A stretch of DNA of 64,000 bases, taken from positions 11,408,001-11,472,000 of the forward strand of contig NC_043025.1 of assembly GCF_006345805.1 (NCBI RefSeq), written 5' to 3'. The notes below the pieces were generated by a model. That model was not told the DNA's origin, ran no database searches, and worked only from the letters and a program-made list of their open reading frames with translations. This document shows positions 1-64,000 of this stretch, piece by piece. Source of the stretch: Octopus sinensis (taxonomy: Eukaryota). Every line of letters begins with the position of its first letter. Position 1 is the first letter of the stretch. The translations under genes and the position numbers were made by a program.

Positions 1-209
1 GGTCGACTTTGCCTTTCATCCTTTCGGGGTCGATAAATAAGTACCAGTTACGCACTGGGGTCGATGTAATCGACTTAATACCTATGTTTGTCTTTGTTTG
101 TCCCCTCTGTGTTTAGCCCCTTGTGGGTAGTAAGGAAAGAGGTAATAAATAAGCATTTAATTTGGCAGAGAAATCTGAATGCTAAAAGGATAATCTTTCT
201 CTCTTCTAG

Positions 210-355
210 TGGCCACCTCAACTCTGGCAATGGGAGTGAACCTTCCTGCTCACCTTGTAGTCGTTATGTCGACTCAGTATTATGTGATGGGGAACCACCA
301 GGAGTATTCAGAATCACAGGTGTTACAGATGATCGGCAGAGCTGGACGACCACAG
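210..355 (+). CDS. HFM1: HFM1 exon 1 (in window): [48 protein letters not shown]
   Basis: ctcttctag acceptor, gtgcgt donor; helicase motifs V and VI. Confidence 0.95.
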
Positions 356-763
356 GTGCGTATAAGTGTCACTTGCAAACTTAGAGGAGTGGCTGGTGGT
401 AAGAAGCTTAAGACACAGTGTATTTAGGACTTCATTACCTAATGTGTCCTTCCATTATATAAGGTGATATATTGTGCTTTGAAATTTATCCAGTGAATGG
501 ATATATGCATACACACTCATACACAAGTACACACACACACACAATATACTTAGGACTTCTTTTAGGGTCTGTATACCAAATCCACTCACAAGTCTTTGGT
601 TGGCCTGGAGCTATAGAAGTATACATTTGCTGAAAGTGGTACGCAGTGGGACTGAAACACGGATCCATGTGGTTGGGAAGCAAACTTATTACCACCCAAC
701 CACGCTTAAGCACATACATAGATACATACATACATACATACGTATACACACACACACATACAT

Positions 764-825
<62 letters not shown>

Positions 826-929
826 ATACATACGTATACACACACACATACATGCGTATACACATACGTATACATACATACATACACACACACATACATA
901 CATACATACATACATACGTATACACACAC

Positions 930-961
<32 letters not shown>

Positions 962-966
962 TATAT

Positions 967-998
<32 letters not shown>

Positions 999-1268
999 AG
1001 ATCAGCAGCGATTTAGATTCAAATGAATATGGTACTTAATTTAGATGCACCAGAATTTTGTGTGGTGTTACCCATAAAAATTTGCGGGGTGATTATAATA
1101 AAAAATAAACAACTTGATTTGAAAACTTTTATATTATTGGAAAACCTATTACCTGAAGATTACTCAACATCTTAAATCTGCTGTAATATTTACAGCTTTT
1201 AATAAAATGTTGTAGTATGAAACAATTGTACTAAATTACCAGAATCATTCTTGTTGCTTATTTTTGAT

Positions 1269-1315
<47 letters not shown>

Positions 1316-4300
1316 GCTTAAGTGTACACTATTCACTATTATATATTGAGAATTTGTTGTCTATTGACTTTTTATACATGCTAGACCACTGATAGTGCAC
1401 TTAGGTGCATTATGTCACTGTAGAGTTTTCTCCTCTTCAGCTGCAGGCACTTTGCATTCCATTGGGAGGGGAGGAAACTCATACTTTGAAGTAATGCTTC
1501 TCCCGCATGCTAAAGGTTTTAATTAATGTGTTTTACTTTCAGTTTGACACCAGTGCTACAGCTGTGATATTGACTAAAATGAGTAATAAGGTAAGCTACT
1601 TAACAAGTACATCTCTCATTTGTGTCAGCTGAGTGGACTGGCGCAATGTGAAATAAAGTGCCTTGCTGAAGGACACATTGTGCTGCTGGGACTTGAACTC
1701 ATCATCATCATCATCATCATCGTTTAACGTCCGCTTTCCATGCTAGCATGGGTTGGACGGTTCAACTGGGGTCTGGGAAGCCCGAAGGCTGCACCAGGCT
1801 CCAGTCAGATCTGGCAGTGTTTCTACAGCTGGATGCCCTTCCTAACGCCAACCACTCCGAGAGTGTAGTGGGTGATTTTATGTGCCACTGACACAGGTGC
1901 CAGGCGAGGCTGGTGAACGGCCACGCTCGGATGGTGTTTTTTACGTACCACCGGCACGGAGGCCAGTCGATGCGGTACTGGCTACGGCCACGTTCAGATG
2001 GATTTAGTATGTGCCACCGGCACTGATACCACAAAACTACAAATTCCATTAATGTTCATCGAGTTTGCTTTTGATTTTGTCCATTTTGTTCATTTTTCCA
2101 TTTTTCATGACCATTTTTGGACATTTTCATGTCCATTTTTCATGACCTATGATTGTAAGCCGAGTACCCTAACCACTAAGCCATGCACTTTCACACTTGT
2201 ATATATTACAACTACAACTGTCTCTCCATTGGTTATGATAACGAATGTTCCAATTGATCTAATTAGCAAAATGACCGGCTTGTCAAATTAGCATGCAAGT
2301 GGCTGAGCACTCCAGACACACACATTCTTAATGTAGTTCTCAGGGAAATTCAGCATGACACAGGCTCTATGAATGACAAGGCTGGCTCTATGAATTACAG
2401 GTACAATAATATATATTTATATACACACTTCACAGACAACCAATGTCATCATCATCATCATCATCATCATTTAGCGTCCGCTTTCCATGCTAGCATGGGT
2501 TGGACGGGTCAACTGGGGTCTGTGAAGCTGGAAGGCTTCGTCAGGCCCAGTCAGATCTGGCAGTGTTTCTACGGCTGGATGCCCTTCCTAACGCCAACCA
2601 CTCCGCGAGTGTAGTGGGTGTTTTTTACGTGCCACCTGCACAGGTGCCAGACAGAGCTGGCGAATGGCCACGAACGGATGGTGCTTTTACGTGTCACCGG
2701 CACGGGGCCAGGCGATACTGGCAAAGGACACGAACGGATGGTGCTTTTACGGGCCAGACAGAGCTGGCAAACGGCCACGAACGGACGGTGCTTTTACGTG
2801 TCACCGGCACGGGGGCCAGCCGAGGCTGGCAACGGACGCGAACGGATGGTGCTTTTATGTGCCACCGACACGGTTGCCAGACAGAGCTGTATTTATATAT
2901 ATACACTTCTTCATATGTAAATAATATACTCTTTACTCTTTTACTTGTTTCAGTCATTTGACTGCGGCCATGCTGGAGCACCGCCTTTAATCGAGCAACT
3001 TGACCCCGGGACTTATTCTTTGTAAGCCCAGTACTTATTCTATCGGTCTCTTTTGCCGAACTGCTAAGTGACGGGGACATAAACACACCAGCATCGGTTG
3101 TCAAGCAATGCTAGGGGGACAAACACAAACATACACGCACATACACATATATACGACGGGCTTCTTTCAGTTTCCATCTACCAAATCCGCTCACAAGGCT
3201 TTGGTCGGCCCAAGCCTATAGTAGAAGACACTTGCCCAAGGTGCCACACAGTGGGACTGAACCCGGAACCATGTGGTTGGTTAGCAAGCTACTTACCACA
3301 CAGCCACTCCTGCGCCTGGGTTTAAAAACAACAGGTTTTTAATAAACATTTTTCTTTTCTTTTCTCTTATATTTCCCCTTGTTTCCAGATCAAATATGAA
3401 GGACTGACCTGGGTTTAAAAGCAACAGGTTTTAATCAACTTTTCCCTTTTCTTTTATTTTTCCTTTGTTTCCAGAGCAAATATGAAAATTTGGTAAATGG
3501 TATGCAAGTTATTGAGAGCAGGTCAGTCTATTGGACACATCACACACTACATGCTTCTTGCCTTATTTTAAAATACACATCTTAATTCACATAACTCAAA
3601 AATTGCCTTATTTTATCACATCTTGCCTCACATAGCACACACCTTGCCTTATTTTGAAACACACACCTCATCTCACCTAACACGCATCCTGCCTTATTTT
3701 AAAAGATTCCTTACGTCACGCAACACCCCTATGACACACACCTTGCCAAATACACATTTCAATACACCCATCACACAACAGACCAACACATCCTGACCTC
3801 ACTTAACTGACCACTAGCTTGTTAAGCAACTAACTACTACTACAATTACTGCTGCTGCTGCTACTACTACCATCACCACAACATTCACCACCACCACTAC
3901 TGCTGCCCTCCCTCAGTACTACTACTATTACTACTACCACCACCACCACAACATCCACCACTAATACTACCCTTCCTCCCTACTACTACTACTACCATCA
4001 TCACTACACGACCACTACCACCACCACAACATCCACCACAACCACCACCACACTACTACTACTACCCTCCTTCCCTACTACTACTACCATCATCACTACA
4101 CTACTACTACCAACACCACAACCACTACCCTCCCTCCCTACTACTACTATTACTACTACTACCCTCCCTCCCTACTATTACTACTACTACTACCACCACA
4201 ACATCCACCACATCCACCACCACCATCACCACCACCACTATAACTACTAATACTACTACTACTGCAGCTTGCACAAGAATCTCATAGAACATCTGAACGC

Positions 4301-4749
4301 AGAGATCTTCCTCAACACAATTACTGACATCAATGTCGCTGTGGAGTGGATCAAACACACTTTCCTCTACATCAGGGTACGCAAAAACCCTAAACATTAC
4401 GGTGAGTTTGGTCAGCTTTTTTATCAATCCTGTGACCCCCATCCCATCCTGCAGCACAATTAATTTGGTTTATTGTTTCCTTCATTCATTTTTACTGGGT
4501 CTATGTTCACAGGCACAGGTGTGGCTGTGGGGTAAGATGTTAGCTTCCTGATCGCGTGGTTTTGGTTCAGTTCCTATTTATGGTGCACTGAGCAAGTGTC
4601 TTCTATTATAGCCCTGGACAATACAGGTCTTGTGAGTGAATTTAGTACACAGAAACTGAAAGAAGCGCCCATTGTATCTATCTGTCTGGCAATCTATTCA
4701 TCTATCTGTGTATCTCTCTTTCCATCTTTCAACTGTCTATCTATATCTT

Positions 4750-4793
<44 letters not shown>

Positions 4794-5352
4794 CACAGGA
4801 GTGGCTGTGTGGTAAGTAGCTTGCTAACCAACCACATGGTTCCGGGTTCAGTCCCACTGCGTGGCATCTTGGGCAAGTGTCTTCTGCTATAGCCCCAGGC
4901 CGACCAATGCCTTGTGAGTGGATTTGGTAGACGGAAACTGAAAGAAGCCTGTCGTATATATATATGTGTGTGTTCGCGTGTCTGTGTTTGTCCCCTTAGC
5001 ATTGCTTGACAACCGATGCTGGTGTGTTTACATCCCCGTCACTTAGCAGTTCGGCAAAAGAGACGGATAGAATAAGTACTGGGCTTGCAAAGAATAACTC
5101 CCGGGGTCGATTTGCTCGACTAAAGGTGGTGCTCCAGCATGGCCGCAGTCAAATGACTGAAACAAGTAAAAGAGAGTATGTGTGTGTGGAGGTGCAATAG
5201 CCTAGTGGTTAGGGCAGCGGACTCTCGGTCATAGGATCGCGGTTTCGATACCCAGACGAGGCATTGTGAGTGTTTATTGAGTACTGTGGTCAATGTTATA
5301 GGCTTACACCCTCCTGCAAGATTGCTAACCTTGTACCAAAATTCGGAATCAA

Positions 5353-5397
<45 letters not shown>

Positions 5398-6488
5398 AGG
5401 CATATCTGATAAAATGACCAATGCACAAATGGAGAAATATCTACAAGGTAAGAATATATTCGAAGGTGGACTGAATACATCAATAGAGATTTACATCTCT
5501 ATGGGTCAGTTGTACTTGTTGCCCTGATCATATCACTCTCTCTCTCTCTCTCCTTTTTCTCTCTCTTTTTCTTCCACCCTCTTACCTCTCGCTTCCTTCC
5601 TCTGTCTCCTTACACATACAACCACACATCATGGATGGAAGCGCTCCGTCGGTTATGACGACGAGGGTTCCGGTTGATCCGAATCAACGGAACAGCCTGC
5701 TCATGAAATTAACGTGCAAGTGGCTGAGCACTCCACAGACACGTGTACCCTTAACGCAGTTCTCGGGGATATTCAGCGTGACACAGAGAGTGACAAGGCC
5801 AGCCCTTTTGAAATACAGGTACAACAGAAACAGGAAGTAAGAGTGAGAGAAAGTTGTGGTGAAAGAGTACAGCAGGGATCACCACCATCCACTGCCGGAG
5901 CCTCGTGGAGCTTTTAGGTGTTTTCGCTCAATAAACACTGACAACGCCCGGTCTGGGAATCGAAACCGCGATCCTATGACCGCGAGTCCGCTGCCCTAAC
6001 CACTGGGCCATTGTGCCTCCACACAGGTATACACTCACAGACACACACATTTCTTTGTATTCTCACAAACTGCTCAATAACAGCTTTTCTCATCATGTTT
6101 CGACAACTCTACACACCTTCTCTTCACAATTTAATAATTACAATTCTTTTCACAAACCTTGACCAATAGATACACACACACACACATATCCAAATTGAGT
6201 GAGTGGCATGGTTAAGGGGCAGGCTACATATACTTTTTAAATGATCCTCTGATGTAATAGGTCCTCAATGAGAGATACTCTCTTTACTCTTTTACTTGTT
6301 TCAGTCATTTGACTGCGGCCATGCTGGAGCATCGTCTTTAGTCGAGGAAATCGACCCCAGGACTTATTCTTTTGTAAGCCCAGTACTTATTCTATCGGTC
6401 TCTTTTGCCGAACCGCTAAGTAACGGGGACATAAACACACCAGCATCAGTTGTCAAGCAATGCTAGGGGGACAAACACAGACACACAA

Positions 6489-6519
<31 letters not shown>

Positions 6520-6954
6520 CATATATACGACGGGCTTCTTTTAGTTTCCGTCTACCAAATCCACTCACAAGGCTTTGGTCAACCCGAGGCTATAGTAGAA
6601 GACACTTGCCCAAGGTGCCACGCAGTGGGACTGAACCCGGAACCATGTGGTTGGTAAACAAGCTACTTACCACACAGCCACTCCTGCACCTAATACTCAA
6701 CTTTGCTAATCATCAGGCCAAGATTACCTTAATTAAGTGAAGGTTACATTGTCACTTGGAATTTCCAAGTTAACTCACCACAGATGCAAATTAACAAAGA
6801 AACTGACAGAGTAAGAACCAGTCTTCATAAAAATAATTACAGGGGTCAATTCATCCCACTAAAAGTTCCTGAAGGTGGTGCCCCAGCATGGCCACAGTCT
6901 AATGATCGAAACAAGTAAAACATAAAAGATATGTACAGAAACACAGATAATGTA

Positions 6955-7011
<57 letters not shown>

Positions 7012-10000
7012 TTACATGCTAATTAATCTGTGTGTACTCTCTTGTTAAATTTGAACCCTTGTTTTTCAGATTTGTGCCTACAGAATCTGAACCACTTGGC
7101 TAGTGTGACCCTTATTGTCTTGGATGAAGATACCTTTGACATTAAACCAACCGGTAAGCTAAACAATAAAAGGAGCTTCTACACAGTCACTGAGTCATTA
7201 TTGCTTGACATCCTGTACATGTGCCGGTGGCACATAAAAAGCGCCTTCCGAATGTGGCCATAGCCAGCTCCGACTCGACTGGCTTCTGTGCCGGTGGCAC
7301 ATAAAAAGCACCATCCAAATGTGGCCGTTGCCAGCGTCGCTGGCACGTTAAATGCCCCAACCGATCGTGGCCGATGCCGGACCCCGCCTGGCACCTGTGC
7401 AGGTGGCACGTAAAAAGCACCCACTACACTCGCGGAGTGGTTGGCGTTAGGAAGGGCATCCAGCCGTAGAAACTCTGCCAGATCAGACTGGAGCCTGGAG
7501 CAGCCCCTGGCTTCCCAGACCCCGGTCGAACCGTCCAACCCGTGCTAGCACGGAAAACGGACGTTAAACGATGATGATGACGATCCGCTTTCCATGCTGG
7601 CATGGGTTGGATGGTTTGACTGAAGACTGGTGAGCCAGAGGCTGCACCAGGCTGAGTCTGGTCTGGCAAAGTTTCTACAGCTGGATGCCCTTCCTAATGC
7701 CAACCACTCCGAGAGTGTAGTGAGTGCTTTTTACGTGCCACTGGTACGAAGGCCAGTCAGGCGGTTCTGGCAATGACCATGCTCAAAAGGTGTTTTTTAT
7801 GTGCTACCTGCACGGGAGCCAGTCCAGCGGCACTGGCAACGACCACACTTGAATGTTGTTTTTCATGTGCCACCAGCACATGTGCCAGTAAGCTGACGAT
7901 CAAGCTCGAATGGTGCTTTTCATGTGTCACTGGCACGGGAGCCAATCTGTGGCCCTGGCGCTGAAAATACATAATCTATCATCCTTAAAGGAAGGAGTGA
8001 CTATAATATTTGGCAGAGTAGGATGAGTGTGGTGGTGATAATGATGATGATGATGATGCAGATAATGTGGTTGTGGTGGTGATGATGATGATGATGATGC
8101 AGATAATGTGGTGGTGATGATGATGAGGGTGAGGGTGGGTGTGATGGTATGGTTTGTGCTAATGATGGTGATATATTTTTACTTTGCGGCGTGCTGGCAG
8201 AAACGTTAGCACGCCGGGCGAAATGCTTAGCGGTATTTCGTCTGCCGTTAGGTTATGAGTTCAAATTCCGCCGAGGTCGACTTTGCCTTTCATCCTTTCG
8301 AGGTCGATAAATTAAGTACCAGTTACGCACTGGGGTCGATGTAATCGACTTAATCTGTTTGTCTGTCCTTGTTTGTCCCCTCTGTGTTTAGCCCCTTGTG
8401 GGTAATAAAGAAATAGGTATTTCGTCTGCCGTTACGTTATGAGTTCAAATTCCGCCAAGGTCGACTTTGCCTTTCATCCTTTCGAGGTCGATAAATTAAG
8501 TACCAGTTACGCACTGGGGTCGATGTAATCGACTTAATCCGTTTGTCTGTCCTTGTTTGTCCCCTCTGTGTTTAGCCCCTTGTGGGTAATAAAGAAATAG
8601 GTATTTCGTCTGCCGTTACGTTATGAGTTCAAATTCCGCCAAGGTCGACTTGCCTTTCATCCTTTCGAGGTCGATAAATTAAGTACCAGTTACGCACTGG
8701 GGTCGATGTAATCGACTTAATCTGTTGTGTCTGTCCTTGTTTGTCCCCTCTGTGTTTAGCCCCTTGTGGGTAATAAAGAAATAGGTATTTCGTCTGCCGT
8801 TACGTTATGAGTTCAAATTCCGCCAAGGTCGACTTTGCCTTTCATCCTTTCGAGGTCGATAAATTAAGTACCAGTTACGCACTGGGGTCGATGTAATCGA
8901 CTTAATCCGTTTGTCTGTCCTTGTTTGTCCCCTCTGTGTTTAGCCCCTTCTGGGTAGTAAAGAAATATATATTTTTACTTTGCATTTTTTCCTTTGTTAT
9001 TTTGTCTTAATTAACTTACCCAGTCCCTTAAATGACTATGAATGACCTTGTTTTTTAATTTTGATTCTTTCAGACATGGGACGACTGATGGCCAGATACT
9101 GCATAGCGTTTGACACAATGAAAAGTTTTGCTAAATTAACTGGATCCGAAGGTTTAAGTGAACAGGTAAAATAATAATGATGATGATAGTAGTAATGGTT
9201 ACAAATTCATGGCTCACAGCCAGCAAGTTCAGGGGAGTGGGTAAGTTGATTACATCTACCCCAGTCCTCAAATAGTACTTATTTTATCAACCCTGAAAGG
9301 ATGAAAGGCAAAGCTGACTTCAGTAGAATTTGAACTCAGAACATAAAGATAGAGGAAATCCTAAGCATTTTTTTCTGGTGTGCTATCCATTTGGCCAGTT
9401 TGCTACCTTGAATAATAATCATCATCATCATCATCGTTTAACATCCGCTTTCCATGCTAGCATGGGTTGGACGATTTGACTGAGGTCTGGCTAACCAGAT
9501 GGCTGCACCAGACTCCAATCTGATCTCTGGCAGAGTTTCTACAGCTGGATGCCCTTCCTAATGCCAACCACTCCAAGAGTGTAGTGGGTGCTTTTTACCT
9601 TACTATCTCTTCCTCATCATCATCATCGTTTAACGTCCGTTTTCCATGCTAGCATGGGTTGGACAGTTCAACTGGGGTCTGGGAAGCCAGTAGGCTGCAC
9701 CAGGCTCCGGTCTTATCTGGCAATGTTTCTACAGCTGGATGCCCTTCCTAACGCCAACCACTCCGAGAGTGTAGTGGGTGCTTTTATGTGCCACCGCCAT
9801 GAGGGCCAGTCAGGCGGTACTGGCAATGGCCACACTCAAATGGTGCTTTTTATGTGCCACCTGCACAGGACCCAATCCAGCGGCACTCGCAACGACCTCG
9901 CTCGAATGTTTTTTCACATGCCACTGGCACAAGTGCCAGTAAGGCGACACAGATAAAGATCACACTTGAATGCATTTTTTTACGTGCCATCGGCATGGAG

Positions 10001-13000
10001 GCCAGCTTGTTGCTCTGGCAACGATCGCGCTTATATGGTACTCTTAGCGCTCCACTAGCATGGATGCCAGTCATCGAATTTGATTTCGATTTCACTTGCC
10101 TCAACAGGTCTAATAATAATAATAATATAATAATAATAATAATCATCATCTGCTGGTGACTAAAGGCCTCTCGCTCAGAGTAAAAGGCAGACTGTATGAT
10201 GCATGTGTACGAACAGCTATGCTACATGGCAGTGAAACATGGGCCGTGACTGCTGAGGACATGCGTAAGCTCGTGAGGAACGAAGCCAGTATGCTCCGAT
10301 GGATGTGTAATGTCAGTGTACTTACTCGACAGAGCGTTAGTACCTTGAGAGAAATGTTGTACCTAAGAAGCATCAGTTGTTGTGTGCAAGAGAGACGATT
10401 GCGCTGGTATGGTCATGTGGCGAGAATGGATGAAGAGAGGTGTGTGAGAAAGTGCCAATCCGTAGCAGTTGAGGGAACCCGTGGAAGAGGTAGACCCAGG
10501 AAAACCTGGGACGAGGTGGTGAAGCACGACCTTCGGACGTTAGGTCTCACCATGGAAATGACTAGAGACCGAGACCTATGGAAGTATGCTGTGCGTGAGA
10601 AGACCCGGCAAGACTAGTGAAGCCATAATCCGTGGCCCCTACCTGGGACGTAGTCAGTCCACCTGTGCATACCTTCCTTCTTGTGACACTTGTGAAGACC
10701 TGTTGAGGCAAGTGAGAATCGAATCGAATCGTATCAAATCAAATCGAACCAAATCAAAATAGATGAACATCAATGGAATTTGTATCCTTGTGGTGCCAGT
10801 GCCGGTGGCACATAAGAAAACCATCCGAACGTGACCGTAGCCAGTACCGCAATGACTGGCTTCCGTGCTGAGGGCACGTAACAACACCATCCGAGCGTGG
10901 CCGTCCGCCAGCCTCGTCTAGCACCTGTGTCGGTGACACATAAGAAAACACCATCCGAGCGTGGCCGTCTGCCAGCCTCGTCTGGCACCTGTGTCGGTGG
11001 CACATAAAAAACACCATCCGAGCGTGGCCGTCTGCCAGCCTCGTCTGGCACCTGTGTCGGTGGCACATAAAAAACACCATCCGAGCGTGGCCGTCTGCCA
11101 GCCTCGTCTGGCACCTGTGTCGGTGGCACATAAAAAACACCATCCGAGCGTGGCCGTCTGCCAGCCTCGTCTGGCACCTGTGTCGGTGGCACATAAAATC
11201 ACCCACTACACTCTCGGAGTGGTTGGCGTTAGGAAGGGCATCCAGCTGTAGAAACACTGCCACATCTGACTGGCCTGGTGCAGCCTTCGGGCTTCCCAGA
11301 CCCCAGTTGAACCGTCCAACCCATGCTAGCATGGAAAGCGGACGTTAAACGATGATGATGATGATGATGATGATGATCATCATCATCATCATCATCGTTT
11401 AACGTCTGTTCTCCATGCTAGCATGGGTTGGACGGTTCGACCGGGGATCTGGAAAGCCAGAAGGCTGCACCAGGCTCCAGTCTTATCTGGCAGTGTTTCT
11501 ACAGCTGGATGCCCTTCCTAACGCCAACCACTCCGTGAGTGTAGTGGGTGCTTTTTACGTGCCACCTGCACAGGTGCCAGGCGAGGCTGGCAATGGCCAC
11601 GGTCGGATTGGTGTATTTTATGTGCCTAATCATAATGATAATCATAATAATGATAATGATAATAATAATAATAATGATAATAATAATGATAATGATAATA
11701 ATAATGATAATAATAAATGCCCTGATGCAGTACCAGGCAGTGGCTCTCATGGCTTCTGATCTTAACTGATTGGAAGTGTTGTCATGTACATCGTTTTGTC
11801 TTGGTATAAAAGATGGGCTACAGCAAATATTCTGCTCAATCCACAGATTTGCTTGTCAGTTGTTTGACCTTAACCAGTTGAGCATGTCCCTTAGTGGCTG
11901 ACGATATGTGCATCTCTGATCACGAGCAGAAGTAGTGGGGGAGCATCATAGCCATGTGTTGAGAGTGATTCTTTGGGGTTTGGATAATTCGCCTTTGGAA
12001 ACATGGGTGTTTCGTTCAACATCCTCAAACAACCCTTATTCAGGGACCTTTTGAGCGGGATGGGTTACTCGACCAGAAGAAAATTCTAACTGGGCCCCAC
12101 CTGCAAGGTCATGTGCTGTTTATCTTGATATGAGATCACCATGTCGCGCACATATGGTTGTGATGCATGTGCCTGGTGTACCCTTATCAGACAGGTAAGT
12201 CATGGTGGGTATACTGGGCTTCGTATATTTTACCCCAGTGTCACTTTGATGGTATGCACTGCTCTCTCACTCAATAATAATAATGGCACATATGGTTGTA
12301 ATGCATGTGCCTGGTGTACCCTTATCAGACGGGTAGTCATGATGGGTATACTGGGCTTCGTATATTTTACCCCAGTGTCACTTTGATGGCATGCACTGCT
12401 CTCTCACTCAATAATAATAATGGCACATATGGTTGTAATGCATGTGCCTGGTGTACCCTTATCAGACGGGTAGTCATGATGGGTATACTGGGCTTCGTAT
12501 ATTTTACCCCAGTGTCTCTTTGATGGCATGCACTGCTCTCTCACTCAATAATAATAATAATAATGAGGTGCAGACATACACGTGGTAAAAAGCTCACTTC
12601 TCAAACACATGGTTTCCCGAGCGGCGGGGAAAGCAGTTTCTGTCAACCCAATTCCTTCGCAAGGTATAGACTAGTCTAGGCATAAAGCGGAAGATGTTTG
12701 CCCAAGGTACCACACAGTGAGATTGAACCTGAAACCACGTGGTTGCTAAGTGAGCTTTTTAACCACACAGCCATGCTTGTACCTATACCCTAACCTTTTT
12801 ATCTTCTTTTTTTTCTGTTTTGCTTTTGTTTGTTGTTTTTTCCAGTTGGACATTTTATCCAGAAGTTACGAATTTAGTGATATTCAGATCCGAACTAATG
12901 AAAAGAAAACGCTAAATTCTTTAAACAAAAGCAAGACTAGCGCAACAATAAGGTAAATAAACTACAAATGAAATAAAACTAAAATTATTAGAATATTAAG

Positions 13001-16000
13001 AAAAAAAACCAATTACTCTCTTTTACTTGTTTCGGTCATTTGACTGCGGCCATGCTGGAGCACCGCCTTTAGTCGAGCAAATCGACCCCAGGACTCATTC
13101 TTTGTAAGCCCAGTACTTATTCTATCGGTCTCTTTTGCTGAACCGCTAAGTGACGGGGACGTAAATACACACCAGCATCGGTTGTCAAGCAATGCTAGGG
13201 GGACAAACACAGACACACAAACACACATATACATATATATATATATACATATATACGATAGGCTTCTTTCAGTTTCCGTCTACCAAATCCACTCAGAAGG
13301 CATTGGTCGGCCCGGGGCTATAGTAGAAGGCACTTGCCCATGGTGCAACGCAGAGGGACTGAACCCGGAACCATGTGGTTGGTTACCAAGCTACTTACCA
13401 CACAGCCACTCCTGCGCCTATAATTACTTTTGTTTAGAAATTTTTTATTTATTTGTTTATCTTTTTAAAGTTTCAGCTCAGAGCTGTGGCCATGCTGATG
13501 CACCGCCGTTTTGCGCTACACTGTTATTACTAGGATCCTCCTCTAATATGTGGCACTTGATGAAGAATGGAGTTTGATATAGCTACCCTGGATTTGCTTT
13601 GCTGGATTGTAAATATTTTACCAAGTGTTTATATCCAAGACAATTTCAATGAATACAGAGATTAGTACATCTGCCGTTTTTTTTCTTGCTATAGTTAATT
13701 ATCCAACATATAGGCGTAGGAGTGACTGTGTGGTAAGCTTGCTTACCAACCACATGGTTCCGGGTTCAGTCCCACTGCATGGCACCTAGGGCAAGTGTCT
13801 TCTACTATAGCCTCAGGCCGACCAAAGCCTTGTGAGTAGATTTGGTAGATGGAAACTGAAAGAAGCCCGTCATATGTGTGTGTATATTTGTGTGTCTGTG
13901 TTTGTCCCCCCAACATCACTTGACAACCTATACTGGTGTGTTTATGTCTCCGTCACTTAGCGATTCAGCAAAAGACATCGATAGAATAAGTACTAGGCTT
14001 ACAAAGAATAAGTCATGGGGTCAATTTGCTCGACTAAAGGCAGTGCTCAAGCATGGCCACAGTCAAATGACTGAAACAAGTAAAAGAAAAGAAAAGAATA
14101 TATTTTATTTAAATGTGTCCAATGCATGTTTCTGCTGCATTCTAGCAGTTGCGTTTGCATCCAGTTTCTTTTGACTGGTTATTAGTCTAATCCAGTTTAT
14201 TCAAGATTCCATCCACTGACACTATATTCTCTCTTTTTCTTACAGGTACCCCTTCAGTGGTAAAATCAAAACTAAAGAATCGAAAATAAATTGGTAATCT
14301 GATTTTTGTACTTGGTTTGCAAGATTCTCAGTGTGAACTCATCTGTTGGAACAAATTTTGATGTATCTTGGGAGGGTCATTTTGTTAATCATAAGAAACA
14401 CACACACTGGTTCTGTTTCACTTCTTTTATTATTATTTGTCATTTGGTTTTCAAGATTCTTGATGTGAACTCGTGTGTGTTGGAACAGATTTTATATCAT
14501 GGGAAGGTCATTATACTAACAGTAATAAACACATGCACTGGTTCTGTTTCACTTTTATTATTATTATAAGTCACATATTTGTCACATATTGGTCACATAT
14601 TTAACCAACCAACTAATCAGTTGTTTGGCTAATTATTCAGTTAATCAGTTAAGTTTGTCAAAGTCCTTTCTCCTCAAATTTAATGAATTTCACTCTTGGC
14701 TGTGTTACGACCCCTAACTTCTGCTCCTTTCATAATTTCTCTTCTTTAATCTAGTTCATTTGTGGCTGCATTACTACCCCTAACTTGTACTCCTTTTAAT
14801 TTCTTTCTTCTAGTTTAATCCAGGCTGCACTTGGTTGTATTCTGGTCCCTGACTTCTCCTTACTACAAGATATCAACAAGATCTTTCGTTCTGGGCAGCG
14901 CCTCACTCGATGTAAGTATTTTTGTTGTCAAGTTAGTTAGTTAGTTAATTTTTTGGCTCAAAAAGCAAAAAGCAAGGCCATGTAGGGGGACATGGAGTTA
15001 AGTACAGGGTGGTGTTCATGTAAAGAGTTCAGGCCACTTGAGGTCAAGGGAGACTTTGAACAAAGCGGTCGTCGGCATCTTCACCATCTCGTCTGGCAGC
15101 TTGTTCCACGGATCTGCATCCCGGACGGAGACAGCTCCTCTCCTTAGATTGAGATGAAATTGTCGCAGGTAGAGCTTTTCGGAATGAAAAGTTGTTTGGC
15201 TATTGGCGATAGTGGTGATGATGGCTACACGGTGATGGTTATACAATGATTTTGAAGGTTGTATGGTTGTGGTGTTGGTGATGGTGATGGTAGTTGTATG
15301 GTAGTCATAACATGGTGAAGGTAAATGTATGATGGGGGGTGGTGGTGGTAATGGTGGTCTTGTTGTCAAGGTAAAGTAATAGCACTGGTGGTAGTGATGA
15401 GTGTCATCTCTTGTGAAAGGTAAGAGAGTCCAGTTTGCTGGACATTGTTGTAGAGCTGAAAAAGAGGTAATTTCTACTCTTCTCCTCTGGAAGCCATCTG
15501 CTCGCGATACCAGAGGGCTCACACTCTCCTACCCTGATGTAATCTCCAGGGATACAGGCATCCAGCAACAGGACCTCCGTAATGCCATGATGGACCCTGA
15601 AGTCTGGCGTAGCAGAGTAAATTCCATTGTCTCGACCACGGTCGAACAATGATAATGATGAGTGATGATTGTACAGGGTGCAGCAGAAACACCTCCCACA
15701 TTTTAAACCTTCACCTATGTGTTCCTAATGAACTTATGCAAGTGCCAATGGTGTTTTCATTTAGCTAAGGAACAAAAACTGTAACCCTTTGTTTAAACAG
15801 TAAAATTAATTTTTCAAATATTAGGCGTAGGAGTGGCTGTGTGGTTAGTAGCTTGCTTACCAACCACACCTTGGGCAAGTGTCTTCTACTATAGTCTCGG
15901 GCCGACCAAACCTTGTGAGTGGATTTGGTAGATGGAAACTGAAAGAAGCCCGTCGTATGTATGTATATATATATATAGGAGTGGCTGTGTGGTTAGTAGC

Positions 16001-17846
16001 TTGCTTACCAACTACACCTTGGGCAAGTGTCTTCTACTATAGTCTCGGGCCGACCAAAGCCTTGTGAGTGGATTTGGTAGATGGAAACTGAAAGAAGCCT
16101 GTTGTATATATGTATATATATATGTTTGTGTGTCTATGTTTGTGTGTCTGTGTTTGTCCCCCCACCATTGCTTGACAACTGATGGTGGTGTGTTCATGTC
16201 CCCGTAACTTAGCAGTTCAGCAAAAGAGACTGTTAGAATAAAATCATAATTAAACTGACCCTACTGTATTTTCTGTTACCCAAAGCCAGGAACGTTCGGC
16301 ACCCCCTTGAATACACAGAAACACACAGATGAGAGGGTGCTAAAAAGTTCCTATCTTTAAGGATATTGCGAAAGGCCTGGTTGGGGGCCCAAACTTCCAA
16401 GATCTTTTACAGGGCTTAGAAAAACTTAAGGACCGCTGCAATAAGTGTGTGAATCTGGGAGGAGAATATGTTGGATAAAATCATAATTAAACTGATCGTC
16501 CTGAATTATATCTTACCCAAAGCCAGGAACTTTTAGGCACCCCCTTGTATACACACAAACACACAGATGAGAGGGTGCTAAAAAGTTCCTATCTTTAAGG
16601 GTATTGTGAAAGGCCTGGTTGGAGGCTGAAATTTCCAAGATCTTTTACAGGGCTTAGAAAAACTTAAGGACCACTACAATAAGTGTGTGAATCTAAGAGG
16701 GAAATATGTTGAATAAAATCATAATTAACTGATCCTTCTGTATTTTATTTTACCCAAAGACAGGAACGTTCGGCACCCCCTTGAATACACACAAACACAC
16801 AGATGAGAAGGTGCTGAGAAGTTCCTATCTTTAAGGGTATTGCGAAAGGCCTGGTTGGGGGCCCAAACTTCCGAGATCTTTTACAGGGCTTAGAAAAACT
16901 TAAGGACCCCTGCAATAAGTGTGTGAATCTGGGAGGAGAATATGTTGAATAAAATCATAATTAACTGATCCTTCTGTATTTTATTTTACCCAAAGACAGG
17001 AACGTTCGGCACCCCCTTGAATACACACAAACACACAGATGAGAAGGTGCTGAGAAGTTCCTATCTTTAAGGGTATTGCGAAAGGCCTGGTTGGGGGCCC
17101 AAACTTCCGAGATCTTTTACAGGGCTTAGAAAAACTTAAGGACCGCTGCAATAAGTGTGTGAATCTGGGAGGAGAATATGTTGAATAAAATCATAATTAA
17201 CTGATCCTTCTGTATTTTATTTTACCCAAAGACAGGAACGTTCGGCACCCTCTTGAATACACACAAACACACAGATGAGAAGGTGCTGAGAAGTTCTTAT
17301 CTTTAAGGGTATTGCGAAAGGCCTGGTTAGAGGCCCTAACTTCCGAGATCTTTTACAGAGCTTAGAAAAACTTAAGGACCACTACAATAAGTGTGCGAAT
17401 CTGGGAGGAGAATATGTTGAATAAAATCATAATTAACTGACCCTCCTGACCCAAAGACAGGAACGTTCGGCACCCCCTTGAATACACACAAACACACAGA
17501 TGAGAGGGTGCTAAAAAGTTCCTATCTTTAAGGGTATTGCGAAAAGCCTGGTTAGAGGCCCTAACTTCCGAGATCTTTTACAGAGCTTAGAAAAACTTAA
17601 GGACCGCTACAATAAGTGTGTGAATCTAAGAGGGAAATATGTTGAATAAAATCATAATTAACTGACCCTCCTGTATTTTCTGTTACCCAAAGCCAGAAAC
17701 TTTTCAGCACACCCACTCCCTCACCTCCATAGTTAAGTTACAACTTTGCTTATTAGTTATGAAATGCAGAGCAAATGTAGGGAAAATTCAGATAAACACA
17801 GGTGGTAGCAACTAAAAATAAAAACTCGTGTTTATCTTAATTCCTC

Positions 17847-17881
<35 letters not shown>

Positions 17882-18147
17882 ATCCGATCATCCCATAAAT
17901 AACGCAGTTGTTTTTCTTATACTTCTTTTGTTTTACAAAATTAAGATAAACAAAGTTCTTTACAGCACAATCATGAAGGATTTATTTTTTTGTCAAACAA
18001 ATCAAGCCTAAAACTTATTTCATAAGCCTAGTATTTATTCTGTCAGTCTCTTTTTGCCAAACCGCTAAGTTATGCGGATGTAAATACACCAACACCAGTT
18101 CCCAAGTGGTAATGGGAGAACAGACGCAGACACAAAGCCACTAACAC

Positions 18148-18185
<38 letters not shown>

Positions 18186-21100
18186 GTGAATGGAATAAAT
18201 GGAGTTGAACGAAGATTGTACAGAATACCTTTTACTACATTCTACACATGTTTCGAAGGCCGCAAATTTCCAAATTCTGTTTAAATAAGGATACTATATT
18301 GCGGCTTTCTCTTCAGGAGAATGGTCTTATCTCCAAATGTGCTGTTTTCCGCTGTGATTTTTGCTACCCAGGTATCGGTTAAACCTTTGAATAATCTGTT
18401 ACAAAAAATTCATCTTTCTATTTCAACATATATATATATCTTTATATATAAAAGTAAAGTTGTGTGTCTGTCTCCTACGATTTAGATTCCTAACTACTCC
18501 CACATTTTAAGGTGCAGTTTAACCAAAACCGGGTATCTTATAGTTGTGATTCATATCGAGCCCTTCTGGGTATTAGCGTGCGTCTACGATGAGTCTACGA
18601 TTTAAAAAAAAATTTACCATCATTTCTTTCCATTTTAATGCATTTTTCGCTATTATATAAGGGAAGTAACTCTCTAAAAATGTCTACGATGAGTCAACGA
18701 TTTAAAAAAAAATTTACCATCATTTTTTTTCCATTTTAATGCATTTTTTTGCTATTTTTTGGCTATAACTCTCTAAAAATGCTTATATAGTTATTTCCCT
18801 TACAAACCCGAGCAACACCGGGCGATACTGCTAATATATATATATATAATCAAAATAAGCAACAAGAATAACTCCGGTAATTTGGTACGATCGTTTCGCA
18901 CTACATCAATATATATATATATTGGTCAATGAGGAAACTAGAAATAGATGAATGGTTAGTGAGAGCTGTGCAAGCCATTGACTCAAATTAGAGAAGGGGT
19001 GCATATTATACACAAAGTTTAGGTTTTTCAGAGGTACAGCCCCCTAAAAATCTCCTGCGTATTATACACAAAGTTTAGGTTTTTCAGAGGTACAGCCCCC
19101 TAAAAATCCCCTGCGTATTATACTCAAGGGCGGACTATACTCGAGGATTTACAGTAGTAGGGTATTTCTAAAAGGTTGGCAGAATCATTAGCACATCGGT
19201 CAAAATGCTTAACAGCATGTCTATTTTTATGTCCTGAGTTCAAATTTGACTGGGTTGATAAATTAAGCACCAGCCTAGTACTGGGATCAATGTGTTTGAC
19301 TTTCTCCTTCCCCCCAAATTTCAGGTCTTATGCCTATAGTAGAAAAGATTGGTGCCCCTGTACACTGTATACAATAATTTCATTATTGTTCCGAATCGTG
19401 GCCGATGCCAGCGACGCCTCGACTGGCTTCCATGTCGGTGGCACGTAAAAAGCACCATCCGAATTGTGGCCAAAGCCAGTGCCGCCTCGACTGGCTTTCG
19501 TGCAGGTGGCACGTAAAATGCACCAATCCAACCATGGCCGATGCCAGCCTCGCCTGGCACCAGTGCAGGTGGCACGTAAAAAGCACCCACTACACTCACG
19601 GAGTGGTTGGCGTTAGGAAGGGCATCCAGCTGTAGAAACATTGTCAGATAAGACCGGAGCCTGGTGCAGCCTTCTGGCTTCCCAGATCCCCGGTCGAACC
19701 GTCCAACCCATGCTAGCATGGAGAATGGACGTTAAACGATGATTATTATTATATATATATACTAGCAGTATCGCCCGGCATTGCTCGGGTTTGTAAGGGA
19801 AATAACTATATAAGCATTTTTAGAGATGTAAAGTATAATAGCCATCTCAATATGGCTAACCACAATGGGGGGGGTTACTGTAGCTTTTTACGTTCTGAGA
19901 TTTAATAATAAATTTTTAGAGAGTTACTTCCCTTATATATGCCAAAATGCATTAAAAATGGGAAAAATTGATGGTCAATTTTTTTTTAAATCGTAGACTC
20001 ATCGTAGACGCGCGCTAATACCCAGAAGGACTCGATATGAATCACGACTATAAGATACCCGGTTTTGGTTAAACTGCACCGCAAAATGTGGGAGTAGTTA
20101 GGAATCTAAATCATAGGGGACAGACACACAACTACACTTTATATATAAAGATTATTATTATTATTAATTTGTACAATACTGTTTCATTAATCAACCATGA
20201 CAAAATGCATTAATAATTGTATTTCCTTTTATTCCTCCTCCTCCTCCTCCTCTTTGACCTCCTCATACTCATCTTCCACTCCCTCCTTCCTTCCTCATCC
20301 TCCTCCACCTTATACCTCCTCATCTCCTCATTGTCATTTATTTCTCCCAATTCCTTGTCATTTCTATCTTTTTCTTTTTACCTATCTCTCCTTCTCACAT
20401 ATCACCTCTTCATCTCCCCCCCCTCTCTCTCTCTCACTATCGCTGTCTTTCTATCTCTTTCTCTCTTCCTTTCACATCTCTACTTTTCATATTTCTTCCT
20501 CTACCATTGTTCATCTGTCTTTGTCACTGTTCAACTTTCTCTGCCTGTCTGTTCATTTCTCTCCCTCTCATATCTCTTACATCTCAAATTTCTTCCTCTC
20601 TCTTCTCCATCTCTCTCTTTTCCATCGCTCTCTTCTCCATCTCTTTCTTTTCCGTCTCTCTCTTCTCTGTCTCTCTCTTCTCCGTCTCTCTCTCTCTCTT
20701 CTCCATCTCTCTCTTCTCCATCCCTCTCTTCTCCATCTCTCTCTTCTCCATCTCTCTCTTCTCCATCCCTCTATTCTCCATCCCTCTCTTCTCCATCCCT
20801 CTCTTCTCCATCCCTCTCTTCTCCATCCCTCTCTTCTCCATCCCTCTCTTCTCCATCTCTCCCTTTCTTCCTTCTCATATTTCCCATCTCTGTGTCTCTG
20901 TCAAATTTCTTTCTATCTCTCTTCTCATATCTCTACTTGCTCATCTTGCCCCTCATCTCTTTCTCTCTCTCTCTCTCTCTCTCCCTCATCCATTCTTCCC
21001 TAGGTCTTCAAGAGATCCTGTGGCTCAAGGATTGCCATAAATCCCTCATCAACGCCATCTACATCAACAAGTGCTTTAAAGCCCGCATCTGGGAGAACTC

Positions 21101-23551
21101 AAAATATGTTACCAAGCAACTGGAAGGAATAGGTATGTTATCTCTTGTCTCTCCTCCCCTCCACCATCCTTTTCAGTTCCAATTGCAACTAAGTATCTGA
21201 AGGGGACAAGGATCATGTTTAAATATAGGAGCACTCCGTCGGTTACGACGATGAGGGTCCCAGCTGATACGATCAACGGAACAGCTTGCTCGTGAAATTA
21301 ACGTGTAAGTGGCTGAGCATTCCACAGACACGTGTACCCTTAACGTAGTTCTCGGGGATATTCAGCGTGACACAGAGAGTGACAAGGCCGGCCCTTTGAA
21401 ATACAGGTACAACAAAAACAGGAAGCAAGAGTGAGAGAAAGTTGTGGTGAAAGAGTACAGCAGGGTTCACCACCATCCCTGCCGGAGCCTCATGGAGCTT
21501 TAGGTGTTTTCGCTCAATAAACACTCACAACGCCCGGTCTGGGAATCGAAACCGCGATCCTACGACCGCGAGTCCGCTGCCCTAACCACTGGGCCATTGC
21601 GCCTCCACATGTTTAAATATACTGCAACAGATTAATAGTCCACTACAAGGTCCAGTCCTTCTTGTAGCGGGGTGGCTTATGTGCCTTGGAAACCCTGAGA
21701 ACTACACCAGCAGAGCTCAAGCCCCTGGCAGGGCCTCTCATACTGGACAGGTCAAAGGGTTTGACAGATTTAATATTGATCACCTTAATATGGATCATGC
21801 TTAATATAGATCATGCTGGATCATTCTGAACAGAGTTGATATGGATCACCTCTTCTCGGGGGTAAAAAGGGATTTGTGCAGGGTCAGTAACCTTACATAG
21901 AAAAACAGCAAAGTTACAGGAGCATTACTCTCTCTTTTACTCTTTTACTTGTTTCAGTCATTTGACTGCGGCCATGCTGGAGCACCGCCTCTAGTCGAGC
22001 AACTCGACCCCGGGACTTATTCTTTTTGTAAGCCCAGTACTTATTCTATCGGTCTCTTTTTGCCGAACCGCTAAGTGACGGGGACGTAAACACACCAGCA
22101 TCGGTTGTCAAGCAATGCTAGGGGAACAGACACACAAACACACACACATACATATATATATACATACATATATACGACAGGCTTCTTTCAGTTTCCGTCT
22201 ACCAAATCCACACACAAGGCATTGGTCGGCCTGAGGCTATAGCAGAAGACACTTGCCCAAGATGCCACGCAGTGGGACTGAACCCGGAACCATGTGGTTG
22301 GTAAGCAAGCTACTTACCACGATGATAGTTTAAAACCAAGACCTGGGAAAGGTAGGCTTTCTCTCAGGGAAACATATGCATCAGGCCCTGGTATGGAACT
22401 TACAAGGGAAACAGAAGTGAGAATTCCCTAAAAATAGCTGAAGGCAGGATACTGAGGCGGAGCTGAAAAAGTAGGAATCCAACTGGAGGAAAGCAGAAAA
22501 GACAGACCAGAATCGAGAATAATCAAGAAAAGGGATCTTTTCGGTTTGAACGGCAGTTTTTTCTAGCGGTGTCATATGAAATTGTCACCCGTAATTATGA
22601 CCCTAGTATCGATCTATTGCATTTCAATCTGTTTTAGGGTTAGGGTTAGTTAGGGGTTGGGGGAAGGGTATCTTTTTTTCTTCACAAATGTAAATAAACC
22701 CAATCTGTTTCTTAAATGAGGGACATATTCATATGGCGCAGAATGTTTTTTACCTCAATAGACGTCAGTGATTGGTTGAAATTGCAGAAATTGAAGACAA
22801 AAAAACAACAAATATCTTAGAAACTATAGAATTTTCTCAATAAAGCCAAGAGAAAAAAATGTTTCATAAACACATTCTACCAGTATACGAAGTTTAAAAG
22901 TGTTTAGTTACGTGGAAATTATTTTAAAAAACTGCCGGTCAAACCGAAAAGATCCAAGAAAAGTTGTTGATGGTCTACATTCCATAGGAAATGAAGGTAA
23001 AAATGGGTTTGCAGAGTCAACACCCCTAACTAGAGAAAAAAAAAACGCAAAATTACGAAAGCATTGATGACAATTCAAATCCAAGATCTGAAAGAGGAAG
23101 GTTTTCCTCTGAGGAAACAAATGATGTAGTACAGTAGAATTCAAAAGGAAATACTATAGGGTTGGCCCCTCTCTTGATCTCCGGGAGAACATGTCAGGCC
23201 CTGATCATGTGACCCACAAGGGAGATGCACATAGTCAGCCACTAAGGAACATGCTCAAATGGTTAAGGTCATACAACCAACAAGCAAATCTGTAGAACTG
23301 AGCAGAATACTCTCTACTCTCTCTCTTTTACTCTTTTACTTGTTTCAGTCATTTGACTGTGGCCATGCTGGAGCACCGCCTTTTTAGTCGAGCAAATCGA
23401 CCCCGGGACTTATTCTTTGTAAGCCCAGTACTTATTCTATCGGTTTCTCTTTTGCCGAACTGCTAAGTGACGGGGACGTAAACACACCAGCATCGGTTGT
23501 TAAGCAATGCTAGGGGGACAAACACAGACACACAAACGTACACACACATAC

Positions 23552-23606
<55 letters not shown>

Positions 23607-23628
23607 CACATATATATATATATAATAC

Positions 23629-23694
<66 letters not shown>

Positions 23695-25305
23695 CGACAG
23701 GCTTCTTTCAGCTTCCGTCTACCAAATCCACTCGCAAGGCATTGGTCGGCCCGGGGCTATAGCAGAAGCCACTTGCCCAAGGTGCCACGCAGCGGGACTG
23801 AACCCAGAACCATGTGATTGGTAAGCAAGCTACTTACCACACAGCCACTCCTGCGCCGAGCTGGCAGAAACATTAGCACGCCGGGCAAAATACATTGCCA
23901 TATTTTGTCTGCCATTACATTCCGAATTCAAATTCCGCCGAGGTCGACTTTGCCTTTCATCCTTCCGGGGTCGATAAATTAAGTACCAGTTACGCACTGG
24001 GGTCGATGTAATCGACTTAATCCGTTTGTCTCCTCTGTGTTTAGCCCCTTGTGGGTAGTAAAGAAATATATATTTGCTGTAACTCATCTTTTATACCAAG
24101 ACAAAACGTGTACATGATAACACTTCCAATCAATTAAGATCAGAAGCCGTGGGAACCATTGCTTGGTATTGCATCAGGGTATTTATTATTACAATTATTG
24201 TTGTTGTTGTTGTTGTTGTTGATGATGATGATGCTGTATTTGTCTCTCTGATAGGTCAGTCTCTTTCAAATGCCTTGGTAAATGCTGGAATAGTCAACTT
24301 CGACAAAGTCAGTGAAACAAATCCCAGAGAACTAGAATTGGTAAGTAACAATTTGGTGGCTGTTTAACCCCAGGTCAGTTCAGCTCAGCTCCAGCGGACC
24401 TATGATCAAAGGTGTTCCAGCTATATCCATCTTGTCTTTTATTTACAGATAGTGTACCTAGGACTACATTATCTAATGTGTCCTTCCTTATTGCTTAACC
24501 GAAGGTCAACTGTGATCCAGTAGACCCATATGTGACCATCCTGTCTTTTATTTAGATATTGTGTATTTAGGAGTCCATTATCTTAAGTGTCCCTCCTATT
24601 TGTTTATTCCTAGATCAGTTGTAAGCTAGTAGACCTTTTCTTTTATTCTTTTACTTGTTTCAGTCATTTGACTGTGGCCATGCTGGAGCACCACCTTTTT
24701 AGTCGAGCAAATCGACCCCAGGACTTATTCTTTGTAAGCCTAGTACTTATTCTATCGGTCTCTTTTGCCGAACCAGAATTTGGTATGGTATTATTCATAT
24801 AAATCAAATGGGGTGATTGTAATCAAAATAAGCGACAAGGATATCCAAGGTTGTGTAGTACAATCGTTTCATGAAACGATTGTACCACGCTACCTTGGAT
24901 ATCCTTGTCGCTTATTTTGATATATATATATATTTCAGATAACCAACCGCCACCCACCATTTGGAAACCAACTGAAAGAGGCAGTGATGGGTTTACCAAA
25001 ATATAACATAGCCATTAAACAAGTCCAGGTAATACAGTAATGTGTGCTTGTTAGTATTTTTCAGGTTTTCATATCAATGGCTTGGATTTTAAGGGTCCAA
25101 TCAAGCAGCCCAAATGTTGGTATGAGTACTGGCACTGCAAACATATTGTGGGCCACTGTTTTATTGAATGCAGAAAGTTCTGAGGTCCAAATTTTCTTTA
25201 TTCAGCTGTAATATTCTTTAGTAACTATGTATGTATATATGTATACATAGATACATATATATATGCCAGCATAGAAAACAGGTGTTAAATGATGATGATG
25301 ATGAG

Positions 25306-25360
<55 letters not shown>

Positions 25361-26350
25361 AGTAGTTGAATGAATTATCTTATTAAAGATAATTCGAAAG
25401 ATAACCGATACCTGGGTAGCACTCTCTCACCTTACTATTCTTATGCCTCCCTCCTCCTACTTTGTTTGAACCCTTGAACCTTTAGAACCTTCTAGATTCT
25501 TCTACATTCAGCCACTCTGACATCACTCCTTATAAAGAGACACTCATTATCGCCATGGGCTCCTTGAGAGTGGTCAGCTAAAAGTTTTTTGTGCATTTTG
25601 ATGTCGACATAAGTTCCTTGATTTTCCTGATGAGAAATCTGCATGATGTACTCCTTATTCCTTCGGAATTAGGAATATGCAGCCTTCGAAACATATGTCG
25701 AGAATAAAGGATATTTGTTAACTAGTCGTTCAACTCCATTCTTTCATATACTTATATATATATATATATATTTATTATTTGAGGGAATAAAATCCAAACT
25801 TACAAGGAAAAAAATTCAATTTAGAAATACTAAATCAAATTTCACCCAATATAATATATATATAAAAAATTAGAAAAAAAACACCTTTTATCAATTCAAA
25901 ATGAACAATTAAATTACACCATCTAGAAAATTACATATAATAGAAATATTAAAATTAAAATAACAATAAAATGTAAAGATTAAGTAAATTGCAAAAATAA
26001 TAATAAAAATGTATATAATAGGTAGAAAAACGACACATGTTTCGTGGCTATATTTAAAAAATGATTATATATATATATATACACACACACACGCATACAT
26101 GTATATATGTATTTTGAGAGAGATAGATATACTCTTTTACTCTCTCTCATTTACTTGTTTCAGTCATTTGACTGCGGCCATGCTGGAGCACTGCCTTTAG
26201 TCGAACAAATCGACCCCGGGACTTATTCTTTGTAAGCCCAGTACTTATTCTATCGGTCTCTTTTGCCGAACCGCTAAGTGACGGCGACGTAAACACACCA
26301 GCATCGGTTGTCAAGCAATGCTAGGGGGACAAACACAGACACACAAACGT

Positions 26351-26397
<47 letters not shown>

Positions 26398-26962
26398 CGA
26401 CAGGCTTCTTTCAGTTTCCGTCTACCAAATCCACTCACAAGGCTTTGGTCAGCGCGAGGCTATAGTAGAAGACACTTGCCCAAGGTGCCACGCAGTGGGA
26501 CTGAACCCCGAACCATGTGGTTCGTAAGCAAGCTACTTACCACACAGCCACTCCTACGATATGTTGTACTTTATTAGGTTATAGTGCATATACTACATCA
26601 CCACATACTACAACTTACACTACACTACACTACACCTACATCGCCACCACCAAAATGACATCAACAACCACTATCACCACCACTACCACTATAACGGCAA
26701 AGACACCTCTCTGGGCCACCCGCATCATCATTATCACTACCTCCACCACCATCATATGTGACCTGTGTCCCCTTTACTTTCAGCCTGTCACCACTAATCC
26801 GAGGAAGAGATGTACAGAGATTGAGATCATGATAGCGATGAAGAACAAGGAAGACATAGTGAAGAATGGTACCACATCACCGCAGCATACCTCAGCACTT
26901 ATTGTGGCCAACGCTGATAACCACATACTCTACAGACGCAAGATAATGTGGGTCACACTATA

Positions 26963-26996
<34 letters not shown>

Positions 26997-28167
26997 CATA
27001 CATGTGGTAAGTAGCTTGCTAACCAACCACATGGTTCCGGGTTCAGTCCCACTGCATGGCATCTTGGGGAAGTGTCTTCTGCTATAGCCCCGGGCCGACC
27101 AATGCCTTGTGAGTGGATTTGGTAGACGGAAACTGAAAGAAGCCTGTCGTATATATATATGTATGTGTGTGTATGTTTGTGAGTCTGTGTTTGTCCCCCT
27201 AGCATTGCTTGACAACCGATGCTGGTGTGTTTATGTCCCCCGTCACTAAGTAGTTCTGCAAAAAAGAGACCGATAGAATAAGTCCTGGGGTCGATTTGCT
27301 CGACTAAAGGCGGTGCTCCGGCATGGCCGCAGTCAAATGACTGAAACAAATAAAAGAATAAAAAAAGAATGTGAAGGCGCATGGCTCAGTGGTTAGAGCG
27401 TCGAGCTTACGATCGTGAGGTTGTGAGCTCGAATCCCGGACCGGGTTGTTGTGGGTTATGTTCTTGAGCAAGACATTTTATTTCACGTTGCTCCAGTTCA
27501 CTCAGCTGTAGAAATGAGTTACGACGTCACTGGTGCCAAGCTGTATCGGCCCCTTTGCTTTTCCCTTGGATAACACTGGTGGCATGGAGAGGGGAGGCTG
27601 GTATGAATGGGCGACTGCTGGTCTTCCATAAACAACCTCGCCCGGACTTGTGTCTAGGAGGGTAACTTTCTAGGTGCAATCCCATGGTCTGTGTCGTGAC
27701 CGAAGCGGGTCTCCGATTATACATACATACACACATTTCTTGTTTTGTCCTGTACTGTCCATAATATTTTTCTTAATGTAAACCCTTAGTGGTTAATAAA
27801 GAAACCATCATTATTATTATCATTATTTTTTATCACAGGTGTTGTTGGAACTCCTGGAGTCTTGCATGCATAGTAGACTTGCTACCTCCAGCCTGCAGTA
27901 CCATGCTATTTGTTCTTTTCAACTATCTAATACTTTCTTCATTACTCTTACTCTCTTTTACTCTTTTACTTGTTTCAGTCATTTGACTGCGGCCATGCTG
28001 GAGCACCACCTTTAGTTGAGCAAATTGACCCCGGGACTTATTCTTTTTGTAAGCCCAGTACTTATTCTATCGGTCTGTTTTGCCAAACCACTAAGTAACG
28101 GAGACGTAAACACACCAGCATCGGTTATCAAGCAATGCTAGGGGGACAAACACAGACACACAAATAT

Positions 28168-28216
<49 letters not shown>

Positions 28217-31200
28217 CATACATATATACAACAGGCTTCTTTCAGTTTCCGTCTACCAAATCCACTCACAAGGCATTGGTCGGCCCGGGGCTATAGCAGA
28301 AGACACTTGCCCAAGATGCCACGCAGTGGGACTGAACCCGGAACCATGTGGTTGGTTAGCAAGCTACTTATCACACAGCAACTCCTGCTTGTTTCTCTTT
28401 TTCACACTGTTGTTACTGTTGTTGTTGTTACATAAACTTTTATTGTGTAGGGACAGGATCTTACTCGAAGAAAATGGTTTTGTGAAAAAAGTGCCAGTTA
28501 GAAATTCCATGAAAGGGCCCGAGATATTTGTGAATTTAATCAGTTTTGATTGGGGTGAGTATGATTAATTAATTGTGCTTACATTAATTAATATATGTAC
28601 TGTCTGTTGTTGTTTTATTCAAACTTAGTGTATCTAGGACTACATTATCTAATGTGTCCTTCCTTATTGTTGTTTAGCCCCAGGTCAGCCCTGATTCAGC
28701 AGACCTATGATCAAAGATGTTCCAGGTGTCACCCTCCTGTTTTTGATTCAGGCATAGTGTATCTAGGACTACATTATCTAATGTGTCCTTCCTTATTGTT
28801 GTTTAGCCCCAGGTCAGTCCTGATCCAGTCAGACCTATGATCAAAGACATTCCAGCTGTGACCGTCCTGTTTTTGATTCAGGCATAGTGTATCTAGGACT
28901 ACATTGTCTAATGTGTCCTTCCTTATTGTTGTTTAGCCCCAGGTATATCCTGATCCAGTCAGACCTATGATCAAAGACATTCCAGCTGTGACTATCCTGT
29001 CTTTTATTCTGGGATTACACTATCTAATGCATCTTTGTTGTTGTTGGTTGTGGTGTTTAACCCGTGGTCAGTTTTGATCCTGCAGACCTGTAATCAAAAG
29101 TGTTCCAGCTATGACTGTCATGCCTTTTATTGAGGCAAAATTTATCTAAGAATGTATTATCTAATATATGGATGGAAGCACTTCGTCGGTTACGACGATG
29201 AGGGTTCCGGTTGATCTGAATCAACGGAACAGCCTGCTCGTGAAATTAACATGTAAGTGGCTGAGCACTCCACAGACACGTGCACCCTTAACGTAGTTCT
29301 CGGGGATATTCAGCGTGACACAGAGAGTGACAAGGCCGACCCTTTGAAATACAGGTACAACAGAAACAGGAAGTAAGAGTGAGAGAAAGTTGTGGTGAAA
29401 GAGTACAGCAGGGATCACCACCATCCCCTGCCGGAGCCCCGTGGTTCTTTTAGGTGTTTTCGCTCAATAAACACTCACAACGCCCGGTCTGGGAATCGAA
29501 ACCGCGATCCTATGACCGCGAGTCCGCTGCCCTAACCACTGGGCCATTGCGCCTCCACAGGTACAACAGAAACAGGAAGTAAGAGTGAGAGAAAGTTGTG
29601 GTGAAATAGTACAGCAGGGATCACCACCATCCCCTGCCGGAGCCTCGTGGAGCTTTAGGTGTTTTTGCTCAATAAACACTCACAACGCCCGGTCTGGGAA
29701 TCGAAACCACGAGTCCACTGCCCTAACGTCTGGGCCATTGCGCCTCCACTATCTAATATATACACTCAACAAGGTTTTTTTTTTTTTCTTGTTTCAGTCA
29801 TTTGACTGCGGCCATGCTGGAGCACCGCCTTTAGTCGAGCAAATCGACCCCGGGACTTATTCTTTGTAAGCCCAGTACTTATTCTATCGGTCTCTTTTTG
29901 CTGAACTGCTAAGTGACGGGGACGTAAACACACCAGCATCGGTTGTCAAGCAATGCTAGGGGGACAAACACAGACACACAAACATACACACACACATATA
30001 TATATATATACATATATACACGAGAGGCTTCTTTCAGTTTCCGTCTACCAAATCCATTCACAAGGCTTTGGTTGGCCTGAGGTTATAGTAGAAGACACTT
30101 GCCCAAGGTGCCATGCAGTGGGACTGAACCCGGAACCATGTGGTTGGTTAGCTAGCTACTTACCACACAGCCACTCCAAACAATAACGGCGACAACCATG
30201 TCTTGTATTTTCTAATTCACCAAAATATTAAAGAAATAATAATTCAACTTGCTATTGTTGTTCTTGTTCCAGTTGGTATTGACGTGTCTAGATCTTTTAC
30301 ACCAATTTACCATGATTATTCCTGCCAACCAGAGGTTAGTCACTTTTTCCATAATTTTAGTGGATTGATTTTGTTAATTTTAAAGTAGAAATATAAACAT
30401 TTGTGCCTGTCTTCATGCTCCAGCATGGGTTAAGGTTAGGGGTGGGGGAAGGGTATCTTTTTTTCTTCGCAAATGTAAATAAACCCAATCTGTTTCTTAA
30501 ACGCTCGATTCAAAGTGTCTCTTGACCAGAAATGGCCTGAACTCTTTGTATGACCACCCTCCCTGTGAATAACTCCCTGTCCCCCTACATGGCCTTGCTT
30601 TTGCTTTTTGAGCCCATAAAAATAAAATAAAATAATTAAATTAAGCTAGAGGTACTTGATAGTTTCCATTATTTAGGAGATTAAGTCAGTAGTGGAGGTG
30701 GATTCTCCAAGAGTGTGGCTACAAGAATAATAGGTTGGACAAAGTTCAGAGAGCCTCTATGTGTGTGTGTGTGTGTGTGAATATGTACATGTATGTGTAA
30801 ATGTGCACATTTTCATTTATCTGTTAGAATTATCTATTCTGTGCCGTATGAATATGTCCCTCGTTTAAGAAAAAGATTGGGTTTATTTACATTTGTGAAG
30901 AAAAAAAGATACATACATTCATACAGCACAGAATGTTGTTTACGTCAATGGAGGTCAGCGATTGGTTGAAATTACTGAAATGCTCGAAATTAAAGTGGAA
31001 ATATCTTACAAACTCTAGAATTTTCTCAATAAAGCCAAGAGAATAAGATGTTTTATAAACACATTCTACCAGTATACGAAGTTTAACCCCAGGTCAGTCC
31101 TGATCCAACAGACCTGTGATCAAAGGTGTTCCAGCTGTGACTATCCTGCCTTTTATTCTGGGATTACACTATCTAATGCATCTTAACTAGAAATTGTGTT

Positions 31201-34200
31201 GACATGTGCCGTTCAAAAGGAAAAGATCCCAATTTCATATGACACTGCTAGGAAAAACTACAGTAATTAATGGAACATTCCAAAATCAAACCACATTGAA
31301 TAGGTGACTGTAACAACCAGTTATACCTTCCAGTAAATAATGGAACATTCCAGAATCAGACCACATTGAACTGATGCCTGTAACAAGTTGTACCCACCAA
31401 TGAGTAATGGAACATTCCAGAATTGGGCCATATTGATCTGGTGTGTGTAAGAACCAGTTATACATTACAATAAGAAATGGAACATTCCATAACAACCATT
31501 TATACTCTTCTGTAATTAATGCATATAACCCGAACTAGGATGTTTATGGAAGACTAGCAGTCGCTCATGCATACCGGCCTCCCCTCTCCACGCCACCAGT
31601 GTTATCCAAGGTCCCATTCCTCCAAACAGTCTTTGTTGGAAAGTGCGTATTTTCCACATTTCTTGTCAAGAACCATTTAGAAAACTCCACTCTTTAGTTC
31701 GGGTTATATGCATTAATTACAGAAGAGTATAAATGGTTGTTATGGAATGTTCCATTTCTTATTGTAATGTATAACTGGTTCTTACACACACCAGATCAAT
31801 ATGGCCCAATTCTGGAATGTTCCATTACTCATTGGTGGGTACAACTTGTTACAGGCATCAGTTCAATGTGGTCTGATTCTGGAATGTTCCATTATTTACT
31901 GGAAGGTATAACTGGTTGTTACAGTCACCTATTCAATGTGGTTTGATTTTGGAATGTTCCATTAATTACTGTAGGGATGTTACTAGTACTAGACCAATAT
32001 GATCTGTTTCTGGAATGTTCCATTTTGCTACCATTGTATCTACTATCCTCTTGTTTTACCATTTTGTCTTCACACAGGTGGCACTGAGACTACCTGCTTC
32101 CTCCTTACCCAACAAGGTGTGTCACCAACCTGACACCAAACCCAGACAAGCACCAAGTAAGATCCATTCTATTGATGCATTGAATTTTCATTACCTTGAT
32201 CATCATCATCATCCAACCATCATCACCACCATCATCATAACCATCATCTCCACTTTTATCATCATCCAATGATCATTATTACTACACCACTGCCACCACT
32301 ACCACAAATACTGTAGTAAATTTACCTATCATGATATACTAACATTAGGTAGCAAAATACACAACTGACTATTTTAATCTAATACTGTGTGTGCACCTGT
32401 GCTGGTGCCATGTAAAAAGACACCCAATACACACTATAAAGTGATTGGCATTAGGAGGGGCATTCAACCATAGAAACTCGACAACACTACACCTGATCTT
32501 CTCCCCTCCATACACACGGTGAAGCATGGAACAAACTGCCGGCATCAGTTGTTAGTTGTCGGAGCACTGCATCCTTCAAAACTTCCATGCTTCCTGAGAT
32601 TCGCCAACACTACACCTGATTTTTCTCCCCTCCATACACACGCTGAAGCATGGAACAAACTGCCGGCATCAGTTGTTAGTTATCGGAGCACTGCATCCTT
32701 CAAAACTTCCATGCTTCCTGAGATTTGCCAACACTACACCTGATTTTTCTCCCCTCCATACACACGCTGAAGCATGGAACAAACTGCCGGCATCAGTTGT
32801 TAGTTGTCGGAGCACTGCATCCTTCAAAACTTCCATGCTTCCTGAGATTCGCCAACACTACACCTGATTTTTCTCCCCTCCATACACACGCTGAAGCATG
32901 GAACAAACTGCCGGCATCAGTTGTTAGTTATCGGAGCACTGCATCCTTCAAAACTTCCATGCTTCCTGAGATTCGCCAACACTACACCTGATCTTCTCCC
33001 CTCCATACACACGCTGAAGCATGGAACAAACTGCCGGCATCAGTTGTTAGTTGTCGGAGCACTGCATCCTTCAAAACTTCCATGCTTCCTGAGATTTGCC
33101 AACACTACACCTGATTTTTCTCCCCTCCATACACACGCTGAAGCATGGAACAAACTGCCGGCATCAGTTGTTAGTTATCGGAGCACTGCATCCTTCAAAA
33201 CTTCCATGCTTCCTGAGATTCGCCAACACTACACCTGATCTTCTCCCCTCCATACACACGCTGAAGCATGGAACAAACTGCCGGCATCAGTTGTTAGTTG
33301 TCGGAACACTGCATCCTTCAAAACTTCCATGCTTCCTGAGATTTGCCAACACTACACCTGATTTTTCTCCCCTCCATACACACGCTGAAGCATGGAACAA
33401 ACTGCCGGCATCAGTTGTTAGTTATCGGAGCACTGCATCCTTCAAAACTTCCATGCTTCCTGAGATTCGCCAACACTACACCTGATCTTCTCCCCTCCAT
33501 ACACACGCTGAAGCATGGAACAAACTGCCGGCATCAGTTGTTAGTTGTCGGAGCACTGCATCCTTCAAAACTTCCATGCTTCCTGAGATTTGCCAACACT
33601 ACACCTGATTTTTCTCCCCTCCATACACACGCTGAAGCATGGAACAAACTGCCGGCATCAGTTGTTAGTTATCGGAGCACTGCATCCTTCAAAACTTCCA
33701 TGCTTCCTGAGATTCGCCAACACTACACCTGATCTTCTCCCCTCCATACACACGCTGAAGCATGGAACAAACTGCCGGCATCAGTTGTTAGTTGTCGGAG
33801 CACTGCATCCTTCAAAACTTCCATGCTTCCTGAGATTTGCCAACACTACACCTGATTTTTCTCCCCTCCATACACACACAAGCATGTATCTGACTCATAC
33901 ATTGTTCGCTTTCCAGACATTTGTACATTACTGCATATGCTTTATATGCACTTTTGACAAATTGTGGTGCACCTGAGCACTGTATACTATAATTTCATTA
34001 TTATTATTATATACAACAAACAGGTGCCTGGTGTAGCTTTCTATCTTACCAGCTCCAGTTGAACTGTCCAACCCACCCATGCCCACATGGAGAACAGATG
34101 TTAAACTGTGATGATGATGATCATCATCATTGTCATTGTGAAGGCACATGGCCTAGTAGTTAGGTGTGCTGCACTTATGATCGTGAGATCATAGTTTCTA

Positions 34201-37200
34201 TTCCCAGTCCAGCTGTGCACTGTGTTCTTGAGCCAAACACCTTATTTCACGTTGCTACTGTTCATGTGAAGGCGCATGGCTCAGTGGTTAGAGCATCGAG
34301 CTTACAATCGTAAGGTTGTGAGTTCGATTCCCGGACTGGGCTATGTGTTGTGTTCTTGGGCAAGACACTTTATTTCACGTTGCTCTAGTTCACTCAGATG
34401 TAGAATGAGTTGCGACGTCACAGGTGCCGAGCTGTATTGGCCCCTTTGCCTTTCTCTTGGATAACACTGGTGGCATGGAGAGGAGAGGCCAGTATGCATG
34501 AACGACTGCTGGTCTTCCATAAACAACCTTGCTCAGACTTGTGACTAGGAGGGTAACTGTCTATGTGCAATCCCATGGTCTGTGTCATGACAGAAGGGGG
34601 TCTCAGATTTTCTCTCTCTCTTGTAGACTGTTCATTCAGCTGTAAATCTGTAACCTTGCAATGAACTAGTCTTCCAATCAGGGGTGATGATGATCTGCTC
34701 ACTTAGCTAGCAGGTTGACATCATTTGAAAGCTAAAATGATGCAAAGCGCATTGTGACCAGCAATGTATAGCAACATCCAATAGTCTAGTCAGTCGTGAT
34801 CATAAGATATATATCAATTATCATCATTTAACATCCTTTTTTTTTTCCAAACTGGTAGCGTGGGCTGCGGGGTCACTCTGAAAAGCTCTATCTATGACGA
34901 TTTCATCTCAATCGAAGGAGAGGGGCTTTCTCTGTCCGGGTTGTGGATCCGTGGAATAAGCTGCCAAACGAGATAGTGAAGATGCCGACGACCGCTTGGC
35001 TCAAAGTCTCTCTTGACCAGAAATGGCCTGAACTCTTTGTATGACCACCCTCCCTGTACATAACTCCCTGTCCCCCTACATGGCCTTGCTTTTGCTTTTT
35101 GAGCCAATAAAAATTGAATTGAATTGAGTTGGATGGTTTGACAAGAACAGACAAGCCAGGGGCATTCACAAAGTGCTATATCTGCTTTGGCATGGTCTCT
35201 TCTGCTGGATGCCCTTCCTAATGCCAACCCCTTCACAGAAATGAAGCTAGTATGCTTTGCTGGATGTCCAATATCATTGTGCATATATGACATAGTGTAA
35301 GCATCTTGAGATGTATGTATGTAGGTATTAGCCACCGACGAAGCTGCAGATGCAAAATATGAGTTAGTCCTTGAGCACACAATGTTCCTGAAGGTCGGCA
35401 ATGGTCTTCCTCGGTCACGAGTGGATGGCCCTAATGTACACCTTTTTAGGGTACGGGGCATTTCTCCAACTCCATGCTTTTCTAATCCCAACCAATTGAC
35501 TTGCTAATGGTCTCTTATTTCAGGTAAAGATAACACAAAATGCCAACACAGGTGTCTCAACAAAAAGGAGTGTAGCCATCAATGTTGTAAAGTTGGGGTG
35601 AAGAAGCCACAGAGGTCAGGGGTCACAAGAAATCCAAGGCGAATGCAGGTTAATGGTGGTGGTGGTGGTGGCATTGGCCAGGTATCAGGGATGGGCCAAT
35701 CCCAGAACTACCAAGAACAGCAGCAAAAGCAGCAGCAGACCCCTGTTGTAAAGGGCCAGAGCAGTATGTACCAATATATGGATGATCTCAAGGAGAAATT
35801 GAAGGGTTTTAAGCAGACCCCTATTAAAAGACTCAAGGTAAGGTAGAATATGCTTGTGTATGTGTGTTTATATATGTGTGTGTATGTGTGTGTGTGTTTA
35901 TATATGTGTGTGTAGAGAGAGAGAGAGAAATCACAAATTCCTTCAGATAGTTGGCGCTGCTTGATCTATTGAAAAGGCTTAGGTAGAAACTCCATAAGAT
36001 GTACCCAGGGTAAGCTATGGACATAGAGGTGCAGCGATATCAGAGGAAGATTAACTGGGAAAGTGGTTGTTGTGTGTGGAAGGTGCACAGGTACAATAAT
36101 GTCTGAAAATGTACAGAAAACAGACTCCAAGAATTGCCAGTAGGCAATCGAAGGAGAGGGGCTTTCTCCGTCCGGGTTGCAGATCCGTGGAATAAGCTGC
36201 CGGATGAGATAGAGAAGATGCCGACGACCGCTCGATTCAAAGTGTCTCTTGACCAGAAATGGCCTGAACTCTTTGCATGACCATCCTCCCTGTGCATAAC
36301 TCCCTGTCCCCCTACATGGCCTTGCTTTTGCTTTTTGAGCCCATAAAAATTAAATTAAATAATTAAATTAAGCTAGAGGTAGTTGATAGTTTCCATTATT
36401 TCGGAGATTAAGTCAGTAGTGGAGGTGGATTCTCCAAGAGTGTGGCTACAAGAGTAATAGGTTGGAAAAAGTTCAGAGAGCCTCTATGTGTGTGTGTTTG
36501 AATATGTACATGTATGTGTAAATGTACACATTTTCATCTATCTGTTAGAATTATCTATTCTGTGCCGTATGAATATGTCCCTCGTTTAAGAAAAAGATTG
36601 GGTTTATTTACATTTGTGAAGAAAAAAAGATACCCTTACCTCCACCCCTAACCCTAACTCTAAAACAGATTGAAATGCAATAGATCGATTCTAGGGTCAT
36701 AATAATTATGGGTGACAATTTCATATGACACCACTAGAAAAAAACTGCCGTTCAAACCGAAAAGATCCGAAAAATCAAACGTTTCAACTTTGTGTTAGTA
36801 TATGTATGTGTGTGTGTGTGTGTGTGTGTACAAGGGAAGTATGTGAATGTTTGTATGTGTGAACCAGTGTTCTTTCAGTAATAAATGATGATCGATGTCA
36901 CATCTCAAAAGACAATCACTAGATAACATTGACAAGTGTATTAATTTGATTTACTATCCATATTCTATCTGTCTTGTTAATAATAATTATTAGTCACACA
37001 CATACACACACACCTACACAAACATATACAAACTCATTAGAGAAAATAATTATTACCTGAATGTATCAAGAATATGAAACGACTCCAGGTGAAAGGTATA
37101 TTATAAATCACCGTGACCGACCAGGCCATCAGATGTTGTTGCACATCGCTGGTCACAATGCGCTTCGCATTGTTTTAGCCTTCAAATGACACCACCCCGC

Positions 37201-37658
37201 TGGCTAAGCGAGCAGGTCAACAGAAGAAAGAGTGAGAGAAAGTTGTGGCGAAAGAGTACAGCAGGGATCGCCACCACCCCCTGCAGGAGCCTCGTGGAGC
37301 TTTAGGTGTTTTCGCTCAATAAACACTCACAACGCCTGGTCTGGGAATCGAAACCGCGATCCTACGACCGCGAGTCCGCTGCCCTAACCACTAGGCCATT
37401 GCGCCTCCACATATTATAAATACACATCTTAATTTAACAGCTTATACATGTCCCTAATTTATTTATATTAAGAAATTTTTACTACCATCATAATAGGCGC
37501 AGGAGTGTCTGTGTGGTAAGTAGCTTGCTTACCAACCACATGGTTCCGGGTTCAGTCCCACTGCGTGGCATCTTGGGCAAGTGTCTTCTGCTATAGCCCC
37601 GGGCCGACCAATGCCTTGTGAGTGGATTTGGTAGACAGAAACTGAAAGAAGCCCGTCG

Positions 37659-37689
<31 letters not shown>

Positions 37690-40614
37690 GTGTGTGTATA
37701 TGTTTGTGTGTCTGTGTTTGTCCCCCTAGCATTGCTTGACAACCGATGCTGGTGTGTTTATGTCCCCGTCATTTAGCAGTTCGGCAAAAAGAGACCGATA
37801 GAATAAGTACTGGGCTTACAAAGAATAAGTCCCGGGGTCGATTTGCTCGACTAAAGGCGGTGCTCCAGCATGGCCGCAGTCAAATGACTCAAACAAGTAA
37901 AAGAGTAAAAGAGAGTATCACCATTCACCATGACGATGACTACTACTACTAACACCACCATCATCACCACCACTTCCACTAACATTCAGATTGATAAACA
38001 CCACTGCTATTGCCACTACCATTCAGACTCACTGCCACTGTTTTGCACTCCACACTCAAACATTGTTATTCAGCCATCAGATGAGAAACACTCAGTACTC
38101 AGCCTACAGCAGTTTGCCTTCAGCTCCAAGGCGAAGCTACCAGCCCTGACTCCTAACAGAACTGACCCCAGTTACACAGACATACCCGACCCTGTCACTG
38201 AGCCCCACTATAATATGGAGAGTGAACCCTGCAGGAATAATTGGCAACAGCTTGAGATGTACAAGAGCACCCGAGAAAAGTTTCTGAACTGCCAAGGTAA
38301 GTGGGGACACAGTGTAAGGCGGTGAGCTGGCAGACACGTTAGCGTGCCGGGCGAAATGCTTAGCGGTATTTTATCTGCCGTTACGTTGTGAGTTCAAATT
38401 CTGCCGAGGTCGACTTTGCCTTTCATCCTTTCGGGGTCGATAAATTAAGTACCAGTTATGTAATCGACTTAATACCTATGTCTGTCCTTGTTTGTCCCCT
38501 CTGTGTTTAGCCCCTTGTGGGTAATAAAGAAATATGTATGAGTGTGTGTTTATCTGTTTCACTAGTTTCAGCCATTGGTCACAGGTCATGCTGGAGCACC
38601 ACTACCTTATAGAGTGTTGTTAATTATAGCTCTCCTCTTTCTGAACTTCGCTGTGTAAACAGTTTTATAGATTACTAGATGGATTTACTCGTGACCCATT
38701 GGGTTACTTCTTCTTCTTACAGCATCCTCCCGGGGTGGGTTGAGCTGGCTTCATTCATCCTCAATGCTGCATCTCTCACAAATGCCGACCCGGCCTGGCG
38801 ATTCAAGGCTAACAACCGCGTCATCTCCAACCACTCCTTATTCCAGCAGCGAACGCCGTAGATATGGGGGCCTAGGTTGGGTTCCAGATCAGCCTTGACC
38901 ATCATCAGCCAGGTTTTTCGTTGTCCACCACATCGCTTTCGCCAACCCTGAAGGGGAGCTGGGGCAATTGCTTCGTAGGTTGGGTTCCAGATCAGCCTTG
39001 ACCGTCATCAGCCAGGTTTTTCGTTGTCCACTACGACGCTTTCGCCAACCCTAAAGGGGAGCTGGGGCAATTGCTTCGTAGGTTGGGTTCCAGATCAGCC
39101 TCGACTGTCATCAGCCAGGTTAATCGTTGTCCACTACGACGCTTTCGCCAACCCTGAAGGGGAGCTGGGGCAATTGCTTCGTAGGTTGGGTTCCAGATCA
39201 GCCTTGATCGTCATCAGCCAGGTTTTTCGTTATCCACTACGACGCTTTCGCCAACCCTGAAGGGGAGCTGGGGCAATTGCTTCGTGGGTTGGGTTCCAGA
39301 TCAGCCTTGACTGTCATCAGCCAGGTTTTTCGTTGTCCACTACTACGCTTTTGCCAACCCTGAAGGGGAGCTGGGGCAATTGCTTCGTGGGTTGGGTTCC
39401 AGATCAGCCTTGACTGTCATCAGCCAGGTTTTTCGTTGTCCACTACGACGCTTTCGCCAACCCTGAGGGGGAGCTGGGGCAATTGCTTCGTGGGTTGGGT
39501 TCCAGATCAGCCTTGACCGTCATCAGCCAGGTTTTTCGTTGTCCACCACATCGCTTTCGCCAACCCTGAAGGGGAGCTGGGGCAATTGCTTCGTAGGTTG
39601 GGTTCCAGATCAGCCTCGACTGTCATCAGCCAGGTTTTTCGTTGTCCGCCACATCGCTTTCGCCAACCCTGAAGGGGAGCTGGGGCAATTGCTTCATAGG
39701 TTGGGTTCCAGATCAGCCTCGACTGTCATCAGCCAGGTTTTTCGTTGTCCACCACATCGCTTTCACCAACCCTGAAAGGGAGCTGGGGCAATTGCTTCAT
39801 AGGTTGGGTTCCAGATCAGCCTCGACTGTCATCAGCCAGGTTTTTCGTTGTCCACCACATCAGCCAGGTTTTTCGTTGAAGGGGAGCTGGGGCAATTGCT
39901 TCGTAGATGAATTCTTCTGGTTGACGACGGAGGGCATGACCCAGCCAACGCAGACATCTCGTTAGGATGACTTGTCGGAGGGAGGTGATTCTGCACAGGT
40001 GTTGCACCGAATTGTTGGGTTACAGTCACTCCAAGTTGAAAATGATGTCAATGTGTGGTGGTAAAGGGAAAAATAGTATTTTATTTAAAATAATAATCTT
40101 TATTGTCTTAATCAAAGAGCAGAAAAACAGACAGTCCTTTCTGTATGTGTATTTCAAACTCCATGTTATACCAAGTGCTAGTAAGGCGAGGCTGGCAACG
40201 ATCACACTCGAATGGTGGCTTTTATGTGCCACTGGCACGGAAGCCGGTTAGCCGCTCTATCAACGATCACGCTCGTATGGTGCTCGTGCCTGTCATCGAA
40301 TTTCACTTTGATTTTGATTATATATATATTATATATATATATAATATATATATATATATATTATATTAATTAGAGATAAAACCACTATTAGGCAAATCAA
40401 ACAATGAAAAACTTAAGCCAATACATAAAATTAATTAATTTATATTATTTTAAATATATATCAAAATTATTAAAAGTTTAATAAAAGATAATGAGTAAAA
40501 CACTACGATCGTTTCATGGCTGTCCAATTCGTAATAATTCGAGTTATGGTTACAGTCAATCTTCAGGTAATTGAAATATTTATCTTAGCGATATATATAT
40601 TTATCACGTGATAT

Positions 40615-40650
<36 letters not shown>

Positions 40651-40937
40651 CACATCACGTGACCGACCAGACCATCAGATGTTGTTACACATCGCTGGTC
40701 ACAATGCGTTCGCATTGTTTTAGCCTTCGAATGATGCCACCCCACTGGCTAAGCGAGCAGGCCAACAGAAGAGTGGTGAAAGAGTACAGCAGGGATCACC
40801 ACCATCCCCTGCTGGAACCCCGTGGAGCTTATAGGTGTTTTCACTCAATAAACACACACAACGCCCGGTCTGGGAATCGAAACCGCGATCCTGCGACCGC
40901 GAGTCCGCTGCCCTAACCACTAGGCCATTGCGCCTCC

Positions 40938-40969
<32 letters not shown>

Positions 40970-42817
40970 GCAGAGAGACGGACAGACAGACAAATAAACA
41001 GATAGATAAGTAGAAGGTAGATAGACAGACAGACAGACAGACTGAGAGAAAGAAAGAGATTCTGTCGTAGTTCTTTATGAGGACATTTGGCAAACAATAG
41101 TCTTCTGGTTTGAGTCTTCTCAGAAAAAATGTTCTTCTGTCATTGCCTCACATTTGTGATTATAATCTCGTACATAATGTACAATAAAATGTCTGCTGTT
41201 AATTTATTAATTGGTGTTGATTAACTTTCTTTTATTTTTGTTATTTGCAGATGAAAATATTCATTCTGCCGCAAATGAAGAAACACGAAATGACTTTCAC
41301 TATGGGTGAGTGTTCTTGTGTGTGTGTGTGTGTGAGTGTACAGGTTGGGCTAAAATTTATACACCAGAACATTTGACAATTTATTATACACTAGCACTAT
41401 GACCTGGCAACGCCGGGTCATACTGCTAGTGCATGCATACACAGCTGCGTGCGTACTGTCCAAATCTCCGATCAATCATATACAGCTAGCTGGCATTCAA
41501 TTGGCGTATCAAGTTTCGGGCATTTTGATTGGGTTTTGGATAGAAAATTCACAAAAAAGTCACTTCTATTGATTTTTTAATAGCTTTGTTGGGTGACTGG
41601 GGAAATGTAAAGATGTGCACGACCACCCTTGGACAGTTTTCAATGACCATAGAAAGTGCGAGCTCTCTAACTGAAAAATTGTGGATTTGTATAAAGGACA
41701 CACACACACACACAGACATTTTGCCGTTTATATATATACTAGCAGTATCGCCCGGCGTTGCTCGGGTTGGTAAGGGAAATAACTATATAAGCATTTTTAG
41801 AGAGTTATAGCCAAAAAATAGCAAAAAATGCATTAAAAATGGAAAAAATATGATGGTAAATTTTTTTAAAAATCGTTGACTCATCGTAGACATTTTTAGA
41901 GAGTTACTTCCCTTATATAATAGCGAAAAAAAAATGCATTAAAATGGAAAAAAAACGATGGTAAATTTTTTTTAAATCGTAGACTCATGTAGACGCTTTC
42001 TTAGCCATTTCTGTTTTGGTGTCTTCAAGCCATGAAGTCGTTGTTGTTCTAAAAGAACACTGGTCTCCTTGACAACGCATTACGACGTTGATTTCCTTAC
42101 ACTCCCTTCCCCACAGGTGCAGGTGTGAGCGTGGACGCCAACTCCGCCGCCATCGACACACGAAAAATTATGCATTAAAATGGAAATAAAAAATGATGTT
42201 AAATTATTTTAAAATCGTAGACTCATCGTAGACGCGCGCTAATATTCAGACGGGCTCGATATGAATCACGACTATAAGCTACCCGAATTTGGTTAAACTG
42301 TACCACAAAATGTGGGAGTAGTTAGGAATCTAATCGAAGGGGACAGACACTCACACAACTACAGTTTTATATATAAGATATACATAGCGCAGTAGTGGTA
42401 GATATGACAGAGAAAAGAAAAGCATACATTCACTCTCTGCATGCAATTAGACTCGGAAAGTTCGTGAGGGAGGACCCATTGACCCAATTTGCTGACTTTT
42501 CCGATAGCACACAGGTGTCAATGAATGGTTGAATGACCAAATCCAAGCTTCTCTGCTAGTTCCTCAACAGTTACGATGATATTTTGTTCCACCAGGGTTT
42601 TCAGGATGTCCTTGTCGAGTTCTACAGATCTTTCAGGATGAGGCTCGTCTTCTAGGCTGTAGTTTATGGCTCGGGATTTCTGGAACCACCATTGACACTG
42701 CCTTACGCTTATTGTCCAATCCCCATATACTGCATTAATATTTCTTGTACTTTGCACACATTTATATTCTGTTATTCTTTTATATGTTTCAGCCTTGAGG
42801 TTGTGGCCATGGTGGAT

Positions 42818-42848
<31 letters not shown>

Positions 42849-45800
42849 CTATCTGTCTGTCTGTCTGTATGTATATATGTATATGTATGTGTGTGAACAA
42901 TAATATTTTCAACAGATGTGTTGCAAATGTATCTGATTGTTCTCAAGCTTCAATACTGTGTGTGTGTATGTGTTGTGTGTATGTATGTATGTATGTGTGT
43001 ATGTAGTGTATGTATGTATGTGTGTGTGTATGTATGGTGTGTGTTATGTGTGTGTGTATGTATGTATGTATGTATGTATGTATGTATGTATGTATGTATG
43101 TATGTATGTATGTATGAGTGTATGTTTACTTATACTAATTACTCTCTTCCAAGAACATTTTCACTCACTCTTAGCTCTTAGCTTCCCATACATTTTACTC
43201 ATGTATCTATCAGCGTCATAGACAGAATACTTTCACTTTAGTCTTCCTCAAATCACTCTGTTGCTATTTACTTTCATTTTTCGTTGCCCACTGTGTGTGT
43301 GCGTTTGCGTGTGGTGTAAACCAGACTAAGAAAAGCATTTGACACACACACCAGAATGTGAGTTTTCTGTAAATTTTGCTTAATTGGAGTTTAAATTTTA
43401 AAAACTGGACCTGGCATGACGCGATGCATTGTACTCTCAAAAATGCTAGGTAAATTGTAATTGAAGAAATCCTATATTGTAGATTTGTATAACTCCCAAA
43501 GGGAGGCAGATAAAATCTGCCTTTTATAATAAGAGATATAGAAGATAGCTGTTATGTGACAGCAGGGCATGCTAGAAATAGCAACCAAATATTTGGAGCC
43601 GAGATATGTTGAATGCACTCCAAAAACATTTTTATAATGGTATTCTCTTGGGGCAATCTTTCGTTTTAACTCTCAGAACTGTCATCTGGATCAGCTGGTT
43701 TTGTTTGTTAATTTCCCTAAAAATGTATTTATTTACTAGCACTATGACCTGGCATTGCCGGGTCATAGTGCTAGTGCATACATATACAGCTGTGTGCATG
43801 CGCACATACACGCGAGTACTGTCCAAATCTCCGACCAATCACATACAGCTAGCTGGCATTCAATTGGCGTATCAAGTTTCGGGCATTTTGATTGAGTTTT
43901 GGATAGAAAATTCACAAAAAAGTTACTTCTATTGATTTTTTAATGGCTTTGCGGGGTGACTGGGGAAATGTAAAGATGTGCACGACCACCCTTGGACGGT
44001 TTTGAATGACCATAGAAAGTGCGAGCCCTCTAACTGAAAAATTGTGGATTTGTATAAAGGACATGCACACACAGACATTTTGCCGTTTATATATAGAGAG
44101 ATTTGTGGGGTGACTGGGGAAATGTAAAGATGTGCACGATCACCCTTGGGCGGTTTTAAATGACCATAGAAAGTGCAAGCCCTCTAACTGAAAAATTGTG
44201 GATTTGTATAAAGGACATGCACACACAGACATTTTGCCGTTTATATATAGAGATTTGCGGGGTGACTGGGGAAATGTAAAGATATGCACGCCCATCCTTG
44301 GATGGTTTTGAATGACCATAGAAAGTGCGAGCCCTCTAACTGAAAAATTGTGGATTTGTATAAAGGACACGCATGCAGACATTTTGCCATTTATATGTAT
44401 AGAGATTTTGTTCATATGTAATATGTATATTTATCATTATTTTATTCAATTTTAGTAATGCCTAAAACAAGATCCCTCAAATGTGTAGAATTGATAGTAT
44501 TAAGAGAGATAGATTTATGCCAGGTGTCGAGAGGTTAAAGTATGAAAGAGTGATAGGCACAGTTGTCTTGCTGTCGAGGGGATACATGTTTATCATCATC
44601 GTCGTCATTTAGCGTCCGCTTTCCATGCTAGCATGGGTTGGACAGTTCAACTGGGGTCTGGGAAGCCAGAAAGCTGCATCAGGCTCCAGTCTGATCTGGC
44701 AGTGTTTCTATGGCTGGATGCCCTTCCTAACACCAACCACTCCACGAGTGTAGTGGGTGCTTTTTACGTGCCACTCGCACAGGTGCCAGACGGAGCTGGC
44801 AAACGTCCACGAACGGATGGTGCTTTTACATGCCACCAGCACGGGGGCCAGGCGAGGCTGGCAACGGACACGAATGGATGGTGCTTTTACATGTCACCGG
44901 CACGGGGGCCAGGCGAGGCTGGCAACGGACACGAACGGATGGTGCTTTTACATGCCACCGGCACGGGGGCCAAGCGAGGCTGGCAACGGACACGAACGGA
45001 TGGTGCTTTTTACATGCCACCGGCATGGGGGCCAGGCGAGGCCGGCAACGGCCACGATAGGATGGTTCGCTTAACCACAGCTGCAATTTCCACTGATGTT
45101 GATCGACCTCAATTTTGGTTCTGCTTTCTGATATCTGATTTGATTTGGTTTGATTTTGATTTTGACTGTCCTCACTGGTCTTGCCGGGTCTTCTCATGCA
45201 CAGCATACTTCCATAGGTCTCGCTCTCTAGTTTATGCAGGTAATAATAATAACAATAATAATAATAACAGATTAGGTGCTAGAGCTTAATAACTGGTACT
45301 TATTTTATCAACCCCGAAAGGATGAAAGGCAAAGTTGACCTCGGTGGAATTTGAACTCAGAATGGAGCAACAGGCGAAATACTGCTAAGCATTTTGTCTA
45401 GCATGCTAACGACTCTGCCAGATCACCACCATAATGATAATAATGGTTTCAAATTTTGCCACAAGAACAGCCATTTTGGGGGAGGAGGAGGATGATGATG
45501 ATGATGATGATTTGATGATGATGAGGATGATGATTTGATGATGATGATTTGATTTTGATGATGATGATTTGATGTTAATGATACTTTTATTTTTCTCTCT
45601 CCCTGTATCTGTACACAGCAGGGACATCAACAATACAGAAGAACTGTGTGGGAACTTTCTCTTGGAACTTTCTCCATTACTTCCAGAATGTGATTCAGGA
45701 TGTAAGCAGCAACTGGTGGTAGGTGGCATTCACTTCTCTCAGAACACTCTTGACTCACTTCCTTTAATGACCTACTCACCATATCCCAGTGACAATTCTG

Positions 45801-48477
45801 TCTCTGACGAGGAATTAGCCGATCTCCACCTCCCTGTTTCCTCCCAGCCTCTGTTGCAGCCATCCTTACGGCTCTCTCCTCAGTTACCTCACACCAATCA
45901 AACGGATCCGGGTGTGGATCCCGACTTGGAATCAGGTTCTGAAGCAGATCCTGTAAATAGGGGCCTGTTTTTGTCCAAGGAAGACAACTACTCCCAAGAA
46001 TATCCTCCACTTTCTCTTCATTGTCAGCCTCCACAGCAGCAACAGAAGCGTTTGCAGCAGTGGTGGAACACCTCCGAGCAGGAAGAGCCTGCTGTATGTG
46101 TACAAGAAAACAAATCCTTTAGTTGTAACTATCAAGATCAGCTGCAGCGACAAAAGCGGTGCGACATCCCGAAGCTAAAGGGAACAACTGTATGCATACA
46201 AAAGTATAAATCATCTGGTCATAATTATCAGCAGCAGCAGCAAAAACAGCAACAGCAGTGGCAATGGTGGAACACCCTTGGGCAGGAGGAGCAAACTGCA
46301 CATGTCAGAATGAATAAATCCCTTGAATTTCCTCATCAAGATCTATGTGATATATACAGGTAGGTGAAGTTTTACCTGTCCACCATCTGTCCCTTTTGAT
46401 GTTAATACATGTCTTTCTAGTGAAGGCGCATGGCTCAGTGGTTAGAGCGTTGGGCTTACGATCGTGAGGTTGTGAGTTCGAATCCTGGACCGGGCTGCGT
46501 GTTGTGTTCTTGAGCAAGACACTTTATTTCACGTTGCTCCAGTTCACTGAGCTGTAGAAATGAGTTGTGACGTCACAGGTGCCGAACTATATCGGCCCCT
46601 TTACCTTTCCCTTGGATACCATCGATGGCGCGGAGAGGAGGAACCTTGCCTGGACTTGTAAATTTCTAGATGCAATCCCATGGTCAGTCATGACCAAAGG
46701 GGAGGCACATGGCTCAGTGGTTAATGCATTGAGCTTACGATCATGAGGTTGTGAGCTCGAATCCTGGACCGGGCTGCGTGTTGTGTTCTTGAGCAAGACA
46801 CTTTATTTCATGTTGCTTCAGTTCACTCAGCTGTAGAAATGAGTTGTGACATCACAGGTGCCGAGCTGTATCGGCCCCTTTGCCTTTCCCTTGGATGACA
46901 TCGGTGGCGCGGAGAGGGGAGTCGGTATGCATGGGCGACTGCTGGTCTTCCATAAACAACCTTGCCCAGACTTGTGCCTGGGAGGGTAACTTTCTAGGTG
47001 CAATCCCATGGTCAGTCATGACCGAAGGTGGTCTCAACATGTCTTTCTGTCCACTAGACATCCTTCTCTCTACCCATATAAATCTGTTCATCAGTCTATT
47101 CATCTCTATCCATTTCTCTGTCCACCTTTCAGCCTATCTTGCTGTCCTTTCTCAATGTCTTTGCTCAGTGGCTTGCTCTGTCTCACTGACCATTATTACT
47201 GTCCATCTTTCTGTCTACATCTTTATCTTTCTGGTCTGTCTCTCTGTCTATCATGCGTTACTCAAGAAACAGGAAGAGAGAGTGAGAGAAAGTTGGGGGT
47301 GAAAGAGTACAGCAGGGATCGCCACCACCTCCTGCCGGAGCCTCGTGGAGCTTTTAGGTGTTTTCGCTCAATAAACACACACAACGCCCAGTCTGGGAAT
47401 CGAAACCGCCATATGTCGCTCTCAATCTCTCCCTATATTTATGCCCTATTTCTGTCTACTTCCCTGTCCATCTCTCTATACACCACCTTATCCGTTTCTA
47501 TGTCCATCTTTTTCTTCCTCTCTCTCACTATCACTGTCCATCAACTCTCTATCCACTTCTGTCCACCTCTTTGTCTATCTCTCTGCCCGTTTTGCCGTCC
47601 ATTTTTCACTATATCTCTCTTCACTATCTTTGTTAATCTTTCTATCTCTCTGTCCACCTCTCTCTCTCTCCATCTTTCTGTCCACACTCTCTATCCCTTC
47701 TTTGTCCACTTCTCTGCTCATCTTACTGTTCATCTTTTTATCTCTTTCTTCTAGCTGTCTCCTTTTCTGTTCCCCTGACTTCCTATTTTGCTGTCCATAA
47801 TTACGTCTACCATCTCAGTCTACCTCTCTCTTTATCTTTGTCCATCTCTTTACCCTTCTTGCTCTCCATCTTTATATCCTTATCCACTGTTTCTATCTAT
47901 CTCTCCGGATATGCCATTCTATCCATCTCACTTTTTACCTCTCTCACTATTTCTGTCTGACTTATTGCATTTGACCGTGGTCACTGCCACATCGATATTC
48001 TTCCCTGTGTTTGCGAAAGCTCTGTATCTCTGCCGTAAGGCTTCATTTCCACACACACCAGCTGAATTCAATTCGTCCCCAGTCGAAAGACACCTGTTGT
48101 TGTGTCCTGTTATTATTATTATTATTTTTATTGTATTTTGTATTTATATTTGTGTAACATCATCTGTTTTTCCGTCCTTGTTTTCGTATACATTCGATGC
48201 TTTCTTCCGAGGAATCTAAAGCTCTTAGCTTAGTTTTTCCTCGGGGCTGGCCAGATTGGAGCAATCTCAAGATTAATCAGCCGAAATTGCGAGGATGATC
48301 CAGTTCTTGACTGAAGATAGAAAGCTTCGAATGACCCGTCCTTGTTTTTTGTGAATCGTATATCTGGATGTTTTGTTGTCTCTTTTTGTATCACCTAGTT
48401 GTCCGGATGTTTTACGTTCTTGTCCCATTTTGTATTTTATATATAGCAGTGTACGTACACTTTGTTCTGTATATATA

Positions 48478-48515
<38 letters not shown>

Positions 48516-48924
48516 TCTTTTACTCTTTTACTCTTTTCAGTCATTTGACTGCGGCCATGCTGGAGCACTGCCTTTAGTCGAGCAAATCGACCCCGGGATT
48601 TTATTCTTTGTAAGCCCAGTACTTATTCTATCGGTCTCTTTTGCCGAACCGCTAAGTGACGGGGACATAAACACACCAGCATCAGTTGTCAAGCAATGCT
48701 AGGGGGACAAACACAGACACACAAACATACACACACACACATATATATATATACGTATATATGACGGGCTTCTTTCAGTTTCCGTCTACCAAATCCCCTC
48801 ACAAGGCTTTGGTCGGCCCGAGGCTATAGTAGAAGACACTTGCCCAAGATGCCACGCAGTGGGACTGAACCCGGAACCATGTGGTTGGTAAACAAGCTAC
48901 TTACCACACAGCCACTCCTGCGCC

Positions 48925-48959
<35 letters not shown>

Positions 48960-51385
48960 ATGTGTATGTGTGTTCAGCCATTCTGATTCATTGTTCCGTT
49001 AGAATTGCATGCAAGGGCCTTATTCTTGCTGCTTAGAGAATGGTTCCTTTGTCGGTGTCTCAATTTGTGATTCTCAGGATCCTTCTGATACACCGCTGAT
49101 GAAATACATTGAGTTGGTGAGTGATTTTTGCTGTCATCTTCCAAATTTCAGCTGCATAGAAGCAGCATGATTATTTTGTACAGCTCTGGACATGACGTAG
49201 TACCTTCAAAGAAGACCAACACAGACTGACCACCACTTGGGAAGAAGCATACTAGTTGGCCAGAGATAGAGATAATTGGTGACCACTGACTACCTGATGT
49301 GCCATTTAAAGGCACCAATGGACCTAAAAAGAATATATATCTATGTTCTTTGTTGTCCCATGTTGTCTAGTGGTTAGGATTCCTGGCTTTCACCCAGGCG
49401 GCCTGGGTTCGATTCCCGGCATGGGAACGTCTTTCTTTGCCAGCCTCGCCTGGCACCAGTGCAGGTGGCACGTAAAAAGCACCCACTACACTCACAGAGG
49501 GGTTGGCGTTAGGAAGGGCATCCAGCTGTAGAAACATTGCCAGATAAGACCGGAGCCTGGTGCAGCCTTCTGGCTTCCCAGATCCCCGGTCGAACCGTCC
49601 AACCCATGCTAGCATGGAGAACGGACGTTAAACGATGATGATGATGATGATGATGATGTTTGTATTACCCAACTGTTTTACTGAATATTACTCTCTTTCC
49701 CCAGCAGCAAGGAGGTGTCCCAGGACCGAATGATGGAAACAGAGTGCAAGCGAGGTGAAGCTCGATATAACATCAAGCACCAATGGATCAATTCTTTGAC
49801 ACCAGATTCTTCAAACAGACATTGGTACATGTTGTTGTTGTTGTTGCAATTGTTGGGATCTTTTCGGTTTGACCGGCAGTTTTTTTCTAGCGGTGTCATA
49901 TGAAATTGTCACCCATAATTATGACCCTAGTATCAATCTATTGCATTTCAATCTGTTTTAGGGTTGGTTAGGGGTGGGGAGAAGGGTATCTTTTTTTTCT
50001 TCACAAATGTAAATAAACCCAATCTGTTTCTTAAACGTGGGACATATTCATATGGCACAGAATGTTTTTTTTACCTCAATAGACATCATTGATTGGTTGA
50101 AATTGCAGAAATTGAAGAAAAAAAAAACAACAAATATCTCACAAACCATAGAATTTTCTCAATAAAGCCAAGAGAAAAAGATGTTTTATAAACACATTCT
50201 ACCAGAATACGAAGTTTAAAAGTGTTTAATTACCTAGAAATTATGTTAAAAACTGCCGTTCAAACCGAACAGATCCAAAGTAAAAACTAACTTCAATCCA
50301 TGTGTGCATACACGCATAATAAACATGATTATATATTCTGTGTACACCAATAGATCATAAGGTAATCTTTTTATTGTCCTTTTGGGCACCCTGATGACTT
50401 TCCACCCAAGGTATTTTAAAATGCAAGATTATATATTTATGTTTTGAATTTTTAATTTTGGTTCATCATCATCATCATTTAACGTCCATTTTCCATGCTA
50501 GCATGGATTGGACGGTTCGACCAGGATCTGGGAAGCCAGAAGGCTGCACCAGGCCCCAGTCTGATCTGGCAGTGTTTCTACAGCTGGATGCCCTTCCTAA
50601 CACCAACCACTCCATGAGTGTAGTGGGTGCTTTTTATGTGCAACCGGCACAGAAGCCAGTCAAGGCGGCGCTGGCATCGGCCACGTTCGGATGGTTTTTT
50701 TTTATGTAGGTGAATATACTCTTTTATTTGTTTGTCATTTGACTGCGGCCATGCTGGAGCACCGCCTTTTTTAATCGAGCAACTCAACCCCGGGACTTAT
50801 TCTTTTGTAAGCCCAGTACTTATTCTATCGGTCTCTTTTGCCGAACCGCTAGGTAATGGGGACATAAACACACCAGCATCGGTTGTCATGCAATGCTAGG
50901 GGGACAATCACAGACACACAAACGCATATATATACTTATATACGACGGGCTTCTTTCAGTTTCCGTCTACCAAATCCACTCATGAGGCTATAGTAGAAGA
51001 CACTTGCCCAAGGTGCCACGCAGTGGGACTGAACCCAGAACCATGTGGTTGGTAAACAAGCTACTTACCACACAGCCACTCCTACGCCTATATACATGTT
51101 AATTAATTAATTTGGGTCCATTATATATCTCCGTTTTCATACTTAATAATATTTGATATTTTTGATATTTTAAATAATACATTCATTGAAGAAATATCTT
51201 TTCAAAATACAATATATTCAACCAGTATACCTTGGATAAAAAATCCCTATAAGAGAGTTAAATACCCTTGTAGTGCCTATATATTTATATGAATGCATGT
51301 GTCTACATTTCTTTTCTATTTTGTTAGGTCACATCCAGAAGAGAACCAGAAAGCTCTGTATAGCATATTTGATGGAATCTTTTAG
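210..51385 (+). CDS. HFM1: HFM1/MER3 meiotic DNA helicase, 3' part, 23 exons: join(210..355,1543..1590,3475..3521,4268..4401,5400..5447,7070..7153,9074..9165,12846..12952,14246..14293,14814..14911,21004..21132,24255..24340,24939..25028,26784..26947,28451..28554,30273..30334,32078..32156,35524..35837,38074..38296,41251..41305,45619..46359,49705..49824,51328..51385)
   Basis: All introns GT-AG, phases chain without frameshift (3077 nt = 2 + 1025 codons incl. stop). Contains SF2 helicase motifs V/VI ([27 protein letters not shown]), winged-helix ([13 protein letters not shown]), Sec63 region, C/H zinc finger ([16 protein letters not shown]) and C-terminal SIFDGIF*, matching my recollection of vertebrate HFM1 rather than ASCC3/Brr2. 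Confidence 0.93.
1543..1590 (+). CDS. HFM1: HFM1 exon 2: [16 protein letters not shown]
   Basis: ttttactttcag / gtaagc; continues GRPQ-FD. Confidence 0.93.
3475..3521 (+). CDS. HFM1: HFM1 exon 3: [15 protein letters not shown](S)
   Basis: tttgtttccag / gtcagt; phase 0 to 2. Confidence 0.9.
3830..4263 (+). repeat. (CTA)n/(CCA)n compound microsatellite
   Basis: Direct reading; abuts the exon 4 acceptor. Confidence 0.9.
4268..4401 (+). CDS. HFM1: HFM1 exon 4: [44 protein letters not shown]
   Basis: actgcag / gtgagt; conserved winged-helix segment. Confidence 0.95.
5400..5447 (+). CDS. HFM1: HFM1 exon 5: [16 protein letters not shown]
   Basis: (tta)n-cag / gtaaga; phase 1 to 1. Confidence 0.87.
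7070..7153 (+). CDS. HFM1: HFM1 exon 6: [28 protein letters not shown]
   Basis: gtttttcag / gtaagc. Confidence 0.92.
8188..8967 (+). mobile_element. SINE family 4: one head plus four tandem 184-bp bodies
   Basis: Body starts at 8232, 8416, 8600, 8784. Core GGTCGACTTTGCCTTTCATCCTTTCG.GGTCGATAAATTAAGTACCAG recalls the Meta/Sauria-type SINE central domain (from memory). Single copies ~1..150(+), 9225..9400(-), 19190..19350(+), 23856..24068(+), 38327..38535(+), 45285..45425(-), 58440..58615(-), 62280..62450(-). Confidence 0.85.
9074..9165 (+). CDS. HFM1: HFM1 exon 7: [31 protein letters not shown]
   Basis: ttctttcag / gtaaaa; GRLMA start of Sec63 region. Confidence 0.93.
10150..11377 (+). mobile_element. 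RTE-clade LINE 3' end (family A): RT C-terminus, modular 3' UTR, (GAT)n tail
   Basis: ...[17 protein letters not shown]...[12 protein letters not shown]...[10 protein letters not shown] (stop 10615..10617). Shorter 3' copies at ~1700..2040(-), 2445..2885(-), 7215..7584(+), 7584..7960(-), 9415..9600(-), 9615..10110(-), 11378..11630(-), 19390..19745(+), 40170..40320(-), 44592..45215(-), 49439..49657(+), 50462..50700(-), 55015..55160(-), 55342..55710(-). Confidence 0.88.
11716..12563 (+). mobile_element. Unclassified interspersed repeat with 3x ~137-bp 3' duplication and (AAT)n ends
   Basis: Units at ~12148, 12286, 12423; 5' parts recur reversed at ~23205..23310 and 24070..24182. Confidence 0.6.
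12846..12952 (+). CDS. HFM1: HFM1 exon 8: [36 protein letters not shown]
   Basis: tttttccag / gtaaat; EF.DIQ.R.NEKK.LN motif. Confidence 0.93.
14246..14293 (+). CDS. HFM1: HFM1 exon 9: [16 protein letters not shown]
   Basis: ttcttacag / gtaatc. Confidence 0.92.
14814..14911 (+). CDS. HFM1: HFM1 exon 10: [32 protein letters not shown]
   Basis: ttcttctag / gtaagt. Confidence 0.94.
15400..15662 (+). mobile_element. RTE-like LINE ORF2 C-terminal fragment (another family)
   Basis: [10 protein letters not shown]...LLLWKP...[10 protein letters not shown]...AMMDPEVWR, short (TGA)n tail. Confidence 0.7.
16237..17715 (+). mobile_element. Tandem array of six mariner-derived MITEs (~236-bp period) plus one partial
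   Basis: Unit starts 16331, 16569, 16805, 17041, 17277, 17502; TIR-like GAG.GGGTGCT.A.AAGTTCCT / A.GAAC.TT..GCACCCCC; internal [22 protein letters not shown] resembles a mariner transposase C-terminus. Confidence 0.8.
18239..18323 (-). ncRNA. Degenerate hammerhead ribozyme (same element family as 25340..25750)
   Basis: CTGAAGA, 11-bp stem II GAAAGCCGCAA/TTGCGGCCTTC, GAAAC ATGT GT; appears to lack 2 nt at the cleavage site. Confidence 0.6.
19760..20152 (+). mobile_element. Helentron/DINE-1-like non-autonomous element, family A
   Basis: 5' ACTAGCAGTATCGCCCGGC..TGCTCGGG subterminal IR, 3' CAGACA microsatellite and TTTATATATAAAGAT; copies 18438..18834(-) and 41737..42379(+). Class is inferred from architecture. 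Confidence 0.6.
20220..21001 (+). repeat. Polypyrimidine tract with 15-mer CCCTCTCTTCTCCAT array
   Basis: Direct reading; abuts the exon 11 acceptor. Confidence 0.9.
21004..21132 (+). CDS. HFM1: HFM1 exon 11: [43 protein letters not shown]
   Basis: ttcttccctag / gtatgt; KCF..R.WENS motif. Confidence 0.94.
   Translation, partial: VFKRSCGSRIAINPSSTPSTSTSALKPASGRTQNMLPSNWKE
21225..21608 (-). mobile_element. tRNA-derived SINE family 3 (GGAGGCGCAATGGCCCAGTGGTTAGGGCAGC head)
   Basis: Copies ~5200..5285(+, head), 5632..6022(-), 29165..29750(-, 5' part duplicated), 37110..37390(-), 40650..40940(-), 47270..47410(-). Confidence 0.85.
22533..22955 (+). mobile_element. hAT-type MITE (423 bp) with 8-bp TSD
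   Basis: TIR GGATCTTTTCGGTTTGAACGGCAGTTTTT; TSD AAGAAAAG at 22525..22532 and 22956..22963. Other copies 49856..50276 (no TSD seen), 36535..36768(-, half), split copy 30430..31086. Confidence 0.85.
24255..24340 (+). CDS. HFM1: HFM1 exon 12: [29 protein letters not shown]
   Basis: ctctctgatag / gtaagt. Confidence 0.94.
24822..24921. repeat. 100-bp near-perfect palindrome with no loop
   Basis: 29-bp and 14-bp perfect arms with ~3 mismatches between; centre TTTCA|TGAAA at 24871/24872. Confidence 0.9.
24939..25028 (+). CDS. HFM1: HFM1 exon 13: [30 protein letters not shown]
   Basis: tatttcag / gtaata; NRHPPFG motif. An in-frame weaker donor (gtccag) after 25022 is possible. Confidence 0.9.
25340..25750 (+). 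mobile_element. Hammerhead-bearing, (TA)n-flanked non-autonomous element (Penelope-like solo pLTR or retrozyme-like)
   Basis: Shares TAACCGATACCTGGGTAGCA and TCGTTCAACTCCATT blocks with the - copy at ~18185..18430; related pieces at ~998..1270, 18848..18910, 24822..24921, 25770..26065, 40360..40590, 57745..57872; no RT ORF seen. Confidence 0.55.
25621..25705 (+). ncRNA. Type I minimal hammerhead ribozyme
   Basis: ATTTTC-CTGATGA(25627..33)-stem II-GAAA(25688..91)-C ATAT-GTC(25697..99)-GAGAAT; stem I 6 bp with one G.U; palindromic stem III ACATATGT. Confidence 0.8.
26784..26947 (+). CDS. HFM1: HFM1 exon 14: [54 protein letters not shown](M)
   Basis: tttactttcag / gtgggt; LI.(G/A)DADN-like Ig-fold segment. 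Confidence 0.87.
27372..27712 (+). mobile_element. tRNA-derived SINE family 2 (GAAGGCGCATGGCTCAGTGGTTAGAGC head)
   Basis: A/B boxes; copies ~34135..34250, 34268..34605, tandem pair 46422..47035, fragment 31540..31612(-). Confidence 0.85.
28451..28554 (+). CDS. HFM1: HFM1 exon 15: [34 protein letters not shown]
   Basis: ttgtgtag / gtgagt; phase 2 to 1. Confidence 0.87.
28626..29160 (+). repeat. ~130-bp tandem repeat (3 plus partial) of a dispersed family
   Basis: TAGTGTATCTAGGACTACATTATCTAATGTGTCC unit at 28626, 28755, 28885; relatives ~24365..24620, 31085..31185, 59535..59790. Confidence 0.75.
30273..30334 (+). CDS. HFM1: HFM1 exon 16: [21 protein letters not shown]
   Basis: ttcttgttccag / gttagt; VG.D motif ending Sec63 region. 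Confidence 0.86.
31258..31974. repeat. Inverted repeat, 280-bp arms (31258..31537 / 31695..31974), 157-bp spacer
   Basis: ORF track gives identical translations on opposite strands; arm ends checked by eye with no mismatch. Confidence 0.92.
32078..32156 (+). CDS. HFM1: HFM1 exon 17: [26 protein letters not shown]
   Basis: ttgtcttcacacag / gtaaga; only phase 0 to 1 candidate I found linking exons 16 and 18; no recognisable homology. Confidence 0.7.
32482..34010 (+). mobile_element. CR1/L2-type LINE 3' end amplified into a 123/124-bp array, then 3' UTR and (TTA)n tail
   Basis: Unit encodes [33 protein letters not shown] (WN.LP..VV...FK motif); 11 full units 32482..33840. Confidence 0.8.
34870..35128 (+). 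mobile_element. CR1-type LINE 3' end (second family)
   Basis: [35 protein letters not shown]..-like ORF tail plus 3' UTR CCCCCTACATGGCCTTGCTTTTGC; copies at ~14945..15185(-), 30503..30640(+), 36148..36370(+). Confidence 0.78.
35524..35837 (+). CDS. HFM1: HFM1 exon 18: zinc finger [19 protein letters not shown], Gly/Gln-rich linker, ...[21 protein letters not shown]
   Basis: ttatttcag / gtaagg; MER3-type C/H finger and P.KRLK motif. Confidence 0.9.
37495..37912 (+). mobile_element. tRNA-derived SINE family 1 (~410 bp, internal (TA)/(TG)n, (GTAAAAGA)n tail)
   Basis: A box TGGCTGTGTGGTAAG, B box GGTTCAGTCCC. Other copies ~580..715(-), 2926..3317(-), 4790..5175(+), 6275..6690(-), 13015..13418(-), 13712..14090(+), 15823..16232(+), 21925..22320(-), 23315..23857(-), 24640..24775(-), 26130..26555(-), 27003..27360(+), 27945..28388(-), 29788..30178(-), 48512..48925(-), 50715..51090(-). 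Possibly one of the octopus OK/OR1/OR2 SINEs; name not verified. Confidence 0.88.
38074..38296 (+). CDS. HFM1: HFM1 exon 19: [23 protein letters not shown]...[10 protein letters not shown]
   Basis: ttattcag / gtaagt; L..F.F..K..LP motif; open frame, phase 0 to 1. Confidence 0.82.
38700..40040 (-). mobile_element. RTE-clade LINE 3' end (family B) with internal 103-bp tandem amplification
   Basis: [56 protein letters not shown]...; TAAGAAGAAGAAG tail at ~38704. Confidence 0.8.
41251..41305 (+). CDS. HFM1: HFM1 exon 20: [19 protein letters not shown]
   Basis: long T-rich tract-gcag / gtgagt; phase 1 to 2 fits. Confidence 0.75.
42447..42790 (-). mobile_element. Mariner transposase N-terminal relic
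   Basis: [20 protein letters not shown]...SLEDEP...[11 protein letters not shown]...[10 protein letters not shown](L)PHEL; frameshifted. Confidence 0.85.
43735..44407 (+). mobile_element. Helentron/DINE-1-like element, family B, with 3x ~153-bp terminal repeat
   Basis: 5' hairpin CTAGCACTATGACC...GGTCATAGTGCTAG; repeats start 43953, 44107, 44259; second copy 41388..41736. Confidence 0.58.
45619..46359 (+). CDS. HFM1: HFM1 exon 21: large low-complexity, Gln-rich exon ([11 protein letters not shown]...QDLCDIY)
   Basis: 741-nt open frame, acacag(cag) acceptor, gtaggt donor, phase 2 to 2. Confidence 0.78.
48975..49185 (-). mobile_element. Old RTE ORF2 fragment
   Basis: [31 protein letters not shown] with stops. 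Confidence 0.6.
49356..49427 (+). tRNA. tRNA-Glu(TTC), intronic in HFM1; gene or recent retro-chimera
   Basis: 72-nt cloverleaf: acceptor TCCCATG/CATGGGA + discriminator A; anticodon arm CCTGG-CTTTCAC-CCAGG; T arm CTGGG-TTCGATT-CCCGG; A and B boxes present. U at position 9 where G is usual; no T4 terminator (TTTCTTT). Confidence 0.85.
49705..49824 (+). CDS. HFM1: HFM1 exon 22: [39 protein letters not shown](W)
   Basis: ttccccag(cag) acceptor, weak gtacat donor; phase 2 to 2. Confidence 0.62.
51328..51385 (+). CDS. HFM1: HFM1 terminal exon: [18 protein letters not shown]
   Basis: ttttgttag acceptor; TAG at 51383..51385; ends FDGIF as I recall vertebrate HFM1 does. Confidence 0.87.
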
Positions 51386-51704
51386 AGATCTTCCCAATAG
51401 CAACTGTTGTTCTGCAGGGTTGACTAGGTTTGTATTTATATAAACTGTGCAGAAAAATATCTTCCTGACTTCTGTCAATTCTTTGCATCAATCCATCAAT
51501 TACTTTGTATTTGATCTTCTAGTACTACTGCTACCACAACCACTACTACTACTACTACTACTACACAGCCACCCCTGCGCCTTTACGATTAAACTTTACA
51601 TATGTGCTGTTTTCATATTTTCCAGTGGTGTTCTCTATCATTTTAGCTTCATCCCACATTAGCACTTCGTCCAGTTTGCTAACCATTCTGCTAGCTCACA
51701 GCCT

Positions 51705-52437
51705 TTAACCCTTTCATTACTGTATTTATTTTGAGATTCTCTGTTTTTCTTTCAGTTATTTTTGATATAGCAAAGAATTTAGTAAAATAACTTAGTTATC
51801 ATTCAGCTAGTGTTAGGAACATAAATTGTGACTAAGGTTTGGTGGAAGATTTTAATTCAAAACTTATGAAAACAAGACATTTGTACTCAGAGCCAGTTTC
51901 AGCCAGGTTGGTATCAAAAGGGTTAAGAATTGATTCTCTATTATATATCTTAACCCTTTTGTTACCATATTTCTTCTGTTGAGATGCTCTGTGTTTCTTT
52001 CAATTAATTTTAAATATAACAAAGAATTTAGTAAAATAACTTAGTTATCGTTAAGCTAGTGTTAGGAACATAAATTGTGACTAAGGTTTGATGGAAGATT
52101 CTAATTCAAAACTTATGAAAACAAGACATTTGTACTACAGAGCCAGAGGTGGTTTCAACCAGGTTGGTATCAAAAGGGTTAAGAATTGATTCTCTATTAT
52201 ATATCTTAACCCTTTTGTTACCATATTTCTTCTGTTGAGATGCTCTGTGTTTCTTTCAATTAATTTTAAATATAACAAAGAATTTAGTAAAATAACTTCG
52301 TTATCGTTAAGCTAGTGTTAGGAACATAAATTGTGACTAAGGTTTGGTGGAAGACTTTAATTCAGAACTTATGAAAACAAGACATTTGTACTCAGAGCCA
52401 AAAGTGGTTTCAACCAGGTTGGTATCAAAAGGGTCAA
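51705..52437 (+). mobile_element. Three tandem piggyBac-like MITEs
   Basis: TTAA-CCCTTTTG.TACC...GGTATCAAAAGGG-TTAA; starts 51705, 51950, 52206; shared 23-bp spacer. Confidence 0.78.
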
Positions 52438-53239
52438 TAATAGTATTAATAAGAACAACAACAACATAAAGAACAGGAAAATATTTATTGACCAAAATAA
52501 TAATAAAAAACAATACAGGTTCTTCAAGAGTTCTATATTTTGCATAGATCCCTTGTCATTTATTTTTTTTAACCCAGGGGCTCATTCCCCCAATCTGATC
52601 TCTCCAACAACAATAACAATAACACCTAGTGGCTTAGGAGTGCTGACTAAGGGTAGTGCCAAAACATTCATCTTACCCAGGGGGGGCTCACCTCTCCTCC
52701 TCTCCAATACCAACGCCCTGTGGCTTTGGAGAACTGACTCAGTCTGAACAGTGCCTCACCCCCACCCACCCCAAGTATGGGAGAGCTAAAACACTGTCTT
52801 ACATTCATCGTACCCAGGGGCTCACCTCTCACTCTCTCCAGGGGCAACACACTGTGGTTTCAAGGAAAGCTAACATATCGTCTTCAGAAATCTTTTGCAT
52901 TTTTCCTTAAAAACTATACGTACGAATGTATATATGAATGTGTGTATATATATGTTCTCTTTCTAATTGCTTAAGTTCTTCCTTTGAAGAAGGAGCCTGG
53001 CTTCTAGCAAAAAATACAAAACTCTATCATTGGAATGTAGATAACTCGAGAAAAGTCTTGCATATTTTTACTGTTCCTCTTACAAATTGTATTTGTAATG
53101 TGTGAGCTAGTTGGTTAATTTCTGTGTGTGTGTATAAACTTAGGACTTTCATCATATATATATATATATATATGTATATATGACACATATTCAATGTATG
53201 TGTTCTGCTTGTTTGCCAATTCGCTGTCTGCAACACTAG

Positions 53240-53969
53240 TGCTGCTTTGAATTCATAATTGAATGTTTTTATATAGATAATATACATGTGTGTGTGTATA
53301 TATATATATAGTCTATATATACACACACACACACATAAATATAAATAATATACATGTGTGTGTATATAATGTATGTTTATATATATATAAAATTCTTAAT
53401 GAATTAATTTGGATGTGAGAGTGTGTGTATATATACACAAACATACATATAAAATATAGATAATATACATGTGTGTGTATATAATGTATGTTTATATATA
53501 TATATAAATTCTTAATGAATTAATTTGAATGTGTGTGTGTACACACATAAAATATAGATAATATACATGTGTGTGTGTATATAATGTTTATATATATAAA
53601 ATTCTTAATGAATTAATTTGAATGTATGCGTGTGTGGTGTATATATATATATAGTCTATATATACACACACACACACATAAATATAAATAATATACATGT
53701 GTGTGTATATAATGTATGTTTATATATATATAAAATTCTTAATGAATTAATTTGGATGTGAGAGTGTGTGTATATATACACAAACATACATATAAAATAT
53801 AGATAATATACATGTGTGTGTATATAATGTATGTTTATATATATATATAAAATTCTTAATGAATTAATTTGAATGTGTGTGTGTACACACATAAAATATA
53901 GATAATATACGTGTGTGTATATAATGTTTATATATATAAAATTCTTAATGAATTAATTTGAATGTATGC

Positions 53970-54026
<57 letters not shown>

Positions 54027-54240
54027 CACATACATATAAAATATAGATAATATACCTATGTGTGTGTGTATATAATGTGTATGTTTATATATATAAAATT
54101 CTTAATGAATGTATGTGAGTGTGTGTATATATATACACACATATAAAATATAGATGATATGTGTGTGTGTGTATATATAATTCTTAATGAATTCATTCGA
54201 ATGTGAGTGTGTATATGTATAATGCGTGTATGTTTATATT
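53240..54240. repeat. AT-rich compound minisatellite, ~343-bp trimeric higher-order period
   Basis: AAATTCTTAATGAATT at ~53390, 53507, 53599, 53733, 53852, 53939, 54096, 54180. Confidence 0.7.
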
Positions 54241-54766
54241 TGCATAACAAACAATATTTTTGTATATTATACAAAATTATTAAATAATATTTGCATTTAG
54301 CTTTCCTTTTAATCTCATTTGTTGGGTTATACAAAAAAAAAAGCATATAACAGCCCCCTCCATTTGCAGGTATCCCCTAGAAAACTAGGAGGAATATCCT
54401 TTCACTGTGTGTCTGTCTGTCTGTCTGTCTCTCTCAGCCGCCCATCTGTAACACATTCACCACCCACAAAATGGCACAGACCCCTAGACAGCCCCAGGAG
54501 TTAAAAACCATCCCTGAAAAAGAAAAAAAATAAAGGCCTCCCTCCAACATCAACAACAACAGCAAAAGCCGACACATGTTTAAAATCTGTAAAGATTTAC
54601 TTTTACAACAACGTTCAAAGTAGGATGGAGTCCGATGATTGTCTATTACTAAGGCTACTGCTACGATTATTATCATTATTATTATTACTACTACTACTAC
54701 AGTACTGGACCCCTTATCTGGCTCCCAGAAATCCGGGATCACTCTGCAATATACACTGTATTAAGT

Positions 54767-54967
54767 CAGTGCTTTTCAAACTTTTTGCTGGAGTGGAACC
54801 CCAAGGAAACATTCCACTGGCTCGAGGAACCCCTGTGCAATAATTTAATAATCTTATGCACACATATCTGCACAGGAGAATTAAAAATTACGGCCGATTT
54901 TAGTAGTTTTGTAACTTCTTGCGGAACCCCTGGACTGTACTGGCGGAACCCTGGTTGAAAACCACTG
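54767..54967 (+). mobile_element. hAT (Charlie/Ac-like) MITE, 201 bp
   Basis: CAGTGCTTTTCAA...TTGAAAACCACTG ends; TSD TATTAAGT at 54759..54766 and 54968..54975. Confidence 0.87.
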
Positions 54968-57165
54968 TATTAAGTAACCAAACCCTATTTTTGAAGTTAG
55001 TCAGTTTGTATACATCATCGTCATCATTTAATGCCCAGTTTCCACACTAGTATGGGTTGGAAGATTTGACAGGAGCTGGCAAGCTGGAGAGCTTCCCCCC
55101 ACATTCCAATGGTCTCGTTTGGCAAGGTTTCTATGGCTGGATGCCCTTCCTAATGTCCTTTCATGGGTACTGATAAAGATCAAACATACACTGCTGTAGA
55201 AACCTATTAGTTTGAACCTGTATCTGTTAAATAAGATCATCTTTGTTTTTCTTCATTTAATTTTCAGCTTATACATGCCACATGTGTGCATACTGCATAC
55301 ATGTGGCAGATTAGGACATATTTTAAGAATTTTAACTGGATTATCATCATCATCGTTTAACGTCCGCTTTCCATGCTGGCATGGGTTGGACGTATGACTG
55401 AGGACTGGTGAACCAGATGGCTGCACCAGGCTCCAATCTTGATCTGGCAGAGTCTCTACAGCTGGATGCCCTTCCTAACGCCAACCACTCCAAGAGTGTA
55501 GTGGGTGCTTTCACATGCCACCGGCACAGTCAGGCGGCACTGGCAACGACCTCGCTCGAATCTTTTACACATGCCACCGGCGCGGGTGCCAGTAAAGCAA
55601 TGCTGGTAACGATCCCGCTCGAATGGTGATTTTTACATGCCACCGGCATGGAGGCCAGATGGTGCCTTTTAAGTGCCACTGACATGGAAGCTGGTTAGCC
55701 GCTATAGCAAACTAATCCTTCTGTAGAAGATCATTTGTGCTCAGCTGCATAAAATTATCTTCTTTACTTTTCTTCATTTAATTTCTATCTTATAAGTTGG
55801 ATATATTTTAAGAATATTAAGTGGATTAATAAATATCAAACCAATCCTACTTTAGAACTGCATTAATTTGTACCTGTATCAGTTAATTTCCAACCTATAA
55901 ACATTATACTGTGTACATGATATATATGATGTATTCTAAGAATTTTAAGTGGATTAATAAATATATGAAGCAGACCCTACTTTAGAAATGTAATAATTTG
56001 AATCTGTTAAATACAATTTAGCTCTTTACATTTCATAGATTATCTTTCTAGTGTATAAAGACTGGAAAACCCATTAATCTGTGACAATTCTGGCCCCAAA
56101 CCTGCCAGGTAATTGGTCTGGTACTGTACTACTACAGTATAGTAGAAGTAGGAGTTGTAATAATAATAGTGGTGGTAGTAGCAAGTTCTGAGCTTGATCA
56201 AGACACTTAACTCCACATGCCAAACACCTCATGCCTCTTTCTGAGTTTCTTGTTTACTGTACCCTACCCCGCACCTAGATCAATCCCTGAATCAGACAAA
56301 CCCTAGAATAAGAAAGACACTCCAGGCACACCCATCTATACCTAGGGCTACGTTATAAAATGCAACATTTTTTTTTTTCTTAAAGACAGTAAGGTGTAAT
56401 TTGAGGGAGACTTGGCTGCTGCTTTTAGCAGGTTTTAGTGACTGCATAGAGGACCCCTCATTAGTAGATACAAAAGCTGCAGTTGTTGTTGTTGTTGTTG
56501 TAGCAGTAAAATATCCACATGGCAGTGAAGTTTACCATTCTGTCTTGTAGAGCTGTGCTTCTGTCTCTCGTTTTTTTAGCATTGTGTATGTATGTATGTA
56601 CGTGTATAGATACATACATACAGATATATATATCATACATATCATATATATATATTATATAATATAAATGTATGTATACATATACAAATATTTGTGTATA
56701 GATATGGGCATGTGAGCAATCACACGTTATTTCGGCTGTTAATATACATAAATGTATATATATATGTGTGTGTGTGTGTGTGTGCATGTATATATGTATG
56801 TATAAAAATACACACATACATATATATGTATGTATGTATCATATTCTATACTCTTATTATCTGCATGTCAATCACTCTATATAAACCATACCATTTGTTT
56901 ACACGACCCCCTCACATGTGTCCCTCACCACTGTACCCCTAGCTGCCACATGAATAAGGGCTTCATACTCCACCCTCTTCTCTCTGCACCAGTAGCTGTC
57001 AGAATGTAGAAAACCCTCAGTGGGGTGTTGATAATATATACACAGAATATATTGATATGTGAATGATGTATATACACCTGTCTGTGTGTATTTAATATGT
57101 TGAGGTATATGTATACATATGTGTGCACAGATGTTTTTAGAGGCATATATATATATGTGAGTATG

Positions 57166-57203
<38 letters not shown>

Positions 57204-57605
57204 ATTTCTTTTTGGAACATTGGATCTCAAAGCAAATTACATAAAGCTATAAATAGTAGAATGTAAAAAAGGAGCTGAAAAACCCTTTTGGAAAGAAAAA
57301 TCAAATGCTACTTGCAGGGCTTGAACCCACGATTCCTGTAGAAATGATACCCTTTGCGTTTTTCTATCCAATATGTACATGTTCTCTATAGCTTTATGTG
57401 ATGTGCTTCAAGATTCACTATTCCAAAAGGAGAGTTATTTCATGTTCTCTTGCAAGCTTACAAAATTCTTATGCCATGAATAATATATATATATATGTAT
57501 ATATATGTATATATGTGTATATATGTATATATATATATATATGTGTATATATGTATATATATATATATATGTATATATATGTATATATGTATATATATGT
57601 GTGTA

Positions 57606-57654
<49 letters not shown>

Positions 57655-57675
57655 ATATGTATATATATGTGTGTA

Positions 57676-57747
<72 letters not shown>

Positions 57748-57869
57748 AAAATGAGATGATACAGGAACATCATTGGCTTATAACTGTTTCTGCTATAAGA
57801 TGTTGGTGGACTCATTGCTGAGTGTCTGAGTAACACCTTAAAGCTTCATCAGAACCTTAAACATGAAGT

Positions 57870-57913
<44 letters not shown>

Positions 57914-58121
57914 CCTCTGTGTGTGTGTGTGTGTGTGTGTATGTGTGCACATATATGTTTGAGTGTATGTATATATCTACACCTGCATCACAGGTGTAGA
58001 ATGCTGACTTGACCCAACACCGAAAGCCATAATCACATCCATCGATAACGACTGAAACACAAAACTTACTGTTTGCCGAGCTGGACAAATACTCTGGATC
58101 ACACGAAACATGTTGGCAAGA

Positions 58122-58160
<39 letters not shown>

Positions 58161-58368
58161 AGAGCTGTTTTGTTACACTAAGCTAGCAGAAAGACATGGA
58201 TGTTTACCACAGCTTCACATAGTTCACAGTTAATTTCACAAAGAGAAAAATATTTAGTTATCAAGAAGCCAAAAAGGTTTGTTAGCTGCCATCTGGTCTT
58301 CTACATAATTGTTGTAGTAGTAGTAGTAGTAATAGTAGTAGTAGTGGTGATGGAGGCGGCGGTGGTGG

Positions 58369-58399
<31 letters not shown>

Positions 58400-60109
58400 T
58401 TCAAATTTTTGCCACAAGGGCAGCTTGTGGGGGGAGGTAGGGATGAGTCGATTACTTTGACCCCAGTGTTCAACTGGTACTTAATTTATTGACCCGGAAA
58501 GGATGAAAGGCAAAGTCGACCTCGGTGGAATTTGAACTCAGAACGTAGCGATGGGTGAAAAACTGCTAAGCATTCTGCCCAGCATGCTAACAATTCTGCC
58601 AGCTCACTGCTTTAAGAATAATAATAATAATAATAATAATAATTTTCAAAATGGACTCAACACGGGTGGTGAAATAAGGTTAGTTGATAAAAATGACCCC
58701 AGTCCCTCACCCAGGAAGTTAGAAAATACCTTGGCAAGATTTGAAAGCAAAGGTACTTAAAAATACAAAAAGGGGTACATTGACCAACAGTTTCCTAAAT
58801 AAGCACAGGGGACTCACATTTCTACGGGTGGAGTGGTGCGTGGCAGCAGATGAAACACACTGGTATATTTCTTTTTATCTTGTGACTGTGGCCATGCTGG
58901 GGCATCACCTTGAAAAGTTTTCGTTAAGCAAATCAAACCCCTGTATTGATTATTTCTTTAGAAGACCGGTACTTATCCCTCTGGTGGTCTGTTTTATACT
59001 AACTGCAATGGTTACAGACACATAGAAAAAAAAAAAACTCCTAGTGGTGGGCTCTGATAGTATAAGAGAGGGAGGGGGGGGGAGAAAATTACCAAATGTG
59101 TTGCATCATGGGATTGAAACCCTAGCCCTGATGACAACTTTGGTGATAGTCATGATTGGAACCCAGCACCCTATCCCCATGTGTCCTTTCTTCACAGCCA
59201 CAAAAAAAAAAAAAAAAATTATTAACACAAATATATACATGTGACTATATGTAAATAAATATATATGTATATACATATATGTGTGTAAATATATATACAG
59301 ACATACATTTATATATATTATATGTATACACACATATACATTCATATATGAATATGTCTATTTATTGAGATTCAAGTTCCAAATATATATATATATATCA
59401 AGTGATCATGTGACCAACCAGACCATCGGATGTTGTTACACATCACTGGTCACAATGCGCTTCGCATTGTTTTAGCCTTTGAATGTCGCTGGCTAAGCGA
59501 GCAGGCCAACAGAAGAAAGAGTGGTGAAAGAGTACTGTGTCCTTCCTTGTTGTTTAGCCCCAGGACAGTCCTGATCCAGTCAGACCCACGATCAAAGACA
59601 TTCCAGCTGTGACCATCCTGTCTTTTATTCAGACATAGTGTATCTAGGACTACATTATCTAATGTGTCCTTCCTTGTTGTTTAGCCCCAGGTCAGTCCTG
59701 ATCCAGCAGCCTATGACATTCCAAATGTAACCATCATGTTTTCCGTTTAGATATAAATGCACCAAGGACTACATAATTCAATGTGTCCTGGGTTTTTTTT
59801 CCCCCCGTGAGTGGAGTATGAGTTGAAAGATCTGGTTGTTATTTCTAGCAGGTCCAGTGACCATGAAGATGTCACCTACGAGTGGAGTTACCATCGACAT
59901 CTTGCTATGAACCCTTCCGACAGGGTTAAGTGGTGACGGTCATGGTAGTGCTTCAACTGATGTCTCTTTGCCATTCAACTGTGTGCTTAGGGACAGGAAA
60001 AGGGATAGAAGGGGACAAACTTTCTATTGCCTCCCACCCCCTACCCCCAATAGCCCCCTACATCATCTTTTAGAGAGTGTTCTTCAAACTTCTAAGTACC
60101 AGCCTCTCA

Positions 60110-60131
60110 ACTATATATAAATATATATATA

Positions 60132-60164
<33 letters not shown>

Positions 60165-60830
60165 GTGTGTATATATATATATATATTATTGTGTATATAT
60201 TATATATATATATATATATGTGTTATATATATATATATATATATATGTGATATATATATGTATATATATATATGTATATATATATGTGTATATATATAAT
60301 GTGTATAGATATATATATGTAATATATATGTGTATATATATATGTGTATAATATATGTGTATATAATATAATATGGTATGTGTATATATATATGGTTATA
60401 TCTATATATGTGTATATATATGTGTGTATATATATATGTGTAATATATGTGTAATATATATGTGTATATATATGTGTATATATATGTATATATATGTATA
60501 TATATAGTTATATATATATTGTATATATATGTATATATATATGTGTATATATATGTGTATATATGTGTATATATATGTATTATAATGTGTATATATATGT
60601 ATGTATATATATATGTATATATAGGTGTGTATATAATATATGTATATGTATATATATGTGTGTATATATATATATGTGTGTATATATATATATGTATATG
60701 TATATATATGTGTGTGTATATATATATATGTATATATGTATATATATGTGTGTATAATATATATGTGTGTATATATATATATATGTATATATATGTGTGT
60801 ATATATATGTATATATATATACACACACAA
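60110..60830. repeat. Long (TA/TG)n microsatellite
   Basis: Direct reading; similar tracts at ~715..1000, 23550..23695, 42820..43115, 57480..57745, 62540..63050, 63780..64000. Confidence 0.9.
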
Positions 60831-60989
60831 ACAGTTGTGGGTGGTCCCACAACCATCACAACACATTGTATGACTTAAGAACTGTGAATCAGTCATGTGA
60901 CTTCCAACCAATGAATGAGCCAGTCACATGACCTCTAAGAACGGTCAGTCATGTGACAGCTGTTTAGGAAATCATAAAAGGAAACATTC

Positions 60990-62030
60990 CCTCAAAAGTT
61001 TCGGAATATTCCTTAGATATTTTCCCAAACAGTTCTTCAAATAATTTTTGGTAGTTTAAACATTGTCGGAAACTCTGCTGGAACACTGTTTAAACACTTT
61101 GAGAACACCACTGTTTAAAAACTCTCTGAAGACCAGCAGAACACCACTGCCAAAATAAACACTGCTTGAACACTGTGAGAGCACCACCATTTAAACATAG
61201 TCTGAAGACAAGCAGTTCATTGTTTAAATATTGGCAGGATATCACAACTTAGACACTGTTTAAGCACTGGAAACACCACTGTTTAAACACTGTCTAAGCA
61301 CTGTCAGAAGATCACTAGAACACTGTGAGAGCACCACCATTTAAACTTTGTCTGAAGACAAGCAGTTCATTGTTTAAATATTGGTAGGATATCAAACTTA
61401 AACACTGTTTAAGCACTGGAAACACCACTGTTTAAACACTGTCAGAAGATCACTAGAACACTGCGAGAGCACCACCATTTAAACACTGCTAGAAGATCAC
61501 CTGAACACAGTGAGAACAACACTGTTTTAACACTACCTGAGCACTGCCAGAAGACCATCAGAACATTGCCAGAACAGTTAAAACATTGTTGGAACGCTGT
61601 TTAAACTCTGAGAACACTACCATTTAAACACTGCTAGAAGATCACCTGAACACTGTTAGACATGGTGAGAACAACACTGTTTTAACACTATCTGAGCACT
61701 GCTGGAATGCTATTTAAATACTGAGAACACTACCATTTAAACATTGCTAGAAAATTACCTGAACATTGTGAGAACACCACTATTTAAACACTGTCTGAGC
61801 TTTGCTAGAAGACCATCAGAACACTTCTGGAACACTGCGAAAGCATTGCCTGAACACTGTTTAAACACTGTGTATAGTTAAAAGAATATATGGATACTGC
61901 TTAAACATGTTGAGAATACTACAATTTAAACAGTGTCTGAAGACCACCAGAACACTGTTTAAATACTGCCTGAATACCACTGCCGAAATAAACACTGTTT
62001 AAACACTGTCAGAAGGCCACCGGAACAGTG
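60990..62030. repeat. Degenerate AACACTG/TTTAAACACTG satellite
   Basis: Dozens of motif copies; ~150-bp direct repeat at 61168 and 61318. Confidence 0.7.
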
Positions 62031-62032
62031 TG

Positions 62033-62081
<49 letters not shown>

Positions 62082-62099
62082 AATATATACATATATGCT

Positions 62100-62147
<48 letters not shown>

Positions 62148-62849
62148 ATATATACATATATGCTTGTGTGTGTAATATAATATATTATATATACACACAT
62201 ACATAGATATACATATTTCTATGTAGGACGGTGGAAAGATTAGAATATTAATAATAATAATAATCCTTTCTACTATAGGCCTGAAATTTGGTGGAGGTGG
62301 GGGCCAGTCAATTACCTTGACCCCAGTGTGTAACTGGTACTTAATTTATTGACCCCAAAAGGATGAAAGGCAAAGTTGACCACAGAATGTAACCACTAAT
62401 GAAATACTGCTAAGAATTTCACCTGGTGTGCTAATGTATCTGCCCTAATAATAATAATAATAATGAAGCAAAAAGCTGAAATAACTTCAACATAAACAAA
62501 CAAACACACACCTATACATATAAATACATATTCACCCACATACACTTGTGTGTGTATACATACATACGTACACACACACACATATACACATATATATATA
62601 GATACACATATATATATATATACATATATATATACACATATATATATATATACATATATAATATACACATATATATACACATATATATATACATATATTA
62701 TACATATATATATATAACACCATATATATATACACACATATATAGATAACACATATACATATATATATAACATATATATACACATATATATAATACACAT
62801 ATATATATATACACATATATATATACAACATATATATATATACATATAC

Positions 62850-62882
<33 letters not shown>

Positions 62883-63015
62883 ATATACATACATATATAT
62901 ATATATAATACATATATATACGATGATGATATATAATATATATATATATACACACATATATATACATATACATATATATATTATATATATATATACATAT
63001 ATATATACGATGATG

Positions 63016-63050
<35 letters not shown>

Positions 63051-63469
63051 AAATGTTCGACACCCACCAAGTGTGTGGTGTGTATTCATGTGGAATGAAA
63101 TTTCGGACACTGAGGCCAATGGGCAAGCAGCAAGGTATACCATCACCACCACCACCATCAACACCATCATCATCATCTTCACCCCCATCAATAGCTGCCA
63201 TCAAAATTCCATGCCCTTCAAAGCTCGAACCCCACCCCACTTGACCCCCAATCAACAACAGTAACCAGACCTGTTCCCCCACCCCCTCGCTCCGCCCCTG
63301 CCCCTCCCCTCCAACCGAATACCCCCTGCCGTTCTCTGCTCACTGCAACTCAACATCACCATCACCACCACCATCACCATCATCACTTGGCACAACAACA
63401 ACAACTACTGCTACTACTACTACAGTAAACTCCTAGCCCACCATGACTACCACCTCCGACACTGTGTCT

Positions 63470-63675
63470 TTAAGCTGGCGGGACGGGCGGTGTTGGTCGG
63501 TAGATGAACTTTCCCCGCAGGATGCGATTCCTCAGTTCGCTAAACAGGAGCTGCTTCTCCTTCTTGACCTTCTTTAAGATCCCTCGGTTCTCCTGGGCCC
63601 TTCGCGACAGGTAAGGGATCACATCTTCCACGGGACCGTAGGGCACGTATTTGTAGACAGAGTAGCCAGCTTGAC
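63470..63675 (-). CDS. PRODH: Proline dehydrogenase, last coding exon: [68 protein letters not shown]
   Basis: [18 protein letters not shown] is the PRODH C-terminal signature; acceptor ctccacag at 63676..63678 (- strand), TAA at 63470..63472. Confidence 0.95.
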
Positions 63676-64000
63676 CTGTGGAGGAGGACAGAGAAATGGA
63701 GATTATATGAGAGAGAGAGAGAGTGAGTGTGCATTTGTGAAAGGGGCAGAGATAGATGGTCAGAGAGACAAACATAGATGGATAGTGATAGAGAGGGATG
63801 GGTGAATAAATAGATGCATAGAGAGATGGATGGATGGACAGATAGAGATATAGAGGGAGGGAGGGAGGGAGGGATGGATGGATGGATAGAGATATAGAGA
63901 GATGGATGGATAGATAGAGATATAATAGAGAGAAGGATAGATGGATAGATAGAGAGAGATGGATAGATAGAGAGAGATGGATAGATAGATAGAGATAGAG

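What the first reader, a model, noticed from the sequence alone, without database searches (positions are those of the whole stretch)
25621..25705. Intact-core hammerhead ribozyme on the sense strand of an HFM1 intron
All catalytic-core nucleotides are present (CUGAUGA, G10.1-C11.1, GAAA, A-U/C-G stem III, GUC). Stem I is AUUUUC/GAGAAU; stem II has 3 bp, two mismatches, then 6 bp; stem III ACAUAUGU is self-complementary. Predicted cut 3' of C25699, ~670 nt after the exon 13 donor. It would be transcribed whenever HFM1 is, so it could cut the pre-mRNA as monomer or dimer. Activity is inference; no loop-loop tertiary contact is evident.
Basis: partly seen in the sequence, partly recalled or inferred. 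Interest (0 to 1): 0.8.

Follow-up and report, generated by a model that had tools for sequence, protein, structure and literature searches.

The report
Solo hammerhead ribozyme motif in a repeat
The flagged sequence really has the full layout of a type I hammerhead self-cleaving RNA, but it sits in a dispersed mobile-element repeat that landed in an intron of an HFM1-like helicase gene, so it is most likely an ordinary transposon-borne ribozyme relic and not a dedicated regulator of that gene.

Summary
Window 25621-25705 (+) reads AUUUUC|CUGAUGA|54-nt helix II|GAAA|C-AUAU-G|UC|GAGAAU. This is a complete type I hammerhead with C17 at 25699. It lies 671 nt after a GT donor, in the sense strand of an intron of a Ski2-like Sec63 helicase gene (HFM1/Mer3-type).

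Rfam Hammerhead_1 aligns to exactly these coordinates over the full model. The score is 29.1 bits, E 8e-6, below the gathering score of 34 because helix II carries a 50-nt insert. The match appeared only with lax filters.

The motif is not unique to this gene. A second, diverged copy of the same ~240-390 nt repeat lies antisense at 18145-18425. It keeps CUGANGA, GAAA and helix II (two compensatory pair changes) but has lost the cleavage site. Both copies have a similar 5' end, carry the hammerhead ~40-55 nt from the 3' end, and are bounded by (TA)n. This fits hammerhead-bearing non-autonomous retroelements of the Penelope/retrozyme lineage.

Helix III (2 bp plus palindromic AUAU) has about 1% pairing probability as a monomer, and there is no sense partner for a dimer. 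Efficient cutting of the pre-mRNA is therefore unlikely, though untested. No further family copies could be fetched. I rate it a new member of a known kind, of low to moderate interest.

The parts
25621..25705 (+). Type I hammerhead motif as flagged: helix I 25621-25626/25700-25705; core CUGAUGA 25627-25633; helix II 25634-25687; G12-A14 25688-25690; helix III A25691-U25698 and C25692-G25697 with loop AUAU; C17 25699; predicted scission between 25699 and 25700
   Evidence: Direct reading; own descriptor; Rfam RF00163 full-length alignment at 29.1 bits
25615..25711 (+). Hammerhead with extended helix I: 5 further pairs (25615-25619 with 25707-25711) beyond a G25620.A25706 mismatch
   Evidence: MFE -24.2 kcal/mol, z -2.48, nearly the three-way junction. 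Hammerhead-constrained fold is -22.8 against an MFE of -25.0. Pair probabilities for helices I and II are mostly 0.5-0.99, also in +/-200 nt context
25634..25687 (+). Unusually long helix II (54 nt): 3 bp, 2x2 internal loop (A25637,U25638 / C25683,C25684), 7 bp, asymmetric loop, 4+5 bp distal stem, 3-nt end loop
   Evidence: Folds alone at -15.2 kcal/mol, z -3.13. Copy 2's helix II gives -16.0, z -3.51. Two compensatory changes between the copies
25363..25776 (+). Repeat copy 1. 5' module 25363-25421; copy-specific stretch about 25422-25585; hammerhead; 3' module 25706-25745 with conserved TCGTTCAACTCCATT; (TA)n-rich tail about 25746-25776. ATTTGAG occurs at 25356-25362 and 25777-25783 (possible target-site duplication)
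   Evidence: Self-BLAST and nhmmer against copy 2; junctions read
18145..18425 (-). Repeat copy 2, antisense to the gene. Degenerate hammerhead at 18239-18322: CUGAAGA, GAAA, G10.1-C11.1 and helix II are kept, but 2 nt are missing at the C17/G1.1 position, so helix I and the cleavage site are broken. (TA)n on both sides
   Evidence: 73% identity, nhmmer E 4e-43 and 6e-38 by construction; Rfam RF00163 only 14.2 bits, E 0.72
25308..25357 (.). (AT)25 microsatellite abutting the 5' end of copy 1
   Evidence: TRF; sequence
24939..25028 (+). Upstream exon of the host gene ([30 protein letters not shown]), acceptor ag at 24937-24938, donor gt at 25029-25030
   Evidence: tblastx to L001
24256..24340 (+). 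Preceding exon ((G)[28 protein letters not shown]), donor gtaagt at 24341

Best explanation
The site is a genuine type I hammerhead motif carried by one copy of a short dispersed repeat of about 240-390 bp. The repeat is most likely a non-autonomous retroelement of the hammerhead-bearing Penelope-like/retrozyme lineage. It inserted into a (TA)n microsatellite inside an intron of an HFM1-like helicase gene, in sense orientation.

In the parent element the ribozyme would have served to process the element's own RNA. Two units pair through the palindromic ACAUAUGU to build an 8-bp helix III, and cleavage follows 3' of C17.

In this solo intronic copy the core, helix I and helix II are intact, so the RNA is transcribed with the pre-mRNA and can form the three-way junction. 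Helix III is too weak as a monomer and no sense partner is nearby. Self-cleavage of the pre-mRNA is therefore expected to be slow or absent, and the copy is best read as a transposon relic.

Shown: the motif, its fold propensity, its repeat nature, the decay of the second copy, the gene context and the strand. Inferred: retroelement class, dimer mechanism, low activity.
For: **Motif and score**
- All core positions and three helices are present.
- Rfam Hammerhead_1 gives a full-length alignment at 29.1 bits, E 8e-6.

**Fold**
- Helices I and II dominate the ensemble even with 200-nt flanks, while helix III pairs at about 0.01.
- The dimer helix III duplex is -8.4 kcal/mol.

**Repeat nature**
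- A second copy lies at 18145-18425 (-), 73% identical over about 150 nt, plus an 81% identical 5' module.
- In copy 2 the only core change inside CUGANGA is at the free position N7.
- G10.1-C11.1, GAAA and the helix III pairs are kept.
- Helix II shows U-A to C-G and U-A to A-U double changes, and 23 of 28 pairs defined on copy 1 still form.
- If the 2 missing nt are restored conceptually, copy 2's 5' strand CAUUCUC would pair perfectly with GAGAAUG. This argues that the ancestor had a working helix I (reading).

**Element anatomy**
- Both copies start within about 10 nt of each other, carry the hammerhead 40-55 nt from the 3' end and are bounded by (TA)n.

**Literature**
- Metazoan type I hammerheads typically have helix I of 6 bp and helix III of 1-2 bp capped by a 2-4 nt palindromic loop. 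They act as dimers and occur mostly as scattered single motifs from truncated elements (PMC4209133).
- Invertebrate ones have a 2-bp helix III plus tetraloop (PMC7229834).
- Penelope-like elements (PLEs) carry hammerheads near their 3' ends. The Naiad clade of PLEs prefers (TA)n targets, although Naiads themselves lack canonical hammerheads (PMC8557442).
- Monomeric retrozyme derivatives are dispersed, and about 44% overlap introns in Xenopus (bioRxiv 10.64898/2026.07.22.740005).
Against: - Only two copies could be examined, so covariation is anecdotal. The shuffle control is uninformative: 161 of 500 shuffles reach the observed value.
- Other blocks of the repeat (a 19-20 nt 5' block and TCGTTCAACTCCATT) are as conserved as the ribozyme core.
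- The Rfam score is under the gathering cutoff.
- No tandem arrangement is present, and the sequence after the cut site does not repeat the element's 5' end.
- No reverse transcriptase or GIY-YIG ORF is nearby.
- The extra nucleotide between A9 and G10.1 that is typical of Penelope min-hammerheads is absent.
- The whole element is not unusually structured (z -1.2), unlike retrozyme circRNAs.
- Helix II is far longer than in any canonical metazoan hammerhead, and no loop-loop contact is recognisable.
- No cleavage or expression data exist.
- The source organism was not identified.
Confidence: 0.6

Rival explanations
1. Functional intronic ribozyme. The hammerhead cleaves the HFM1-like pre-mRNA co-transcriptionally. 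It competes with splicing of this intron and so tunes expression of a meiotic helicase, as proposed for the CPEB3 intronic ribozyme and the amniote HH9/HH10 hammerheads.
For: - Orientation is sense and the location is intronic, with the next exon at least 2.7 kb downstream.
- The core is intact, whereas the antisense copy has decayed.
- Helices I and II form with high probability in context.
- Irregularities sit at helix I position 7 (G.A) and helix II positions 4-5 (2x2 loop), where loops 1 and 2 make the tertiary contact in canonical type I motifs (inference).
- An intronic ribozyme whose cleavage half-life is matched to transcription time is documented for Cpeb3 (PMC10919898).
Against: - The motif belongs to a repeat and is not unique to the gene.
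- Helix III is essentially unformed as a monomer, and no sense partner exists in the window.
- Minimal Penelope-type single motifs showed no detectable cleavage in vitro (PMC4209133).
- No orthologous conservation could be tested.
- One intact and one decayed copy is what neutral decay of two insertions would also give.
Confidence: 0.1
2. Chance resemblance. A repeat that contains a long hairpin happens to be flanked by CUGAUGA and GAAA and by short complementary arms, with no ribozyme ancestry.
For: - The score is below Rfam's gathering cutoff.
- The loose descriptor expects 0.0025-0.0175 hits per 64-kb window. That is tens to hundreds per animal genome, and the first stage scanned many windows.
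- Conservation between the copies is patchy and not specific to the core.
- Copy 2 is not a hammerhead.
- The pattern scan of metagenomes returned 12 unrelated chance hits, which shows how easily the bare core pattern arises.
Against: - The CM E-value for this one family rescales to about 1e-6 for the window and about 0.03 for 2 Gb (arithmetic).
- Features not required by the descriptor are all present: G10.1-C11.1, the GUC triplet, a palindromic tetraloop on a 2-bp helix III, and a helix I of 6 bp extendable to 11.
- Copy 2 varies only at N7 within CUGANGA and shows compensatory changes in helix II.
- Real type I hammerheads number in the thousands in many invertebrate genomes (PMC7229834, PMC4209133). 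The prior for a real one therefore exceeds the chance rate.
Confidence: 0.2
3. The conserved part is the long hairpin, not the ribozyme. The 54-nt helix II would be the functional or structural unit of the repeat (small-RNA precursor, protein-binding hairpin, or a DNA-level palindrome of the element), and the hammerhead core would be incidental.
For: - Helix II is the most stable and best supported part in both copies (z -3.1 and -3.5).
- Both compensatory changes lie in it.
Against: - No Rfam miRNA or other family match above noise.
- The blocks UCCUGANGAGAAA and GCCUUCGAAACAU that frame the hairpin are among the best conserved in the repeat. A bare hairpin does not explain that.
Confidence: 0.07

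Closest known systems
Canonical metazoan type I hammerhead ribozymes (Rfam RF00163; Schistosoma Sm-alpha SINE-like repeats, newt satellite 2, non-LTR retrozymes of coral, mussel and axolotl)
   Same: - Open helix I of 6 bp, the full 13-nt core, G10.1-C11.1 and a GUC cleavage triplet.
- Helix III of 2 bp capped by a palindromic tetraloop, the 'invertebrate' form (PMC7229834).
- An implied dimer mechanism through the palindrome (PMC4209133).
- Carried by a short AT-rich repeat.
   Different: - Helix II has 3 bp, an internal loop and a further ~20 bp of stem (54 nt) in place of 4 bp plus loop 2. No recognisable loop 1/loop 2 contact.
- Solo and not tandem.
- 29.1 bits against the gathering score of 34.
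- The element is not a highly self-paired rod.
Hammerheads of Penelope-like elements (pLTR min-hammerheads; Cervera and de la Pena 2014)
   Same: - Mostly found as scattered single motifs from truncated or non-autonomous copies.
- Larger than usual helix II, with palindromic 15.2-16.2 and loop 3.
- Hammerhead near the element's 3' end.
- Copies flanked by (TA)n; a (TA)n target preference is reported for the Naiad clade of PLEs (PMC8557442).
- Low or absent monomer activity.
   Different: - No unpaired nucleotide between A9 and G10.1.
- Helix III is present and helix I is long.
- No RT/GIY-YIG ORF or pLTR pair in the window.
Conserved intronic hammerheads of amniotes (HH9 in RECK, HH10 in C10orf118; Rfam RF02275, RF02277)
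   Same: Type I hammerhead in the sense strand of an intron of a protein-coding gene; thought to descend from retroelement hammerheads.
   Different: - HH9 and HH10 are single-copy and conserved at orthologous positions, with stable helices and canonical tertiary contacts.
- Here the motif is a repeat copy, orthology is untested, and Hammerhead_1 (RF00163) was the clan family reported in the local scan.
CPEB3 intronic HDV-like ribozyme
   Same: A self-cleaving motif in an intron, whose cleavage could compete with splicing (PMC10919898).
   Different: A different ribozyme class; conserved across mammals; activity and its effect on expression shown experimentally.

Membership tests
Hammerhead ribozyme, type I (Rfam RF00163, clan CL00010) | Conserved core C3 U4 G5 A6 N7 G8 A9 / G12 A13 A14 / A15.1-U16.1 / H17 | tested here: met
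   CUGAUGA 25627-25633, GAA 25688-25690, A25691-U25698, C25699
Hammerhead ribozyme, type I (Rfam RF00163, clan CL00010) | Three helices around the core, with helix I open-ended | tested here: met
   Helix I 6 (+5) bp, helix II 3+7+9 bp, helix III 2 bp. Helices I and II are probable in the ensemble; helix III is not
Hammerhead ribozyme, type I (Rfam RF00163, clan CL00010) | Score at or above Rfam's curated gathering threshold (34 bits) | tested here: not met
   29.1 bits, E 8e-6 in the local search, full-length model, 50-nt insert in helix II; no hit at gathering threshold
Hammerhead ribozyme, type I (Rfam RF00163, clan CL00010) | Helix I / helix II tertiary (loop-loop) contact needed for fast cleavage at physiological Mg2+ | tested here: inconclusive
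   No terminal loops at the canonical distance. A G.A mismatch at helix I position 7 and a 2x2 loop at helix II positions 4-5 sit where the loops would be. Whether they interact cannot be computed here
Hammerhead ribozyme, type I (Rfam RF00163, clan CL00010) | Covariation supporting the helices across homologues | tested here: inconclusive
   Two sequences only: 2 compensatory pairs in helix II, 91.7% of cells paired against 27-50% in slid controls; shuffle control uninformative
Hammerhead ribozyme, type I (Rfam RF00163, clan CL00010) | Site-specific self-cleavage giving 2',3'-cyclic phosphate and 5'-OH ends | not testable with these tools
   Needs transcription/cleavage assays or RNA end mapping
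Metazoan non-LTR retrozymes | Tandem repeats of about 170-400 bp, each with a type I hammerhead | tested here: not met
   No tandem array at the site. Only two copies, dispersed and in opposite orientation. Sequence downstream of the cut site does not match the element's 5' end. The site could still be a monomer derivative, as described in bioRxiv 10.64898/2026.07.22.740005
Metazoan non-LTR retrozymes | Expressed as small, highly self-paired circular RNAs | tested here: inconclusive
   Self-pairing tested: whole-element folds are unremarkable (z -1.23 and -1.18). Circular RNA expression is not testable here
Penelope-like element hammerheads (pLTR) | Located in direct repeats flanking an RT plus GIY-YIG ORF | tested here: not met
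   No such ORF in the window. Elements elsewhere in the genome cannot be searched
Penelope-like element hammerheads (pLTR) | Unpaired nucleotide between A9 and G10.1, with enlarged helix II | tested here: not met
   A9 (25633) is followed directly by G10.1 (25634), which pairs with C11.1. Helix II is enlarged
Penelope-like element hammerheads (pLTR) | Insertion into (TA)n microsatellites (a Naiad-clade trait); hammerhead near the 3' end | tested here: met
   Both copies are bounded by (TA)n on both sides, with the hammerhead 40-55 nt from the 3' end. Features as described in PMC8557442. TA repeats are common in this window, so this is weak evidence
Conserved intronic hammerheads (HH9/HH10 type) | Single-copy motif conserved at the orthologous intron across species | not testable with these tools
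   No eukaryotic genome collection is available. The only relative obtained (L001) is transcript-like and lacks the intron. A second copy within the window argues against single-copy status

The most novel reading that the evidence does not exclude
The long helix II is not decay but a working variant. Its 2x2 internal loop and the G.A mismatch in helix I would replace the usual loop-loop contact, making an active monomeric hammerhead. That ribozyme would cut the HFM1-like pre-mRNA co-transcriptionally and tune a meiotic crossover helicase. Alternatively, the sense and antisense repeat copies pair across three exons and drive back-splicing.
Probability: 0.07. Interest if true: 0.65.

Novelty: new member of a known kind. 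Interest (0 to 1): 0.3.

Why it matters
If the best reading is right, this is one more transposon-borne type I hammerhead of the kind that occurs by the thousands in many animal genomes. It adds little beyond an example with an exceptionally long helix II.

It would matter more if the family turns out to be abundant and active in this organism. That would define a new hammerhead architecture in which internal loops stand in for loops 1 and 2, and it would link it to (TA)n-targeting retroelements.

It would also matter if this sense-oriented intronic copy measurably cleaves a meiotic gene's pre-mRNA. That would be a rare invertebrate case of ribozyme-versus-splicing competition.

Tried and rejected
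**Rfam**
- The whole window at gathering threshold and a 701-nt stretch at E<=10 gave no hammerhead. Only a 116-nt search with lax filters showed it.

**Getting more family copies (all attempts failed)**
- A pattern scan of metagenome contigs gave 12 hits, all unrelated and at the number expected by chance.
- The same pattern in viral contigs gave 0 hits.
- The conserved 19-mer in prokaryotic genomes gave 3 chance hits with no hammerhead module.
- Exact look-up of 10 window ORFs in the protein collection found none.
- A six-frame peptide concatenate of both copies used as a protein query gave no hits at E<=10.
- The source genome is evidently not in the searchable collections.

**Host gene**
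- The 30-aa exon was too short for the protein search and gave nothing against PDB.
- A 264-aa ORF at 45569-46363 gave nothing.
- The gene was finally mapped through one Logan contig.

**Tests of specific ideas**
- A partial tandem or circularly permuted unit was rejected: there is no similarity between the sequence after the cut site and the element's 5' end.
- A rod-like, retrozyme-type global fold was rejected: z about -1.2.
- Other hammerheads in the window's many 100-350 bp tandem arrays: none found.
- Supplementary consensus sequences of PMC8557442 are not held.
- No paper links hammerheads with HFM1.

**Not done**
- The organism was not identified. The evidence shows an animal nuclear genome: spliceosomal introns and a tRNA-Glu.

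Full report
**1. The observation**

The stretch 25621-25705 (+) reads AUUUUC CUGAUGA G..54-nt hairpin..C GAAA C AUAU G U C GAGAAU.
- The CUGAUGA box is at 25627-25633.
- G10.1 (25634) pairs with C11.1 (25687).
- G12-A14 are at 25688-25690.
- A15.1-U16.1 (25691-25698) and C15.2-G16.2 (25692-25697) close an AUAU loop.
- C17 is at 25699.
- Helix I has 6 bp (25621-25626 with 25700-25705).

The layout, with helix I open-ended, is that of a type I hammerhead. Helix II goes on after the 3 bp, the 2x2 mismatch and a 7-bp stem into a distal stem-loop, 54 nt in all.

**2. Is it more than chance?**

A descriptor of my own (CUGANGA, helix II >=3 bp, GAAA, A15.1-U16.1, H17, helix I >=4-5 bp) finds this one site on both strands of the window. 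That stays true when helix III is not required and the U3-A8 core variant is allowed.

In 400 simulated 64-kb sequences with the window's dinucleotide statistics, the descriptor hit 0.0175 times per window with helix I >=4 bp and 0.0025 times with >=6 bp.

Rfam gave no hammerhead at gathering threshold, nor in a 701-nt E-value search. When only 116 nt were searched, and the filters were therefore laxer, Hammerhead_1 (RF00163) aligned to exactly 25621-25705. The alignment covers the full model at 29.1 bits, E 8e-6, with a 50-nt insertion where the model expects 10 nt in helix II. That is 5 bits short of the curated cutoff of 34.

The motif is clearly non-random for one window. On score alone it is only borderline for a scan of a whole animal genome.

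**3. Folding**

The 85-nt piece alone does not fold as a hammerhead. With the extended helix I (25615-25711), the MFE structure is the three-way junction apart from a few pairs inside the core (-24.2 kcal/mol, z -2.48). The hammerhead-constrained fold is -22.8 kcal/mol, within 2.2 of the -25.0 MFE of the 99-nt construct folded.

In the partition function, most helix I and helix II pairs have probabilities of 0.5-0.99, even with 200-nt flanks. The two helix III pairs have 0.01-0.02. The palindrome ACAUAUGU would give an 8-bp intermolecular helix III in a dimer (-8.4 kcal/mol).

This is the known behaviour of metazoan type I hammerheads: helix III of 1-2 bp with a small palindromic loop, poor activity as single motifs and activity as dimers (PMC4209133). 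A 2-bp helix III plus tetraloop is the 'invertebrate' form (PMC7229834).

**4. The motif sits in a repeat**

Self-comparison of the window shows a second copy on the minus strand:
- 18174-18322 is 73% identical to 25621-25760.
- 18362-18413 is 81% identical to 25370-25421.
- nhmmer profiles built from the two copies find only those two copies in the window.

Read in the hammerhead orientation, copy 2 is CAUUCUC CUGAAGA GAAAGCCGCAA...UUGCGGCCUUC GAAA C AUGU G U A GAAUG. Comparing it with copy 1:
- The only change within the CUGANGA box is at the free position N7.
- G10.1-C11.1, GAAA and the two helix III pairs are kept.
- The A.C mismatch at the fourth position of helix II is kept.
- The helix II stem shows two double changes that keep pairing (U-A to C-G and U-A to A-U).
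- Overall, 23 of the 28 scorable pairs defined on copy 1 still form in copy 2.
- Both helix II hairpins are more stable than shuffles (z -3.1 and -3.5).

Copy 2 lacks two nucleotides at the C17/G1.1 position. With them, its 5' strand CAUUCUC would pair perfectly with GAGAAUG. Without them, helix I and the cleavage site are broken, and Rfam scores it at only 14.2 bits. Two sequences cannot give a statistical covariation test (the shuffle control is uninformative). Two other blocks of the repeat are as well conserved as the core. The pattern is nevertheless what an ancestral hammerhead-bearing element with one decayed descendant would leave.

**5. Anatomy of the repeat**

- Both copies begin within about 10 nt of each other, directly after a TA microsatellite: (AT)25 at 25308-25357 for copy 1.
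- Both share a 5' module containing the exact 20-mer TAACCGATACCTGGGTAGCA.
- Both place the hammerhead 40-55 nt from the 3' end.
- Both share TCGTTCAACTCCATT downstream of the hammerhead.
- Both end in (TA)n.
- Copy 1 has about 165 nt of extra sequence between the 5' module and the hammerhead, with no other copy in the window.
- Copy 1 is flanked by ATTTGAG at 25356-25362 and 25777-25783, a possible target-site duplication that includes TA repeat. The equivalent in copy 2 is too short to judge.

The sequence after the cut site does not resemble the element's 5' end, so this is not a partial tandem. The whole element is not unusually structured (z about -1.2). No RT or GIY-YIG ORF lies in the window.

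The literature fits a short non-autonomous retroelement or truncated 3' end of the hammerhead-bearing Penelope-like lineage:
- Such hammerheads are mostly found as scattered single motifs (PMC4209133).
- They lie near the 3' ends of Penelope-like elements (PLEs). The Naiad clade shows a strong bias for (TA)n targets, which obscures target-site duplications, although Naiads themselves lack canonical hammerheads (PMC8557442).
- Retrozymes appear to be non-autonomous derivatives of Penelope-like elements. Their monomer derivatives are dispersed, and about 44% overlap introns in Xenopus (bioRxiv 10.64898/2026.07.22.740005).

Against strict membership, the extra nucleotide between A9 and G10.1 typical of Penelope min-hammerheads is absent, and there is no tandem array as in retrozymes.

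**6. Gene context**

A two-exon peptide (24256-24340 plus 24939-25028) found one relative, a 75-aa ORF on a 6.7-kb Logan contig. tblastx of that contig against the window gives a colinear + strand series of exons at 209-370, 1540-1599, 3472-3528, 4245-4403, 7066-7158, 9067-9168, 12843-12953, 14244-14291, 14815-14913, 20997-21134, 24254-24349, 24939-25025 and 35535-35627.

The joined exons carry Helicase_C, a Brr2-type winged helix and Sec63. They match ASCC3 and Brr2 at E 1e-68 to 1e-62. I infer that this paralogue-level similarity is what a third family member, HFM1/Mer3, would show. No HFM1 reference sequence was available to confirm it.

The hammerhead is therefore sense-oriented and intronic, 671 nt after the donor at 25029. 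Copy 2 is antisense in an upstream intron. The number 'exon 13' cannot be checked.

**7. Interpretation**

The most likely reading (about 0.6) is a solo, transposon-borne type I hammerhead. The core and helices I and II are intact, helix III is built for dimers, and there is no sense partner nearby. It probably cleaves the pre-mRNA slowly or not at all.

The irregularities at helix I position 7 and helix II positions 4-5 sit where loops 1 and 2 would make the tertiary contact. The sense copy is intact while the antisense copy has decayed.
- Pure chance (about 0.2) is disfavoured. The motif has several features that the descriptor does not demand. The second copy shows N7-only variation and compensatory changes. 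Real type I hammerheads are also abundant in invertebrate genomes.
- A hairpin-centred function (about 0.07) does not explain the conserved framing blocks.

**8. What could not be done**

No collection available here holds the source genome:
- Window ORFs are absent from the protein collection.
- A six-frame peptide query of the repeat found nothing.
- DNA pattern scans of metagenomes, viral contigs and prokaryotic genomes gave only chance matches.

The decisive computation is a genome-wide family alignment with covariation statistics and a check for tandem or Penelope-associated copies. That remains to be run, as do cleavage assays and RNA end mapping.

**9. Verdict**

This is a new member of a known kind (metazoan transposon-borne type I hammerhead) with an unusually long helix II. 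Interest is about 0.3.

Noticed in passing
window 18145-18425 (-) with 25363-25776 (+): The antisense and sense copies of the hammerhead repeat form an inverted pair (about 150 nt, 73% identical). They flank three exons (20997-21134, 24256-24340, 24939-25028). In the pre-mRNA they could pair, the arrangement known to favour back-splicing or RNA editing.
   Followed up: no
window 49356-49428 (+): tRNA-Glu (anticodon UUC). Rfam scores it 60.5 bits and ARAGORN agrees. It is the only Rfam hit at gathering threshold in the window.
   Followed up: yes
window 63473-63775 (-): ORF ending in a stop whose product matches the C-terminal end of proline dehydrogenase (Pfam Pro_dh, E 8e-12). It is probably the last exon of a neighbouring gene on the opposite strand.
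   Followed up: partly
window 42521-42946 (-): Remnant of a mariner/Mos1-type transposase N-terminus (Pfam HTH_48, E 2e-6).
   Followed up: partly
window 8232-8974, 12148-12558, 16231-17700, 28626-29009, 32478-33877, 38873-39906, 43948-44408, 51731-52441, 53287-54002: Many tandem arrays with units of 100-350 bp (2-11 copies, 91-99% matches), the size range of animal retrozymes. None contains a hammerhead by my descriptor or by Rfam at gathering threshold.
   Followed up: partly
window ORFs at 2500-2961, 7179-7538, 9588-9956, 10754-11332, 11415-11759, 19321-19719, 44633-45289: A very abundant SINE-like repeat, present in both orientations, whose translation begins [21 protein letters not shown]... 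It often carries internal 60-68 bp tandem units. Together with frequent (TA)n and (ACAT)n runs it dominates the introns.
   Followed up: no
window 25356-25362 and 25777-25783; (AT)25 at 25308-25357: ATTTGAG directly flanks copy 1 of the repeat on both sides, next to TA repeat. It may be a target-site duplication of an insertion into a (TA)n microsatellite. The equivalent in copy 2 is only ATG(T).
   Followed up: partly
window 35535-35627 (+): A Cys/His-rich exon ([24 protein letters not shown]...) is colinear with the relative's transcript. It shows that the host gene continues at least 10 kb past the hammerhead. Weaker colinear matches lie at 28452-28556 and 30266-30310.
   Followed up: partly
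window 10156-10617 (+): A 153-aa ORF (…[15 protein letters not shown]…[13 protein letters not shown]…) reads to me like the C-terminal tail of a non-LTR retrotransposon protein. Pfam gives only a sub-threshold AT-hook match.
   Followed up: partly
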